Shown here: positions 1-64,000 of the stretch, in pieces
How the letters are laid out: each line of letters opens with the position of its first letter
Numbering within the stretch: position 1 is the first letter of the stretch
From: Ramazzottius varieornatus
Lineage: Eukaryota; Animalia; Tardigrada
DNA: 64,000 bases
Direction: 5' to 3'
NCBI GenBank assembly: GCA_001949185.1
Contig: BDGG01000001.1
Span: 5,865,591 to 5,929,590, forward strand
The notes under the pieces: generated by a model
The model's input: the letters and a program-made list of their open reading frames with translations, nothing else
Database searches by the model: none
What the model was told of the DNA's origin: nothing
Translations under genes and position numbers: made by a program

Positions 1-3000
1 AGCATTTCTGCAAAAACGACGAACGTGCCCCCTAGCGGCCTTGTCTTGATTTATTTCGCAGGCTTTTTAACATTAGCGGGATGCTCCTGACTTCCAGAGC
101 CTATATCTCCTCATTTTATCTCGTGAATCTCTTCAAACTTAATAGAAGACTCGGCAAAGTTGTCGTTACAACGTATAAACAAGCAGTGGAAGATTCGGTC
201 CAGTGGGCATCGAGAAAAAAGCCTGACCGAATTACAGTGTGAATCTCACCCTGACATAATTATGGAGTCTTCCTCGTAGGACTATAAGTTCAAAAACACA
301 TGAAACATCGTGAGGTTACGCACTCACCCACCCATCGCTGTAAGCACCAAGACGGGCAGCAGTTATCCGGAACTACAATGCAACTGCTCGCACTGACAAT
401 TACGGCTCTCAAAGGCGAAACTGGCTCGGTGGTGTAATCACATTAGCTAAATCCGTGAACACGCCCGAAAATCTTTCTGACAAGTCAGAAATTCAGTGTG
501 ACCGCTCTCGTTGAGAGTTCTGTGCTGCGGATAAAAACGGGCAGAGGGTTGCGGTATATCAAATGTGGGAGAAACCACCATACAGCATCCGACAAGCCGG
601 GAAGCAAACGACTTCATCACAAAAAGTGATAGAGAATGGTAGAGGAAAAACGTAGTTGACCCTCGATGTTGATCAAGTTTTGGTGCAGTTACGGGTCGCT
701 TACGAACGACTCGTAATTATATAGAAGCTGTGATGTCGGCTGCAATCACTAGCCCAAATCTACGGAGGTGGTAGAGCAAAGCCATCAAGTTGTGATCCCC
801 CAGTCACTGTAGTTTGTCTTTGAAGGCCCTGATGCAGCGACTCCACTTCTCGTAACTAGCGCGTTTTTGCTCTTTACGAAAATTTTCCATTACTATAACT
901 GGAAAAAACCATCACGGAAAACGTCATCTCGGGAGAGGAGCAATCTCCAGACCCATCACGTATTTCTAACTACTGGCTGAAACGAGGAAGTAGAATATAC
1001 CTCATAACTGTCGTAATTTTTTTGTCGAAAGTTAATGCATGTATATTCCTCTCATTCGAGTATATAGACTTAATTATCATAAATTCACAAAGAATACAAT
1101 AATGAAGAGGTAGCTACAATGATGGAGATGCCAGAACGGATGCGGACGCGATGGTCATTAGTACGTCCTTTATAACCACACCAATCACTTGTACCACATT
1201 ATTCTTGACAATAGCAGCATTGCGAATTAACTTAGGTTTGGACAAAGATAGAAACCGCGTGTCCGTTCCGCTCTTGCATGGACTGCAACACGAAAATTTA
1301 CGCCGTAGTAGTCTACGGGAATATAACAGGGATTACGTCAATTAATAAGTTTCGGAGTTTTTGTTCCTTCCTGGTTGCTCCCGCACTGTATTTCCGGGTC
1401 TTCCGTTCAAACCACCATATATTTCAATCAACCGAATGTTGTGTCGCGTTATCGCTCATGTCGGACGCGGTGCATTTCGCACTTTTCTTAATTTACGTAA
1501 AGTCATATAGAAGTCATTACGAGAAGCTATCACGGACTTCCGTCAAGAGCTCAGAAATGAGTGATTCCACTTCTCCTGTCATAACCGACTCGAAATGATC
1601 GAAAGTAGAATCACTCATTACGGAGGTCCGTTATGGTTCTCCGTGATGAAGTGGAATCGCTGCATGAATGTCAAGCAGGAATGCAACCCACTGGATATCC
1701 ATCCTCGGCTGGCAGTCCGTTGTCTCTTGGGACCAGATCGGTATTGAATCAGCGGTAACCAGCACGAGCCTACCATCCACGAAAATCAACAACCAATGTT
1801 TGAGTACTGCAAAATAGTGCTTTCGGTTCGATAAGATAACGCAGCATCTATGCCTATAATGTAGAAACTACAACGATTCAGCCTTGACGTTTCGTAGCAA
1901 ATGTCTGACCGCATAAAACAAAAATCGCTTTTTAGATTGGACATGAGTGATCCAGGCTGTGCCACGATAGGTTCCACATTACACTTACGAATGGTGCGTT
2001 ATTCTATCGAACCTAAATGATTGTTGATATCCGTGGATGGCGGGTCTATGATACCTGCCGGTACATCCATGCTGATCTGCCTGGCATGGAAATACCATTA
2101 GAAAAACTGCAATGCCTTGTAAAAAAGCACCACGGTGAGAAAAATTTGGCAGGCCGATACGAATCATTCTACCGGTACATCTGTTCGGTCGAACGGATGC
2201 TCAAATTCGATTGGCTGTGGACACTTGGTTTTCGTTTACATCCCTTTTGAAAGTTTTTTTGTCGCGGACTGTCTGAAGAGGTCTAGCTCATTTACCATTG
2301 GCCTAACCCCTATGATTTCAGGAATGTGACAAGTCTCTTGCCAGTCCTGGAGAAGGTTGCAAAATACTCGACGATCCTGTGGACACTGCAGTTTCCCGTG
2401 ACATGGCGTCCGAAAACGGTCCAAATGAACCGAAAGCTAGCTATTCTGAATAGTTTGCTTGTGAAAAGTCTTCAGAATTCTTCGGTGAAAATATGGGAAT
2501 CATTTCATCAAGCCTTCGACGTTTTCAGCGATACGACCGACGGAATTCATTTTGGCGGCAAAGGTCTCAACCTTATTTTACAAATAATTCTCAATTTCCT
2601 CTTCAACGGAGTGGCTCCCGAGAAAGAAGGAACCTGCTGTAGCAGCGACGTGCCAAAGATGAGACACTAGGCCTTTCCGCTCACCCTACGTTTTCGGGCA
2701 TCGTCATCGACACAGAAACGCAGACCCTCTCCCTGCCTGAAAAGAAATACACGGACATTTACAGTGTATGTCCTGTGGTAGAAGTGGTCGCACAAAAGAT
2801 CCTGCATGAACTGGACCTGCAGTCCGTAATCGGGTCTCTGATGTTCGCGTCGAACCGCATTCCATCAACTTTTCTATCGACTTTTCCTGCGGCGTCTCTT
2901 TGTTCTTCTTTGCGGATCAAATCCTGAATGATATTTACTGTCATCTTCGTTTCTTTGTCCAGACAAGTTCTATATAACGCTAGCATCAATTATAACCCAA

Positions 3001-4599
3001 AATACCATGGGCAGTACGGGAATACGGCGCAGTCGGTTACAAAACCGAATTTTTGAGTTTGCTCACCGTGGAATTTTTACATATGGGCCACTGGCAGTGT
3101 ACAGTAGAACAGTAAGGCGTGGCCAAATGACACGCCTTACGGTATTGGTATGGACACCCCTGTTTTCAAAACCGCTTTCATGTTCTTATCGAACGTAAAC
3201 TACGTGTACCTGTTTATTTATTCGGGCTTCCTCGTATAATCGCAGTGAGTAAGTGGGGTTTACACCCACCTTTGGTCGTTAAGCATTGCGTAAATAGGAA
3301 GGGTACTTCGAAAGCAAGTAAAGAGGACGGCACTGTTTAGCTGGCTCCCTTCCCTTTGTCAAAGTTTACTCTGAAAGAAAGGATAAATCCACTCTTTGGA
3401 AAGGATGGCGAGTAAACGGTCGCCCTTTCACTTGCTTCAGTTCGATTTTACGACTCAAAGGGTGTCACCTAAACAGTACTTTCCCTGGGTCCAGCGAAGT
3501 GTAGGTGGTAGCTCAATGGCCTCTAACTTTTCCGGAAGCTTTTGCAGAACCTCCATTCTCTGTCGCGAACCAGTTTGAGACGATATATCAAATCGAACTA
3601 AGTCTTTATTTTAACTGAGTAAACGAGGCAGAATTTTTCAGTTGCAACTGCTCAAAGGTGAAAAGTATCAGAAACCGCGCTCAACTTGGTAAGTATAGTG
3701 ACAGTAATAGGTGAAGTGGACATGACAGTGGTGAAAGGTGTAGTTGGGGACGCAGTGCTTATTCCGATACAGTAAAGCCACAGTCAGAATTGCACTTTTA
3801 TAGAAACTCCTAAAGCTACAGTTAAGCGCACAGTTAGACTGAGAATCTCCATTGTTCCTCGGTGAAAGCCACGGTCAAGCGTACATCTACCACTACAGTC
3901 TAACCGAAAACTCAGATTCGACGTCAAATCTCAAAAAATGCAGTTGAAACCACAGTTGGTGCTTTTTTGGAATATCTTAGGACAAAGTAAACGATCTAAA
4001 AAAAACTTCTGGAAAGAAAACCCACCGAAAGGCGTGACTGAAAAGTCACTCGAGTTTCTTACGCGCTCGATCGACGGAGGTCGTTTTCAATAGAGAATTA
4101 AGCAAGGTTCGGCTCCGCACACGTGATCCGTTGTGGTTGGCTGGTTCTTACGCTAATTCAGTTTCTAGCGCTAATCGGGTAGCGAATCACTGTATCATAA
4201 TGCAGCTCATTCCAGAGTCCAGACAGTTAGCTTCCACATGGCTCTTTTTTCTCAAGCATCATCTCGTCGGCTCTGTCCAAGGCCGCATCAAGAACTCTCG
4301 ATCCGAATTCGATTAGAATGTAGAGTTTGGTCACTCTTGAAACAGTTTAAGTTCCCAGTCAAACCTGGTAAAGCATGGCTCACACTCTAAAATTTCGTTC
4401 GATTTTCTCCGGATACTATCTAATCAACAGTAAGCAACTGGAAGCCATTCCAACGATTCACTGACCTAATTTTTCCTTCCATTACCCATCATTTTCCTCC
4501 AAGTTTCACTTGAGCATTTCCTTGGAAATCACCATCCACAAACTTCCTCCGACGTCGGCTTTCGTAAACTGCCACTTCCTAATTCCTAACCGCTGATTA

Positions 4600-4742
4600 A
4601 TGTAATGCTTCTTGAACTTCACGAATCACGTGATCGTACGCGTGGAGTTGAACCCCGGTCCGGTGACTATACCCTACCAGCCCCCGGGGGGATATTTTGC
4701 GCGTATCGTGACGTGTTTCGCGAAGTTGAAGAAGCATTACAC
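4600..4742. mobile_element. MITE (Tc1/mariner-like, TA-flanked), ~140 bp foldback
   Basis: Inverted termini tgtaatgcttcttgaacttcacgaa ... ttcgcgaagttgaagaagcattaca with TA on both sides. A related copy lies at 8570-8688. Confidence 0.7.
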
Positions 4743-5901
4743 TAAAGCGAACTACATCAAGAGTTTTTCCTTTTTTATTTAAGGCAAACTGCGAGCGAGC
4801 CGAAGTCAAAGCGAACAGCTTGTACCCACATGCCGCTATCCAACTAGATCAGAATTCCACCTTCACGTCTGGTGGTAAGTGGTGTAAAGGCAACGCATCC
4901 TTCCTGGTGAACGACTGGACCTCTTGCGGCCAGGGGTGGCTATGAGGACCGAAGTATCTGAGTGGGCGAGATCGGTGAGAGTAGGGGACCAGGATCCCAC
5001 AGGAGAACTCTTGTGGCTAATCCCATTCTTCGCCTGTCATCTTCTGCTTCAGGTTTGTTGGGACTGGGCGCTTTCTATAGCGGCAGCTGGTTACAGTCAT
5101 AATGGCCGAAGTGAGTAACCAGACAACCTTCAAGCATCAAATTCCTAGAGATTATACCCGTAAAGGAAAATTCAGCATTACGTAAGGGAAGATCAAAGGC
5201 GCCGAATGGACCCCCCCCCCGCACAGGCGCATCTGNNNNNNNNNNNNNNNNNNNNNNNNNNNNNNNNNNNNNNNNNNNNNNNNNNCATCAGCACACGCCA
5301 GATGCGACTTCTCGGTGACCACTTGACGGAGATGAGCTCACAAATGAGACGGCTCGTAGACAATCTTCTCTCCGGCTTCCCTGGAGATGATCATCGTCCT
5401 TCTGGCTATCACATCCATCTTCCGAAGTTCCGTGGGTAATGAGTATGGAGAGAATCTCGCGAGGAAAAGAAAGGAGAACGGAAATAACTTGGAAGCTGGG
5501 AGAATGAAATTCAAGTTTGGGATTCGAATTTCGAAACGTAATACGCCAATACGTCAATAAAATCAGCTAAAACAGAATTTGAAAATTCTGTGCAGCGATC
5601 TTAAGGAAAAAATAAGCGGTGGATAGCTGCACAGAACAAAACTTGTACGCATGCTGTGGTTATCGAATTCATTTTGTCGTACACTGCAAATGGCCATAAG
5701 TGTGCATGTAGGTGCGTGATAGGAATCAACTACACATGCAAGCACTAATTCTCGATCCGGTACAGCGCGCCAGCCAATAGCAATACGTTTGGCTCAAAGC
5801 CCGCACCGAAAAGTGCCATTCTTTTGCGGTCAAACTTAGCATTTTCCAACGCACCCTTTAAAAGCACCTCGCTTCGTTCGGCTTGACAAGCAGGTGCTCG
5901 C

Positions 5902-6538
5902 CAGTGTCATTTTACCATGACTTTTGGAATTCTAATTTCTATTACTATCATTAAAAATCTACCAGGCTTCATAATTTTAATTTTAGGAAACGGTTCTCGT
6001 AGAATTGTCTATTATCTATTAACTTTATTTATGTTAGTAGCAGCAATCTTAATTATTTCAATTGCGGGGCGATGGAAACTGGCACTTTTCACGCCATGAT
6101 AGCACACTGTTAGCTCTTCAGTCGTTGAATCAATGCACCGCAGCATAACAAAACGTACAATTCACGGTGAGCGAAAACGAAACTATCTGGTGCGCAGCTC
6201 GTTTTCCATAACCCGGTGCGCAAACTGAGCTTGTACGCAGTACCTAGGATACGTTTCGCAAATGTCGCCTGATGTCAAACAGTAGAAACGATGCAGAAAA
6301 TACCATCGATTGCGCAGTTTCAACCCCCTTTCCGCATTTCAGTCCCATTTTAATTGCAGTTTGGCTTAATTTTAATTATCTATTCTACTATCCCACCATC
6401 CAGCCAATTTTACTATAATTTCACTATATAGTAAAATTCGTCGGCTAAGTTTGGCAATTTCAATTATGGTAGTAAAATTTAAAAGAGCCGGTTTTCGGCC
6501 ATTTTCAATTATATACTACAATCATTAAAATAACACTG
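5902..6538. mobile_element. Non-autonomous hAT-type element
   Basis: TIRs cagtgtcatttta / taaaataacactg; 8-bp TSD gtgctcgc / gtgctggc (1 mismatch); internal ttttcaattat-type repeats. Confidence 0.7.
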
Positions 6539-6644
6539 GTGCTGGCGTTCGGCTCGCCCAGCTTGTTTTCCCAGCTTGTACTGAGATCGACAGGACGATG
6601 GAAAGGTACATTATTATTTGACCGTTTATTAAGACATCCGGGTA

Positions 6645-8913
6645 CACGCGGCTGGCCTAATTGTGGAGATGGACAAAATTATGAGGACGATATTCCCGAA
6701 ACAGCGGCTCCGCCAACTGTGTTCTCTTACGATTGAAACAGAACTGGCTTTCACCATACATGGCCGCTCTACATCTGATTTGATTAAAGCTTCTGATGCG
6801 ATCGAGCGGATCGACTGGAACCGGCAAACCTCGACAAAGCATCAAGATGAGCAGGAAATAGCGTAACTCAGTTCTCCAACTGCGACAACAGGCAGCTAAC
6901 GTTTTCCTGATATTTGAGGTAGAAAAAGGAACTAAACTTGTCCGACTACGGAACGATATCAGCTTTTGACCTTCTTCGATCTGCCTTTTTTCGAAGCGAC
7001 GGGTAAATCTGCTTTAGCAGACATCGATCTTGTCCTTTTATTAACGGCCACTGGCAGTTCGATCTGGACAGTCTTCGGTCTTCCACGCTTTTTCGGCACT
7101 TCACCTGCAGTTTCCGAAGCTTTGCTTTTTTTTGCATCCTTCAGAGCCTGTCGTGCCCAATTTCGTTCCTCCTGCTGCGACGAGAACGTTTCTGTCTCGG
7201 TGTCGAGAACGTTTCTGTCTCTCTCAAAAGCAAGTCTCTGATCCTTCGGTTTCTCCTGTTTTTTCCGGCTTCGAGAATGAGAAAGCTTCACCTGCTGGAG
7301 CTAATACGGTCTCCGCAACTGACATGTGACAGCCATAGATGCCTACGATGGATTCAATACTCGCATTAATTTTATCGTCATCCCCAGAAACTCTAGAACG
7401 AAGAATCTCGGCCACGTCCTTCATCGGCGAACTTTCCTTAGTCAGCACGGGCAATGCGGGTGCGTCTTGAGCTGCTAACTTCTTGTCGACAGTTGCACGA
7501 ATCGTCCCGGGTGAAAAAAGGAATATGCCATTATTCTTGAAGCCGCTCTTCAGTGGTGCTTCGAACTCGAAAGAGAATCTGGAAGCTTCTGGGGTGTAGA
7601 GCAATGCCAAGTGCCTAGCAAAGGTGTTGCGAGTCATCTGAAGAGTAACATAAATTTCCAGAAAGCAAAGTTAATTGATAAGAACTTCAGGCAATGCTCT
7701 TTACCTCGAACGAAGGATCAAGGCGTTTTGACGCTTTATAGTTAGTCCACTTTGACCTTCATAAATCCGAACGTGCAGTTATCCAACGGCTGCAATTTAT
7801 CCGTTTGTCCCGCAGGAAGACAGATGAGTTTGATGTCTTTCCCGGAGTCTCTGCATAGTTTGAAAAGCTGAGCGTTGTTGACATGACTGTAATGTCCATC
7901 GCAAAGAACGACGCACTACAAAATAGCAAACGCAGATCACAGTTAAAATCATAGCTCGCATCACAGTAACAAGCATCAGACACCTATCATCCACACATTT
8001 GATAGCGTAAAAAACGTGATACCTTCTGGGGCGCATTCGGCAAGATAACTTTCCGGAAGTAATCCGTTATGACATCGCAGTCCATAACCCCCGTACCGCT
8101 CACTGCGATGTACAATTTGCCATCGGTATTATCGAACATGCTTTTCAGGTGATAATGCCGTCGAACAGGACCAATGGCTTGTACATTTTTCCGGCTGCGT
8201 CTCCGCAAAACAAAGTGCTGACAGCGTAACGAGTAGTTCCGTCGGGGTAAGAAGGAACATGCTTCATACCTCTTGCGGCGTAGCCTTTCTCCTTCTCAAA
8301 ACCCAACATGAAGCCTGATTCATCGAAGTTTATTATAGCAGCAGGGTCCGAGAGGTATCCTTCGCTTTCAAGTTTAGCTAACAGGCTGATCCAGTCTTCG
8401 GCACATTCAGGAGTCCATCCCGCGCCTGCTTGGATCCCATACGAAGGGAAACCTGTTTCTCATGGTCACGCATGAACCGACGGTGCCACTTTTCACTAAA
8501 GACTGCACCGATACCTGAGAAGAAAGGAGCAATTAGTTTCACTGAACATTTTTCAGAAACGAAAATGTACTGTAATGCTTCTCGAACTTGGTGAATGACG
8601 TCACGGTTAGCGCAGAGTTTACGGGTACGATAACGCATACGGTACACGCTTACAATGACATCATTCGCCAAGTTAACTGACCTTACAGTACCTTTGCCGA
8701 AGCTTATTCCATCCACAACAGAACGGAGATCGTGTTTGTTCATCGGAAATCCGCTGTTTCCAAACCCGATCAACATGTCCACCAGTAAAGCCTCTTCTGT
8801 TGTATCCAGCTTCGTTTTTCGCCCAATCTTCTGAGCTGTGGGGGATTTCTCGTAGCGGACAATAGTCATCTGAGGAACGCGAAACGTTAGCGAAGCTTTA
8901 GGCCAGTCGCGTG
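6645..8913 (-). mobile_element. pogo-family (DDE_1) DNA transposon, defective copy A
   Basis: TA-flanked TIR cacgcggctggcctaa / ttaggccagtcgcgtg. Fragmented transposase ORFs (8378-8932, 7987-8208, 7224-7637, 6959-7291) are clearly homologous to copy B. It has frameshifts, and the 5' end is deleted down to the TIR. Confidence 0.88.
8570..8688. mobile_element. MITE nested in transposase intron 1 of pogo copy A
   Basis: ta|ctgtaa...ttacag|ta; internal inverted repeat aacttggtgaatgacgtca / tgacatcattcgccaagtt; similar to the 4600 MITE. Confidence 0.7.
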
Positions 8914-9717
8914 TACTACACATCAGAAACAAATGATTTGGTCATACAGGTAAAATGCGGGTCCCACATTAATTTTGAGTACTTGGCTGGTGACTGAACA
9001 AAGCATACGTTTCGTACTCCGATGCGCCAGCGGTGTTCTAAATCTACCCTTGAATTGACCGCATGTTACGGCGATCTGCTCTGGATAAGCAGAGCACGGT
9101 AACTAGAGGCAAAATGAGATAATGCGCGTGCTCGCCTAGCCTCGCTGATCCTCCTCAGTTCAGATTTTCCTCCTGCGCGGATACCATCGCCGTTCCTGTC
9201 GTTATCCACTCCACAACCGAGAACAGTTCCACTTAGAATTAAAATCGTTTTCCGTGCAAACATACACGAAAAATCAGTAAATGAGGTGAATCAAAGTCGA
9301 CTGAGGTCCACTAAACGTCCCCGAAGAATCAAGAAATCAATCAGAACTACTAGCAAGTAGCGGACGAGAATCAATTAAAGGTAAACAAACATCAATCAGT
9401 AAGACGAAATAAATTCCCGAATACTTCTCGAGACAAATCTCTGGTCGACTAGACATCCGTCCACCGGCTCGAGCATCCAGCTTGGCTCGTCTGTCGTCGA
9501 AGAATCTGAAACCAGACGACAGGAATATTTTCAACGTCAAGATATCAGGAGCATAGCAAAACCACCTGATCGAGGCAATGCGCCGATCGAAGTTATTCAC
9601 CTGCACTGGCCTGTAAACTCCAATCCTGCAACCGCCGCTTATTGGTGTTCTCCCGTCCTCTTTTGGCGAAGATCCCGAAAGGTGATCCGTAGGGTTCGTA
9701 CAAAAAGAAGAAATAAC

Positions 9718-10176
9718 TAGTGCTGGTAACGATATGGTATACCGATATCGTATCGAAATATATCGAATCTTTGCGATAAAATATCCGGCAAATATCGTAT
9801 TGAACATATCGATATGAAGCTCATATCGAATAACGCACTAAAATATTCGGCGATATCGTATCACGCCATATCGATATATTTTCGATGTATCGGTATTTCA
9901 CTGAATGGCAAACTCGCCAGTTATATCTCGTTTACGGAAGACCATGGTTGATTTCAAAGACTTGATTTTGGCCATTGAGTTTCTGGGCTTGAACCAGTGG
10001 AATTCCGAAAAACTAAAATTCCAGAAATATCGATACATCGCTGCGATATGATACGATATATCGAAAAAACGGTAACGGAAAAATATCGTATCGAAATATC
10101 GATATCGAATGAATATCGAAGTCCGCAATAAAATATCCGTCGAGATTGTACTGAAAAATATCGTATGCCAGAAATA
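9718..10176. mobile_element. ATCG-rich non-autonomous element (hAT-like)
   Basis: Starts tagtgctggtaacgatat and ends atatcgtatgccagaaata (imperfect TIR); dense cgatat/atatcg subterminal repeats; no clear TSD. Confidence 0.55.
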
Positions 10177-10197
10177 ATGGTCGACCAAACACAATAA

Positions 10198-10626
10198 GGG
10201 CTTATAAAGATAGATTACACCGCTGGTGTAATTAAAACGCTGGCGTAATTGGCTCCACCCACACCCTTGCGATTGGCCTATTCATTCCACCAGACATTAC
10301 ACTTTCGGTGTGATTACGAGTCGCTCCGGAACGACTCGTAATTACACCAGACTTAACAACATCCCGAGTGCGCTGTACTCCCCTCAAAACCTTCAAATCT
10401 CACTTCCATGACGAAGTTTCTCGCTGCTCGTCCTACTGGTGAGTGTATGGTGGTTTTTCCGACATCAAAGATCTCATAATCCTCCGATCGTGCTTGCCTG
10501 CAGTGCGGGGCTTTCAAAGCAAGCCGTTACACCGCTTTCCTAACTGGTTAAAAAAGTTTTCTGGGCGTATCCGCCAAAGTATCTGGTGTAATTACACCAC
10601 GAAGCCAGCTTAGTCTTTGTAAGCCC
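10198..10626. mobile_element. MITE (PIF/Harbinger-like or TA-type)
   Basis: TIR gggcttataaaga / tctttgtaagccc; flanks TAA/TTA; repeated gtaattacacc motifs. Confidence 0.65.
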
Positions 10627-10871
10627 TTAATGTCGTCAGCAGCTCGTGAAAATCTGCTAAGTTCTCTTCCTAAAAGTAAACGATAAAAAGATTCAAAAAG
10701 CTTCGGAATGTAGTCGAGCTGCAACGGCTGTGCCGAATACTTGCGCTTCTTGGCAATGGAGAGAATGCCAGAGGTAAGCCAGCTACGACTTGCCAGTACT
10801 GTTAGCCGACCAATCAAAACCCGACGGCGGTTCGTTCCTTCAAAGTGCAAGCTTCGCACGTAGCTTCGTAG

Positions 10872-11040
10872 TAGAGCACGGACTCTGGCCGCATGCGCTG
10901 CACTGCACTGCAGCTGTGCTGTGCTGCAGCACAGCAGCAGCGCGTGAACTGACGAAATTTGTGCGGCACAGCATACAGCGCCCTGGTAATGTGCGCAGCA
11001 CAGTTGCAGCGTACTTTTGGACCTGCGGCCCAGTGCTCTA
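10872..11040. mobile_element. hAT MITE, TGCAGC-rich
   Basis: TIR tagagcac / gtgctcta and a perfect 8-bp TSD cttcgtag (10864-10871, 11041-11048). Confidence 0.85.
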
Positions 11041-12525
11041 CTTCGTAGCAAGCTGAGGCAAGCTGCATCCCTCGCAACTTCTGTTCGGAACAGCGACGGA
11101 TATCAAACCTATCGGACGGGGGATGAAAAACGTATCGATGGCTGGATAATTCTCCCGGATGAATTCCAATTCAAAATATGTTCCACTACGCCAGCGAGAA
11201 CGTTTTACGCCGGATACAGCGTTGTGGTTTGGATATGGAACTCCGATGGCATAATCACTGTAATCTGGGGTTAAACTCTTGGTGTAGTTTTGCACTTTAA
11301 TATGTGGCTCTCGAAATAATGGATAATTTCGCAGTTGCAAATATGGTTTCCCGGAGAGCCTAAAAGAGCACACAACGATAAATCCCGAAACGAGATATCC
11401 AGAGCGGTGTTATTTTACTATGCAACTAAAATTATCAAAAGTCGCGTGCTAATGTTAGATATTTTGTCATGTGTACAAAGGGTGGTGTTGTTGGAAAAAT
11501 TTTGCATACGTGTTTCAAAACGTATGTATGATTAGAGTACGGATTTTAGAAAGGGGGTTCTTGGTCCTAATTCTGACTTTGACGATTTTGGCCTCAGGTT
11601 GTAGAGAAAACTTAGTGTTGACGAATGCCACCAACTGTCACGAAATGACATGACTAGTTTTGGAGAAATCAATTGTGGAAGTTTTTCTCAACCCGGAAAA
11701 TTTAATTTTCCCCCATAATTAATAATATTTAGAAAATCGCCAAGCCCGAGTTGTGTACTCTGCCTCGTAGTGCGAGATTAATCGTTGCACGCGAAGGCGG
11801 CTAGAGGTCGCGGGGGGGGGGCAAGTCAAGAAAAAACTACCGTAGAATTCCTCCTGAAAGGTCCACAATCCTTAATTTTCAAAAAGCCCGCAATCACGGA
11901 ATTGCGTTGGACTCCGGCCGTCACTGGTCACACCTGATGTCGTGCGTAGATTTTGCACAGAGACCCGAGTAGATTTACTCCTGGAAATACCCCGCCGTTT
12001 CTTGCATCTTCATACTGAAGAGCAGCACCATGTGTTACTATCGCAAAAACTGAGCTTTTTGCACTTCTCAGGGCTGCTTCTGAGGAATTCTGCATTATCC
12101 CTCACTGTGGCAGCGGACTGCTCGTGAAGCTTGAAAAAAGTCTTTTGCTTAAGCAAACCATGCTTTCTCAGTTCTCGATGGCAAGGCTACCGCGACAAAA
12201 ACCGGATCGGTGTTAGTGGCTAACGCACAGAAGTCTCTCATCTCAATATTTTTACAAGGAACGGAAACCGACTAGGTCGGCTTTGTTAACAGGTCTTGTC
12301 GCTTCACATCGTTCACCGAAAATAGAGTATTTATCCGTTGATCCCCTAGCTAGCAGCAGGTCAGCTTCTCCATCATGAAAAAGTGAAACGCATGATTACC
12401 TGCACACGCTGAGAGACTGTTGTCTTTTATCCTACAATGGTGCGTCTGTCCTTAACATCGATTGTTTGTCATGGGAATTTTCCGTTTTAAACTAGTCTGA
12501 TTTAGCTGTGCTTTGCATACCAGAT

Positions 12526-13704
12526 ATGTATTCTGTGAACGCAGTCTCTTCTAGTACCGCTCGATTCAACAGAATCACGAAACGTCCCAACCATCAGGCA
12601 TTGTACTTTGTTCTGATTATCACTGTTTTGCTACCGACTTTTCAGGTGATGTTGTCTACAACCGTCACCGACAGGTACGAAGGTACCACAGCGACGGAAA
12701 AACCCAGAACAAAAGTGTTTTATTTGAAAATGTTTAGAGCTGCTAGTAGTACCATACAGAATGTATTCTTTCGTTACGGAGATGCCCGGAACCTTACGTT
12801 TGTTTTACCAAGAGAAGGACATATGCTTGGTTACCCTCGGCCATTTGAACCGTCATTTGCCCTTCCTTTGCCCTCAGCGTTTTCCCGTCAGTATGATATG
12901 TTTGTTAACCACGCTCGTTGGAACGAACGAAGTCTAAATATCCTTTTCCCAAACGGTGTCATCAGCATAACCTCCATACGAAATCCAGTCGGCATGATCC
13001 CGTCTCTATACGACTATTTCGGCATGCGGAGTCGATACAGCATACCCCTCAGCAAGTTCATGGAAAATCCCAGTCTGTACACGAGAAGGAAGAAGATGAA
13101 CTGGTTTACACGCAACCCAATGGCGGTAGAGTTCTCAATTCCGAGTAACGTCTGCGAGAACGGCACGCTGTTCACCCGGCGGCTGATGCAGATAAACGAT
13201 ACGTTTGCTCTGGTTATGCTAGCAGAACGTTTGGAGGAGTCAATGGTATTGTTGCGTGAAATATTCAGGTGGAGCTGGAATGATGTCGTTTTCTTTCGGA
13301 CCAATGAGCGATGCGACTGCAGTCCGAGAACGTTGGTGGATGAATCCCTGAGTAGAAGAATCCAAAAATGGAACGCTGTGGACCTCGCGCTGTACAAGTA
13401 TTTTGAGATGGAATTCGAACGAAAAAAGCGTGTTTACGGCCTTACTAAGTTCAGGACGGACGTGGATTTTCTCAAAAGACTAAACCATCAATGGTACAAG
13501 CATTGCGTTATCGGGACAGACATTGCCCCAAGATGTCGTTGCGGTTCAAACGGCACCATCTCTAGCAGTGATTCGGAAGCTCTTCTTTACAGCCGAACTG
13601 TAAGGAAAGATGATTTAAACTGCCAGAAGCTTGGCCTACACGAGATGCATTACACGCAAATCCTCAGAAAAAAATTATGGCCCAACTTGACACGAACTGA
13701 ATAA
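12526..13704 (+). CDS. Galactose-3-O-sulfotransferase-like type II membrane protein
   Basis: Single ORF with an N-terminal TM (ALYFVLIITVLL). Family motifs: VFYLKMFRAASSTIQNVFFRYG..LTFVLP, NHARWN, ITSIRNP..SLYDYF, FALVMLAERLEESMVLL, WNAVDLALYKYF. First in-frame ATG is at 12526. Confidence 0.88.
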   Translation: MYSVNAVSSSTARFNRITKRPNHQALYFVLIITVLLPTFQVMLSTTVTDRYEGTTATEKPRTKVFYLKMFRAASSTIQNVFFRYGDARNLTFVLPREGHMLGYPRPFEPSFALPLPSAFSRQYDMFVNHARWNERSLNILFPNGVISITSIRNPVGMIPSLYDYFGMRSRYSIPLSKFMENPSLYTRRKKMNWFTRNPMAVEFSIPSNVCENGTLFTRRLMQINDTFALVMLAERLEESMVLLREIFRWSWNDVVFFRTNERCDCSPRTLVDESLSRRIQKWNAVDLALYKYFEMEFERKKRVYGLTKFRTDVDFLKRLNHQWYKHCVIGTDIAPRCRCGSNGTISSSDSEALLYSRTVRKDDLNCQKLGLHEMHYTQILRKKLWPNLTRTE

Positions 13705-13977
13705 ATGTTTCATGTGGTGTACAGCAGAAAAGCATGTCGTTCCGGCGGACAGTCCATCAAAAACGTGAGAACTCGACAAACTATCGTTTCAAGATAGACG
13801 TGATGGCCAGGGAAGAACAGAAGAATCGCATTTTTCGTTATATGCCGATTTCTGGCTCGAGGCAGGTCAGTCGCTGGCTTTCTTTACCCATCGAGGTGCG
13901 CTTTTCGGAATGTGAATACACGCTTGCCTCAATACAGCGGGCTATAGGGAGCCAGGCTAGAGCGGGTTAGTCAAGAG

Positions 13978-14158
13978 CAGAGCCTGGCTGAGGTAGGCCG
14001 CGCCCAGGTTTTTTCGACGTCACCCTAATAAAAAATTTTCACTTGATTGATAATTTTGATTGAGCGCGTCGGTATATCATTACGATCGGTGAATCGATCT
14101 GAACGAAGTCTTGCTGACGTCGAAAAACATGGGCGCAGCCTAGCTCGGCCAGGCTCTG
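13978..14158. mobile_element. hAT MITE
   Basis: Long TIR cagagcctggctgaggtaggccgcgccca... / ...gggcgcagcctagctcggccaggctctg and a perfect 8-bp TSD gtcaagag. Confidence 0.88.
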
Positions 14159-15737
14159 GTCAAGAGTCACGCCTGTAGCCGTCATACTTGTTACCTTGTT
14201 GGCCTCCAACAATTACAAGGTAACAGGGTTTCCGCATCTGACTGACACCAGGGCTAGACGGTCAGCGATGCGGAATAATTTTTGTGGCATGGCATGTGCT
14301 TACACCATCATTTTACGCTTCAAAAAGTTTTTAGTCTCACCAGAAGTGGTTCCAGCAATCCTTTCTCGTTGGAAAAGAGGTCTCTAGCACCCTCTAACAA
14401 GTTCAGCAGTCACCAACAAGTTAAAAAGAAATTTTTAAACCTTCACCGGGGCCCGTCGGCCTGTCAAACTTGTTAGCGGAGCCTGTGAGAACTGCTGGAA
14501 AACTCCTTTGCGATCAGATTCCTCGGACTTGCTACCGAAACATTCCGTCTTACCACTGTAGTCTTACGAAGCCGTTTTACTTTTAAAAGCGTGGGAAACC
14601 GTGCAAGCGCGTTAACCGGCCTTACCCATTTTCCTACAGTACAATTGGAATTGTCGCTGATCTTCGTACCGCGATGCATCACAGCGCAACAAACTTCCGG
14701 TTGGGAAAACAGCTGATTATAGCATATTTCTGTCAAAACTGTATCTATGAAGAGCGAGAAAAGCTCTGAGGCTGATTGCTGTTCCCTTCAATTTTCCTAG
14801 GATGAGGTAAAATGCAGTCAACGCTATCCGTCCGGTTTCAAATTTTGACTGTACGTTGTATCCGCAGTACTGCACTGGCAGTGTGATAATCTAGTGATCA
14901 CTAACTAATCACCGCTTGAAACCGGACGAATGGCGTTGCCCGCATTATATGCGCATCAAGGTGAAGATTTACGTAAAAATTTCATGGTGCGGTAACAAGT
15001 TTGGAGGTGTCGGCAATAAGTTTGAATGGTCCGGTTCCGGTATCCAGTTGCGGCTTATCGATAACAAGTTGGAGGTAACCCGTAACAGCTTAGTGGAGGC
15101 GGTAATGAAAACTCCAACCTCCAACAAGGCAACAAGTATGCTGGCTGCAGACGCCACTAGTTTTCAAGACTACTGCTACTCGAGTCGAAAGGGTTGATCA
15201 ACCTAGTATGAATTTCCAGAATGTTTATACTATTCCGCACAAAACAGCCCATCGGCCTCCCATTGTGTCTCGCGGATTTAGTCATTCCTTATGCTGGCAT
15301 CCGTAAATGTGTGATTGCAAAAATCTGAATTTTTTACAAGTGTAAGCATATATACTGAATAACCTCGTGAGGACGCGTGGTAGAATACGTCTTGCGGACT
15401 CGGAACGTTTGGTATCGAAATGTTATGACACTGTATCTTCAGTATAACGAAAAAAGACAAGATTAGCTTGCTCACGCACTTCAATTGCTGCACCTCGATG
15501 CGGGTACGCCAAATTCTGAGGTAATTGTGACAAAAGCTCGTCCAGAGTTAGTTAGCAGATTGTATCGACCAAACATTGCAGAAAGAATGTACGCTCTACA
15601 CTGCCAAGCGTCCTCACCCACGACTTAGAATGGAGGTGAATTACTGTACGTAGATATTTCCTGTAATGCATAAATGCTGGATGGTAAGGCTTTTACTGAG
15701 GGCGACCAGATGAAAAGCACGGACTGATTTCAGCGGA

Positions 15738-17824
15738 TTAAGTACACTGGAAAACGGATGTCCCAGAAGCTCCGTTTCTTTGAAATGGATCACCCATTTC
15801 CCAGTGTCTTTTAGCGGTTCGATACCAGTCAACTGTTTGATCCAGGCCAGTGTCGAAATCTACTTTGGAGGTCCACCCCAGAGCGCGAATTTTCGAGGAG
15901 TCGACCGAGTAACGGCAGTCGTTATGTGGTCTGTCGGTCACGTACTCGATATACTGTGCAGGGTCGTCACTTCCATGAACCTTGGTGACGAGGAGTCGGC
16001 ACAATTGTATGATTTGAATTTCGTCATCCGTGCCGATGTTATAGACCTCTCCAATCACTCCTTTCTCTACAACGGTCTGTAGAGCTGTACAGTAATCTTC
16101 GACGTGCAGAAACCTTCTTGACATCAGACCAGCCCCATGCACTGGTAACTTCTGATCGCTCAACAGGCAAGTGACAAATTTCGGGATTACCTGAGTTGGA
16201 AACTGGTATTTCCCATAGACGTTGTTGGCCCTAGTGATGACATAGGGCAAACCGAACGACTTTCCGTACGACATTAGCAAACATTCAGCACCTGCTTTCG
16301 TGGCGGCGTATGGGTTGGTCGGGAAAAACGGAGTATTATGCTCCGCACAGCTACCCGTTGGCACTTCACCATAAACTTCGTCAGTGGAAATGTGGACGAA
16401 GAGCTGGAAATTCTCGCGGTAAATCTTTATGGTTTCCAACAGGTTGAACATTCCGATAATGTTGTTTTCGATGTAGGTCAACGGATGACCAAAAGACGGG
16501 TCCACAGTACTGGCGGCTGCGAAGTGGATGACATGGGTGATGTGATTTTGTTCGAAGGTCCGCCTTAGTTCCCGTTCATCCAGGAGATCGGCGTGAATAA
16601 ACTTGTAGTTTGGGTCTTGTGGGTTTTCAATATTACGTAGGTTGGAGTTGGTCAGTAGCGCGTCAAAATTGATCACGATGTCTTTTCGATGGCCAGTCAG
16701 CCAGTAGTTGATGAAACTACTACCTATAAAACCAGCGCCTCCGGTTACCAACAGGACCCTTTCAGGGTTATTCGCAGAGCTAAAAAACGAGATGCGTTAG
16801 TGGCGTGGAATAAGGAGTTAAACAAATGTGGAATGTGAGTCGCTGTAATGCAGGACAGGCTACATATCGCATACCGGTTTTGTGCAGGTGGCGGATACAT
16901 CATGTCAATGACCGGATTTCTGAAGCGCAAAGCGAGAATTTCCATGATTCGCTCGTTGATAGGTTTTAATACAGCAGGAACAGAATATCGATTTTTCGTT
17001 TCTTGAATCAATTCGTTCATCATAACAATGGCCTTGTCCGCAGTCAATAAGTTGTTTGAGCGCTTCGCGACGACAAGGTCAGACTGCTCAGATGGAGGAA
17101 CAAGTATGTAGTTTAGCTTTGTCTTCGCTGAACTTTCGTATTGCTTAAGAACAGTATCATGATCGATGGACCCAGGATTGACCGCATTGATCGTTCCTGT
17201 CTTCATGTGAACCAACAGAGCGATAAGAAACGGGATCCAGTCCGACAAAATTGTCATTGAGTTCTTGACGGATATGATTTTCTTGTAACCTACAATCTTT
17301 GTGATGAAGTCTCGAGGGTTGGACTGTACCGAGATAGGCATTCGAACACGAGCGTTCAGCACGTGAGGAAACCCTTTCATCAGTAGATCGGTCTGACCTT
17401 TTACAATGGAATACGACGATCCAAAGAAGTTTGCATTCTCGTCCTCCCGAAACCCGTGTCCTCCAACAGTATGGGTAGCATCGTACTCGAAGATGCAGCC
17501 GGAGCCAATATATAGCAGGGGAATACTCCTTCCATGCAGGCCGGAAGTAGCGAGTGCGACCAGAACTGGAGCAGTCAAATTTGATCCCACATTATCGGTC
17601 AGTTTTCCTGGCTGCTCCAGGTAGTCAACAGTATTGTTGAGGGGACCAGAAGTGCGTCCAAGTGCACAGACCACTCTATCCGGATTCCATTTTTCCACAT
17701 CTGCAATGACGTCCTGGACAAATCTAACCCTTCCGCCGGGGTACGCTTTGTCTCCGGCGGATTTCACAGCTTCGCAGAACTGCTGACCGATCCACCCCGA
17801 ATGACCGTAAATCAAAAACTTCAT
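15738..17824 (-). CDS. Fused NDP-L-rhamnose synthase: N-terminal 3,5-epimerase/4-reductase (NRS/ER-like) plus C-terminal NDP-glucose 4,6-dehydratase; exons 17824-16875 and 16779-15738 (663 aa)
   Basis: Domain 1: MKFLIYGHSGWIG, NFFGSSYSIVK, RVRMPIS, NPRDFITKI, NSMTIL. Domain 2: LVTGGAGFIGS, HFAA, HISTDEVYG, PTNPYAATKA, ITRANNVYG, DRPHND. A 95-nt intron at 16874-16780 (GTATGC...CTAAC...TTTTTTAG) joins the two ORFs in frame (QN-R-SANNPERVLLVTGG). Confidence 0.9.
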
Positions 17825-18996
17825 TATCAGCACCTAAACACACTTTTCAACGGCAAACCCACATCAAGTCAACTACCAGACGGTTGCAGAACCCAGAGCT
17901 TTTGGAAGCATGAGACAGTCTGCCTGGTGGCAAGATTCACAGTGTGAGCATCCGTCCTTAAGTGGCAGGAACCGTCTGTACTGTTTTCCGTCGAGCAACT
18001 GATCAGTTCAGTGAAGCAACTGATTCATGAACACTAGGACCTGTACATGTAGTCCAGTCTGTACGGCTAGTTCCGGTGAACTCACTGTGAAGAACGTGGC
18101 TACCACGGTTGAGCAAGCCGCTCTTGAATTTTTTGTGTACTGGTCGCCGAACTAGAGCACATACGATCAAAGTACGCTCAGAGCTTGGACAATGAACCTT
18201 ACCAGCCCCCTCGGTGTCGGAGGTCAAATAGTTCACTGTCGCGCTGCCGGTACGGCTTGCGCAATTTCATTCCATCCAAAAGTCAATTAGGTGTTGTGAG
18301 ACAAAGTGACTCAGGTGCAACCACAGTCATGGCTGAGAACATTTGCAACCATCAGCTTCCAGGCGCGTTTCTTGTCCTGTGAAAGCATACGTTAATACGG
18401 CAACAATGCGTTCTGCTGAGCTGCATACAAAAAGTATTTATTGGTAGACTGGGTCGAGACGAGTTTCTTCCGGACCAATCACATCTTCAACATCAAATTC
18501 AACTCCCTTTCATGAGTACCGTTGATTCACGAAATGCTCGCCACTAAACAGAAAAGACCGACCGCTTATCAGGCTTTGACCAGCACCGGGTGGTTCTGTT
18601 TCTTTTTAAACCATACATTACAGTTGATGACACGTTGATGACGCGAAGACCTCAGGGACTTCGTCCGAAAATGTTTTCTGTAAGGATGGTGAATAGTTCA
18701 ACCTGTTGAGAGCGCATTTTCACTGCACCATTAGCAATTCGTTCTATTAAGCCCAAGTTTTAGATCGATTTACCTCTCTGTCCATATGACATGGTACAGA
18801 GAAAATCAGTTAAACAGATACATCTCGATACAGTTCATCAGAGCATACGATCCCGAAGGCCATACACACAATAGGGTAGTGGCATCAAGCAGTGTACTGC
18901 AGCACGACGGGCTCCATGGCCTTTCATGGGCAACTGCTGATCGATGGTACGCAACAGCTGCGTTTGCTTTCGGGCCGTCTAAGTCCGACAATCACA

Positions 18997-19983
18997 ATGA
19001 ACCGACGGCCTCTCCACTTTTTACAGCTGCTAGCGCTGTTGATTATAGCTGCCATGGTTATTCAGCGGGAATGGATCTCTGATGTTCAAGTGTGGCTCCG
19101 TAAAACCACTGGCACACGAAACGATTTGTCTCCACTTATCCCAATCATGAAATCCTTTCGCGACCTGGCGGACCAATTCACAATTCTGCCAACAGAGTTT
19201 TGTGGCTCTTCAGTTTTCATGATTATCGGCGTCATATCTAATCCATCAAACTTTGATGCGCGCAGCGCAATCCGGTCCACTTGGGGTTCCTTCGCACTTA
19301 CTTCATCGTGTGTCAAGTTAATATTCGTCTTGGGAAAAGTTCGAAATGGTACTCTCCAAGAAAAAGTGGGAAAAGAGTCAGCTCTGCATGGCGATATTTT
19401 ACAGTCTAACCAGTTTTACGACGCTTATCGGGCTTCCCAGATAAAAACAACATATCTGCTACGATGGTGTGCTAAATTCTGTGCGAACAGCAGTTTTACT
19501 GTACGGGTTGACGATGACGTGTGGGTAAACTTACCGAAGTTTTACAAGTACATGAAAACTCGTTCAGCGTTCAGCAGCCGGGATGCATATGGATTCAAAC
19601 TTTCGGGAAGCAACATGACGATCGTTCGACAACCGGAAAGCAAATACTATGTACCTCGGGAAGACTTCAGTCCAGATTACTATCGGGATTTTTTGGCAGG
19701 AAATCTGATCGCATTCCCCACAAGTTCACTGCTTAGTTTATTGTCTGTGTCTGTCGCAAACCCTTCGGCCATGTTTCTCGATGACATTTATTTCACTGGT
19801 CAACTTTCGATGCATGTAAACATGTCGTTGACGAATATCCCGGGATTTTTTCCAAGATTTACTCAAATGGTGGGACGCACTTGCTCTAAAAAGACCATGT
19901 TGTGGATGCACTACACTTCACCTAACGATATGTACATCTTGAGAAGTAATCGCTGTTGGACATCTAACACCACATTTTGTTGA
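18997..19983 (+). CDS. Beta-1,3-galactosyltransferase family (GT31), intronless
   Basis: TM segment LQLLALLIIAAMVI; motifs RSAIRSTWG, IFVLG, ESALHGDILQ, FYDAY...KT, RVDDDVWVN, SKYYVP, LDDIYFTG. Confidence 0.9.
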   Translation: MNRRPLHFLQLLALLIIAAMVIQREWISDVQVWLRKTTGTRNDLSPLIPIMKSFRDLADQFTILPTEFCGSSVFMIIGVISNPSNFDARSAIRSTWGSFALTSSCVKLIFVLGKVRNGTLQEKVGKESALHGDILQSNQFYDAYRASQIKTTYLLRWCAKFCANSSFTVRVDDDVWVNLPKFYKYMKTRSAFSSRDAYGFKLSGSNMTIVRQPESKYYVPREDFSPDYYRDFLAGNLIAFPTSSLLSLLSVSVANPSAMFLDDIYFTGQLSMHVNMSLTNIPGFFPRFTQMVGRTCSKKTMLWMHYTSPNDMYILRSNRCWTSNTTFC

Positions 19984-21149
19984 CCTCAGATTTGTGGCCT
20001 TTTGAGCCCCAGTACAGTTTACGCCGGAGCCAGTCGTAAAATATATGCGCCAGATCATGGCGGTCGATTGTCGTGGCCAAGTCGCGTACGTCGGGTCTAC
20101 TACAGTACTGTACGACAAACCCTGCAAACTTTGGTGTATCAGACAAGGATATGATTATAGGAAAAATTCGGAGCTACGTGCGCCAAGTTGAATTTTGCCG
20201 CACCTAATCCGCCGGTAACTTACACTGCATTTTGCGATAGGATCAACGGGTGAGAGTACCGCAAGATCAATCAAAACCGTGGACTCGCTGCCAAATGTCG
20301 GCTTACCTTATACTTTCTGGATATGCAAGGAGGAAACAAGTGCGCCGACGAAATACGCATGTAAATGTACCGTAAATCGCATCCCCTGATGCCACAAGCC
20401 TTTTGCACATTAGAATGAAATGATGTTTCTGCTGCAAAACCTCCTCCAACTATCGGCTTCCCACTGATGCTGAGGGTTTTGACTGGTATACCCGATGGGT
20501 AAGATGTCGCACCAGCACACACCATGAAAGACCAGACGGTTCTTTGATTAACCCCGACAGAGAGGTGGAGCCGAACTTGAAATCGTTTTTGGTTTGCTTG
20601 TCTCTGAATGCATACTACCATTCGCGAAATTCGTTTTCGAAGTTTCAGTTTTGTCCGTCATTTTGTTTATCCCTACGACTTCATCTCGTGAATCACCTTT
20701 TCATCGTGGTCATTTTGGTTCTGCAACGTCTGGGAAGGAGTGTAAGTACCGGAGGAAGGAAGGAGGCGACAATTTAAGGAGCTAGCTTTTCATGGCTGAT
20801 ACAATCGTTGCCAGCTGCTCGGATAGCCTGACGAAGGTTGCGCGAATTTTGAAGGCACTGACTGTGTGTAAACTTTTTTGGTCACGAAGAATGGGTTTAG
20901 AAGCTTGTACGTGTTTCACTTTCAGTTGGTACTTTAAAGTGCCAATGAAGTGGGACAAGATTGGTCCGGGTCCGCGTAAAGAATCCCCCCAGTACGCGCC
21001 GTGTTGGCTGTTATGTGTCATGTCATAGCGATCAGCTGATCGATACACACGTTGACCAGATATTTCACCCACCATCCGCTCGGTCTTTTTGCACGCACCC
21101 GGACCCAAACCTGTCCCGCATTATTGGCTCTTTAAAGTACAAGGTAAAC

Positions 21150-21530
21150 GACATAATGCGGGCATATCGATTTTCGCACCATAATTCAGGCAACGCGAAA
21201 GGTTTGAACATTACCTTCAACGCTTGATACATCCCTCCTCCTACGTGTGTTGATTCTACATTAGGCTTTTTAACATTGGACACACCCATCTCTATCCCAG
21301 GCCAAATTCCCGTGATCTACAACGCTTTCCCGTTCTCAAACCTATTGGAACTTCGAGGAGAGGGATCAGTCTACCTCATGAAACAAGAAGCGATTCATTA
21401 CGCGCAGCAGGAGCTGAGAAAAAATATGCCCGAATTACGAGTGAAAAACCCCTATGCCCGAATTATGTCGTTTACCTCGTATTCGGGAGTCGAGAATGTG
21501 CGTTACATCAGCGATATCGTTCAGTCACCA
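21150..21530. repeat. Dispersed repeat, inverted copy of ~30680-31035
   Basis: Shared segments such as ttttcgcaccataattc(a/g)ggca, ttcccgttctcaaacct and atgcccgaattatgtc occur in opposite orientation at the two loci. Boundaries are approximate. Confidence 0.6.
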
Positions 21531-22713
21531 TCAAACAATCAAGTGGGTGTTTCCTCGTATGTTTTTTTGTAGTCTAGAAAAAGTTAAACAGCTAGCATTG
21601 CAGCGTGCTACACCTGCTCCTTTGTTTCAGATCTTACCTGAGCAGATCTGTTTCTCCCTTTTCGACGACCAGATCGCCTCAAGTTCGAGCAGTCTGCATA
21701 TCATCATCGATCGTTTTCTCTGTCTTTGTGCTCTTGTTTCCTTCGGCGATTACGCTTCGTTGGCTGTCTTTCCTGCGTCAACTTGTTATCACGTCGCCAT
21801 GTCTAAACTAGGAGGAGTTGTGCACGCGCTTGGTATAAGTGCAGCCAATGACTTGTCCGTGCACACGTTGAGTCATTAAATCGAGCCGTAACTCATACAG
21901 CCCGTACCACTCATGTGTCCCTCGGTCGAATCGCGCACCCTGTCGGCTCACAGATCCTCTTATTGCGCCACTGTACCGTCACTCACTACCGATTGCACCG
22001 AGAAGGCTTGAGCAGTATCCAAACATCCACGCATTAACCTGCTTAGGTCCTCCCGATTTAATCTGACATTGCTGTGAGGAGATGGTTTTAATTACGGAAA
22101 GGATTACGGGTGTTATAAGTACTCAATGATCTCTCCCTTTCGAGCTTGATGAAGAATATTCAGGTTCCGCCCGGAATAGGCTGCCCTAACGTCAAGAAGA
22201 GACGATAGCACAGACGGTCCGGAGTGGATGCTCAGCTGAAAACAGCCGTGCTGTGGTAAACCGTAACTGGCAATCGCACGAAAAGACACGTAAACCTGTT
22301 CCGTTCCCAGTGATAACAAGGCATTTCAGAAGAGCAATGACGGTAATCAGAACAGAATCGAAGAGGAACTGTTCTACTGGACAAAAATCTCGTTGAAAAA
22401 TATAAAATCTCCGAAAAGCGGTACATGTTTACCGAAAATCAATCAAGTTCTTTGTGTTGGGACTTCAATCAGCCGGAAACTATGTGCCAACAGGATTTAC
22501 TCGACTCGGACGATGAGTGCAAGCATGGCTCGGCTGTGAGTTAAGCGAGAGCGTGTCAGGAGGTTTTACTGGCCAATGCGGCAAACCCCGCGACTTCGTG
22601 TTGCGCAAATCCCACCTGTACTCTCCTCCGTTTTAGTCATGGACTTATCACGTTTGTGTACTCTGTCATCGTTCGAAGTGTAAGGAGCAATGGAACCGAA
22701 AACAATAAAAATA

Positions 22714-25100
22714 CACGTGGCTGGTCTAATGATTGGCATGGACAAAAGCATTGGCAAGTCATTTCCGAGACAGCGGCTCCGCCGGCTGTATTCGCTTACA
22801 GTTGAAACAAACTGGCTTTCACCATACGTTGCCCCTTTACATCCCGCTCGGATAACCGAATCTTTCACAGAGAACTTCCCAATCATTTTAAAACCCAATC
22901 TTTCCGTACACTTGGCTTTCCATTTATTTGAGGTAGGAAAACACTATCATTCAGTGAGCTCAAGGCTACGTCACAATCTCAGTTTTTGGCCTTCTTCGAC
23001 GTGCCTTTCTTTGGAGCGACGGGTAAATCTGCTTTAGCAGACTGAGATCGCGTTCTTTTCTTGACGGCCACTGGCAAGTCGATTTGGGCAGTCTTAGGTC
23101 TCCCGCGTTTCTTAAGCACTTCATCGGTTGTTTCCGAAGGTTTGGCTTTCTTTGACACCTTTAAAGCTAGCCGTGCGCGATTTCGTTCCTCGACTGCCTC
23201 CACGTACTCGCTATCAAGAACGTTTCGGCCTTTGTCGAGAGCGAGTCTTTGATCCTTCGGTTTTCTTTGTTTCTTTGGTTTGGAGAATGAGAAAGCCTTA
23301 CTTGCTGCGGCTACTACCGTCTCCGTAGCTGTCTTATGGCCGGCGTAGATGCTCACGATGGACTCGATGCTTGCATGGATCTTGTCATCGTCCCTGCCAA
23401 CCCTCGAGCGAAGAATATCGGCCACGTCTTTCATTGGCGAGCTCTCTTCAGTCAGTATTGGTGATACAGGTGCATCTTGGGCCACTAACCTCTTAACCAC
23501 AGTTCCACGAATCGTTTCAGGTGAGAAGGGGAATATTCCGGTATTCCTGAAGCCGCTCTTCAGGGACACTTCAAAATCGAATGAAAATGCTGAAGCTTGT
23601 GGTGTGCAAAGCAAAGCCAGGTGCCTAGCAAAAGTGTTGCGAGTCATCTAGAAGCAAAAGGGGTTTTATAAAAGCATGCTCCGGACAGAACTTCAGCGAA
23701 TGTAACTTGCCTCGAAAGATCAAGACGTCTGGAAGCCTTGTAGTTCTTCCACTTCTCTTTCATGCATCCAAACGCACAGTTGTCCAACGGCTGTAACTTA
23801 TCCGTTTGTCCCGCAGGTAAACAAATAAGCTTGATATCCTTCCCGGAGTCCCTGCATAACTTGAACAGCTGAGCATTGTTGACGTGGCTGTAATGTCCAT
23901 CGAAACGAACGATGCACTACGAAAAAATAAAGGCTTAGTCCATTGCCCGTGAAGTACCCTGGATCAGAAAGAGACATTTCACGCACTATCAAGTAACAGA
24001 TTTTGTTCATACAAAGAGCACAATACCTTCTGTGGCGCGTTCGGCAAAATAACTTTGCGGAAGTATTCTGTCATGATTTCGGGATCCATGACTGCGATGT
24101 ACAGTTTGCCTTCGGTGTTATCAAACATGCTTTGCAGATGCATAACTCCATCGAAAAGGACCAAGGGCCTGTACATCTTTCCGGTAGCATCACCGCAAAA
24201 CAAAGTACTGACTGCGTCCCGCGTAGTTCCGTCGGTGTACGAAGGGAAATGTTTCATTCCTCTTGCTGCGTAAACTTTCTCCTTTTCAAAACCCAGGATA
24301 AAACCCGACTCGTCCAGGTTTATTACAGCCGACGGATCCGAGAGGTATCCTTCGCTCTCAAGGCAACTCAACAGGTTAATCCAATTTTGAGCACATTCGA
24401 CAGTCCATTCCCGTGCCTTCTTGCGATCCACATTAGATCCCATGCGAAGAGAAATCTGCTTCCCATGGTCACGCAGGAAACGACGATGCCACTTCTCGCT
24501 GAAGACCGTACCCATGCCTGCCAAAAAAACACAGAACTGATGTTACTTAATTTTTTTCAAAAACAAAAACATACCTTTTCCAAAGCCCATCTCATCGACG
24601 AAAGTACGCAGATTATGCTTATTCATGGGGAATCCATTGTTCCCAAAGCCAATCAACATGTCCACCAGTCGAGCCTCCTCTGTCGGGTCCAGCTTTGTCT
24701 TTCGGCCAAGCTGCTGAGCTATGGGGGATTTCTTGTAGTTGATGATCGTTCCTCGCGGCACACAAAACGTAAGCGAAGCTTTCCGAACTGGCATCCCGTT
24801 CGCCACTGCGCGAACTGCATCTTGCAGACATTCCTCGGTGTACTTCCGGCGTCTCTTGATCTTGAAACCTTCCGACATGTTTCAAGGTTAGGTTATTCAA
24901 GAATCGAGATCGGGAAACCAACTTATGAAGAAATACAAAATTTGAAATGACATTGTACAATGAAAAGCGCATTGCTAAATTTTCACTTCCTGACGTCACA
25001 AGGCTACTTTCTGTCCCGATATAACATTCTTTGCGTTAAACTGCCGCCAGTCCGTGCTGCCAATGCTTTTGTCCATGCCAATCATTAGGCCAGCCACGTG
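22714..25100 (-). mobile_element. pogo-family (DDE_1) DNA transposon, near full-length copy B
   Basis: 43-bp TIRs (22714-22756 / 25058-25100, 1 mismatch) and TA TSD. The spliced transposase has an HTH_psq-like N-terminus (YTEECLQDAVRAVANGMPVRKAS..VPRGTI), a CENP-B-type HTH and catalytic motifs NLDESG, FDGHYSH and LQPLD. Confidence 0.93.
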
Positions 25101-25679
25101 TACCTTTTTGGGTTTTATCAGGGTTTCTGTCCCGGTAAAAACCATGAAACTCTTTTCAGCCCCGGGGTGCCCAAATCCCGTGAAATCGCAAGCAATCTCG
25201 TAGAACAGAAATGTTTTACATAGCAAATCCTGTTGGTGAAAAATCTTGCGCCACCCAGATCCCGGCTGACTATAATCTCTGACCTACTCTTGCACTTGAA
25301 TTGCTTTATGCGATCCCTGATGCCACGGCCACAAGTAACCCAAATAACGACATGAAAACGACCGGTTTTACAGTGGGATATATAAGTTTATGGGACATGA
25401 AAAAGTTATTTACTATTAATAACGATAGTTTATCCCGGAAATAATGAATCGCGGGATTTTGGAATCCGTCATTTCTTCACGATTGAGCTTCCAGTTTGCC
25501 GTCCTTTCCGCCTGTCCCATTGTCTGTCGTCGTCCGTGTACGAGGAAAACCTTACTCAGTATAGACGTAATGAAATAAAATTTCCGCATTGAGCTTCGCG
25601 AATGATGAAATGACCGCAACGATTTGCCAAGTTCATGTTCCCTGTTAGCTTGCAGATATGTTTTACATACGACTATTCT

Positions 25680-25817
25680 AAATATTGGCTGCATCCGCGC
25701 ATAGCGTCATTGTACACGTGAATTACAGCCCTGGACCGGTTTCACGGATTGCGCAACCCCCTACTGGGGTGTATCGTCGCGTATGTATACGTACTGCGCG
25801 GATGCAGCGAATATTTC
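25680..25817. mobile_element. MITE, same family as 43502-43646
   Basis: Inverted termini aaatattggctgcatccgcgca / tgcgcggatgcagcgaatattt; shared core tttcacggattgcgcaac. Confidence 0.7.
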
Positions 25818-26191
25818 AAGTGTGCACAGGAAACTTGTGACGCAAATGTTGTAACAGATACCTGGTGAAACAATTACTTAGGCCTGGCCTCACATTTCTG
25901 CCGGTACAAACGAAGAGCATATGTATGTGAAGCTTACACTTACAAGAACTAGAAAGGATCAGAAGCACCTCACCCTCACTTGGTCCCGGTTCGTTTTTGC
26001 AATCAGGCCTGGTATTTCTAACAAGGTTTTGACCTGCAAAAGTATCCCTTGCTAGGAGTACATTCGATTGTAGAAAGTTATAACAGTATCAGAATTCGGC
26101 TATGGCACATCTAGCCCTTCTCCGTGAGGACAGCTTGACAGATTACTCTCCTCGATACAGTTTCCCATAAAGAAATGGCTCTTGTGTGGGT

Positions 26192-27558
26192 TCAGTCCAA
26201 TCCTGTCCAATGAGGGAGGAAGTAATCATTTTCTCTGTAGTTTCGAGCTATCGCCGAGTGCGGTCTCGCCCAGTGATTGTAATAGACGACGTCCAGAGCA
26301 TCACCCTGATAGGCACCCCACCATCCAAGTGATCCCACAGACAGGATAAGGTGATCTGCAAGCATCAGCATTGCTAGCGTAACAACTGGATCCATGCTCT
26401 CCACGAACACGATATTGGCCACACCCTCGAAAGCTGTTCGGCACCAGGAAACATCATCACTGACAGCGAAAAGCATGGCGCCAGGATACATAGCACTCAT
26501 TCGAGCAATTGCACGCAAAAAATATCGTTTGTTCGTGGCAGAATAACCAGGCGATGCGAGACCCGGCTCAAGAGCCATCTTGCGGAAGACAGATATACCG
26601 ATGAGCACATCAACATCTTTCTTCGCTTCCAAACCAGCGAACAGTTTCTTGGCGGCTTGATCGTAGATGTCCTCTTTGAGTACAAACTGATAGTCGAGGA
26701 GAGGTTTATATTTGTGAAAGTACTTCCACGATTGAAAGGACCCTCGAAGAACCGATACTTTGGCGTGTTGCTTTGCTGTGCTGGCTACTGGACTGCGAAT
26801 GTCCATCCGACGACGGAGAGACTTGTCGAAAACACCCGGGGTGGAAACGATAAACACAGTTCTGTTAAGCAATCCTTGCCGGAAGCTTTGGCTATCTTGC
26901 TTTGACAGTAGCTGTGGTGAGTAAAACTCGTGCATGAAATTTTCCGAGTGCAAAATCGTTCCCGTGAAGACAGCTGGAAAATAGATAGATGTACGCTTAC
27001 GAATAACTGCTCACGCGATGTATTTGGTACCCCTTGGTTGCTCACCTTTTCGGGCACTGGCCTCCGCCATGCCGATAGTCGCAGCGGCAATAAAAAGGAA
27101 ATCACCTAGGTCCGCATTTGATGGTATCTCGCCGGTTACGAAGAAGGTGTCTAAATATTGTGTTTCTTCTTGAGCTCGTCCTGGCAGGGACAGCATCCAG
27201 TCCGACAAAACTGGTCGTGGTAGTGAAAGACGGCATTGCACACGTGCTCTTATACGCTGGGTCACGTCATACGCTACCGGGAGGTGTTTCCCACATGCTC
27301 GATACGCGGGTGCTCCTCGGCGCGTCTCTGCAAGTAACAGTTATGATACGGACGGGTTAGGTAAAATAACTACTCATGGCACCACTTCACGATGGTTTAT
27401 GTTTATGTACCCAGAACGGGCTCACCAGTGAACAGAGATCCTGTGAACTCGATCAAGGTAACAGAGGAGGACGACGACAAAATAAACAACAGAACGGCTG
27501 CGGTTGTAAACCCAACGGCGGTCAACCAGTATGTCGATGATGCTGATTTCCTATACAT
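26192..27558 (-). CDS. Alpha-1,2-fucosyltransferase-like (GT11); exons 27558-27411, 27327-27046, 26973-26192 (403 aa)
   Basis: N-terminal TM; ADLGDFLFIAAATIGMA (GRLGNQMF-like), LRGSFQSWKYF, YFLRAI, FAVSDDVSWC, DHLILSVGSLGWWGAY, DYFLPHW. Both GT-AG introns are phase 1 and keep the frame open. Confidence 0.85.
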
Positions 27559-27801
27559 CACTAGAACACTTTCATAAAGTTTCGAAAATGTTCCGTCCAG
27601 TGTAAATTTATAAAGCGTCAGATACCTTCCAAAATAACGAATCACGTTTAGAGAAGTCATGAATTGCAGCTTGAGCTGATTACTGCACCATTTCAAGTAG
27701 TGCTCACTTCGAGTTAGCAGTGTAACTTAACCTTCAGAGCACCTAACCTTGCGTGACGTACGGCAGAGGCTGACGAGGAGTTCGGGGAGATCAGGGATGT
27801 T

Positions 27802-29509
27802 TTAATCGAAATTGCATGAAAATGTTATTTCCCGGCTTTCCTTAATTGAGAGAGGAGATCCGTAGAGGATGAATCGGTAAATCTGACCCAGGAAGGTCGG
27901 ATTACTACGCATGGCCGTAAAACTCAGATTTAAAGCATCGGTTATTGTCATTACCCCAACTTCAACATCTCCTTGCAAAGGAAAAAGTCGTGCTTTATCC
28001 TGCAGCTCCTTTTGGGATAAATGCAACGTCTTCGGACTGAGGGCGTCTTCTAACCGTGAACTTGTAGGTTTCCTAATGTAGTACATGTCGGAAGTCATTA
28101 TTAAGCCTTGCATATTGTCTCGCTGCACCGCAGTGCTGGTCTCCGATGATTGCCTACAGAGGTAAAGCTGCGTTCCGGCGAATGACTGTGACAGGTGAAC
28201 GATCAAAGGTCCGGTCAATTCCGTGGTCGAGGGAGCATGGACGACTAGACGCTTCGGTGCAAGGTTCTTCAGAATCGAACGAAGTGAAATATATTCCGCG
28301 TTCGTGAGATCGTTGGGTTCGAACTGCGTTCTTTGTCGTTGCAGAATGTATTGCACCGACAGTCCGTCGACGGGCGGTTGAAATTGGCAGGAACTTGCAA
28401 GCTGGAGTATTGGTAGGCCAGGATTCACAATATCTCGAAACATCTGTGCAAACGATGAGTCTCTATTGAACAGCTCCGAATACGACAGTTCATGGGTCTC
28501 ATCTGGAACCAAAAGTCTGGTGTTCATCGTTTGTTCGATAGAATAGGCTTACAGTTCGCAGAGCAGAAGCATATGGTTTGCACTTACAGTCGTCGTCGTT
28601 ATGGACGTAGAAATGCCGCTTCCAGTTGTTCACATGCGCATGACGGAACTTGGCCCCTTCGTCTCCATAGTAGGTGTACATTCCTTTGTCGGCAAAGTGG
28701 ATAGTCTTCCGGTACGTTGCGTTCGCCCCGTATAGCCTCATGGGAAACACACAAGCGTTATACATGGCAGCGATTGGGTTCTTTCCACAGTAACCTCTAA
28801 AGTTGACTTCGTATTCATGCAGCCATTCTCTGACGAAGTCGGTGTTGGGCCGGCAAGCGAATCCTCCACTGCTGATGAAGGTTTGACCCTTCCAGAAGGT
28901 TTTCCCGAAGATACAGTCATAACGTTTTAGCCACTGTACAAGCTGAGACCGCTGACCAACAAAGTAGATATCGAAGTCAGCAAGGAACCCACCGTAATCT
29001 TTCGCTGCTTTCAGCTTGAATAGGTCCGCTTCCTGTTCTATCGTGATGAGCCTCCTGCCATTAGCCCAAAGAATTCGTTTGATCGGTATGACTTTGATGT
29101 GATTTTTCACGGCGTTCCAATAAGGCCCGGCGAACTCAGCATTCGTGTGTAGATAAATTGTTACCGGATGAAGGCGTTTCACAGCGGACACAATCGAAGC
29201 GTACTGGAGTACCTTGAGGTCGTAAGGAACTGCGCTTACCCGGTTCTCTAGCCACACGTAATGTACCAAGATATCTTCAGGTCTCTCAGACTCTTCCCGT
29301 ACCCATTGTTTAGCGCTCCTCACGCGAACTAAATAGCACACGATGCAGCCCACAGCCAAGACTACCACGAGACTGGGTCTGTATTTTAACAAAGAACAGG
29401 CCAGCCTATGGCGTCGACCACGCAGGAGCAATTGGTGTTTCCTGTGGTCTCCGCGTCCTGTGCGGGAATTTCTACTTTCGGGGAATACAGTCATTGTCTC
29501 GCTGGGCAT
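27802..29509 (-). CDS. GT32-like (alpha-1,4-glycosyltransferase, DXD) with ~200-aa C-terminal extension; exons 29509-28588 and 28502-27802
   Basis: TM segment LVVVLAVGCIVCYLV; motifs ILVHYVW, ASIVSA, EADLFKL...YGGFLADFDIY, FVREWLHEY. An 85-nt intron (GTAAGT...TTCCAG, 28587-28503) joins in frame to ETHELS..SSFAQMFRDIV. The 3' end could include further splicing. Confidence 0.8.
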
Positions 29510-29571
29510 CTAGTGAGATTCGACATCTCAGGGCCTCGATTTCAAAGTGTTTCTGGTCAGCGCAGTATTAC

Positions 29572-30232
29572 GCTCTGTTTCATCTACCGATGGGTGGTAC
29601 TTTCAGCCTCCTGGCCAACCCATCCGAAATTTTTTATGGATTCTTTTAAGGCCATAGTTCTTAGTTCGCGAAGCGGGTCAACTTGGCCGTTTTAGAAAGT
29701 TAAGATCAGTTCTTGATCATCCCGCTACGGGGGAAGATCTACTGATAGGATCTCTGATCCTCAGTATGTACGATCCTCCACACAGTCGTACGCGTGAATC
29801 CGTCCCGGGTAGTGAGCACGCGGCAGACCGGCCAATCAACGGTCAGCTGTCAATCAGTCCAGCATGAATGTGCAGTATCACACACGGTGAGCCCAGCGTG
29901 CCGTTGATCACCTGTTTATGTACTCAAGGCGCAAATCTGTNNNNNNNNNNNNNNNNNNNNNNNNNNNNNNNNNNNNNNNNNNNNNNNNNNCCTACCCGGG
30001 ACGGATTCACACGTACGACTGTGTGGACGATCGTACATACTGAGGTTCAGAGATCCTATCAGTAGATCTTCTCCCGTAGCGGGATGATCAAGAACTGATC
30101 TTAACTTTCTAAAACGGCCAAGTTGACCCGCTTTGCGAACTAAGTACTATGGCCGTAAAAGGATCCATAAAAAATTGTGGATGGGTTGGCCAGGAGGCTA
30201 AAAGCACCACCCATCGGTAGATGAAACAGAGC
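29572..30232. mobile_element. Long-TIR foldback element spanning an N gap
   Basis: Arms of ~240 bp (29572-29812 and 29991-30232) are near-identical reverse complements with scattered mismatches. Confidence 0.65.
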
Positions 30233-31048
30233 TTAGCTTCAGACAGGCTACGTTTGTAACTTTCCAGTGGACGTAATTGAACAGGCTTACTCATGCACTT
30301 GGCAAATAACAAAATGGCATTGTCTACATGCACGAACTGTACGCGATCAGGCGTATCAGTATCCATCAGTGATTTCGGTTACGTGACTGCTGAGCGGAAC
30401 TTTGTCGCAGGTGTAGCATGATAAGCAGTAGTCACTGACTCCGTCTGACCTGTTGGTTGCGTCAATGGAACCTTCAAATAGAACTCACCGAGAACAGCTA
30501 AGGGTTAAAACGCCAACCACTTACGAACAAGACCGGATGACCGGAAGCGGTTTCGATCTAGTAAACTTTGAACCGTCATCTGTCGTCACGAATGCAGACA
30601 ACTCCCGACACATCCGCGCCATCTGTGTCGAAACTCGAGGCCAGACGCGAGGCGCTTTTGCGCAGCTTAGCTGGTTGCAAATATCGCTGACAAATTCTGC
30701 AGTACGAGGTACAGGACATAATTCGGGCACAGCGGTTTTCGCACCATAATTCGGGCATATTTTCCCTCAGTTCCTGTGGCACGTAATCACAAGCGTTTGT
30801 TTCTGGAGGTACATTGGTCTATCTACTCAAGGTCTCAACAGGTTTGAGAACGGGAAAATGTTGTAGGTCAGGGCAATCTATCGTGGGAGACACATGGGTC
30901 TGTCCAATGTTAAAAAACCTAAAGTTGTACCAACAGACGTATGATGAGGTATCAATCAAGCCTTGATCACGATGCTTAAACTTTTCGCGTTGCCCGACTT
31001 GTGATGCGAGAATCGCTATGCCCGAATTATGTCCTGCACACGCATGAC

Positions 31049-31658
31049 GAGATATTACGGGCCAGTAAAAATTATGGGCTACTAAAAATTATGAGCCAGT
31101 AGAAATTACGGGCTGGGCCCTTTCGCTGCGGCGGTACGGGCAGGTGATTCTTGCTGCAATTAAAAACCAGCATCGAAGGCTGTACTGCTGTACGTACGTG
31201 CTGGACATTGGGCCGAGGAGCAAAAACATGTCATATTAATATTTATTGTGTGGTATCTTCGACATAACGTAGAACGGTGCTGCGCGGAAGTTTGAAGACT
31301 GGAGCTGCTTCGCATAGTGCCATTCCATTCCCGACACCAGATAGAGCATCCTTCAGGGCTTCTTCGGTGCATCGTCGATACCGTTTAATCTTGAAGGGCT
31401 GGGACATTTTCAAAAACGCTCACGGAAAGGATATCGGGACAAGGAGTCCAGAGCTTCTCCGAGAGAAGGTTGAATGTCTATGCACAGTGAAACAGCTGAT
31501 CAGCTGACGGCCACTGTCCATGACAATTTTCTACGGTTGAATTTACAGCGTTCGTCATTTGTCCGATTTCTGTTTCTGACTTCCATACATATTGTAAATT
31601 TGCCGTCTTTTCCGCCTGGCCCGTAATTTTTTACTGGCCCGTAATATCTCGTCGTGCA
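31049..31658. mobile_element. MITE of a family also seen near 25490, 32670 and 47340
   Basis: TIR (g)acgagatattacgggccagtaaaa / ttttactggcccgtaatatctcgtc; shared internal cagctgatc(a/g)gctga and tttgccgtc(t/c)tttccgcct motifs. Confidence 0.6.
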
Positions 31659-32673
31659 TGTACCCTCGAACGACTTACCACGTTGTTATTGTACGTGGTA
31701 AGTGGTACCAGCTCAAAATATCGTTTGCCTACAATGCTGACCACGAATGTCGCGTAACCGAAAATCAATGTCAACTGACTTTTCTATTAACCAGTCTTGC
31801 GTTTGATGATATATCGTTCGCTCACACTCCCGATGGTGCAGAATACCGAAGAGCTATTGAGTAATAACCACACCTTTTGATGCGTGTTAGTAGCCGTGAC
31901 GCTTTGTACAATGCTATTTGACACTGACGTTCACTTTTGAAGAATCACGAAGGTGTCAGTAAGAGCCGCTGCCCGCTGGATGTTTTGAAGTATTTCATGG
32001 AGCGATATATCAGTCGCTTAATAGTACGGATCATGTGACCGGTAAAATTTGGTGACCTAGACAAGGAAACATGGGCCATTCTTGACTGCCGCTCTCGCGT
32101 CACGTGACAGGTTCAAGGCAAACCTTAAATGTCCAAAATGTAGTTAGCATACTTTATTCTCTCGAAAGAGTCGCGCAATCCCGTGATACGCCCGTAAATA
32201 TTACTTGGTGAGGGTAAAGACATCGCAACTGTTGCGATGTCTTTACCCGCAACTGCGCAACTGTATGTTAACTTGCCGTACGTCCAACTGGTGTAGATAT
32301 CGTTTTTTTTCATATTCCCAATGAGTGTGGGAGGCCGATTGGTTATTTTGTCAAATTCGTAAGTTTCGATGCGTTTTAGTGGCTTTGGCTCTTTCGAGCG
32401 TTACTGCTTTATAGTACCACTTTGTAAGTTCAGTTTCAAAGGTATCCGATGATGACGTTGAGAGTTTCAGTTCTTAATGGAATGACGGTTCGATCAGCTG
32501 ATATGATGGTTGATCGGTCATTACGCGAAACGATATTTCGGAAGTTGGTTTTGTTGTTAGCTGATATTCAAAGTTAATCAAACCGCCAGTTAAATATTTT
32601 GCCGGGACAATATTCCGGTCATAGAATGGTCTTTCTCACCACTCCACTGACTTGCCTTATTATCGCGCCCGTA

Positions 32674-32869
32674 CACCCACGATGGGAAGTTATGGGAAAG
32701 TGAAAACTATGGAATAAGCTTTTCGCTACGGCGCTACGGAAGCACGTACGTACGCGACCGATTCACAGTAATACACTTTCCGACACTTTTCTACGGTCGA
32801 ATTTCCATTTAGCCGTCCTTTCCGCCTCACCCACGATTTTGACTGTCCCATAAATTCCCATTGTGCGTG
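32674..32869. mobile_element. TA-flanked MITE
   Basis: ta|cacccacgatgggaagttatggga ... tcccataaattcccattgtgcgtg|ta. Confidence 0.65.
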
Positions 32870-32927
32870 TATTGTTGGTTATAAATCGCCTGCCATCGCG
32901 AAGACCGTGGGTGCAAAGTTGTCGCTA

Positions 32928-33190
32928 GGCCCGACTTCCTCTGATAACGTAGACTGGCCGAAAAGTCACGATATAATGTATCGATTATCTAGCTAGACCG
33001 ACTAGAGCACTGCCAGAAAGCAGAAACCGATCAAACGCCAATCGGTTATTGGTAACAACAACAAACTCGCCTTTCATTGGCGTTTGATCCATGTCCTTCT
33101 TTGGCAGTGTTGTGGTCGGCCTGGTTAAGTAATCAGTGCATTCTATCGTGACGTTCTGTGCCAGTCCATGTCATCGGAGGAAGTTAGGCC
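32928..33190. mobile_element. Foldback MITE
   Basis: Degenerate palindrome: ggcccgacttcctctgataacgtagactggc / gccagtccatgtcatcggaggaagttaggcc, with inner atcaaacgccaat / attggcgtttgat. Confidence 0.65.
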
Positions 33191-33983
33191 AGGCCATACC
33201 GCTACTTGGGTGAGTACGAGAAAAGTCACTTGATATCCTTCAGGTCGCATATCTGCCTTGATAGGGTTTTTGTGGTCGAGAAGCTGCGTGGAGTTGTTCG
33301 ATTACGTTTCGGGGACTCTCAGTGTCTACGTATGTCCGTAGCAGCAGCAGTCAAAACAAGCACATGCTGATCGATCCATTTTCCCAAAAGACAACGCCCA
33401 CGGTTTGCGAGTGGTTGATAATTCGAATATTTGCACACGTCTGTGTTGAGGGCGTCTTGTCGCGGAATGGCTGAAAAGTCAGTGCCATAGGCCATCCCAT
33501 TTTCAGTTACGCACTTTGGTCGAAAGTATGACTTCATGGATCAAATCCAGCCTACTTGCCACGCTACTGCCAACCCCTAGTGGTTGCAAACACTGTTTAT
33601 GCCTCTATAACTTACTTGTGCAATTGCTATTGGATGGTGTGTGAATCAATATTTAGATACATAAGACTCGCAGTCTCTCCGCTGTCAGCCGAACCCCGCA
33701 TACGAACTGGTTAGCCTGCGCGATGAAACTCGCTCTGCCTAGTAAAATTATCGTGCCGGTACGGTAGACACTCAGAGACAGCTGAGCGCAAAGCAACTTA
33801 CTCCATCTCTGATCACCATTCCCTCCGTCAGTTACCCCACATCGGTCTTGCGAGCTGCAAACGTTGATAGCACCCTGCTTAGCTTGACTTTATTATTCAG
33901 CATTTCAACCGTTGAGTACGTTGAACTACCTGCACGTCTCTTTTAGTCAGGTTTGATTATCGTAATTTTTTTACGATTCGGAG

Positions 33984-35007
33984 ATGCCGAGACAAAAGCA
34001 ACTGGCGATAAAGCGCACGGAAGCTGGTGCACAGCGAGCTCGGAAGAATGTTTCTCGTCCTCCCCCACAGCCCTCCAGCCCCAGAAGCTCCCGACGCGAA
34101 CTGAGCCCGGAATACAGCAACATCGAGTCTCCAGCTTCGTCACCCCGTACTCCACCATCCTATGTTTCATCCACCCCTACTCGCATCATTACTCGTGGAG
34201 ATCGCTTCAGAACTGATCTTGTGGCCGATGAGCCTGTCGTCGTCCGACGTCCCAAGCCTGGCACAAAGAAAATCGTCGATGCCGGAAGACGCTCGACTCA
34301 AACCGAGAAGGTTATCCAGAAGAAGCGACAGAAACCTGGCGTGCTGGTCCTGAGGGATATTCGCCGACTGCAGAATACCACACAGTCGCTGATTCCCAGA
34401 GCACCCTTCAGCCGACTCGTCCGAGAAATTGCACTAAAGAGCAGTGTTCATGCTGATCTCCGTTTCCAGCAAGCTGCTCTACAAGCGTTGCAAGTAAGGA
34501 AATTCACACAAGCTGTTCTCAAATCGCATAAAAAAATAACGTAGAAAAATTGCCTGGAAAGGGTTTTGATATACCCTGTGTACTGTAGATCGCACGAAGT
34601 ACACAGTATCCCTGACAAAAAGTTGAGCACATGGTCGGTCTAATTTTGATAATACATATTGACACATTGAGCAGTCCAGGGAAATCTGACACATCAATGA
34701 ATTCAATGTCGAAAAGCACTTTTTTATTTTCAGGAAGCTGCTGAGTTCTACCTGATCTCCATGTTTGAGGATGTGAACTTGTGCGCTGTCCATGGACGCC
34801 GAGTGACTATCATGCCACGCGATATTTCCTTGACGCTGAAGAGTACGCGATGATATGTTTTTTTTCTTTCTGCCGATAGACTTCTGTGCGAAAAAAGTGT
34901 GCTGACAATTTATCTTATCCTCTTTTGCAGTTCGAGGAGATACCCGCTTTCGGTCGTTGCAAGAGCGAGGACTCGTCTCAGTCCCTGCCATTCGAACTCA
35001 ACGTTAA
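33984..35007 (+). CDS. Divergent histone H3 variant, cenH3/CENP-A-like (copy 1); exons 33984-34493, 34734-34842, 34931-35007 (231 aa)
   Basis: Histone fold [49 protein letters not shown]|[36 protein letters not shown]|IRG; canonical GT-AG introns; long S/P/R-rich tail. Confidence 0.88.
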
Positions 35008-35691
35008 ATATTTTTCACCCTACTCCAAGGCCTCCGCAAAGAAAGACTTATCATTACCGCACAAAAAGGCAGCCCGACACGTACTAGAAAGTGGAAGAAA
35101 CAAATAGCCTGACGGTTTTTCGAACATCAACCGGTCAAATAAAATTGGAAATCATTTCTCTTAGAAAGTAACGTTATAGTGTACTTTCCGTTCTCATCTT
35201 TAGTATTACCACGATGTATATTAGCTAGGAGATTTTACATCTGTGCTTGAGTTTGTCTGCCGTTGTCGTGGCGTTGTTGTCCCATTCGTATAGTCCACAC
35301 CAGATTCGTTATTCATCATCATCAAATTATCATAGCGCGCTGATTTTATCCAGTCCCAATAATTGGCTGAGAAACTGCAAATTGATTTTCGACGTTGCCG
35401 ATATTTCTCCGTTAGAAGCTTGTGGTTTACCATACAAAAGAGTATCGGAAATGCTGTATGCTGTACGTTCTGACAAAACCAAAGTGCTCAAAGCGAATTG
35501 TGAAGGAAGCAAGGCAAGTGAACCCCTCATGTGAAAGAACAAATAACAAAGCAGCATTTGGCATTGAAAAGGTTTAAAACTTTAACGCATTCAAAATTCT
35601 TTCAGTTCAATTAGGGAGGTAGATTCAATCTGTTTTCTGGGGAAAGTGAGGAGATGTATCCTCCTGACGAACAAAACAGCATGGTCGACAT

Positions 35692-36590
35692 TTAAAATCG
35701 AGCAGCTGTTTGTCTTGCACCGACAGTCCGCACGGTTCCTCGCTGATATTTTGGGTTTCCGGGAACTGAAAAAGGGATCTAACAATTTAGAATATAGCAG
35801 AAATAGAACTGTCGATAAGTCGAAGTTTCTCTAATCAATACATACTTCTCACAGTCAGTGTGATGTCCCTCGGCATGATTGTCAGTCTACTTCCATGGTG
35901 TGCACACAAGTTCACGTCTTGAAACATCACCACCATGAAGTGCTCTGCCGCTTCCTGAAAATGTCTCTCATCACAGAATATCAACAACTGTTTCGCTTGT
36001 AAGAAAATACATCGAGGACGACCTACCTGCAGCGCTAGCATGGCTGCAGACTGAAAGCGGATATCGAGTTTCATTTCCCTGCAATCTCTCGAACAATACG
36101 ACTGAAGGGAAGCTTGGGGATGATCATCTCCGACGTGGCTTGCAAGCGACGGATCTCCATCAAGGCGACCACACCCGGCTTACGACGAGTCGTCCCGATG
36201 ATCTTCTTGGTCTGCTCTCATCGGCGGCCTGCTTCCATCCCCAGCGAGCATCTGTTTGAAGCCGATGTCTCAGCTTGAGATGCCATGGACTGCTTGCTTC
36301 TGTCGTTGCAGCGGCTGGAAGCGGTCAGTTCGTCGTGAGATGGTACGGGACGCGGACGATCGAGGAACTTTAGGAGTGGCTTGGGCGGATGGAATGTCCC
36401 TTTCCTCGACAGATTCGGCTTCAGAATGGAGTTGGCCGTTGTACTCCGGGCTGCGGCGGGCTTCTTCAGTCAGGTTCGAAGAAGGTCTTGGGGATGATCG
36501 AGTTGGCGCAGCAACATGCTTTCTGGCAACTTGGGGAGCTTCCACACGACCCAGAGTCTGCTTTCGGGGAGTCTGCTTGGTTCGCGGCAT
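35692..36590 (-). pseudogene. Histone H3 variant pseudogene (copy 2)
   Basis: Starts MPRTKQTPRKQ; fold [29 protein letters not shown] /frameshift/ [17 protein letters not shown]|[36 protein letters not shown]|IPG. It has in-frame TGA stops and frameshifts, and the same intron positions as copies 1 and 3. Confidence 0.85.
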
Positions 36591-38567
36591 TGTAGGTTTG
36601 CTAAAGAGACAGGAATTATGGGTACCACCGTGCCAGTAGCAAGAAGCAAGTAGTAGGGACCAATCTGGATGATTTTCGGAATTTTATACACTATTTTGTC
36701 TTGAAGTGAAGAACCAGAGCCTTTTATGTGAAATAAACTGGCGTCGCAGAGTAGTCTTGCATTGGGCAAGGACTGATGAGACTCATTTCACGGGATCCGG
36801 GTCCAAGCAGGTCTTCGTGGCCTGTTTTCCTTGTGTTGAACTACTGTAGTTCTGTCGCCTTGCAGTTGTTAAATTCAGTTGCTTTGCAGTAAATAGGAAT
36901 AAGGGTTCCGACCCTCTTCGCATTGTTCGACGATTGTCTTTTCCTTTACTCAAAAGCACAAAGAATTCTAACCAGGTCTGCGGAGAAGTGCATGCGGAAG
37001 GCTGAACGACAACGACAAGCTTGCCTACGGTACTTTGGGTGGCGCCACCACCGTGAGGAACTGCGAATATGTTTTTCTGACGGTGTAAATTTATTGTGGC
37101 ATCATTATCGAGTATTCGTAAAAAGACGCTTTCAGCCCGGAACAGTGCAATAGTTTCTTTCATCGTGAGTATGCGGAACGTTACGAGCACAACGAACTTA
37201 GTGAGCCATCAAGAAGACCATCTTCTGTAGGCCAGACGTGTCGCCCCTTCATCACCGAAAACGTCTGTGTAAAGTGAGCCAAATCTGTTGACAGTTATTT
37301 GTCCGAGACACAGCGTCCACTAGGGAAACACAAGGCGAAAATATTTTATCGCCGCGTCTACTTTCCAGGTGTTTTTCATTCCGCCATCTGTCGGTCGAAG
37401 AAGTGATTACGGTAGCCACTGACAAAGTCAACTCATTTGCGGCTACAACACATGCTGTTAATAGACAAACCACACAAGACCGCACAGTGGGGCTCACAGG
37501 TGACTTTTGCATATTAGAGTTGGCGTGGAGACTCTGCTTACGAGCAGATCAGTGAATCTGCACACCACACGCTCGTGTCTGCAAGCTTCAAATACTGCTC
37601 GATGGCAGTCAATGCTTGCCGAACGTTCAGTGGCTGAGACAGGGCTTTCCGAAGTCTATCGGCAAGAGAGAATGCTGCCGTAATCTCTTTTGGTAGTTTA
37701 GCATCACGTGCATGTTATCCGTTTTTATAGGCCATTAAGCCAGCAAGATGTTATTAAAAATGCTAGCCTGCATTCCGCATTGGCACGTAGTACAAACCAA
37801 GCAAGTTGGCCTCATTTGAAACAGCGTTCGCAACTACAGTGTACTGTGCTCGTTCTCATGATGGTAGCTTGGTTCTGATCGGATTGGTCAAAAAGTCCCT
37901 CTTAGCTCCGCCTTCTAATCGACCCTGCTAACCAAGTAGCGGAAGAACTGCGGTACGCATCGTCCACTTGGCTTCCTCGTCGCATTCGTTCGATCATAAA
38001 ACTGCGTTGGATTACCATAGCAATCCACAATCGATCGATTAGCTGTATATATCGAAGCGTCGCCTTCGCTGCCTCAGCATCACACTCCGCTGATTACGGC
38101 GTTTTGCTGCTCCATCCGATTATGTGGTCTGCTGGCCCAGTTGCAGAAACTCAACACTGCAGCGACGCTCTATATCTTCTTGTCCCGTCTTCATTGCATA
38201 AAAGCTTGCAATCCATCCGCGCATGGCTCTGCTACGGTAGCAGATGCGTTCCAACGTCCCTCAGCATACCTGACTCGAACCTTTGTTCCTCCGTGGCAGA
38301 AACGAATACGCAAGCACAAAGCACGAACGCACACAAAGCGTATGACAGCAATTCGAGCATTCGTTTGCTTTATCGATTTGACCTGTTTTCTCTGCTCTTT
38401 CCCAGTAAAGCTGCGTCAGCCTGCATTATCGTCATTATCCATCCGGAGCTCCTTATTAGTTGTCCGCACTCACAGTCAGGATGTTCCACAGCTCAGAGAA
38501 GATCAAAGTCGGTATCGGCTTTCTTCCATCATGTAGACTACGATACAATCGACACTTGACAGACATC

Positions 38568-41500
38568 ATGCCGCGGCAGAAGCAGCGGGCACTTAAAAGC
38601 AGGGATGAGCAGTTTCGGAGCGGCGTAGCGGTTGGTGGTCGCTATCCGCTTCGCTTTGTAGCGAAACTAGCGAACGGAGCTCTGGCCAAAACTGGACGTG
38701 GCGAAGCGGGATCCGTAGAAAACTACGAAAGCGGAAAAACGACCAAAGCGGAGCGGAAAGCCGAATTCCGCTATGGTAAATGTAAAAAGTCACAGTTTTT
38801 TCAGAGTTGAACGAGTGATTATCGTTCCAAATGCATATAGTTCTTAGAGGACAACCACCCACGTAAACCTTCGAGTGAGAGATGACTAAGCGATTGCAAA
38901 ATCAAGCACACCATACGGCACAAGTTGTCGCAAGAGGGCGACTAATCTCTTAACTTTAGTTGTCTAACGCATCTTCTGATAAAATCTTGACTTTCGCTCT
39001 TCCATGAAAACTTGTACAATCGGCTGTGCGAAGTGTACAAGAGGTTTGGTTGATTTTCGAGAGAACTGCTGAAGGATGGCCGCTACGGAGATTTTCATCG
39101 ACGAAGATGACGATGTGGAAGCGTCGGAAGCATCGAGTGGAGACCGCGACCGGAAGGCGAAAGAATTCTACTCCACCTTTTTCACGTCGTTAGCTACCGC
39201 CAGAGAATCGAAGAACAGCAAGAGCTACGTAGTTCATTCCGGGAACTGTCGTCTGTGCCCGAAGGAAAAGAAGATTGAGAAGAAGATATCATCCCGGGAC
39301 GGCTGCAGTAACTTCAAAAGCCATGTGTTGACTTTCCACAACAAAAACCAGGTAATGATCCCCTCTCCGGAACTTTAACAGCCATCATATTTACCCGGAT
39401 AGCTGGGATTGAATTCCCGTAAGCTTGTTTTCAATTTTATTGCTGGTACTAGGAGGTGGTGACGTTCTGTGCATCGTCGGAAGAAGCGAAACGAAAAGCG
39501 GACAATGGTACGCTCGTCGATTACTTTCCTTCGGCGAAGAAGAGGCGACTTGGACGGAAGCATCCCAAGTAGATTCGTCTGGACGAAGCCGTAGCTCTTG
39601 TCCAGGTGCAAACTCTGATCGCGCCGTCCGTGCCCGTCACTCGTTCTTTAATAAAGCTATCAAAGTTGCAGACAGTAGTTTAGAGGTAAAGCCTATCATT
39701 TTCCATATGGGCGCATGACGTCATATCGGGACAGCTGTTTCGTACTTTGTAGTGGCCGAAGAGGCACCGAGTCGTCAAAACGCTTCTACATGCGCAGTAC
39801 GTCAATATCAAAGCTGCGCTAGTCAGACTGTTGGACAAAGCGGACGCAGTGGCGATTAACATCGACATTTGGAGCAGTGAACGTCAGCGTGGGTACCTCG
39901 GCATCAGTGTCCATTTCATCGACGAGAAGTTCCGCTTTCGCAATTTCCTTCTCGCCTGTTCTCGCTTCAAAGGCTCACACACAGCTGAAGCGATACTCAA
40001 CTCGACAGTGGAGGTGATTGCGGATTACGGTCAGCAAAGGAAGATCTTCTACGTGGGTACGGACAATGGAAGCAATATCATTTGCGCATTCAAAGACTGG
40101 TTTCCGCAGTTCTATGGATTCAACAGCCCTGCCGATAGCTCAGGTACCGCTATGTAAAATTTCCTACAGTTTAGTCACTTGTCTGACTGGAAAAGTATCT
40201 TGCATTTACTCGCGGTTTGTTGCAGACGATGACTCACTTCAACAAGAAAGCCATCAGGAAAATATTCAAGAACTCGAAGATGCGGCTGCCGATGACGAAG
40301 AGTTCGGTCCCGTCGATCCTGAGGAACTCGACGTGGACAACAACTTGGCTAATGAAGTAGCAGAACTTCTCCTCCAAAAATATTGTTTACTTCCCGAAAG
40401 AAAAATTCTGGTGCGACACTTTTTCCGAGCTTCACGAAACTTTTCAAATATTTCTGCTCGGTTGGGTTACCATTTGTATTATTTGGTTTTCTCGTAGGTT
40501 CGATGTGTGGCACATTCACTCCAGCTAGTGGTCAAAAAGCCCGTGAAAAAGTGTGCAGTGGTCAACAAAGCGGTAGAAGCGCTGGCGTCAGTTGTTTCGA
40601 GCATTCGGCATTCCGTGAGCATGACAGAAGCTGTGGAGAAAGAGTTCGGACGAGCCTTAAAAGCGCGTTGTGCCACTCGCTGGAACAGCAACTTCATCAT
40701 GGCCGAGCACGCGTTGCAGATGGACTGGGACAAAGCGGGTCTTGAGAAGAAGTACCGTCTTTCTCCTGATTACGAAATCATTTTGAAAAAGTTCGTTAAA
40801 ACAACTGCGCCGTTTCAAACGGCCTTTCTGGGATTGCAACGTGATAGCATACCGGCCATCTGTCAGGTATTGCCTATTTTGTACGGTCTTCGGGTGCATT
40901 TGCACAATTTAGTGGCTGCTGGAGAGTACCCGTTGCTGGAAGCCTTCACCTTGGAGCTACTTGGACTTCTCGAAGAACGGTTCGACAAACTGGAGGAAGA
41001 TGACTTGTACTTGGCGGCTTCGTTTTTAGATCCCTCTTTCAAGCTACTTTTTTGCAGAGGATCAAAGAGAGCTGTCGAAACTGAAAAAAGAACCCGGGAC
41101 ATCATTCTGCGTATGATGCGAGAAGTGAAGTTAGCAGGACCTTGCGATACCACTCCTCTCGCAAGCAGTAGCAGAAGGTATGCTTTGATTTTCAAATATC
41201 AAAAAAATAAATAAATATATCACTACGAGACAATACCGAAATTTGCGTATATTCACTAGGCTGGTTTGTTCTTTCAGTGCGTCGAAGAAAGCTGAAGGAG
41301 CATCGGAATTGTTCAGCTTTATGGAAGACGAAGTCCCTCTGGCCAAGACTAAGCAAGGTCGGTTGAAGCAGAATATGAGCTCTATCTGAACAACGACTGG
41401 AGCGGCGAGAACCCTTTGAACTTCTACCGCATGAAAGGATATTTTCAAGAGGATGTGTGTGATAGCTATTTTATGTGCGCCAATTTTATGTGCGCCTGCG

Positions 41501-41950
41501 ACTACCGCTGGTATCGAGCGAATTTTCAGAATTTCGGGAAGAATTCTTAATGAGATTAGACTTCGTACCAATGGTCTGAATTTCGAGAGACTATTATTTT
41601 GTAATGTCAATCAAGACCTTCTTGATCTAATCGCGGAGAGCAAGCCTGCTGCAAAATGTTTCCAGTAAAAATTAATATTTTCAAAAATATTTCTATAGCG
41701 GTCCATAGCGGAAAGCGACCTTCGAAAATTCATAGCAAAACTAAAGTGGGAAGTAAGATCGAAGCAAAGCGGTAGCGAAGCGAAATGTTCCGGTTCTCGT
41801 AACTGCTTATCCCTGTTTAAAAGTACCAAGCCCAAGCTGACTGGCAGAAAGCAGAGTAGGCGTCGTCGGTAGCGCCCCGTTGTTCAGGTCAAAACTCCCA
41901 CGATCGCCAGTGCAGTCCAGAGTACCGCGGGATCGCTATCGGCCTCTTTA
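38568..41950 (+). pseudogene. Fourth H3-variant N-terminal tail, split by hAT insertion and truncated
   Basis: ATG 38568 gives MPRQKQRALKS (copy 1 is [11 protein letters not shown]). It continues after the element as TKPKLTGRKQSRRRR*, then RVPRDRYRP in another frame (cf. RGDRFR, RTDRFQP). No histone fold was found downstream. Confidence 0.6.
38600..41815 (+). mobile_element. hAT (Ac/ZBED-like) DNA transposon with degenerate transposase
   Basis: 15-bp TIR cagggatgagcagtt / aactgcttatccctg; 8-bp TSD cttaaaag / tttaaaag; AGCG(G) subterminal repeats. BED finger CRLC..SNFKSHVLTFH; motifs IDIWS..GYLGISVHFID, GSHTAEAI, TDNGSN, CVAHSLQL, TRWNS, ASFLDP; dimerisation domain LCAPATTAGIERIF. A frameshift near 41440 and a 15-bp duplication (ILCAP x2) suggest it is inactive. 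Confidence 0.93.
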
Positions 41951-43501
41951 CTTTCTTGTTTTCGCTCCTTTTACTTTCTTGTTTTCGCTCCGGCTCCGCA
42001 CGAGCTGTTTGCCACCAATGGTTAGACAAAGTTTGGAGACTCCGACAACGAAGGTGGGCGACGGTCAGCCCAAATTGAAAGCCTCATCTGCGCGAAACGT
42101 CATAAACCTGGTATTCTGGCTCTCCCAGACTTCCAGCGTCTTCGATGGGCGACCCATTTCCTCTTCCAAATCCCCAGGGTACCGCTGGGTGCTTTGGGAG
42201 ACTGCTGCGAAGATACCTCCCGGCCTTCGCTCCAGTAATTCAGGGTTCCACGCAGTGGATGTGGTCGGATAACGCATTTCAATAAACATAATGCTACGAT
42301 ATAAACGATTTACCAGCAGAAGTTGGACTTTGGGCTGCAGAAAAAAAATGTGGCAAAGATTTTGATCAGCAAATATCCGTCGAAGAACGTCCTGGATCAA
42401 TGCGAGCAGCTGCTGCAACGGCTGCAGCCATGTGGTGTAAGTCTAAACCAGCTATGCAGTTGGAAATGACAGTGGTGGAAAGCACTTCCGACCGAGATGA
42501 ACAGAGTAGCCCAGCGAAAACACCGATAAGCGATGTTACAGCAGCTGAAGAAAAGGGCGTATTCCTGCATGACAAATTTCTCCGCGCGTTCATGTCTTTC
42601 TATCTAATCGGTTCTGAGCATTCGGAGTCACTCTTTTCTGCACGAAGGCAGCAGCTGTTATGTATGTATTCACATTCCACTGTGTGACCGAACTCTATGC
42701 CGACAGCTCAGACTCCAACGTTTCTCCGTCTACGCTTTCTTTCTTGTCGAGAGGCAAGCAGCTTGTTTAGCTTGCCGGAACACCGAGTCCCGCTGCGGAA
42801 GCGCATAATTATTTTACATATCAGCTAACATGGCCGATAACTTTCTCGGTTACTGAAATACAAAGCGCCCTGCTAAACCGAGTAGCCATTCCGCAGTGTA
42901 CTGTGTGAACTAATCTTATATCCATATCCGTCCTATTGGCTCACATAACTACCGAGGAGAATATTTCTGCCACAAATATCAGCTGAAATATTGGCAGGTC
43001 GGAATATACAAAGAAAAGCCCCTAGCAGATCAGCCGTTCTAGCAATCTTGCCTCACATCAACAGCGTCGGCTAACCAATAGATCGTAACACCATAATTTA
43101 ATATCAGTATGATCTGTCTGCTAACGCATTCTAACCCCATTGTAGACCGTAATCCGCCAAAAATATCTCGTTTCTATGTTCGAAAACGCAAACCTTTGCG
43201 CTATCCATGGGCATTGTGTGACGAATATGCCGCGCGGCAGCGCTCTAACACCACGAAGTGAATTTTTGGTGTAGACCAACGTCATTTTCGATATTTTCGC
43301 CGTCGGTAATATTCCTTCTTCTCGTTACAGCTTCATATGGTGATCAATTTAAGTCTTCACCATGACAAGGTGTTTTGGTGCTCCAGGTTGATACCGACCA
43401 ATTTTCAGTGACCGAAAGCACAAAGTTAGTATTTGAAACAATCCTTAAACAACGAAACAGCCACGCACACGGTACATCTGTTACCTGATCGACCTGAGTT
43501 A

Positions 43502-43646
43502 CTGTAAATATTCGCTGCGTCCGCGCAGTACGTCATCGTACAAGTGAAGTACAGCCCCAGTCCAGTTTCACGGATTGCGCAACCTCCTACGGGGGTGCAT
43601 GGCTACGTACGAGTACGTACTGCGCGGATGCAGCGGATATTTACAG
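43502..43646. mobile_element. TA-flanked MITE
   Basis: ta|ctgtaaatattcgctgcgtccgcgcagtacgt ... acgtactgcgcggatgcagcggatatttacag|ta. Confidence 0.85.
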
Positions 43647-43801
43647 TACTTCGTCGGTCGCACTTGGTTGGTGATCGCCGCTGTAGTCAGTAACAGCATG
43701 ATATTATAGTGCTTCGATTTGCTACTACCTGTCGTGAATACTATGGGCAGCTCTTTGCTGTGTCGGTTTCAAATTCGAAGACGAAACGTAAATCCGACCG
43801 A

Positions 43802-45020
43802 CAGTGATGCGCCGTACCCATTTAAGCTATGGAGCGTGAATTTTTACCCCTACCCCTACCCCGGGGGCCCCGCCCGATTCAGAAACTTGGTTTCTGGCCA
43901 TCCTTTAGCGCACTTCAACGGCTCCCACACATCCCAGCGCATTCTGAGTGGTTTAGTTACTTTCAAGCCAGTGCGTGCTAGGCTGTGGCCAAAGCTTTAG
44001 CTTTAGATTCGCGTGCCCTGGCGCGACAACTTGTACTTCGGCATATTTGCGGTAACGTAGCTGACGGCAGTGCAGAATCTCGAGCGAGTTTCAATGCCGA
44101 AATACGGTACTTCAAATTCTGTTAAGGTCGGATTCATAACAGGGAGGGGAGCAATTCTGAATCAGGAAATTTCTGAGCCGCTAGCCAGATCACTTCCTCT
44201 AGAAAGTCTTGACTGATCTTCTCAGCGTAGGTGTCGTTTTGAATGTTTTGATTGAGAGGATTCGCTCTTGTTCATCCCGCTTCCGGGGAAATCCCGGCGC
44301 CAAGACACGCGAATCTAAAGCTAAAGCTTTGGCCACAGTAAGGATGCCCATTCCGCCTGGCTTGCTTCCTGGAACGGAATTCGGAAAGCAATTCTTAATT
44401 TTCCCGTTTTCTTATTTTCCGTTTCCTGAAACGGCTCAACCAGAAACTGGAATTCCAACACGGCAGTTCAGAAGCAAAAAACCAGTCGGTAGCTCGGTTT
44501 AGGCCTGTCTGACAAGCTCAGCAAGATCGTTTCCAAGTGGCGCACGAATCCAGCCAGTTACAATAACAACGTGCACCACTTCGAGATCATTTTTGTCGAG
44601 TGTGTTTGCTGACCTTGCTCTGCTTCTATGTAGTGAGCAAAAGTGACACCAAAACTCGACCGATTGGCGCCAAATTTCGCTGGGCAAAACCAGATTTTGA
44701 TAAGCGGAATTCCGGCCAGATCCTTGTATTCCGATTAGGAGTTCCAGCGTTCCAAATCGATTTCAGCCATAACGGAGCAGAATTCCTATTTTCCAAGCGG
44801 AATTAGGAATGGAACGGAAAACGGAACGGGCATCCTTAGGCAACAGCCTAGCACGCACTGATTTGAAAGTTTCTAAATCATTTTTGGAGTGCGCTGGGAT
44901 GTGAGAGCCGTTGACGTGCGCTGAAGGATGGCGAGAAATCGAGTTTAGTAAATCGGGCGGGCCCCGGGGTAGGGGTAGAAATTCCTGCACCATAGCTTAA
45001 TTGGGTACGGCAAATCGCTA
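43802..45020. mobile_element. Composite non-autonomous hAT element with ~185-bp inverted arms and nested TIR elements
   Basis: Perfect 8-bp TSD ccgaccga (43794-43801, 45021-45028); arms 43802-~43990 and ~44839-45020. Inner inverted-repeat pairs: 43983-44338 (ctgtggccaaagctttagctttagattcgcgtg) and 44341-44836 (ta|aggatgccc...gggcatcct|ta). Confidence 0.82.
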
Positions 45021-46047
45021 CCGACCGAAGTCTGCACATCCCTGGACGAGATTCGTTAGGCACAGAAGACACAGTAAATTTGATAAATCCAATGTACTTC
45101 CGATCTTACTAAAACTCTAAAGTGTAGAGATAGAAAAAGGACAAAGACGGAAGTCACGTGCTCGTGGTGAAAAAAATATCGGCTGGACCAGACATCATGA
45201 GCCATATCTGGCTTCAACCACTGGGAATACGTCTTTCAACTCTTTCTGCAGTTTTACTAAATGTTCTCTGCACACGCATATTATTGCGTAACTCTTCGGC
45301 AATTGAATTCAGAAATCAGAGTGCCACAAACCAGAAAACTCGCGAAGATATGGCCGGCGACCTAAAGCTTGATCACACTTCCGCCAAGTGCCCGCTGGAG
45401 AACAGCCTGCGACTGCTGTATACGTTCGCGCTGGTCTTTGATCACTCTGAATCTATTTCATTTCAGGTGGCAACGAAATCTCCATAAACACAGCCGGTAA
45501 CAGAATAAGTCTACGTGCTGTCTGCAACACTGTACGCAGTGATGGTCACCGGTAACCCATCAGTTGATTGACCTACCAATACCATTCCACGAGCGCCGCA
45601 TACTCTCCTGCTCGTCCCAAAACCAGTGTTGAACAGGTATTAGGTTTTCAGTACTCGGTAAAGTAAAGTATTTTGGCTGCCCTTGCCGTTAAAGTATCGG
45701 TATTTGTGTAAATGCACCGTTATTACCTCCGGTAAAGTACAGATCAAAATGAGTAACTGAAGGTATTGGGAACACCTTATAAATTAAACCGCTTTACTTC
45801 ACAACTGTTACTCAACTAAACTCATTAAACTGCGAAAGTGGAACATACGCTGAATTTCTCGTCAGCTACCGACAGCAGGTGGTAACTAATTATATGATGG
45901 ATAAAGGCGTTAACGAGATACTCGGGCAGTGGCAGTCACGGTATCATCGTGGCCTAAAAAACGATGGTAGCCCAGGTATTGTCACTAAGTGGTATTCGAG
46001 CACATAGCGGTCGCCATCGGTAAACCTGTTACCGGTGGTACCCTCAA

Positions 46048-46330
46048 CCAGAGTGAAACAATACTGCCTCTAGTGTGTTCACTGCAGTACAGGCCTCTGT
46101 ACGGGCTCGTTGATACACCGGAGAAGTCCAATCCCACAATCGAGCGTAGAAAGACCAGACAGGGAGGAATTTTCCTGTTGATCGTGAGTTAGCCCTTGAT
46201 TGACTAGGGAGGCATTTTGTAACTTCAGTTCCGCCGTTGATGCTGGACATCATTGATTGACTGTGAAATGTGTATCAACGCGCACTTTTAATGCAGTGAA
46301 CACACTAGAGGCAGTATTGTTTCACTCTGG
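46048..46330. mobile_element. MITE-like element with perfect 39-bp inverted repeat, abutting an N gap
   Basis: ccagagtgaaacaatactgcctctagtgtgttcactgca and its exact reverse complement ending at 46330. Confidence 0.65.
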
Positions 46331-47128
46331 NNNNNNNNNNNNNNNNNNNNNNNNNNNNNNNNNNNNNNNNNNNNNNNNNNNNNNNNNNNNNNNNNNNNNN
46401 NNNNNNNNNNNNNNNNNNNNNNNNNNNNNNNNNNNNNNNNNNNNNNNNNNNNNNNNNNNNNNNNNNNNNNNNNNNNNNNNNNNNNNNNNNNNNNNNNNNN
46501 NNNNNNNNNNNNNNNNNNNNNNNNNNNNNNNNNNNNNNNNNNNNNNNNNNNNNNNNNNNNNNNNNNNNNNNNNNNNNNNNNNNNNNNNNNNNNNNNNNNN
46601 NNNNNNNNNNNNNNNNNNNNNNNNNNNNNNNNNNNNNNNNNNNNNNNNNNNNNNNNNNNNNNNNNNNNNNNNNNNNNNNNNNNNNNNNNNNNNNNNNNNN
46701 NNNNNNNNNNNNNNNNNNNNNNNNNNNNNNNNNNNNNNNNNNNNNNNNNNNNNNNNNNNNNNNNNNNNNNNNNNNNNNNNNNNNNNNNNNNNNNNNNNNN
46801 NNNNNNNNNNNNNNNNNNNNNNNNNNNNNNNNNNNNNNNNNNNNNNNNNNNNNNNNNNNNNNNNNNNNNNNNNNNNNNNNNNNNNNNNNNNNNNNNNNNN
46901 NNNNNNNNNNNNNNNNNNNNNNNNNNNNNNNNNNNNNNNNNNNNNNNNNNNNNNNNNNNNNNNNNNNNNNNNNNNNNNNNNNNNNNNNNNNNNNNNNNNN
47001 NNNNNNNNNNNNNNNNNNNNNNNNNNNNNNNNNNNNNNNNNNNNNNNNNNNNNNNNNNNNNNNNNNNNNNNNNNNNNNNNNNNNNNNNNNNNNNNNNNNN
47101 NNNNNNNNNNNNNNNNNNNNNNNNNNNN
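46331..47128. other. Assembly gap (others at 5236-5285 and 29941-29990)
   Basis: Run of N. Confidence 1.
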
Positions 47129-48401
47129 GAGAGCCAGCGAGGCTAAACTGATAACATCTGATCACACTGGGCAGCGACGACTCATCACGTGGTTCAGTGC
47201 GCGATAATTTGGTAGCACTACAGTAGTTTATAACAGTATCTTGTAGATCGAACTCCGTTCTAGCGTAACATCTTTTTTCTTCTCGAGAGCGTCTCTCAAA
47301 GAGAGTAAATGAACAATCCGCAGTCTCGAAGCGAAAGAGGCAAACAGCTGATCGGCTGATGGGCAGTTGGACACTGTCCGTGACAATTTTTTACGGTTAA
47401 GTTTCACTGCGTTACGTCATATGCACGATTTCCATTTCTGGCTCACATACAGGATGATAATTTGCCGTTCTTTCCGCTTGTCCAATAATTCTTACTGTCC
47501 CATAACAACCCGTCATACGTGTAGTAATTATCACAGCTGCCGCATGAGTTGTGACATTGGGATTTTGCGCACCGTTAGGCGGCAAGGCGAACATAAAAAT
47601 GAAGCGTTCGTGCGCCAGGCAAGAAGTCACGTGAGAGTTTCGCAAAAGTGCACGGGGATCGCAGCATCGCGAAAGTTGGATAACGATAACTTTACGCGGG
47701 TAGAACGCCATTGGTTGCAAAATACGACTGGCGACCCGCCTTCTTGATCGGTGGTCGGCACTTCTATTTGCGAAGAAAAATACGCGATTTGTAGCGGGTT
47801 TTGCACACAGTATCCGCCCCACAACGAGAGTACAATTTTTAACTAGCTGATTCTCAAATCAGACGCGCCTTCTGCAGTTTTCTATTCGTTATTAAGTACT
47901 CGTGCAACCAGCAGTAACGCCACGATATGCAGCTTGAAAACAGCACAATACTCCACGCGGCAGCAGCTTTAAGACGCCTTCCAGCATTTCCGCTGACAGC
48001 ATGCGCTATCGCTCAGTTTGCTATTGGTCGAAAAGTCTCTGCAAGCCTGTCCTCTGATGTACATGACTCATGCTGGCTAACAGTCAGCAGGTTAAAAAGT
48101 CGACCTGATCACAGCACCCAGCAACGGTGAGCACCGAGCCGCTGTCGTCCGTGCTATAAAATCAACCAGGCTATGAGTCATCTACAATACAGTGTCGGAG
48201 AACCACGTTCGCCTTCGACGAGGCTCTGCGTGGCAGGCTTATCACTTCGTCCACACAACACGAACAAAGCACTTCGTTCTCTTTTGTCGACCCATCGGGA
48301 ACCTTCATTTTGTGCCGGCTGATAATTCCATTTAGTACGGACTAAAGGTCAGCCAACAGCCGCTGTTTCGCTACCCGTCACTGGGTGCCAGTCAGAAAAG
48401 G

Positions 48402-48438
48402 TATAAAAGCCCGCATGAGTGAAATTTCTCGCTCAGTC
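48402..48438 (+). promoter_or_regulatory. TATA box plus Inr core promoter of H3 variant copy 3
   Basis: TATAAAAG at 48402 and TCAGTC at 48433 (~31-nt spacing), ~200 bp upstream of the ATG. Confidence 0.55.
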
Positions 48439-48632
48439 GCTCTGCATATTTCCGTACACGTGTTTTCCACTTCACATCGATTTCCGCTCAAGTTCAAAAA
48501 TTTCCCTACACGTGTACGCACTTACCAGACGCTTGCATAATTTTTCCCTGATTGTCCAAGGTGTTCTCCACACGCCTAAATTTCTCGTTTGATTTTCCGT
48601 CATCGATCCAAGAGTAGAAAAAATTTTGTACA

Positions 48633-49849
48633 ATGGCCAGAACCAAGCAAACCGGCTCGATCCACCGTTGTCAGTTGGCTCCCAAGTCGGTCACCAGCCC
48701 TCGTCGCATCTCTCCCATTCCCACCACATCCCGACACCGAACTCCGTCGCCGGAATATGGAGCTGAATCCCGACGATCCACCCGAAGTCACGTCGTTCCT
48801 CTGGCTGAACGCTTCGCCACCAAGATCAACCCGAGGCCCAAATTTTCCCAAGCTATCCGTCGTCCGGATCCCGGACCGTCCCAAGAGTCCTTGGACGGTG
48901 GTCGTCCCGCAGGCCAGACCGAGAAGGCCAAGAGGAAGAAGAAGCGAGCAATGCCAGGAATTCTGGCCTTGAAGGAGATTCGGAAGTTCCAGGGAACTTC
49001 CGAGCTCCTCATCCTCAAAGCTCCGTTCAGCCGCCTCGTCCGGGAAGTCGCACAGAGGTTCATGCCTGACGTGAGACTCCAGTCTTCCGCCATTGCAGCT
49101 CTCCAGGTATGTCTTCTTTCTGCAAAAGCATACAGCCACTTCAGATATCTTCCTTGATTATCTTGAAATACTCTCTCAAAGGAAGTTCTACCCAAAAAAA
49201 ACGTACTATGTTCTCACCTGTTTTGCTGATTCGTCTGATCAGAAGTTGTGACGTGGTGGATGAATCCTTCGATACAGAAACGATACTTCCAACGGCTGTC
49301 GCAGTTTTCGCGATATCAATGGGAAAGAATATCCGGTGTTTTTCTTATGCGTGTTGAGAAACTCGAGATAATCCAGCACCGAACACAAACCTTGATGTCG
49401 GTTTCCTTTGAGCAAAGTTTGAGCTTCTGAACGATATCAGCTGAAGAGCGTTTTTTGTTCAAGTACACTTCCGCTCGCTTGCCTGTCCACTGTACCACAT
49501 CTTGCAGTGTCTTTGCCATGACCAAACAACTGATTATCAGTTTCGTCTTTTCTTTTTCGCAGGAGGCTACCGAATATTACGCAGTTAACATCTTCGAGGA
49601 TGTTAATCTGTGCGCCATTCACGGCAGGCGAGCGACCATCATGCCGAGAGACTTGACTCTGGCTCTTCGACGTAAGCTCCACAATTATTTCCTCTTCCTT
49701 CCTGATCATTTCCGCAGGACATTTATCGAAATGTTTATTGAAAACTCTTTCCTGTTTTAGTGCGGGGAGAGAAGGTTCCTGCCCAACGCCTAGCTTCTCG
49801 TCCTCAGACAGCTCTGCACCCTGGAGGACTCGGACAACCCCGTCGATAA
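48633..49849 (+). CDS. Divergent histone H3 variant (copy 3); exons 48633-49106, 49563-49671, 49761-49849 (223 aa)
   Basis: Starts MARTKQT; fold [51 protein letters not shown]|[36 protein letters not shown]|LRGE. The frame is open across GT-AG introns. Confidence 0.9.
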
Positions 49850-50494
49850 AGGACGTCGCAGAAGAGCTCTTCCCCTGAAGAACTCTTTAGTTTCTTGCTC
49901 ACTGGTTAGATTGAATTTCCTACCGCTGTATCAGATTGGATTTGCCAGAAAAACTCTCTAAAAAGTCCTCTCTCTGTGAGTATTTGAATTTTACGTCGTA
50001 CTATTACTGTTCCTTTGTTTCCTCTTCCTTGTATCTGGTTGGACAGTGGTCCATTTTGCTCCGTGCGGTTCTCCCGACTCTTCAGTATGGTCAGTCGAAA
50101 CTTCGATTGCCTTTTACTTTTCTTGTTGTCGCAACGTTAGTTTTCCGGACTAATTTTTACGAAAAATTCTGTTTTATAGCATAAAGAGAAAAAGTAACGA
50201 AGAATAGCTGGACATGCCGATGTTGGTTCGGTAAATTCACCTCAAAATGTGCGAGCGCCCAGCACATGGGAGGCTGGCCAACGAGACGTACAGTACAAGA
50301 TCGTCTCCTAAAGTGGTGCAACAATCCAGCCAATATCAATTGAGACGTGCGCCACTTGGTATAACAGTCTTTGCCGACGTTGGTATGCAGTCCGTTTGCC
50401 GACCTCTCTCATGAAGACAAAATATTGCACATGAAATTAATAAAATTCGCACAAGCTTCTGTACATTTAATCAGGTATCAGAATAAATTCACCA

Positions 50495-52225
50495 TTAACA
50501 GTAAGGCAGAGTCCCACTGTCAGTACAGCCCAGGCTCTCCGGACGAACGTCCATGTATTGTCCAGCGGGACAAGCCTGAACAGCTCGGCTCGTTCCACTG
50601 AAACACATGCACCAGTAGGGACTACAAGTCCCTAGCCCGAACCAATTATTCCCGGTCCCTGCTCTGCCCACACAGTTCTTCGCACTACACAACGCTACCA
50701 TACTGTCCGGCGCCGGAGGCCAGGCCGTCGGTGGCGGGACACTTCCGCGACTCTTCAGCGGACACCAGGTGCTGTTACCGGCCTTACATGAGCCCGTGGA
50801 CCCATCGAAGTACGTCCCGGCATTACAGTTGAACAAACTGGCGATGTTGGCATTACAGTAACACAGGTAGCGGCTACACGGCCACACTTCGTACAGCTTG
50901 GACATCTTGCCTGTACAGAACGTGGTGTCACACTGATCGTAGCCTGTTGGGTAGGAGCTGTCGCCTGGTGTAGGACTCGGCATCGTCGGCGTGGGAAAAG
51001 TAGGAGACGTTGGGCTAAAGTCGGCGATCGACGGTGGCGTGTCTGGTGTTGGGAACTTGGTGGTAGGTGTTGTTGAGGATTTGGTGGTAGTCGATGGGCT
51101 GGACGGAAGTGTAGAAGTCCTGTTGGAAAGACCGTTGTTTCCACCACAAAGACAGGTAGCTTTGCAGCTGTTCTTGTAGTTGCTGGTGGAGCAAGCGTTG
51201 GCACCGGCCATCAGACTGCCACAGTTGGAGTAAACGTCTGTGTACTGGCAAGGATTATCTGGAAAGAAAGGAGAGCGGGAGAAAACGACATCTTCGCTCA
51301 CTATTAATCTGCAGAGTAAAACCTTACTGCATAGCCTCCCGCCAACGCAGTTGTTCGGACACGCTGAGCATGGCGGGCCTCTCACGTATGGCAGTTGACC
51401 GTTAAAATTACCTCTAGGAGAACAACAATAATGTCCAGCTGAGCTGGTTTTTTTTCTGTAAAACCGGAAAAGACTTTGTCAGTTCGGACAACTTACGCTG
51501 GGCAATAGTTGCAGACGAAGAAATTCATCTTGCCGCCACAGCTCGAGAACCCACATCCGATCTGCCAGGTTTTCGCCCATACAATCTAAGTGAACAAAGA
51601 CTTTACTAACATTATATCCCAAGCGGGAAAGCATTCGAGGCTGCCACACCTGTGTGTAGTGTCCGGCAGTAGAGGAGCAAGTCACCGCGGTCCCGTCCGA
51701 GCACGAAGCCACTTCATTGTACCACATGTCGATGACGGTCTTCCATGACATTGGAGAACCGCCACTGTTCATAGCTATGTTTTGTCCGCACGAAGAAAAC
51801 TCTACGCGACAGAAACAACGTTAAAGGCTGCGATGCTACATATGTATCTTCGACGAGAGCAGATGACCCTTACGGGAAGTACTACGGTTGGTATTGGCGT
51901 TGTGCTGGAAGACGCAGTTGTTGGCATGCTGTTGGGCTCCTTGGGCGGCTTCGGCGTTCCACTGGATGGTCAGCATGTTCGACGCGGACGGACTGACCAA
52001 GGTTCGCAGGCAGTTGTGCTTCTTCACAATGTAGTCCTGGACCTCTTGTACAGAAGTGCTGGCGAAAGACGCGGGAACCGAGTCCATCTTGGAAGACTGG
52101 TTAACCAGTGGGTACGTGCTCAGGTCAGATGCCGAGAATGGGGAACTCGCCGGGGCACAAAACTGTTGCGCGATAACATAGCGAACACCTGCGAGCTGAA
52201 AAGCTGCAAGCAAAATCGTTGCCAT
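50495..52225 (-). CDS. Secreted CAP/SCP (CRISP-like) protein with ShK-like domain, S/T/P linker and two Cys-rich (CBM14/peritrophin-like) modules; multi-exon
   Basis: Signal-like N-terminus; CAP motifs HNCLR, ASNMLTIQWN, ANNCVFQH, CGQNIA, WYNE, GHYTQ|IVWAKTWQIGCG, FVCNYCPA|GN; hinge PYVRGPPCSACPNNC; ShK-like CQYTDVYSNC...CKATCLC; modules ending CNAGTYFD...C and CPAGQYMD...C. Confidence 0.87.
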
Positions 52226-53414
52226 TTTACGTGCGAAAAACCATAGAAAAGTGAGACTTTCGAAGTTAAAGTCGCCTGAAACGGCCGTGGCTGGACTTAT
52301 AACCTTTGGTACCAACTCAAATTCCTTTGCTCATCGATTATCGAGCCTGTTTTTGCCCCTTACGAACGAAGTTCGAGTTCACGCCGTGGAGTTTTCGGTG
52401 AATTATTTACGGTAAGTGCGTTGAAGTGGTGAATATTTGGCACCGGAAGTGAACAGCGTACTACGAAACAGGAAGCAGAGTACCGGTAGCGTGGTCAAAT
52501 GAGCCTCGTGTCTTGTTTTCGCAAAGAAAACTGAATCAGTTTTAGGATAACCAACGTGTAATCTTGTCCAAGTTTTGAAGTGGACACGTCAATCGGGCTC
52601 CTGGCTGACTGTCAAACAAAGGACCATGTGCTACTGTTGACAAACGTGGCACTTGGCGGCACACCGCATACTTGAACGCCTGAACCTGAACGTGCCTCTT
52701 GAAAAGCGGTAATTGGACAGCTGGGTATAGCCATCGGTCCGAAAGAAGAAATAAAAGAATGACCTGGTAGCTACCAGTATCCGTTAACGAGGGGATAATT
52801 ATAGCTTACTGTATATGTTTTGTTCTGTTTATAGATGGGCGTTTCCGTCGTGGTTCTCACGCTTGCGGTCACGTTCATTTTACACGACAGCATACTTCAG
52901 TCTCCGACACTATCCCTTGTGTCGCTGTAGGATTCATTTATGGGAATAAAAGTTCGGAATTACGCCTGGCATCTGATCGGCCAAAATCCGAGTGCTTGAT
53001 GGGCCTTTATCCCTCCAACCACCTTCCTACACATCGCAGCATAATGAAGATCGGATCGGGCCCAAAAGAACAATAAAGATCTTTACCGTGGGTGTGTGTG
53101 AGAAGAAATTCAGAGACTTCCAGTGCGGCAGCACCCTTATCATACGAAGACGTTTTGTCGTTGGTAACACTTCCGGTACATCAGGGCCGTGCCAGGCGAG
53201 CCCTCTGTGAGACGTGTGGCACGGCCTTGATGTACCGGAAGCTGCAACCGTTCACCGAGGCATTTCACCATTTCTAAGTCGTTCTTCGAGATGTTTCACG
53301 CTAAATCGCTAGTATCCCTCAAAATAAAACGTAGGAATTCAACTATGCCTGTTTCAACAATTTCAATATGGAAGGGTTCAAAGTTTTGCAGCGAAATTTC
53401 ATTGAAAAGTTATG

Positions 53415-54629
53415 TCAGACGGTACCCAACATTTGGTCGCGGTTCCTCAGATACTGCGTGATGCGAGGTTCTCCGTCCAGTATCCGCCTTCGTAGTTCAG
53501 CTGGGTACTGAAACTGCTGCAACAGGTCCCAGTCCGTCAAACCTCCTGACACCATCTGGTCCTACAAAGACACAGACCATCGACCAAACATTGATAAATT
53601 CCCATCAAAATGATGAGCGGTTTGCTCCTCACAACTACCGAATTCACTTACGAAGGTCGAGTAAGCTGACAGATCGGCGTACGTCAACTGCGAAAAGAAA
53701 ACATAAACACAGTTAGCCAGAGGAGAGTTTTAGAGACAAGTCTCGAGCACTCACATTGTTCCCAAAAATATAGCCGTAGCCTTGTCCGTGTTTTGTCTTG
53801 AAATCGTCGAGGTATCCCAGCTTGACGGGTAAAGTGGATGTCAGGAATTTCTTGGTGTCGTGATCCTAACCCAACATAGAAAATCGATTATTCAAATCTT
53901 ACTAAAACCTTCACGCATACACTGCGATTTCCTGATCCACAAACAGATTCTCACCCTTACCCGGTACTTTTGGTTTGGCTGATAAATTATTTTGAGCGTA
54001 TCCGACAGGAGCTCATCTACAAATTCAGCAGCCGAATCCACCATCGCCCTTTCCAGGACGGTTCGACCTCCCAGATCTGAGACACACAAACAGAACTCTA
54101 TAATTCTAAAATATCATTGTCTTGCGTCTGCCAGTAGCACATCAGTATCACGTGATGCCATAACAGAAGGCCGCCGTGAGAATACATAATATGTTCCTTG
54201 ATGGTATGCGGTTAGCATGTCACTTCCGGCGAACTCAGCCGTTTTAAACTGCGGGGATATCGCAACCGCAGTTTTTCAGTTCTTTACGCGTATTTCCCGC
54301 CCTCAAGGAGAAATTGTTCGCTTACCGAACTCATTGGCTAGATATCTGGCAATGCTCATGCTTTGAGCGATCTGTTTCCCGCCGACTTCCAAAACCGGCA
54401 AAGTCTGGAAAGGCGTACCTGCAAAAACACATCGTAAGAACTACAAAGTCCATCCACTGTTCAGATTTGCTAAGTGGAAGTAAATTTACCTACTGGGCTT
54501 CAACTGTTCCCACAAAGTGGGATGAACCCGGATATCCTCATAGTCCTCTCCGACGAACCGGAAAATTAACCGGATCAGCTCTCCTCGTCCTTGTGCATCA
54601 AAATGGTACAGCTTGTACCGGGTGTCCAT
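53415..54629 (-). CDS. Glutathione S-transferase, sigma-class-like; multi-exon
   Basis: Motifs YKLYHFDAQGRGELIRLIF...YEDIRV...WEQLKP, PFQTLPVLEVGGKQIAQSMSIARYLA, GYIFGN|LTYADL, ITQYLRNR. The start codon is uncertain (54629 or 54662). Confidence 0.85.
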
Positions 54630-56104
54630 TGTCGTATCCGCCAAGACCCCTGGTCTTCTCATATAAGGCAGAAGTCGGTCAGATGCCAGCGTCTGAGACA
54701 AGATTACTGTTGGCAGTTTGCTAGGTGCAATGTTGAGACAACTTAAGCCGCGAAACTAGTGCAACAGGTAAAAGAGTGCTCTTTGTGGTTTTCTGAATAG
54801 AAAATTGAAGTACCTTCAAAATTTTAGATGTGGAAAGAATGGCATATTTAGCTTGTCCAACCAGCCTTCACCCACAATGTCGCCATTCTTCGCCGCAGAC
54901 TTGCACCAGCATGAGACGCATAAAAAAGAATGCATCATGTCTCACAACGCCGTTACTGTTGCCGTCGGTCATTCACCACCGTCCAAAAATTACATCGTCA
55001 GTTATTTGCAAAGCATACTGGTACGTAGACGATCGAATCACCCTCCAGCATCGCGTAACCTAAAAACACAACGCATAAAGTTATGAAAGCAGACGTAAGA
55101 CAGCCACGGTCGATTACTCGATTGGCGTACGTACCTATCGAATACCGAAGTATCGATCGCGTTTCCGGAGTCTGGACGCCGTCGTCCTCGATTTTTTGAA
55201 GTAAAAGTCTGTTTTGGGACCGTTGGAAAAACAACGGGAAAACATGGGGTTCTACACGACTGCTCCCGCCGAGCCTTGAGCTTGTTTGATCGGTACTTCG
55301 ACTACGGTAGTTCGATTTGGGATGTCTGGTACTTTTCTGAAAGGGGAAAGTTGGGCTGTCGGAGAAAATTAGGAAAAACTCTCAGAATCGTTAATAGGAG
55401 AGCACCGATTTTTTGAAAGGGCGGTGACAACTGACAAGTTGGCTTGAACCTGGGTGGGGCGCTTGAACGGACTGTATCAGGAAGCAGGCAATACAGTGAA
55501 CACACATTATACAGTTACATGCGCCTGACCTAAATGTTGGCAAGGACAATACAGTTGGCAGGCGGCCGGAAGCGGCAACGCACAATTAATTAAGCTGGAC
55601 ATTGCGGCTTTCGGCCGACTGCCAATTGTTTTGTTCATGCCAACAGCTAGGCTGGGCGCGTGCCGCGCGTGTAGAAATATTGCATTTCGGTGCAAGCGTG
55701 CACTGGAGGACTTGCGAAATGATGTCTCGCGCAGGCGTGCTGTAAAAATAGGCGCCATGTGCGCCAGTCCACGGAACAGTCCATCAGTCCAATCAATATC
55801 TTCAATCAACACGCATTCACAGCATGGAACGCTGAACTCCTCAAACGGTCGGCCTGATCAAGACAATCAAGCGACCGAAAATCGCACTGAACGTTCCGAC
55901 ACCCATGTCTGCCTTGATTATTGATTGCCAACCGGAAGTTGCCCAAACAAACGCGCGTCCTATTCACGATACCTCAGATCTTTCGAAAAATTTCTTTATA
56001 CTCTTTCGCGATGGTGAACATGCATCCGCGCATCTTTCCTATATTTTGAGGACACACCTCCTTATAGCACTGGGATGACGCGAGTGACACAGCTTCTCCT
56101 GGCC

Positions 56105-56479
56105 ATGTCGGCCACAGTACGGGCGGTGAAGAGGACGAAAGGATTACCCACGAGAGCAGCGCTGAATATCACGCCAGCCGCCATCCAGAAAGTACGAGAA
56201 CTTCTCACCAGCCGTCCGGAGTCGATCGGGCTGAAGATAACGGTGAAGCAGAAGGGATGTAATGGACTTTCGTACAACCTAGATTACGCCAAAGAGAAGG
56301 AGACGTTGGACGAAGAAGTCCTGATGGATGGCGTAAGGATACTCATCGATAAGAAGGCTCAGCTGTCTCTTCTCGGTACCGAAATGGACTACCAAGAATC
56401 TAAACTCAGCTCAGAGTTTGTTTTTAATAATCCCAATATCAAGGGAACGTGTGGCTGCGGTGAGAGTTTCAACATATAA
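56105..56479 (+). CDS. ISCA1: Iron-sulfur cluster assembly 1 homolog, mitochondrial
   Basis: Motifs TRAALNITPAA, GCNGLSY, LLGTEMDY, EFVFNNPNIKGTCGCGESFNI. An alternative upstream ATG lies at 56075. Confidence 0.95.
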   Translation: MSATVRAVKRTKGLPTRAALNITPAAIQKVRELLTSRPESIGLKITVKQKGCNGLSYNLDYAKEKETLDEEVLMDGVRILIDKKAQLSLLGTEMDYQESKLSSEFVFNNPNIKGTCGCGESFNI

Positions 56480-56723
56480 AGCTGTTTTTATGACACTACC
56501 CTTCTTGTCCTTCTTTTAATGCAGTTCGAAACTTGACTCGATGAATCCTTTACGGTCACATGACTTTTTATCATACTATGCTTTTGTAGCCATCGTAGAG
56601 TGTAGAGTGCCACGTGCTTGTGACGCTTTGCGTGATTTGATGTGGGCCAGTGTTAATTTCGATTGTTGACTAAATGCGTCACCACTGTCATTGAATTGAT
56701 TCGAATGATTGAAATTTGAAAAT

Positions 56724-57846
56724 ATAGAGATTGCGAGGACAGGTCGGGTCTCATAAAAAGCCACTCTCATCTTCCGGTCTCATGTTTCGTCGAGTCATGG
56801 GCCGGCTCGAACACGCTGAATGGCCGCTATTGGCCGACTCGGAATCCGAGACTTGGATTCTGAGACCGTACCCGACTGGTCTCATGGAAAACTGAAATTT
56901 CGATGAGACCAATTTCTGAGACCGTCCCGTAAATTATCCCCTCTAACTTTTGCGTATCTCTGCGCTTTCCAGAGCCTCAAGACTGCCACTTTCGTGATTT
57001 TGGACCGCAGTGTGCGATGACCAGCTTTTACATGGGATTACGACATAACATACACGCATCTAACTCTACTTCAGTGGTGCACTTTGAGTTTCACGATGCC
57101 CGAGGAATCGCGACTCGAGCTTGGAGATTTGCTATTATCCGTGAACCTCATAACACCAGGATACTTCCAGATTACCAGAGGTTAGCAGCCTGGCTAGCCG
57201 GCTGACATTCGACGGAGGAGGGTCGCGGTATGACTTTCGGAATGTCATACAACCTCGGTGCAATGAGCATTAAGTGACTGCTCAGGATTCCATGTCATCC
57301 ACGGTGGCTGCTATCTCCTCGAAGCAATCAAGGAGTCTGTGCTGATTCCGCTGCGGATCTACGTTCTACGTTGGTTTATTTTGACGGCTAGCCAGGCTGA
57401 AGACAGTGGAAATCTCTACTGAAGTTGTGGAGGTGGAAAAATTTGAACGAGAAAACAGACGTTCCCTGGCGTTGAGTTACCAGATATTGCCTTGTTGTGC
57501 CTCCTTTGACTTTTGCCCTCTTATGCGTATTGTAGTCTCCTTTTTTTGTGCCATGAGAATGTTAAGACTGGAGGCTCTGAGAGATTCCAAGATGGTCAAG
57601 ACACCACTTACAGATCCAGTTTTTACTTCCGGTCGGCACAGCAAGCATTGCGATACAGTATGAGAGTCCACAACGTGAGACAGCGAGGCGAAATTCTTCG
57701 CATGCACAGATACAGTACCGACGTTACATTCAACTCTCATGAAGCTTGATTAGGGCGGAGTTGATTTGTCCAAATCTGATACTAAAAACTGAGAGTCGCA
57801 AATATGAGGGCAGTTTATGAGACCAGACCTTTCCTCGCAAACCCTA
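56724..57846. mobile_element. Possible non-autonomous TIR element (~1.1 kb)
   Basis: Termini tagagattgcgaggacaggtcgggtctcataaa / tttatgagaccagacctttcctcgcaaacccta; GAGACC subterminal repeats; no TSD match. Confidence 0.5.
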
Positions 57847-58023
57847 TAATGAAACAGAAACAGCTGATCGCCGTGATCGGAAAAAAACAAAAAAAGGAAA
57901 ATATTGGTTTCAGTCTTTCTCGATTCCCTCTGCTACCGTGCTACGAGCTCCACTGTCGGCATGTTCACTGATATGGTTTGACGTTAAGGACGGTATTTCT
58001 GACACGCTGAGGATCATACGGAG

Positions 58024-61000
58024 ATGGACTTCCTGGCGGAGAACAACGCATGCGGGCAGACCATCCTTCGACTCGTCTCCCGAGGGAATGTCATCATCGC
58101 CGAACTTCTCCGTCTTTCCGAGTTTGTTCCACCTGTTTACCGACCGGAGAACCTTGCTGAGTATGCCCAATATTCGGCTCTCTTGCTGGATTTCAGCTAC
58201 TTCAAGGAAGTGGACGCAACGGAGAAAAGGATCGAAAGCTCGACGGTGAGTTCGTCAATTTGAATAATAATTTTTCCATTGTGTCAATAAGCTTCTACCA
58301 TTGCGTGTGTCATTCCAGACACTCCAAGAAGCTGATTTGGAACTGCGTGAAAACAATCTGGAAATTTTGCGACGATTCTACCGGGCCTTTGAGAGCATCC
58401 ACCGATATGCCGTCGACCTGAACCGGTATTTTATCCAGTTTATTTTTGTGTCGATTTTCACCGTAGAAAAATGCTCATAAAATCATTTATTCCGTTTCAT
58501 CCGCCATCTTCAGATTCGTGGAAGATCTTGAGGATGGTGTACATATCCAGCAGAGCTTGGAAACGGTTTTCTTTAACCCAGATGGAAAGCAGTTGATGGT
58601 AAATTAGAACAGTATTTTGCGAAGTCAGCAAACGAAACCAACTGATCGTCATCTCAAGTGGCGCACGTTTCCATTGGTATGGGCAGGAAGCGTGCGCTAC
58701 TTGATATGTATCGATCTTGCGCGTTTCGCTCAACGGCCTTCCGTACCTTGCTTCCCCAGAGGATTGTTTGACAGGAACGATACGAATGATTTCTTCTCGT
58801 AGTGTGAAGCGCTCTTCCTGTTCGGTATGATGCTCTTGATTGTGGACATGAAGTACGAAGGATTACTGCGGGAACGTTTGCTAGTCGCTTACTATCGATA
58901 TTGCGCGGACACTTCTCGAGAGACCAACATCGACGAGGTCTGCACGTTACTCCGAAGCACGGGCTTCTCCTCGGCATCCACGGCCAGGCGACCAGCAAAC
59001 TATCCCGAAGATTACTTCCGTCGGATGAAGTTCAAAGAGGTATTCGTCAGTATGGCCATCGGTCGACTACGCTCCGACGACATTTACCACCGCGTAAGCT
59101 GGAAACATCAACAAAACTTCTCTTATGGTCAAGCACCGGAAAATATCTGCCCACAACAGTCCTATTTTATAGGCTTCGGCATTTCCGCTTCCAGAGCATC
59201 GCAGTACGGCGTTGAGTTCTCAGGCAGCCATGCTTTACATCGTTCTCTACTTCGATCCGGATACCCTCCATAACCAACCGGCGAAAATGCGCGAAATTGT
59301 GGACAAACATTTCGCCGATAACTGGGTAAAGGCTATGGATCAAACAAAGTTTGATTTTCTTTTAGCCAAAAGAAGTGAAATGATAATCTAAAGTTGTACT
59401 GTATTTTTGCTGGACCTACAAAGTACTTTCCTATCGCACAGTAGACATGTCAAATTATCTGGAGTGGCTGTCGGCTAATGTTGGTTTCTGTCTACGCGGT
59501 ACAGGTGATTAGTACCTACATGGGAATCCTGGTCAACTTGCTGGACGCTTGGGAGCCTTATCGTGCTGCTCGGTCAGCTTTGAGCATCACCATCGAGCAG
59601 AACGTGGCGAAGTCTCTGGCCACTCGCTTTGGAGAAAAGCGTGTGAAGATCAACAGCATACTTCTCCAGCTCCTAAAAGAGGGCTCCTTGACGGAAGAGA
59701 CAGCCGTCAACAGCTTGAACAAACTGTTGAGCCTGACGAGGGACTGCAACGTCGTGGTCCGATGGCTCTTACTCCACACTGCGCCCCTTCCTGCCCGTAA
59801 GAACTATTTCTTTACCACCGCATTTCTTTCCGGTGGGAAAGAAATGAAGTGGATTTGTTTTCCAGAAGTCGAAGTGAACAACAAGAAAGCAAAAGCTGCG
59901 AGGGACCTTGTGATCACCGAGATGAACTGCAGGCCGGTTGAGGTGCTAGAGTTCCTTCTCAACACTGCTCAGTTCGAACTACAACTCAAAGAGGTGAGTG
60001 AAATATCCTTCTGTCTTCTTCGTTATGAATATGGTAATATATTATGAACGATTCGTTATAGTTGTACAAAGGGATACTGGCCAACAAGGAAGGGACTTGG
60101 AACTCGTACAAGAACGAGGCCAGTGGTCGATTGAAAGAACTAGCCGATGCTTTCAGCGGAGAACGAGCACTCTCTCGCATTGAGAAAAACGGTACAAGTC
60201 TTCCAACATTAACAATGAAAAATATGACGTCGGTAGTCTTTTCCAGAAAAGCTCCAAGAGTGGTTCAGGGAAATGGAAAAACAAGTCGAGCTTCTTTCCT
60301 ACCAAGATATTGCCTCGAATGGCCCACGGATCATCCAACTTATTCAGGCATTAGAAGAGGTACGGGTAGCTTTCTTTTGATCGTTGTGTTCCACCCAAGC
60401 TGAATCGAAAGATTGTATGGGAACTTTCTACGTTATTTTGCTGTTTGTCGTCCTCGAAGAGGCTAATCATGCAAGGTGTTCCGTCCGAATCCGTCAGGTG
60501 AAACAGGTCCTCATCGCCGTTGCGGAATCGTCTTTGAACGAACGTCGTATCGTGTAGCCATCGATGTATTTGTGTGTTAAGTTGGGGTATGCATTTTTAG
60601 GTGTTGTCTTTCCATCGGTTGGAGTCCAACATGCAGGTCAAGCAGTTCATCGTGGAGACCCAACATTTCCTGCACAAGATGATCAAGATATCCAACGTCA
60701 AAGAGGAGACCGTCATCAACCTGGACATTGTCGGGGACCTGTCTTACGCCTGGCAGCTGATCGACACCTACACCACCAAGATGCAGGAAGGCATCAAGGC
60801 GACGCCCTCACTTGTCAGTAAGCTTCGCGCCACATTCCTCAAGCTGGCTTCCGCCATGGACCAACCGCTACTCCGCATCAGCCAAGGTGACTTGGGACAT
60901 CAAACACTAGGATTGATATAAGTGTACGAAAAGCCCATCTGATGATAGTCAAGAAGTATATGGGATAGATCCTCCAAACAAAGCATAGGTTGCACATAGA

Positions 61001-63674
61001 ATCAGTGCGATGTACCGCACTTCCGGTATGTCGAGGCCGTGCCTAGTCTACACAGCTGGGCACGGCCTGGACACACCGGAAGTTCACACCTAAAGATGCG
61101 GACATGCCGTTGACAGTCGAAGTTTGCTCCCCGCTTGAACCTTCTTTGTCCGAATGCTTGTTAGATGAATACATCAACCCTGTATTCAGTTTTTTTTGTC
61201 TTTGCAGCGAATAGTGGAGATCTGCAATCGGTGTCAGAGTACTACTCGGGCGAGCTAGTAGCCTATGTCCGCACAGTACTGCAAATCATCCCTGAGACAC
61301 TCTTCAGTCTTTTGGCCAAGATTGTGGATATCCAGACGAACAAGCTGAAAGAACTACCGACGAGGCTGGAGAAGGACAAGCTGAGAGAGTACGCGCAACT
61401 GGATGACAGATTTGAAGTGGCTAAACTGACACATTCCATCTCTGTGTTCTCTGAGGGCATCCTACAAATGAAAACTACGCTGGTCGGAATCATTCAGGTA
61501 AATCGGTTTGTTAGCGTACTGTGCTCATAGAAAATGGGCAATATACACGAGAACGTACCGCTTTGATTGCAGATCGACCCGAAGCAACTGTTGGAAGACG
61601 GCATCCGCCGTGAGCTGGTTAGACAGGTGGCGCTAGCGTTGCACAATGACTGCGTTTTTGGGCCGAAGACCAAGGTAAAGTGTGGTATCGTGGAAGTCTG
61701 GCCCTTTTGCTCTCAACGAACCCTTGAGGTAATATTTACTGACGCTCTAAAGGTGGTATAACCATTTTCTTGCGTTTTAGGCTGCTGATTTCGTCCAACG
61801 GTTAGAGCTGATTAGCGCCAAGATGGACGGCTTCCGACGGTCCTTCGAATACATTCAAGACTACATCGATATCTACGGGCTGAAGATCTGGCAAGAAGAA
61901 CTGTCTAGAATCGTCAACTTCAACGTCGAACAAGAGTGCAACGTCTTTCTCCGTAACAAGGTGAGCATTCCTAGTGAAACCGGAAGTACAGACTGTATTG
62001 ATCGACGACCGGAAGTAACATGTTTAGGCATTGTCTCTCCCACGTGACTTGTTTTATAGATTCAAGAATGGGATAGCCTGTACCAGTCCAAGACCATCAC
62101 CATCCCGAAGATGCGCATAGTCGACAAGTCACTTACCTTTATCGGAAGGATATCCAGAGAACTCTTGCGAGCTACTGATCCAACGTAAGTCCACTGCTTT
62201 GGCCAAAGTCGTTTCTCTCACTTCTCTGTGTTCTGGCTATACGTTTTGCTTCGCAGAACCACTATTTACGTTGATCAGTTGATCGCTTGGTACGATACGA
62301 AGACTCGCCAAGAACTGGTCAACATCACCGTCTTCCGGAAGTTGCAGAACGCGCTGGGCATCGCCGGTCTAGCTGGTCTTGACCGCTTGTTCGCCTTCAT
62401 GATTACCCGTGAACTGCACTCCTTCCAAAAGATCATGGAGGACCTTCTCAAAGAGCGGACCTGGATCGCGCATTACCAGACTCTTGTAAAGACTATCAAT
62501 ACCGGAAGACAACCAATAGGTAAGGTTATAATATTGAAGTATGCGATAGGAGTGCATGATACGGGTGACGACCATGGTACTTTCTTTGACAGTTCAGCCA
62601 CTGAAGTTTTATGCTCAAGCCACAGCAAAGGGCCAGCGACTATGGCCTTTTACGATGGAAATCCTGCAGAAGATAGGACAACTACAGCTTTTAAGGAGAC
62701 AGCTGGCGTATGAGCTTCGGACTGTTAGTCGTTTCGATGCCAAAAATTTAGTGTCGGCTTTGGAAAATTTTAATGAGTAAGTTGAGACCTCGTAGATCGA
62801 CAGTTCGTGGCTGGGCTGGAATTATTTCTTCGGATTTGCTAAATAATTCTTCGGCTTTTACAGAAGTATACTACTGGAGTGCAGAGCACATCTTGCGGAC
62901 CCAGTAGAAGGAAAGTCCCAAGGAAAGGATAAGAAGGACAGTTTCCTCTTGTTCGAACTGGCTGAATATCTGCAGTGGACCGGCATGACGGAGCCACTGT
63001 CTCAAGTAACCTTCAGCACCTCCTTGTCCAGCTTTACTTTAGCATTAGTCACGTGATCGTCCAGTACGACAACATCCATCATTGCAGATTTACATTGGGA
63101 CTAGGCGGGAAACGTACCGCGGGCTGGCCCTGTTTCTATGCTTCCTGGCCATTTCCGGCATGTTAACCCCTGCCAAGAGCCTCGGTACTGCAGCTGGTTT
63201 TTTCTTCCGCATTTCTTAATGAAAAAGTTGCTCATTCGACAAGACGTTTGCGTATTAAGATTCTTTTACTGCTTGTTCGTTAAAATGTTATACTGTACAC
63301 CTTTGCAGGTAACACTCTGATACCTCGTCGAAGGACGGATCCCATCGATGGAACCGCCTTCCTGTTAGGCTTCCTGACTGTCCTAAAGCAGTACCACGAA
63401 GACGATACCCATCAGCTGGTCCAGTTAATTGGGCAGTATCTCCGTTCCGTGACTGAACACCACAAGAGCGGGGCTGGCGAAGTGGGGCCCGATGCCTCCA
63501 CCATCGTCGTGGCTGTACAGTGGATGCTGCTGTTTGACGCGGTCAGCCCCCAGGTAAGTTCCCCATTGCACTACGCAAAGTTGATATGAGCTTCTTGTAT
63601 GCCTTGTTTCAATGTTACAGATGGTGGGAGCTTCGATACCGCCATTCGTTATCCGAATGCTACAGACCGTGTGA
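58024..63674 (+). CDS. WASHC5: WASH complex subunit 5 (strumpellin), multi-exon
   Basis: Conserved exon peptides [119 protein letters not shown]. The last exon ends ...MLQTV* at 63674. Confidence 0.96.
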
Positions 63675-64000
63675 ACCCGTCGTCCACCCGGGGGTAATTT
63701 TGCACGCTGTTGCCTATTTCGCTCTATTGTCTTCAACTGTCAGTTCTGACACGCTTTTGTAGGTCACGACATGTGATATCCGCCATCTGTGATTTCTTCT
63801 ATTCCCAATGGATTTTATATTTTGTCAAAATCTCACGTCTTGTAAGACTGAATGATACTTACAGGGTAGTATTAGAAGTACAGTGTCTCCGTTGAGACTG
63901 AACTGTGGCTGGTCGAAACTGCACGGCAACCGCGAAACATTGCCTGCTTGACAATCAAACCCCAGTTCGACAAAGTGAGACATGAACAGCTGGCTCGAGG

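Follow-up and report, generated by a model that had tools for sequence, protein, structure and literature searches.

A multi-family cluster of glycan-enzyme genes in the tardigrade Ramazzottius varieornatus

Five intact glycan-enzyme genes from five unrelated families lie together on scaffold 1 of Ramazzottius varieornatus, between 12.5 and 29.5 kb of the window (the whole 64,000-nt stretch of DNA that was analysed). They encode a Gal3ST-like sulfotransferase, a rhamnose synthase, a GT31 glycosyltransferase, a GT11-fold protein and a two-domain GT32-like protein. This multi-family glycogene cluster is real and unusual for an animal; its layout is usual in bacteria and giant viruses and very unusual among animals. 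A common function of the genes is plausible, making them a candidate pathway. We put at roughly one half the probability that this is a physical cluster of secretory-pathway glycan genes centred on the one intact NDP-L-rhamnose synthase of the genome, serving a lineage-specific glycan pathway.

Architecture of the cluster

An earlier note on this DNA had proposed five glycan enzymes within 17 kb, and each gene was found where it had been placed. Four of the five also carry the N-terminal hydrophobic, type II anchor that the note had described, the rhamnose synthase being the exception. The Gal3ST-like gene (12526–13704, plus strand) is a single coding exon of 392 residues (PF06990, E = 7e-50) with its anchor at residues 25–43; the public gene model is shorter, covering only 12994–13701. 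The PAPS-motif residues K68, S74, S75, R152, S160 and H129 are invariant relative to animal homologues, and the best relatives are animal Gal3STs at 27–31% identity. A homologue search returned no close orthologue from Hypsibius or Paramacrobiotus for this gene or for the GT32-like gene.

The rhamnose synthase is a fused epimerase/reductase–dehydratase of 663 residues on the minus strand (17824–15738). Its first exon (16875–17824; 316 residues) encodes an NRS/ER-type 3,5-epimerase/4-reductase, whose best solved relative is the Mimivirus UDP-L-rhamnose synthase L780 (7JID, 1.6e-61); the Arabidopsis 3,5-epimerase/4-reductase (4QQR) follows at 1.8e-46. The second exon (15738–16779, minus strand) encodes an NDP-glucose 4,6-dehydratase (PF16363, 2e-67), which matches 6BI4 at 6e-76 and Mimivirus 6VLO at 6e-70. 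From sequence reading and frame arithmetic, a 95-nt GT..AG intron (16780–16874, minus strand; GTATGC..TTTTAG) is predicted at the domain junction, where the exons join in frame. No second intact synthase was found in the genome (single copy at E ≤ 1e-5). Its best named relative, at 45% identity, comes from the tardigrade Paramacrobiotus, which points to a long history of the synthase in tardigrades. Head-to-head with it lies the single-exon GT31 gene (18916–19983, plus strand; PF01762, 7e-27), a member of the beta-1,3-glycosyltransferase family with a DDD motif, the type II anchor LHFLQLLALLIIAAMVIQ and an alternative ATG at 18997. Judging by this divergent orientation, the intergenic region of about 1.1 kb (17825–18915) is a possible shared promoter.

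The remaining two genes are both on the minus strand and 243 nt apart (27559–27801, from the GT32-like stop to the GT11 start), exactly as claimed previously. The GT11-fold gene (26192–27558; 398 residues; PF01531, 3.5e-16) has a type II anchor and three exons (27558–27426, 27327–27046 and 26973–26192). RNA contigs of X1, X3 and X7 show its introns (27328–27425 and 26974–27045) as CT..AC joints, and the frames are consistent. It carries SVFRKM in place of the donor motif HxRRxD. The genome has 15 GT11 loci, and among the 14 copies aligned this is the only one to have lost the motif, which implies either decay or a new donor.

The GT32-like gene, RvY_02101 (27802–29509; 540 residues), has a type II anchor, a DFD motif and two exons (29509–28588 and 28502–27802), separated by an 85-nt intron (28503–28587) proven by RNA contigs of X1 and X7. 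On its own it matches PF04488 only weakly (E = 0.17). Its probable placement in the family draws on language-model features (0.95 to PF04488 clusters in the Atlas), on some of its 28 genomic paralogues, which do reach PF04488, and on an AlphaFold model (pLDDT 67) that matches retaining GT-A folds with a probability of 1.00. The C-terminal domain is a weak repeat of the catalytic domain (internal repeat E = 6e-5). A single X7 RNA contig, 2858 nt long, runs through both genes and their spacer, in which AATAAA is absent. RNA contigs from three studies, which speak for presence and not for levels, reveal that the GT11 and GT32-like genes are transcribed and spliced. Run X1 contains 51% of the words of the 12.5–22.4 kb interval, a coverage that fits transcription of the Gal3ST, rhamnose synthase and GT31 genes.

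The cluster genes are intron-poor, as the earlier note had stressed, with 0–2 introns each. However, Golgi transferase families of these kinds are typically intron-poor across animals, so this is no special mark of the cluster. The note's intron-rich neighbour WASHC5 (strumpellin; at least 14 exons, with PF10266 matching exon by exon) in fact lies 29 kb away, at 58087–63439 on the plus strand.

The intervals between the genes hold only repeats, in agreement with the claim that only transposons intervene. The block at 21132–25103 has dozens of genomic copies at 82–97% identity and comprises a MITE (21132–21485), a repeat of about 830 bp (21793–22625) and a 2.4-kb TIR DNA transposon (22712–25103) with 45-bp inverted ends and 97% identical copies elsewhere. 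Further repeats and transposon relics occupy 6946–11272 to the left of the cluster, namely 6946–8899 (related to the 2.4-kb TIR element), 8962–9716, a MITE at 10191–10633 and 10629–11272.

The cluster forms the dense end of a neighbourhood of about 54 kb that is richer in glycan enzymes upstream. There we found a decayed second rhamnose-synthase copy, a Gal3ST fragment, a fucosidase, a membrane-anchored FkbM/Methyltransf_22 methyltransferase and the HtrL_YibB-like transferase RvY_02086, the last two with signal anchors. The methyltransferase and Gal3ST genes are about 23 kb apart, the distance being taken up by repeats and by ORFs without an assignment. No nucleotide-sugar transporter gene was found near the cluster. 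One gene copy neighbouring the cluster was confirmed to be a histone.

Family sizes and chance

Genome-wide, the Gal3ST family has two loci and a fragment, rhamnose synthase one and a relic, Methyltransf_22 two and HtrL-like three. Three of the five cluster families are expanded (GT31 about 19 loci, GT11 about 15, GT32-like 28–29). Members of such families could have become neighbours by pure chance, all the more so as the category 'glycan enzyme' was picked post hoc and very many windows were examined. When the 71 loci of the cluster families were placed at random, however, not one of 20,000 placements brought all five families into 17 kb. With the family sizes measured in this genome, the placement test puts the clustering far beyond chance. 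Five glycogenes in a row are expected 5e-7 to 3e-4 times per genome, the upper value holding even for 400 glycogenes among 13,900 genes. Moreover, the cluster contains both of the rarest families, and more members of rare families lie immediately upstream. We therefore regard chance as a most improbable explanation. The earlier interpretation stands as far as non-random clustering is concerned, with the role of GT11 now qualified by its loss of HxRRxD.

Similar combinations recur in the genome. GT11 and GT32-like genes (with a Sulfotransfer_3 gene) are found together again on C9, and HtrL and GT32-like genes on C5 and C4. Together these make three inter-family pairs within 5 kb outside the focal region (P = 0.0024).

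Comparison with bacterial, viral and eukaryotic gene clusters

As in bacterial O-antigen and capsule loci (rfb/rml), a 6-deoxyhexose donor synthase adjoins unrelated transferases and modifiers of the sulfo- and methyltransferase classes. However, the tardigrade genes contain spliceosomal introns, point in different directions, have promoters of their own, are spaced out by transposons and encode transferases with Golgi type II anchors. Wzx/Wzy/Wzz and ABC export genes are absent from the cluster, and the synthase belongs to the UGD/UGER (NRS/ER) type rather than RmlB/C/D.

Giant-virus glycosylation clusters (Mimivirus R141/L780, the chlorovirus A064R transferase-methyltransferase and a contig, L067, found in this analysis) also resemble the locus in content. 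The Mimivirus synthase is of the same type, and these clusters share with the tardigrade a fused or adjacent epimerase and dehydratase, with GT31, GT11, FkbM/Methyltransf_22 and HtrL_YibB beside the synthase. Reviews of giant viruses describe the addition of rhamnose as coupled to methylation (PMC4691112). Beside rhamnose synthases on giant-virus-like contigs we found a 2524-residue ORF with GT31, GT11 and FkbM domains, ORFs bearing FkbM/Methyltransf_22, and an HtrL_YibB gene that shares 34% identity with its tardigrade counterpart; HtrL–GT11 fusion proteins also exist. It weighs the other way that, of about 160 synthase loci from viruses or metagenomes, just 4 have any of these families in their flanks, and Gal3ST and GT32-like genes were not found in the viral flanks. 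Whereas giant viruses have giant multi-domain ORFs, the tardigrade has separate genes, which lie on an animal chromosome, contain introns and show 28–47% similarity to viral domains.

These likenesses raise the idea that the synthase and some neighbours entered jointly from a giant-virus or protist glycosylation locus and then gained introns and promoters. In its favour, the epimerase/reductase exon is nearer to Mimivirus L780 than to the Arabidopsis enzyme, and a search of IMG/VR gave 311 relatives, most of them in bins of giant viruses, compared with 3 from 185,579 genomes of bacteria and archaea. Viral synthases also share the epimerase-then-dehydratase order, fused or adjacent (24 of 83 loci), with fused ORFs of 620–630 residues. 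The HtrL-like gene is 38–42% identical to environmental GT2-HtrL proteins and 35–37% to other tardigrade copies, and its orthogroup is among the HGT candidates of Yoshida et al. 2017. We nevertheless consider a joint acquisition improbable. The Gal3ST relatives are animal, and the GT31, GT11 and GT32-like genes belong to large in-genome families, with paralogues at 32–39% and viral domains at 28% or without a match. Viral hallmark domains were absent among the ORFs scanned, the Paramacrobiotus homologue suggests an old tardigrade synthase, and eukaryotic sampling is too thin for naming a donor.

Nematodes, ecdysozoans like tardigrades, also make L-rhamnose, but they do so with separate bacterial-type Rml enzymes and not with one fused UGER-UGD protein. 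According to PMC10473587, C. elegans rml-3 is of foreign origin and required for cuticle integrity and stress resistance, a precedent for a role of rhamnose in the cuticle; the abstract of that paper describes no clustering of the rml genes with transferases. The locus resembles eukaryotic metabolic gene clusters (plants, fungi, few animals) in its three or more adjacent non-homologous enzyme genes that plausibly act in one pathway; unlike those, it is known from its genes, its product and co-regulation being putative. We know of no animal metabolic gene cluster for glycan assembly. Vertebrate clusters such as FUT1/FUT2 and FUT3/5/6 likewise place genes for Golgi transferases next to one another, again with few exons in the coding region, but they are tandem duplicates of one family, in contrast to the five unrelated families described here.

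Candidate pathway and regional evolution

In the proposed pathway, the cytosolic synthase would supply UDP- or dTDP-L-rhamnose, and the type II anchored enzymes would assemble a lineage-specific glycan in the Golgi. GT31 may add a beta-1,3-linked hexose or hexosamine and the GT32-like enzyme an alpha-linked sugar. The GT11-fold enzyme, having lost its GDP-fucose motif, might transfer another 6-deoxy-L-hexose (e.g. rhamnose) or be inactive. Galactose could then be sulfated by Gal3ST, and the methyltransferase could carry out O-methylation. The genes probably came together through local gene duplication and through relocation, in a fast-evolving region rich in transposons, and we propose that joint use would then keep them linked. 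Against this reading, neither rhamnose nor sulfate came up in a term search of the paper on the N-glycome of R. varieornatus (PMC12167791), and tardigrades in general seldom share local gene order (PMC5531438). The 23-kb distance between the methyltransferase and Gal3ST genes and the missing transporter gene weigh in the same direction.

Alternatively, adjacency may reflect regional evolution rather than a shared pathway or regulation, with duplicated or relocated intron-poor genes landing, diverging and decaying in a permissive, transposon-rich stretch. The gene relics (the decayed synthase copy and the Gal3ST fragment) and the many transposons fit such a birth-and-death hotspot, as do the young elements inside the cluster, the repeats to its left, the neighbouring histone copy, the missing GT11 donor motif and the lack of close Gal3ST and GT32-like orthologues among the returned matches. 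Strain comparisons point the same way. GT11 and GT32-like evolve fast, with a divergence of 1.9–2.8%, similar to the 3.1% of flanking non-coding DNA; their 15 non-synonymous against 7 synonymous differences indicate weak constraint on the protein sequences. We regard this alternative as the most serious of those considered, albeit a rather unlikely one. It leaves unexplained the near-exclusive arrival of glycan enzymes of different families, including a single-copy synthase and families of two to three copies, as well as the recurrence of the same family pairs at other loci and the same combinations beside giant-virus rhamnose synthases. Furthermore, the ORFs remain free of indels: between strains, none occurs across about 2.4 kb of coding DNA, compared with two in 0.5 kb of non-coding DNA.

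Five glycan-enzyme families in 17 kb

The earlier note, a reading of the sequence alone, had proposed a co-regulated glycan biosynthetic cluster of five enzyme families within 17 kb (window 12526-29509), and Pfam, structure matches and genome coordinates place all five where it had put them. These five non-homologous enzyme genes lie next to one another with only repeats between them, the physical adjacency that marks a biosynthetic gene cluster, and the physical cluster is confirmed and enlarged beyond the five. That nothing but transposons separates the genes was also borne out: 21132-25103 consists of a MITE, an 830-bp repeat and a 2.4-kb DNA transposon (22712-25103). The 2.4-kb transposon has 45-bp terminal inverted repeats, and full or partial copies that are 96-98% identical lie on contigs C14, C2 and C11. 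Outside the cluster, an older relative of it (74% identity) occupies 6946-8899 within repeat-derived DNA at 6946-11272, and ORFs at 8.4-11.4 kb, considered as host genes, were discarded since they lie within repeats. WASHC5, named as a neighbour of the cluster, proved to lie 29 kb off at 58087-63439 (at least 14 exons), with histone variants and a Crisp/CBM_14 ORF in between. This ORF (50495-51385, minus strand) matches Crisp (E 1.5e-7) and, weakly, the chitin-binding peritrophin-A domain, and its product is possibly a secreted cuticle or matrix protein.

Gal3ST (12526-13704, plus strand) matches PF06990 at E 7e-50 (170.5 bits against a cut-off of 27), and its PAPS-binding residues K68, S74, S75, R152 and S160 are unchanged across the alignment. 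The rhamnose synthase is encoded on the minus strand by a 4,6-dehydratase ORF (15738-16779, Pfam E 2e-67) and an epimerase/reductase ORF (16875-17824), which has no Pfam match and pairs with the Mimivirus UDP-L-rhamnose synthase (7JID, 1.6e-61) and the Arabidopsis 3,5-epimerase/4-reductase (4QQR, 1.8e-46). From sequence reading and frame arithmetic, a predicted 95-nt intron (GTATGC..TTTTAG) would fuse both ORFs in frame into 663 aa with the epimerase/reductase first, the opposite of the domain order in plant RHM. Similarity searches were run exon by exon, and joined coding sequences served for frame arithmetic only. The translations contain GxxGxxG, TDE and YxxxK, so that both domains carry NAD(P) and catalytic motifs, and 15738-17824 has the predicted make-up of an NDP-L-rhamnose synthase of the UGD plus UGER, or RHM, type. 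The GT31 ORF (plus strand, ending at 19983) matches its Pfam family at E 7e-27 (95 bits against a cut-off of 23), and has the motif VRVDDDVWV and a type II anchor. As had been predicted from the sequence, four of the five proteins (Gal3ST, GT31, GT11 and the GT32-like protein) have a hydrophobic N-terminal anchor, which is absent only from the synthase.

The labels GT11 and GT32 stood in part. The GT11 ORF (26192-26953, minus strand) reaches PF01531 at E 3.5e-16 (59.7 bits against a cut-off of 23.9) but lacks HxRRxD, the motif that binds GDP-fucose; the GT32-like protein has GT32 homology and fold but misses the PF04488 cut-off (13 bits against 23, E 0.17). Because Pfam alone failed for the latter, it was assigned on paralogues, language-model features, a DFD motif and a fold model. 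Its language-model features group it with PF04488 clusters (Atlas 0.95, 200 shared features), several of its 28 genomic paralogues reach PF04488 (for example at C9:420825 and C1:6125390), and D178-F-D180 is invariant in the alignment. For a model built from six sequences (pLDDT 67), all Foldseek matches are retaining GT-A enzymes (probability 1.00, TM about 0.4). Taken together, these indicate a homologue of PF04488 members with a DxD motif and a predicted retaining GT-A fold. The C-terminal 232 aa (27805-28500, minus strand) belong to no family and weakly repeat residues 77-124 of the protein's own catalytic domain (E 6e-5); they may represent a second GT-A domain that has degenerated. A ConA/laminin-G identity for this region (Atlas 0.85, few shared features) was set aside in favour of the internal catalytic repeat, and a PDB sequence search with it gave no match.

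How often such a cluster would arise by chance depends on family sizes. Six-frame whole-genome searches of the 55.8-Mb, 200-contig assembly gave two Gal3ST loci and a fragment, one intact rhamnose synthase dehydratase, about 19 GT31 loci, about 15 GT11 loci and about 28-29 GT32-like loci. When 71 loci of seven families were placed at random, five families fell within 17 kb in none of 20,000 trials, the maximum being four, reached once, while a gene-order model expects between 5e-7 and 3e-4 runs of five glycogenes per genome. The permutation check that had been suggested, given the measured family sizes, thus puts the chance expectation far below the observed five-family run. The clustering is beyond chance, and the margin is large though the category was picked post hoc.

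Transcripts and the loss of the GT11 donor motif

Four RNA runs of R. varieornatus were mapped onto 25900-31800 of the window (5,901 letters). Their assembled contigs have joints of CT..AC on the plus strand, or GT..AG on the gene strand, at 26974-27045, 27328-27425 and 28503-28587. With frames checked, these joints give a GT11 gene of three exons and 398 aa and a GT32-like gene of two exons and 540 aa, in which an 85-nt intron unites ORFs of 336 and 241 aa in frame. The two genes are 243 bp apart in the RNA-checked models, exactly as had been read from the sequence, and this spacer contains no AATAAA. One contig of 2,858 nt from run X7 covers the GT32-like gene, GT11 and the 243-nt spacer, an assembled contig not being proof of one molecule; run X1 has a 121-nt coverage gap in the same unit. 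GT11 and the GT32-like gene are spliced in the same RNA runs, whose contigs carry no expression levels. For the other three genes, X1 contains 51% of the sampled words of 12500-22400, approximately the extent of the three coding regions with untranslated ends, which fits transcription of Gal3ST, synthase and GT31 without proving it. In all RNA runs the summed contig depth rises very high, with many loose ends, over three short stretches (29446-29642, 30037-30233 and 31022-31800), which probably belong to expressed repeats or to a multi-copy element with high expression.

The public annotation of this unit is corrected accordingly. RvY_02101 (545 aa; window 27014-29494, minus strand) is a chimera that splits into two genes, the RNA contigs supporting two ORFs: the GT32-like gene supplies its residues 1-314 and 315-440, and GT11 exon 2, read into the intron, supplies residues 441-545.

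An HxRRxD-type donor-binding motif is common to alpha-1,2-, alpha-1,6- and O-fucosyltransferases. Where it is expected, the cluster GT11 has SVFRKM (codons about 264-270, window 26500-26620, minus strand). All 13 other aligned GT11 paralogues carry H[VI]RR[GST]D; one of the 13, a fragmentary copy at 921 kb on contig C7, shows only HVRR before the alignment ends. Since the motif is lost, we class the protein as GT11-fold and not as a fucosyltransferase. The motif-less gene is still expressed and spliced, and its reading frame is open.

Runs X6 and X7 bear the same organism label, and their sequence differs by 2-3% from the reference over 25900-29625, which points to a different strain or a cryptic species. 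Among the coding differences listed, 15 are non-synonymous and 7 synonymous, and no indel falls within the roughly 2.4 kb of coding DNA, against two within 0.5 kb of non-coding DNA. Because coding indels are missing while amino acids change, the ORFs are being held open while the proteins change fast. Either a glycan system that diversifies quickly or a slow loss of function would fit this pattern.

A wider neighbourhood and recurring partnerships

The 50 kb upstream of the window hold more glycan-related genes and relics: an alpha-L-fucosidase, a Gal3ST fragment, an HtrL_YibB-like gene with a signal anchor (RvY_02086, C1:5841286-5842284), a decayed second rhamnose synthase and an anchored FkbM/Methyltransf_22 methyltransferase. 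The decayed synthase (C1:5850308-5852377, plus strand; L004:4718-6787 in upstream-locus coordinates) lies about 13-15 kb before the window start and keeps the epimerase-then-dehydratase order; its identity is 45% over separate pieces, and it has frameshifts and lacks segments. The intact methyltransferase (C1:5854234-5855256) lies 1.9 kb past it and belongs to a family with two copies genome-wide. A weak NXPE4_C match lies further upstream. The 54 kb from the HtrL-like to the GT32-like gene carry 16 gene identifiers, seven of them for glycan enzymes. The glycan run is broken by 23 kb of repeats, an N gap and ORFs without family, which separate the methyltransferase from Gal3ST. Pfam gave no match for most of about 45 other ORFs, taken from 50 kb on the upstream side and 30 kb on the downstream side. 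N runs lie at 5236-5285, 29941-29990 and 46331-47128 of the window and at 8513-10000 of upstream locus L005; one lies 430 bp upstream of the GT32-like start, and one of 1.5 kb stands directly before the window. These runs are either gaps in the assembly or withheld sequence.

Similar partnerships recur elsewhere in the genome. Two of the three intact HtrL-like genes adjoin a GT32-like paralogue, in divergent pairs 0.6 kb apart at C5:2046786-2048881 and 3.4 kb apart at C4:407152-411845, which may be one duplicated unit; the third, on C1, is 52 kb from the cluster GT32-like gene. On contig C9 (414001-424000), a canonical GT11 (32% identical) and a GT32-like gene (30%) lie 1.3 kb apart and about 5 kb from one of the three Sulfotransfer_3 genes of the genome, all within 7.5 kb. 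The Sulfotransfer_3 family also includes tyrosine sulfotransferases. The other Gal3ST lies 3.6 kb from a GH38 alpha-mannosidase exon (C3:3703047-3704144; L007:47-1144, minus strand), and 31 kb separate the second Methyltransf_22 gene from a GT32-like paralogue that is one of the two closest. In the genome beyond the focal region, three pairs of different families lie within 5 kb, a number that random placement gives in 0.24% of trials. The paralogous loci on C3, C4 and C5 were also considered as full second clusters and turned out to be pairs only.

Statistics, recurrence and analogy lend plausibility to a co-regulated pathway cluster, which is unproven. Its main rival is a birth-and-death hotspot, in which these genes would be neighbours without any shared function; the decayed synthase, the Gal3ST fragment and the fast protein change speak for this rival, the recurring partnerships against it.

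Viral relatives, origin and a possible product

A search with the epimerase/reductase domain alignment found 311 relatives in IMG/VR, mostly in giant-virus bins, and three in 185,579 bacterial and archaeal genomes. Across 83 loci (80 from IMG/VR, three from bacterial/archaeal MAGs), the epimerase precedes the dehydratase, next to it or fused with it, in 24 and follows it in 26, with fused synthase ORFs of 620-630 aa in dense, intron-free contigs. One metagenomic contig, L067 (JGI20158J14315_10000247, 520-18672), has a 2,524-aa ORF that combines GT31, GT11, FkbM, GT10 and a pyrophosphatase directly upstream of a fused dehydratase-epimerase rhamnose synthase, together with a PHO4 transporter, a nucleotide-sugar transporter and a 1,722-aa ORF of GT2, MGAT2, LicD and GH38; its gene content suggests a giant-virus-like glycosylation island. 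Glycan genes cluster in such viruses in any case. On contigs L069 and L071, of which L071 is in the IMG/VR listing, FkbM/Methyltransf_22-bearing ORFs adjoin the synthase; contig L066 has, 3 kb from a fused synthase, an HtrL_YibB gene with 34% identity to that of the tardigrade; and HtrL domains are fused to GT11 or GT2 in environmental proteins. This co-occurrence beside viral synthases, seen at only four of about 160 loci, and the domain fusions indirectly support a functional link between the families, and not a shared ancestry of the cluster.

En-bloc transfer from giant viruses was considered and rejected. In tblastn searches of all cluster proteins against 163 viral/metagenomic synthase loci, no relatives of Gal3ST, GT31 or the GT32-like protein were found, and only four loci have relatives of HtrL, Methyltransf_22 or GT11. 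The relatives of Gal3ST are animal. The best named relative of the synthase is from Paramacrobiotus (45%), followed by environmental proteins (44-46%), with plant RHM far lower. Viral rhamnose enzymes have been described as eukaryote-like (PMC4691112), and Yoshida et al. 2017 list the HtrL orthogroup with their HGT candidates in a supplementary table. Given these relatives, the literature on viral enzymes and the HGT listing, the synthase and the HtrL-like gene probably come from a non-metazoan source. As a whole, the cluster looks to have been assembled inside the tardigrade lineage and not transferred en bloc. No close orthologues of Gal3ST or the GT32-like gene were returned from other tardigrades; this absence is weak evidence, because the same search misses paralogues of 38-39% identity in the same genome. 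Local synteny between tardigrade genera is described as rare (PMC5531438).

Bacteria and giant viruses as a rule keep the unrelated genes of one pathway in clusters; such clusters are also known from plants and fungi, and they are rare in animals. We know of no animal cluster for glycan assembly and, to our knowledge, rhamnose is nearly absent from animal glycobiology. The most far-reaching reading, to which we give a probability of roughly 15%, is an animal cluster whose product is a glycan that contains rhamnose and is sulfated and/or methylated, built around a fused UDP-L-rhamnose synthase of giant-virus/protist type, in which the motif-less GT11 would now act as an L-rhamnosyltransferase and the GT32-like gene and GT11 would share one read-through transcript. 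If true, this GT11 would be the first animal L-rhamnosyltransferase. The only intact rhamnose synthase, together with candidate transferases, a sulfotransferase and a methyltransferase, forms a short gene list for an unknown surface or matrix glycan in a tardigrade famed for its stress tolerance, and the locus allows direct tests for both an animal rhamnosyltransferase and a glycan O-methyltransferase.

The literature search found no paper tying tardigrades to rhamnose biosynthesis. RvY identifiers of the cluster are absent from searchable literature text, and in Yoshida et al. 2017, whose first 200 supplementary files were covered, they occur in the HtrL orthogroup entry only. The one studied animal case of rhamnose comes from nematodes, where the sugar is tied to cuticle integrity and stress resistance (PMC10473587). 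For the N-glycome of R. varieornatus, a term search of PMC12167791 returned mention of terminal fucose and none of rhamnose or sulfate. The product, if any, is more likely an O-glycan, a glycolipid or a matrix polysaccharide. Some entries in supplement file 20 of PMC5531438 could be readers of a rhamnose-bearing glycan.

What the first reader, a model, noticed from the sequence alone, without database searches (positions are those of the whole stretch)
15738..17824. Animal NDP-L-rhamnose synthase fused in reverse domain order, with an intron at the junction
Seen: the ORF track shows two overlapping ORFs that look like a bacterial operon. A 95-nt intron with donor, CTAAC branch point and poly-T acceptor joins them in frame into one 663-aa protein, epimerase/reductase first and 4,6-dehydratase second. 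Both Rossmann and YxxxK motifs are intact. Known: plant RHM enzymes have the dehydratase N-terminal and NRS/ER C-terminal; fungi and giant viruses generally encode the two separately; most animals make no rhamnose, and nematodes use separate Rml-type enzymes. Inference: an independent fusion, possibly of a horizontally acquired gene pair. From memory, the TVDYLEQPGKL insert looks more like giant-virus/protist reductases than plant ones; this is unverified.
Basis: partly seen in the sequence, partly recalled or inferred. Interest (0 to 1): 0.88.

Follow-up and report, generated by a model that had tools for sequence, protein, structure and literature searches.

The report
Reversed-order rhamnose synthase gene in tardigrade
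This tardigrade has an expressed two-exon gene that joins the two enzyme domains needed to make UDP-rhamnose, in the opposite order to plants; the same layout is common in giant viruses and also occurs in bdelloid rotifers, so it was probably acquired ready-fused, not invented here.

Summary
On the minus strand, exon 1 (17824-16875) and exon 2 (16779-15741) are joined across a 95-nt GT..AG intron. Assembled contigs from four runs of four studies skip exactly 16780-16874, and single 2.4-2.6 kb contigs span both halves. The 663-aa product equals the NCBI entry 'hypothetical protein RvY_02097' of Ramazzottius varieornatus.

The N-terminal half is an NRS/ER-type 3,5-epimerase/4-reductase; its best solved relative is Mimivirus L780. 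The C-terminal half is an NDP-glucose 4,6-dehydratase. All catalytic residues are kept, and a His sits at the position linked to UDP-glucose preference.

The 'independent fusion' reading is not supported. The same epimerase-then-dehydratase order occurs in:
- Paramacrobiotus, another tardigrade;
- five or more bdelloid rotifer species;
- dozens of giant-virus contigs;
- more than a hundred metagenome proteins.

The tardigrade, rotifer and 18 unidentified metagenome proteins form a well-supported clade apart from all identified giant-virus copies. The linker is homologous across that clade, and the intron lies in a disordered, Ramazzottius-specific linker insert.

Horizontal acquisition of an already fused gene is the best reading, but the donor is unknown. 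None of the papers found by the searches describes this architecture or rhamnose synthesis in tardigrades or rotifers. Enzyme activity is untested.

The parts
15354..18059 (-). Extent of the mature transcript as seen in assembled RNA contigs (5' UTR about 235 nt, 3' UTR about 384 nt)
   Evidence: table 8: the X1 contig of 2611 nt lies on 18059-16875 and 16779-15354. X3 and X8 contigs are similar.
16875..17824 (-). Coding exon 1: ATG at 17824, 316 codons plus two bases of codon 317
   Evidence: 100% identity to P0325 residues 1-316.
16919..17824 (-). NRS/ER-type (UGER) 3,5-epimerase/4-reductase domain, residues 1-302. Holds Rossmann GHSGWIG, Cys110 (17497-17495), Tyr138, Lys142 and Lys176.
   Evidence: 7JID (Mimivirus L780) E = 1.6e-61; 4QQR (Arabidopsis NRS/ER) E = 1.8e-46. 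L780 catalytic residues are Cys108 and Lys175; these columns are invariant. TM-score 0.93 to 7JID.
16780..16874 (-). Phase-2 intron of 95 nt, GT..AG, with a CTAAC branch-point-like site and a T-run
   Evidence: sequence. table 5 (joint 16779/16875 in contigs of four runs).
16767..16918 (-). Interdomain linker, residues 303-321, interrupted by the intron. Predicted disordered. Holds a 13-residue insert absent from Paramacrobiotus.
   Evidence: pLDDT below 50 for residues 304-321. (alignment columns 370-400).
15741..16779 (-). Coding exon 2: last base of codon 317 plus 346 codons. The stop codon is at 15740-15738.
   Evidence: 100% identity to P0325 residues 318-663.
15792..16766 (-). NDP-glucose 4,6-dehydratase domain, residues 322-646. 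Holds GGAGFIG, Thr449-Asp450-Glu451, Tyr474, Lys478 and His531 (16139-16137) at the nucleotide-preference position.
   Evidence: PF16363, 229.8 bits. TIGR01181, 327.6 bits; 6BI4 E = 6.3e-76; 6VLO (Mimivirus R141) E = 6.1e-70; role of the His/Gln/Tyr position. TM-score 0.90 to 6VLO.

Best explanation
RvY_02097 is a single, spliced, expressed gene of the tardigrade Ramazzottius varieornatus. It encodes a two-domain enzyme predicted to convert UDP-glucose to UDP-L-rhamnose.

Inferred mechanism: the C-terminal domain, with tightly bound NAD+, dehydrates UDP-glucose to UDP-4-keto-6-deoxyglucose. The N-terminal domain epimerises C3 and C5 (Cys110/Lys176) and reduces C4 with NADPH (Tyr138/Lys142). 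A flexible linker of about 20 residues tethers the two folded domains.

The gene belongs to a large epimerase-then-dehydratase fusion family. This family is abundant in giant viruses and metagenomes and occurs among animals only, so far, in tardigrades and bdelloid rotifers. Most likely an ancestor of parachelan tardigrades acquired the gene horizontally, already fused. It then adapted to the host: host-like GC content, paralogues, and an intron gained inside the linker.

Shown here: gene structure, splicing, transcription, domain identities, residue conservation, distribution. Inferred: the catalytic activities, the substrate, the horizontal origin and the order of events.
For: Splicing and a single mRNA:
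- Shown: - The product is identical to the annotated 663-aa protein.

Domain identities:
-.
- Fold matches to Mimivirus R141 and L780.
- The model has two confident domains and a disordered linker.

Residues:
- All catalytic residues are in invariant columns, with roles taken from PMC9614988.
- His531 aligns with RmlB Tyr224, R141 Gln206 and TvUGD His214. Every fusion in alignment A1 has His or Gln there, which PMC9741107 links to UDP-glucose preference.

Selection:
- 11 synonymous against 5 non-synonymous differences in a divergent strain's contig.

Distribution:
- the best full-length relatives are Paramacrobiotus (52%, 51%), then bdelloid rotifers (45-47%), then metagenome proteins. No other animal is among the best 120.
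- giant-virus contigs hold 33 fused loci and 14 loci with adjacent separate genes.
- tardigrades, rotifers and 18 metagenome fusions form a clade with 100% SH-aLRT support. The ER domain of this clade is cut off from plant/algal, trypanosome, prokaryote and identified viral ERs.
- The linker helix is conserved across this clade.

Host integration:
- GC 0.47-0.48 against 0.467 for the window.
- Animal-type Golgi enzyme genes flank the gene.
- The contig is 9.3 Mb.
- A degraded ER copy lies about 31 kb away.

No alternative route to rhamnose in this genome:
- No other 4,6-dehydratase and no RmlC were found.
Against: - No enzyme assay and no rhamnose measurement exist for this animal.
- The dehydratase domain sits on a long branch. 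It differs at several nearly invariant positions: AAQTHVD reads AAASTVD, GTH reads GMF, HGDG reads HGAG. Its score is below the NCBIfam equivalog cut-off (327.6 against 365.1).
- The metagenome members of its clade could not be assigned to any organism. They have no close kin in IMG/VR or in GTDB genomes, so no donor is identified.
- An AU test does not reject a single tardigrade+rotifer clade (p = 0.185). One old animal origin therefore remains possible.
- Intron positions in Paramacrobiotus and rotifers could not be read.
Confidence: 0.68

Rival explanations
1. A horizontally acquired pair of adjacent genes (ER then DH) was fused independently in the tardigrade lineage. The former intergenic spacer became the intron at the junction.
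For: - Giant-virus contigs do carry ER and DH as adjacent separate ORFs in this order (14 loci).
- The intron sits exactly between the domains, inside a Ramazzottius-specific 13-residue insert.
- Unspliced, the first ORF would end 46 codons after the exon-1/intron boundary.
Against: - Paramacrobiotus, bdelloid and 18 metagenome proteins of the same clade are already fused. They align collinearly through a conserved linker helix.
- The closest relatives called by prokaryote-style gene finders are single uninterrupted proteins of about 620 aa.
- A fusion specific to Ramazzottius would require the fused state to have arisen several times within one clade.
Confidence: 0.08
2. Vertical inheritance. 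The fused gene is an old eukaryotic or early-animal gene, kept in tardigrades and bdelloid rotifers and lost in nearly all other animals.
For: - The AU test does not reject tardigrades and rotifers as one clade (p = 0.185).
- Their clade is separate from all identified viral sequences.
- The unidentified clade members could be eukaryotes.
Against: - Only two animal groups appear among the best 120 of 5.8 billion clustered proteins.
- In the free trees, rotifers group with metagenome sequences to the exclusion of tardigrades (96% SH-aLRT).
- The unidentified members are intronless proteins on contigs of up to 173-235 kb.
Confidence: 0.12
3. The protein is not a complete rhamnose synthase. Either the fast-evolving dehydratase domain is weakened or repurposed, or the pair makes another 6-deoxyhexose nucleotide.
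For: - Long dehydratase branch (end branch 0.97 against 0.35 for ER).
- Substitutions at nearly invariant positions.
- Score below the TIGR01181 cut-off.
Against: - The catalytic Thr-Asp-Glu and Tyr-x3-Lys and all 23-sequence invariant columns are kept.
- Mostly synonymous variation in both halves.
- The fold matches dehydratases at TM-scores 0.90-0.94.
- The ER half keeps the Cys/Lys pair shown by mutagenesis to be needed in L780.
Confidence: 0.1
4. Contaminant or assembly artefact: a viral or microbial sequence wrongly placed in the tardigrade assembly.
For: The nearest identified non-animal relatives are viral.
Against: - A spliceosomal intron is removed in RNA contigs of four studies.
- The gene lies within a 9.3-Mb contig between animal-type glycosylation genes.
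- GC content is host-like.
- Orthologues exist in a second tardigrade genus.
Confidence: 0.01

Closest known systems
Mimivirus L780 (UGER, PDB 7JID) plus R141 (UGD, PDB 6VLO): the two-protein UDP-L-rhamnose pathway of giant viruses
   Same: - Same two domain types.
- L780 is the best solved match to the N-terminal half (E = 1.6e-61). It shares the DYLEQxGKL insert and the Cys/Lys and Tyr/Lys residues.
- R141 is among the best matches to the C-terminal half (E = 6.1e-70; TM-score 0.90).
   Different: - In Mimivirus they are two separate proteins from distant genes. Here they are one polypeptide.
- R141 has Gln and the tardigrade has His at the nucleotide-preference position.
- The tardigrade ER domain is not in the same clade as the identified viral ERs.
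Plant RHM1-3 (trifunctional UDP-rhamnose synthase) and NRS/ER
   Same: One polypeptide carrying dehydratase and epimerase/reductase. Same predicted overall reaction from UDP-glucose.
   Different: - The domain order is reversed (plants: dehydratase N-terminal).
- The plant/algal ER lacks the 5-residue insert and falls in another clade with chlamydial and Dependentiae ERs.
- The fusion event is therefore a different one.
Uncharacterised ER-then-DH fusion proteins of giant-virus metagenome genomes (IMG/VR GVMAGs) and of bdelloid rotifers (annotated 'dTDP-D-glucose 4,6-dehydratase')
   Same: Same order, length (about 600-660 aa) and collinear alignment at 37-47% identity. The rotifer proteins share the longer linker with its helix.
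   Different: - The viral copies form a separate clade with a shorter linker.
- The tardigrade gene has a spliceosomal intron and a longer linker.
- None of these proteins has been characterised.
Caenorhabditis elegans RML-1 to RML-5 (dTDP-rhamnose pathway)
   Same: The only rhamnose pathway so far described in an animal (as cited in PMC9741107).
   Different: - Bacterial-type: separate dehydratase, RmlC epimerase and reductase, with a dTDP substrate.
- The tardigrade genome shows no RmlC and no second dehydratase.

Membership tests
NRS/ER (UGER) 3,5-epimerase/4-reductase | Significant sequence similarity to characterised members over the whole domain | tested here: met
   L780 E = 1.6e-61 over residues 1-265; AtNRS/ER E = 1.8e-46. 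Pfam and NCBIfam have no model that detects it.
NRS/ER (UGER) 3,5-epimerase/4-reductase | Catalytic Cys and Lys for epimerisation (L780 Cys108/Lys175) and Tyr-x3-Lys for reduction; GxxGxxG | tested here: met
   Cys110, Lys176, Tyr138, Lys142 and G7/G10/G13.
NRS/ER (UGER) 3,5-epimerase/4-reductase | Fold of L780 / NRS-ER | tested here: met
   7JID_B, TM-score 0.93 (normalised by target), rmsd 2.1 Å.
NRS/ER (UGER) 3,5-epimerase/4-reductase | NADPH-dependent conversion of UDP-4-keto-6-deoxyglucose to UDP-L-rhamnose | not testable with these tools
   Needs an enzyme assay.
NDP-glucose 4,6-dehydratase (RmlB/UGD) | Family profile match | tested here: inconclusive
   PF16363 scores 229.8 bits (cut-off 27). 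The bacterial equivalog model TIGR01181 scores 327.6 bits, below its cut-off of 365.1.
NDP-glucose 4,6-dehydratase (RmlB/UGD) | Catalytic Thr-Asp-Glu and Tyr-x3-Lys; GxxGxxG | tested here: met
   T449-D450-E451, Y474, K478 and GGAGFIG.
NDP-glucose 4,6-dehydratase (RmlB/UGD) | UDP- versus dTDP-sugar preference residue (Tyr in dTDP enzymes; His or Gln in UDP-preferring ones) | tested here: met
   His531 aligns with RmlB Tyr224 and R141 Gln206. The interpretation comes from PMC9741107. It predicts a preference for UDP-glucose.
Plant-type RHM | Dehydratase N-terminal, epimerase/reductase C-terminal | tested here: not met
   The order is reversed.
Plant-type RHM | ER domain within the plant/green-algal clade | tested here: not met
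   the RHM-like fusion P0223 (organism unnamed; plant-like only by my guess) and Cymbomonas P0303 lie on the far side of a branch with 100% SH-aLRT support.
ER-then-DH fusion family (giant viruses, metagenomes, bdelloids, tardigrades) | Single polypeptide, ER first, collinear full-length homology | tested here: met
   96-100% coverage; 33 viral single ORFs.
Bacterial/nematode Rml pathway | Separate RmlC (cupin) epimerase present in the genome | tested here: not met
   PF00908 gives no match in the tardigrade's own genome. The control search matched in 11 of 14 genomes.

The most novel reading that the evidence does not exclude
Tardigrades and bdelloid rotifers, two desiccation-tolerant micro-animal groups, make UDP-L-rhamnose. 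They would do so with a virus/protist-type, reversed-order fused synthase taken up from the giant-virus/protist gene pool, and build rhamnose-containing glycans (cuticle, eggshell or secreted matrix). That would be a second, independent origin of rhamnose biosynthesis in animals. It would also define a previously unrecognised, very widespread enzyme architecture.
Probability: 0.5. Interest if true: 0.7.

Novelty: new variant of a known kind. Interest (0 to 1): 0.6.

Why it matters
Rhamnose is regarded as absent from animals apart from nematodes, which use a bacterial-type pathway. A functional UDP-rhamnose synthase in tardigrades and bdelloid rotifers would add a rare sugar to animal glycobiology. 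It would also point to unknown rhamnosyltransferases and rhamnosylated structures in two groups studied for extreme stress tolerance.

Reviews up to 2025 that I could read describe fusion only in plants, with dehydratase first. The reversed fusion found here is common in giant-virus genomes and appears undescribed, so the family as a whole is an easy target for biochemical characterisation. The case is also a clean example of a foreign gene domesticated in an animal: intron gain, paralogues, a pseudogene and purifying selection.

Tried and rejected
I could not read the contigs of the unidentified metagenome relatives, or the gene structures of Paramacrobiotus and the rotifers.
- The single metagenome-contig scan chose dehydratase-generic patterns. 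It returned only ordinary stand-alone dehydratases and gave nothing for the question.
- Scans of IMG/VR with the clade's metagenome proteins P0283, P0280 and P0313 found no close kin. P0291 and P0125 found only giant-virus fusions at 41-48% identity, which fall in the other clade.
- The GTDB scan for this ER type found 16 MAGs, mostly Chlamydiae and Dependentiae, all stand-alone. The one apparent bacterial fusion (L250) is identical to a giant-virus MAG contig, so it is a binning error.
- The protein-atlas look-up only showed that the feature-nearest clusters are Nucleocytoviricota. That is a lead, not a placement.
- The dehydratase-only tree places tardigrades basally on a long branch. I treat this as probable long-branch attraction, not as a conflict.
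- Contamination was rejected (see rival explanations).
- Literature searches for rhamnose with tardigrade or bdelloid, for RvY_02097, and for the dehydratase with HGT and rotifer found nothing relevant.
- Joined model: it was never typed or sent to any search. Exons were searched by reference, and the identical database protein P0325, returned by a search, was used for full-length work. One script joined the exons internally, only to number codons for the synonymous/non-synonymous count.
Two loci returned from gut-metagenome records (L152, L157) were not used.
Full report
**What is there**

The minus strand of 15738-17833 holds two ORFs that overlap by seven bases. Read as a eukaryotic gene, exon 1 runs from the ATG at 17824 to 16875. 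A 95-nt intron follows at 16874-16780, with a GTATGC donor, a CTAAC 19 nt before the acceptor, and a T-run before AG. Exon 2 runs from 16779 to the stop at 15740-15738. The intron is phase 2: CG from exon 1 and C from exon 2 make Arg317.

**Is it spliced and expressed?**

Logan contigs of four runs from four different studies all carry the joint 16779/16875, with CT..AC on the plus strand. These assemblies total 12-27 Mb for a 56-Mb genome, so they are transcriptome-sized. Three of them are single contigs of 2422-2611 nt that cover 15354-18059 with the intron removed. The genome has only one locus, and it contains the intron. The spliced form is therefore RNA, and both halves lie on one mRNA. 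No contig retained the intron.

One run (X8) comes from a diverged strain. Of its 16 listed differences inside the coding sequence, 11 are synonymous and 5 are not. Roughly the reverse ratio is expected without constraint, and both domains show the same pattern.

**Whose genome?**

Earlier notes of this scan named the tardigrade Ramazzottius varieornatus. I confirmed this independently. The two exon translations are 100% identical to residues 1-316 and 318-663 of database protein P0325, which NCBI lists as 'hypothetical protein RvY_02097 [Ramazzottius varieornatus]', 663 aa, on a 9.3-Mb contig. The gene model is thus already public, but unnamed.

**What the two halves are**

Exon 2 matches GDP_Man_Dehyd/Epimerase (PF16363, 229.8 bits) and the dTDP-glucose 4,6-dehydratase model TIGR01181. 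The TIGR01181 score is 327.6 bits, below that bacterial model's cut-off of 365.1. Its best solved relatives are Bacillus RfbB (E = 6.3e-76) and Mimivirus R141 (E = 6.1e-70).

Exon 1 matches no Pfam or NCBIfam model. It does match the solved UDP-L-rhamnose synthase L780 of Mimivirus (7JID, E = 1.6e-61) and Arabidopsis NRS/ER (4QQR, E = 1.8e-46). Arabidopsis is five residues shorter there, so that recollection was right.

An AlphaFold2 model built on 23 homologues has mean pLDDT 85.9. It shows two confident Rossmann-type domains, with a disordered linker (residues 304-321) and a disordered tail (647-663). Foldseek places the domains on R141/RmlB (TM-scores 0.90-0.94) and on L780 (TM-score 0.93).

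**Active sites**

- In the epimerase/reductase half, Cys110 and Lys176 correspond to L780 Cys108 and Lys175, the residues confirmed by mutagenesis (PMC9614988).
- Tyr138-x3-Lys142 and the GxxGxxG motif are present.
- In the dehydratase half, Thr449-Asp450-Glu451 and Tyr474-x3-Lys478 are present.
- All of these sit in columns that are invariant across 23 fusion proteins.
- The residue that stacks on the nucleotide is His531 here. It is Tyr224 in Salmonella RmlB, Gln206 in R141 and His214 in the Trichomonas enzyme.
- PMC9741107 links His or Gln at this position with a preference for UDP-glucose. Every fusion in alignment A1 has His or Gln.

On this basis I infer the reaction UDP-glucose to UDP-4-keto-6-deoxyglucose to UDP-L-rhamnose. 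This is inference from homology; nothing has been assayed.

One caution applies. The Ramazzottius dehydratase domain has evolved fast, with an end branch of 0.97 against 0.35 for the other domain. It also differs at a few nearly invariant positions.

**Is the reversed order unique?**

No.

- A search of 1.84 billion representative proteins with exon 1 alone returned many proteins of 600-680 aa with this domain at the N-terminus. Pfam showed a dehydratase domain behind it.
- With the metagenome fusion P0122, and then P0325 itself, as queries, full-length collinear relatives include two Paramacrobiotus metropolitanus proteins (52% and 51% identity).
- They also include proteins of the bdelloid rotifers Adineta steineri, A. 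ricciae, Rotaria socialis, R. magnacalcarata, Rotaria sp. and Didymodactylos carnosus (45-47%), and more than a hundred metagenome proteins.
- No other animal, and no Hypsibius, is among the best 120.
- In IMG/VR, giant-virus genome bins carry the pair as one ORF in 33 loci (584-666 aa, three of about 910 aa). In 14 loci the two are adjacent separate ORFs in the same order.
- Among 396 retrieved proteins I counted 124 ER-DH, 34 DH-ER and 11 DH-ER-ER architectures.
- GTDB prokaryotes hold this ER type in only 16 MAGs, mostly Chlamydiae and Dependentiae, and always stand-alone. The single apparent bacterial fusion is identical to a giant-virus bin contig.

**Phylogeny**

In a whole-protein tree (57 rows, LG+C20 PMSF), tardigrades, rotifers and 18 unidentified metagenome fusions form one clade. 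All 20 identified giant-virus fusions lie on the other side, and the split has 100% SH-aLRT support.

The ER-domain tree (90 rows) recovers the same clade. It now includes a stand-alone Paramacrobiotus ER paralogue (P0121) and two metagenome fragments (P0123 at 72% identity and P0001 at 51-53%) that look like further tardigrades. A branch with 100% support and length 0.54 cuts this clade off from viral, plant/algal, trypanosome and prokaryote ERs.

In the remainder of that tree, both domain orders are interleaved. GV L242-244 and L052 group with the DH-ER proteins P0333, P0354 and P0163 at 100% in both domain trees. Fusion and re-ordering have therefore happened repeatedly in the viral/protist pool.

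The dehydratase tree puts the long tardigrade branch at the base with weak support (86%). I read this as long-branch attraction.

Rotifers group with metagenome sequences to the exclusion of tardigrades (96%). However, an AU test does not reject one tardigrade+rotifer clade (p = 0.185).

**Origin of the fusion and of the intron**

Within the animal-containing clade the linker is homologous: a helix of the form '(K/R)Y-x-(V/I)P...L..I..RI..I' runs straight into the dehydratase Rossmann strand. The viral clade has a shorter linker.

Ramazzottius carries 13 extra residues in the linker compared with Paramacrobiotus. The intron sits inside this insert, in the segment that the model predicts to be disordered. 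The simplest reading is that the gene arrived already fused and the intron was gained later in a tolerant linker.

That would need the fused state to have arisen separately in Ramazzottius, although all of its nearest relatives are fused.

**Horizontal or vertical?**

In favour of horizontal acquisition:
- The distribution in animals is extremely patchy.
- The family is dominated by viral and metagenome sequences.
- The unidentified clade members are intronless, on contigs of up to 173-235 kb.
- Rotifers and tardigrades are not sisters in the free trees.

In favour of long residence in tardigrades:
- About 52% identity between two parachelan superfamilies.
- Host-like GC content.
- Paralogues in Paramacrobiotus.
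- A degraded ER copy with in-frame stops about 31 kb from the gene.
- Flanking animal-type genes: a Gal-3-O-sulfotransferase, a GT31 galactosyltransferase and a GT11 fucosyltransferase-like gene.

The donor cannot be named. The clade's metagenome members have no close kin in IMG/VR or GTDB.

**Pathway context**

The genome shows no other NDP-glucose 4,6-dehydratase and no RmlC. It has only an RmlD-like multi-exon gene on another contig, which I guess is MAT2B-like. A nematode-type route is therefore absent, and this gene would be the sole source of NDP-rhamnose.

**Literature**

The papers I could search describe separate UGD and UGER in fungi, protists and giant viruses, and fusion only in plants with the dehydratase first. 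Searches combining rhamnose with tardigrade or bdelloid, and the locus tag itself, found nothing relevant. The library is limited to open-access papers, so this is not proof of novelty.

**Verdict**

It is wrong on uniqueness and on independent fusion.

The gene is a new variant of a known kind of enzyme. It belongs to a large, apparently undescribed fusion family. The biological implication, rhamnose synthesis in tardigrades and bdelloid rotifers, is worth testing.

Noticed in passing
G000:C1:5850305-5850967 (+), about 15 kb before the window's start; locus L247, about 1160-1840: Degraded copy of the ER domain: 45-48% amino-acid identity to residues 11-81 and 193-301 of RvY_02097, with in-frame TGA/TAG stops and frame changes. 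It still shows the linker-helix motif. It looks like a pseudogene relic of a duplicated copy.
   Followed up: partly
window 12508-13704 (+), 18892-19983 (+), 26192-26953 (-), 28499-29509 (-): The gene sits among single-exon-looking ORFs for a Gal-3-O-sulfotransferase (PF06990), a GT31 galactosyltransferase (PF01762), a GT11 fucosyltransferase-like protein (PF01531) and a 336-aa ORF with no Pfam match. Whether any of them uses UDP-rhamnose is unknown.
   Followed up: partly
window 8378-8932 (-) and 23979-24878 (-): Two ORF sets share near-identical peptide stretches, such as 'LVDMLIGFGN.GFPMNKH' and 'FSEKWHRRF.RDH.KQ.SLRMGS'. They are probably two copies of a DNA-transposon-like element. Pfam gave no match for the one piece tested.
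   Followed up: no
loci L011, L035, L037 (IMG/VR); proteins P0344, P0399, P0427: Some giant-virus and metagenome ER-DH fusions are about 910-940 aa long. They carry an extra C-terminal part annotated with 2OG-Fe(II) oxygenase-type Pfam families (PF13640, PF13661).
   Followed up: no
loci L242-L244, L052 versus proteins P0333, P0354, P0163: ER-then-DH and DH-then-ER proteins fall in one tight clade in both domain trees (100% SH-aLRT support in each). Domain order has therefore been swapped or re-fused recently within one lineage.
   Followed up: partly
locus L250 (GTDB 'MAG: bacterium isolate WB9_2_064') versus L073 (IMG/VR GVMAG-M-3300022752-26): The only 'bacterial' ER-DH fusion in GTDB is identical in both domains to a giant-virus bin contig. 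It is probably a binning error. 'MAG: Rickettsiales bacterium' P0331 also sits among giant-virus sequences.
   Followed up: partly
proteins P0292-P0300, P0303 (Cymbomonas), P0317 (MMETSP), P0336: Green-algal-type proteins of about 965-1000 aa carry dehydratase plus two tandem ER domains (DH-ER-ER).
   Followed up: no
loci L249-L263: Among prokaryotes, the NRS/ER-type epimerase/reductase with the DYLEQxGKL-type insert is confined mainly to amoeba-associated lineages (Parachlamydiaceae, Dependentiae/Vermiphilus). Single Marinicaulis and Asgard MAGs also carry it. In the ER tree, three of them (L251, L254, L255) and the Asgard MAG (L260) group with the plant/algal ER at 100% support.
   Followed up: partly
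window 5236-5285, 29941-29990, 46331-47128: Runs of N (assembly gaps). The apparent GC dip at 46-48 kb in the composition profile is caused by the third gap.
   Followed up: yes

Follow-up and report, generated by a model that had tools for sequence, protein, structure and literature searches.

Several described systems bear comparison with the locus reported here. The canonical H3 and H3.3 genes of the tardigrade Ramazzottius varieornatus (in clusters on contigs C12 and C2, and on C15) share with it the order alphaN, alpha1, L1, alpha2, L2, alpha3, a phase-0 intron after ..ALQ, and alignable first residues and 24-44 segment. The centromeric histones (cenH3/CENP-A) resemble it in their long tail, poorly conserved between species, in the replacement of PFQR by PFSR, and in their history of gene duplication and loss; their slightly longer loop 1 also recurs in some of the proteins discussed below. 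Centromere roles can be divided among paralogues, as they are in Drosophila (Cid1-5) and Caenorhabditis (HCP-3/CPAR-1). Human H3.Y is likewise a lineage-restricted, replacement-type H3. Finally, the Drosophila Cid paralogues and the mammalian short H2A variants display the same kind of gene history, with tandem or dispersed paralogues, pseudogenes beside intact genes, and independent duplications in related lineages. Tardigrade chromatin itself has been studied for damage tolerance, for example with regard to the binding of Dsup to nucleosomes. In the literature that we searched, we found no paper on tardigrade-specific core histone variants and no match to the RvY gene or protein accessions of this locus, including in the supplementary material that accompanies the 2017 tardigrade genome paper.

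The locus consists of four H3-like loci that occupy 16 kb (33984-49849) of a 64-kb stretch of R. varieornatus contig C1, which we refer to as the window. Two of them (copies A and E) are intact and two (copy B and a split locus, C/D) are dead, in agreement with the first-pass annotation of this DNA. We conclude that they are probably a small, old tandem cluster belonging to a eutardigrade "long-tail H3" family that is distinct from H3, from H3.3, and from CENP-A-like proteins. A tempting cenH3 label is thereby corrected, and the public names of the family's proteins ("hypothetical protein", "putative histone H3.3-like type 3") would conceal a distinct family. The existence of two annotated genes (RvY_02104 and RvY_02109), of orthologues in Hypsibius exemplaris, and of a CENP-A-like contrast makes the question directly testable, as does the make-up of this H3 class, which is conserved, present in several copies, and equipped with both a rebuilt tail and a novel C-terminal extension.

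Copy A (RvY_02104) is read from the forward strand. Its first exon (33984-34493; 170 codons) encodes a 117-aa tail, alphaN, alpha1, loop 1, and the start of alpha2, and it ends in ..ALQ at a phase-0 GT donor. The second exon (34734-34842) has 109 nt, that is, 36 residues plus one nucleotide, and is followed by a phase-1 donor; the third (34931-35007) supplies IRG, followed by a C-terminal extension of 22 aa (..RFRSLQERG..) and the stop. A possible poly(A) signal, AATAAA, lies at 35138. Copy E (RvY_02109), on the same strand, begins with MARTKQT and has the same plan: exon 1 (48633-49106; 158 codons) contains a 107-aa tail and ends in ..ALQ with a phase-0 donor, exon 2 (49563-49671) again has 109 nt and a phase-1 donor, and exon 3 (49761-49849) encodes LRG and a C-terminal extension of 26 aa, up to and including the stop codon. 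All splice sites of both copies are GT/AG, their frames are uninterrupted, and the three-exon models match NCBI proteins exactly (RvY_02104, P0001, 231 aa, for A; RvY_02109-1, P0433, 223 aa, for E). A public 174-aa isoform of E (P0050) retains intron 1 and is truncated.

The histone domain PF00125 is matched by exons 1 and 2 of both intact copies with E-values of 1e-9 to 1e-14; for exon 1, the scores are 47.6 bits (2.5e-12) in A and 55.1 bits (1.1e-14) in E, against a cut-off of 26.4. The top matches among solved structures are all H3, and the fold is of the H3 type. An AlphaFold monomer of A has a mean pLDDT of 54 and, at this low confidence, can be read for secondary structure only; it predicts helices at residues 120-131, 142-152, 163-189, and 198-207. 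Searches were performed with single exons or with the identical public entries P0001 and P0433, and spliced joins were used for alignments, trees, and substitution counts.

The exon structure had been listed among the shared features, and its three elements, namely the phase-0 intron after ..LQ, the 109-nt exon 2, and the phase-1 intron ahead of IRG/IPG/LRG, are all present in A, B, and E. The first of these introns is not special to the family, since it also occurs in canonical H3, in H3.3, and in a variant on C21 of the same genome. The one feature of this exon structure that is specific to the family is the location of intron 2, which is derived: it differs from that of canonical H3, H3.3, and the C21 variant, with the H3.3 intron 2 located four codons upstream. 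Further, the PF00125 matches in the window are exclusively of the H3 type. The view that no H4, H2A, or H2B gene lies nearby and that this is not a replication-dependent histone cluster is therefore upheld, and the family differs in this lack of linkage from canonical H3/H3.3. The Rfam histone stem-loop had no match in the window, nor did it have one at the canonical H3 loci, so that this search had no positive control.

The tails are indeed long, as had been noted: 117 aa (A) and 107 aa (E) precede the "PG" of alphaN, versus 43 aa in canonical H3. Family tails exceed those of canonical H3/H3.3 by 65-95 aa, with the inserts placed between the K9-like and K27-like sites. Their layout runs from M(A/P)R(T/Q)KQ through an ARKS-like site and S/P/R-rich inserts with a (S/T)PE(Y) motif to G(R/K)RSxQxEK..KKRxKPG. 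This last block can be aligned with residues 24-44 of H3 (human H3.Y, 5ay8, is its closest match among solved structures), and the tails are also alignable to residues 1-11, with K9-like and K27-like contexts kept.

The fold of the family is approximately 61-63% identical to H3. The substitutions PFSR, (E/Q)DVNLC, HG(R/S)R, and MPRD, which were listed at the outset as shared, are borne out. A114G, K115R, and K122R are common to the family, and T107V is found in most members. Gln68 is lost in most of them (PFSR in A, B, and E); its loss is not universal, because member F keeps the residue as SFQR. K56 and K79 are lost in the family, another departure from canonical H3/H3.3. In the region of residues 87-90, A has QAALQ and E has SAIAA, versus AAIG in true H3.3. 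A and F have a loop 1 with two additional residues; E, P0005, P0006, and P0304 show no such lengthening. A C-terminal extension of roughly 18-27 aa, by which they differ from canonical H3/H3.3, is present in every member examined but F (9 aa); its core, starting with R(F/Y), is conserved in most members, and the extension of E has diverged. Human H3.Y shares with the family an 11-residue stretch with Arg at 115 and 122, and with copy A a Lys at position 42. However, H3.Y is primate-specific, has a tail of normal length, and has no C-terminal extension. The resemblance is convergent and does not reflect orthology.

Phylogenetic trees place the family in a clade of its own, separate from H3 and H3.3, as expected of the distinct H3 variant subfamily that had been suggested. 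This single starred clade has support of 97/96 with all kept columns and 96/96 with the fold only. A first, broad tree left E unplaced; the copy was placed once more tardigrade members had been added. Branching within the family is not well supported in the trees, except that the Paramacrobiotus pair P0006 and P0304 is supported in both and is joined by P0432 in one. At least two members are found in H. exemplaris and at least four in Paramacrobiotus metropolitanus, and outside the window the R. varieornatus genome has two more loci, one intact on C6 and one dead on C2. The term "lineage-specific" thus holds insofar as the family is restricted so far to tardigrades, but not in the sense of a single species, for it is common to three eutardigrade genera. 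In the protein search, an orthologue of E with a like tail was not detectable.

Among A, E, and F, pS is 0.68-0.80 and pN is 0.25-0.30. Because dS is saturated, dN/dS of the fold can be given only as an upper bound of about 0.18, and this bound, coming from saturated paralogue pairs, speaks to past rather than present constraint. The saturation of synonymous sites also means that the copies are old, whereas the Drosophila Cid and mammalian short H2A paralogues are recent. The family had been called fast-evolving; the paralogues are instead ancient and the fold has been under purifying selection, with poor conservation confined to the tails. Between copy A and a relative encoded by a spliced, transcript-like contig, identity amounts to 91% in the fold and 87% in the C-terminal extension. 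Spliced, cDNA-like Logan contigs of approximately 1.1-1.2 kb encode the full-length relatives P0002 and P0005, which we take to mean that related species transcribe and splice these genes in the same way.

How far the window genes might be centromeric is a question raised by the cenH3 leaning of the first-pass annotation. That leaning is contradicted by a separate CENP-A-like clade in the same genomes, outside of which the window family falls. The clade comprises a gene on C3 (L041), its Hypsibius orthologue P0222, and P0224, and it is supported at 97/94 and 99/98 in two trees. The L041 protein carries the full cenH3 signature: its loop 1 is six residues longer, Trp occupies the Phe84 position, and its tail is not alignable with H3. 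The window genes could nonetheless be extra centromeric histones, that is, cenH3 paralogues that share centromere roles with the C3 gene. Their long and poorly conserved tails, the PFSR of A, B, and E with its lost Gln68, and the two additional loop 1 residues of A and F would fit such a role, and many distant database matches are named Cse4 or CENH3. In addition, a CENP-A deposition pathway exists in this organism, as judged from its HJURP/Scm3 orthologue (GAU99461.1; PMC13322267), although the R. varieornatus protein used as CENPA was left unspecified in that paper (PMC13322267). We nevertheless regard this reading as unlikely. Not only is the signature already carried by the L041/P0222 clade, but the window family retains Phe or Leu, and never Trp, at the Phe84 position, loop 1 is of normal length in E, P0005, P0006, and P0304, F keeps Gln68, and the tails align to the H3 N-terminus, the K9-like site, and the K27-K37 region.

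The public names point in another direction, toward divergent replacement histones of the H3.3 type that HIRA or DAXX would deposit as they do H3.3. The introns, the possible poly(A) signal of A, the separation from other core histone genes, and the H3.3-like annotation of relatives are all compatible with it. We find this proposal slightly harder still to accept, given that a bona fide H3.3 with the AAIG patch resides on C15, its intron 2 four codons away from that of the family, that QAALQ and SAIAA are not AAIG, and that the family, with its limited fold identity to H3, forms its own clade outside both H3 and H3.3. A further alternative is that A and E are no longer functional and are transcribed relics on course to decay as B and the split copy have done. 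Two of the four window loci are dead, as is the member on C2; E has no detectable orthologue, and one of its public isoforms retains an intron. Yet A and E keep full three-exon frames and canonical splice sites despite synonymous sites that are saturated relative to every paralogue. The pN/pS pattern indicates constraint on the fold, A remains close to its relative in the transcript-like contig, and orthologues have been retained in three genera. A relic status is, in our judgment, very improbable.

For a distinct long-tail H3 family, the reading that we prefer, a plausible biology can be sketched. Pairing with H4 is expected from the fold identity, and the proteins would enter nucleosomes outside of the S-phase-coupled histone supply. 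The functional meaning of K56, K79, K115, and K122 in H3 is general knowledge, and it underlies our reading of the lysine-to-arginine changes: with K115 and K122 converted to Arg and K56 and K79 lost, acetylation switches at the DNA-facing lateral surface would be removed. Their loss could result in a more constitutively closed nucleosome particle. The long, basic tail, of a proline-directed-phosphorylation type, and the C-terminal extension may provide extra contacts with DNA or with readers. The family might then serve a specialized chromatin state, for which the germline or embryo and stress (anhydrobiosis) are candidates. Taken to its full extent, the idea is that eutardigrades have a nucleosomal H3 class of their own that, through its lateral-surface arginines, its extended basic tail with many sites for proline-directed phosphorylation, and its conserved C-terminal extension, builds specially stable or compact chromatin in the germline, embryo, or anhydrobiosis alongside Dsup-type protection, with the paralogues marking different compartments. 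We offer this fuller picture tentatively and consider it rather doubtful as a whole.

The birth-and-death history proposed for these genes is well reflected in their inventory: two intact and two dead copies here, one more of each kind on C6 (intact) and C2 (dead), and duplications that took place independently in Paramacrobiotus. Copy number has probably turned over through tandem duplication, divergence, and loss. Copy B (35692-36590, reverse strand) is convergent with A, and its exons lie at 36590-36027, 35954-35846 (109 nt), and 35765-35692 (IPG..). Two frameshifts and one in-frame TGA have disabled it, and every splice site is retained. Between the split pseudogene and E is an intergenic assembly gap of 798 N (46331-47128), which starts 3.1 kb past the last pseudogene remnant and ends 1.5 kb upstream of the ATG of E. 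Interspersed repeats lie on both sides, with a MITE-like element at 46046-46330 before the gap and further repeats at 47129-47228 and approximately 47283-47525 after it. No open reading frame crosses the gap, and no H3-like copy is touched by its N letters.

The split pseudogene C/D, on the forward strand, was disrupted by a DNA transposon of the hAT family. Its 5' end (38569-38599) retains the ATG and the reading MPRQKQRALK and ends in an 8-bp target-site copy, CTTAAAAG. The element itself (38600-41815, forward strand, 3.2 kb) is inserted in the tail-coding part of the gene and shows the features of a hAT transposon: 13-bp terminal inverted repeats with one mismatch (CAGGGATGAGCAG and CTGCTTATCCCTG), an 8-bp target-site duplication matching at 7/8 positions (CTTAAAAG / TTTAAAAG), and a hAT dimerization domain (PF05699) at 41453-41665 that scores 23 bits (cut-off, 21.4). 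The remainder of the locus (41816-43256) opens with the second target-site copy (41816-41823), and the gene resumes at 41824 with a tail remnant containing a stop codon (41869-41871). Farther on, what is left of alphaN/alpha1 (42050-42196) is frameshifted, and a remnant of exon 2 persists at 43158-43256 (..MFENANLCAIHGHCVTNMPRG..); the fourth locus, which had been described as having no histone fold, in fact contains a decayed one. The open reading frame at 38569 and the fold remnant at 42050 were also considered as an inverted duplication. Because the transposon ends are mapped, that reading was dropped in favor of one gene split by hAT. Full-length copies of the element that are 94-95% identical are present elsewhere on C1.

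Copies A (RvY_02104) and E (RvY_02109-1) belong to a conserved, intact and annotated family of eutardigrade H3-type histones, here termed the long-tail H3 family and separate from cenH3. The first-pass annotation, made from sequence alone, had proposed a four-locus array of long-tailed H3/cenH3 variants at 33984-49849. In a tree of 29 sequences, the 13 long-tail members (A, E, the window pseudogene B, the intact gene F and the dead gene G elsewhere in the genome, plus eight tardigrade proteins) are set apart by a branch with support of 97/96, or 96/96 when only the 91 fold columns are used. CENP-A-like sequences (R. varieornatus L041, Hypsibius P0222, and P0224) group in a clade of their own (97/94 and 99/98), with a loop 1 longer by six residues, MWQ replacing RFQ, and a tail unlike that of H3. 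L041 (C3:3662937-3663311, + strand; L041:1066-1629) is intronless, has PFSR and ends in ..LRHSDFF; the absence of a Met from its open frame makes a further exon upstream likely. In Hypsibius exemplaris the orthologue is OQV21426.1 (299 aa). L041 is the better cenH3 candidate of this genome; copy A shows cenH3 hallmarks only in part, and a cenH3 label for it is not supported. R. varieornatus HJURP (GAU99461.1) has been reported and modelled with “CENPA”, the protein not being specified (PMC13322267).

The two intact window copies are well defined. The three-exon models of A (33984-34493, 34734-34842 and 34931-35007; P0001/GAU89567.1, 231 aa) and E (48633-49106, 49563-49671 and 49761-49849; P0433/GAU89573.1, 223 aa) are identical to their respective public proteins. 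Database queries were single exons or identical public entries, and joined spliced models were used solely within scripts. Exon 1 of A is 100% identical to the NCBI entry “hypothetical protein RvY_02104 [Ramazzottius varieornatus]”, and the public E isoform P0050 (174 aa) is exon 1 continuing into intron 1. In A and E alike, Pfam PF00125 matches exons 1 and 2, and the introns are GT/AG, intron 1 in phase 0 behind ..ALQ and intron 2 in phase 1 behind a 109-nt exon 2. The shared substitutions noted at first pass (PFSR, (E/Q)DVNLC, HG(R/S)R and MPRD) were borne out, as were the long tails (117 aa in A and 107 aa in E ahead of the alphaN “PG”, versus 43 aa in canonical H3) and the lack of H4, H2A or H2B genes, none of which a genome search with PF00125 placed in the 64-kb window.

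Full-length relatives of the same architecture occur in H. exemplaris (OWA50995.1 and OWA52022.1) and Paramacrobiotus metropolitanus (XP_055343266.1 and XP_055343229.1, on one scaffold, XP_055333307.1 and XP_055340084.1), with more among Logan and JGI sequences. P0002, which matches A at 83% identity, and P0005, both from Logan, are coded uninterrupted on contigs of ~1.1-1.2 kb, which we read as spliced transcripts. When aligned, the family tail opens with a conserved M(A/P)R(T/Q)KQ and an ARKS-like site; next come S/P/R-rich insertions, which vary and contain (S/T)PE(Y) and RPxPG motifs, and then G(R/K)RSxQxEK..KKRxKPG, aligned by HMMER to H3 residues 24-44. Invariant fold residues include FEDxN..A.HGRR.T.MP.D. 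All members examined carry a C-terminal extension of ~18-27 aa except F (9 aa); its core, R(F/Y) with 11 further residues, is common to most members, and that of E aligns poorly.

Searches of the 55.8-Mb, 200-contig genome, in which the window is C1:5865591-5929590, with the PF00125 profile and the exons of A yielded about 15 H3-type loci. Three canonical H3 genes lie in histone clusters (C12:272772-273230, C2:7598750-7599208 and C2:7823265-7823723), and H3.3 is on contig C15. Divergent variants occur at C21:293887-294386 (167 aa, an extended N-terminus and a loop 1 longer by four residues), C23:80087-81169 (a Gly-rich tail and long loop 1), C6:2045868-2046366, C3:5165944-5166045 and C16:725600-725961, the last a pseudogene. 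Long-tail members outside the window are F (C6:1781690-1782674, - strand; exon 1 of 190 codons, tail of 137 aa, ending ..IRIDGRFNYKR) and G (C2:6882332-6882968, - strand), in which stops interrupt the tail region, loop 1 is very long and exon 2 is truncated. Because canonical H3, H3.3 and the C21 variant also have the phase-0 intron behind ..ALQ, only the position of intron 2 is a long-tail character; the second intron of H3.3 and C21 lies behind KDIQ, four codons upstream. F has a 107-nt exon 2 followed by a GTTAGT donor, and its intron 2 is thus shifted by 2 nt relative to other members. Scans of two canonical loci (C12 and C2:7823265-7823723), each extended by ~1.5 kb, gave no match to the Rfam histone 3' stem-loop. 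Neither the ..ALQ intron nor the missing stem-loop match is usual among replication-dependent histone genes of animals.

Are the window copies a young array? Fold comparisons of A, E and F show saturated synonymous differences (proportion 0.68-0.80) and a non-synonymous proportion of 0.25-0.30; dN/dS is 0.13-0.18 for pairs with computable dS. Identity between A and P0002 falls from 91% (fold) through 87% (extension) to 76% (tail), and A and E are 58% (fold) and 43% (tail) identical. On these comparisons the copies are not a young array; they are old duplicates that selection on the fold has retained. Neither tree supports an overall branching order inside the family. The pairings of A with P0002, of F with G (fold-only tree), and of the Paramacrobiotus copies P0006 and P0304 (both trees; P0432 joins only in the all-column tree, 96/87) point to duplications within lineages.

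Pseudogene B (36590-36027, 35954-35846, 109 nt, and 35765-35692, beginning IPG; - strand) is convergent with A and bears two frameshifts and one in-frame TGA, with all splice sites intact. The fourth locus is a single gene split by a transposon. It starts with an ATG at 38569 (MPRQKQRALK) and retains fold remnants at 42050-42196 and 43158-43256. A genome-wide DNA search identified 38600 to ~41818 as a repeat with copies elsewhere at 94-95% identity; direct reading bounds a hAT element at 38600-41815, with inverted ends CAGGGATGAGCAG / CTGCTTATCCCTG, an 8-bp target duplication CTTAAAAG / TTTAAAAG and an internal hAT dimerisation-domain match. Excision in silico rejoins the H3-like tail start, which meets a stop at 41869-41871. 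Hence the earlier count of four loci holds; the fourth is not fold-less, its fold being present in badly decayed form. B, with three lesions versus many in the split copy, died later. Full-length copies of the element, 94-95% identical to it, lie at C1:7263487-7266720 and C1:5135120-5138321, and several partial copies of the family are on C3, C4 and C5.

We found no paper naming the long-tail genes in a literature search. From general knowledge of H3, their products are likely to form pairs with H4 and be incorporated into nucleosomes. With Arg at 115 and 122, and neither K56 nor K79 retained, the lateral surface would lose acetylation and methylation switches. The long tails are basic (pI about 11.5-12) and have 4-6 S/T-P sites; with the C-terminal extension, they would offer added contacts or reader sites.

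A run of N (46331-47128) lies 3.1 kb beyond the last split-copy remnant and 1.5 kb ahead of the ATG of E. A MITE-like repeat (46046-46330; ~285 bp, inverted ends of ~40 bp, dozens of copies at 79-90% identity) ends at its left edge, and on its right are interspersed repeats at 47129-47228 and about 47283-47525, the first 100 bases having copies at 95-98% identity. No reading frame spans the run; it could conceal a fragment, and no copy relies on it. Just downstream of E, a 296-aa Cys-rich ORF (50495-51385, - strand) has a Crisp-domain match (PF08562, 1.5e-7) and a weak CBM_14 chitin-binding match.
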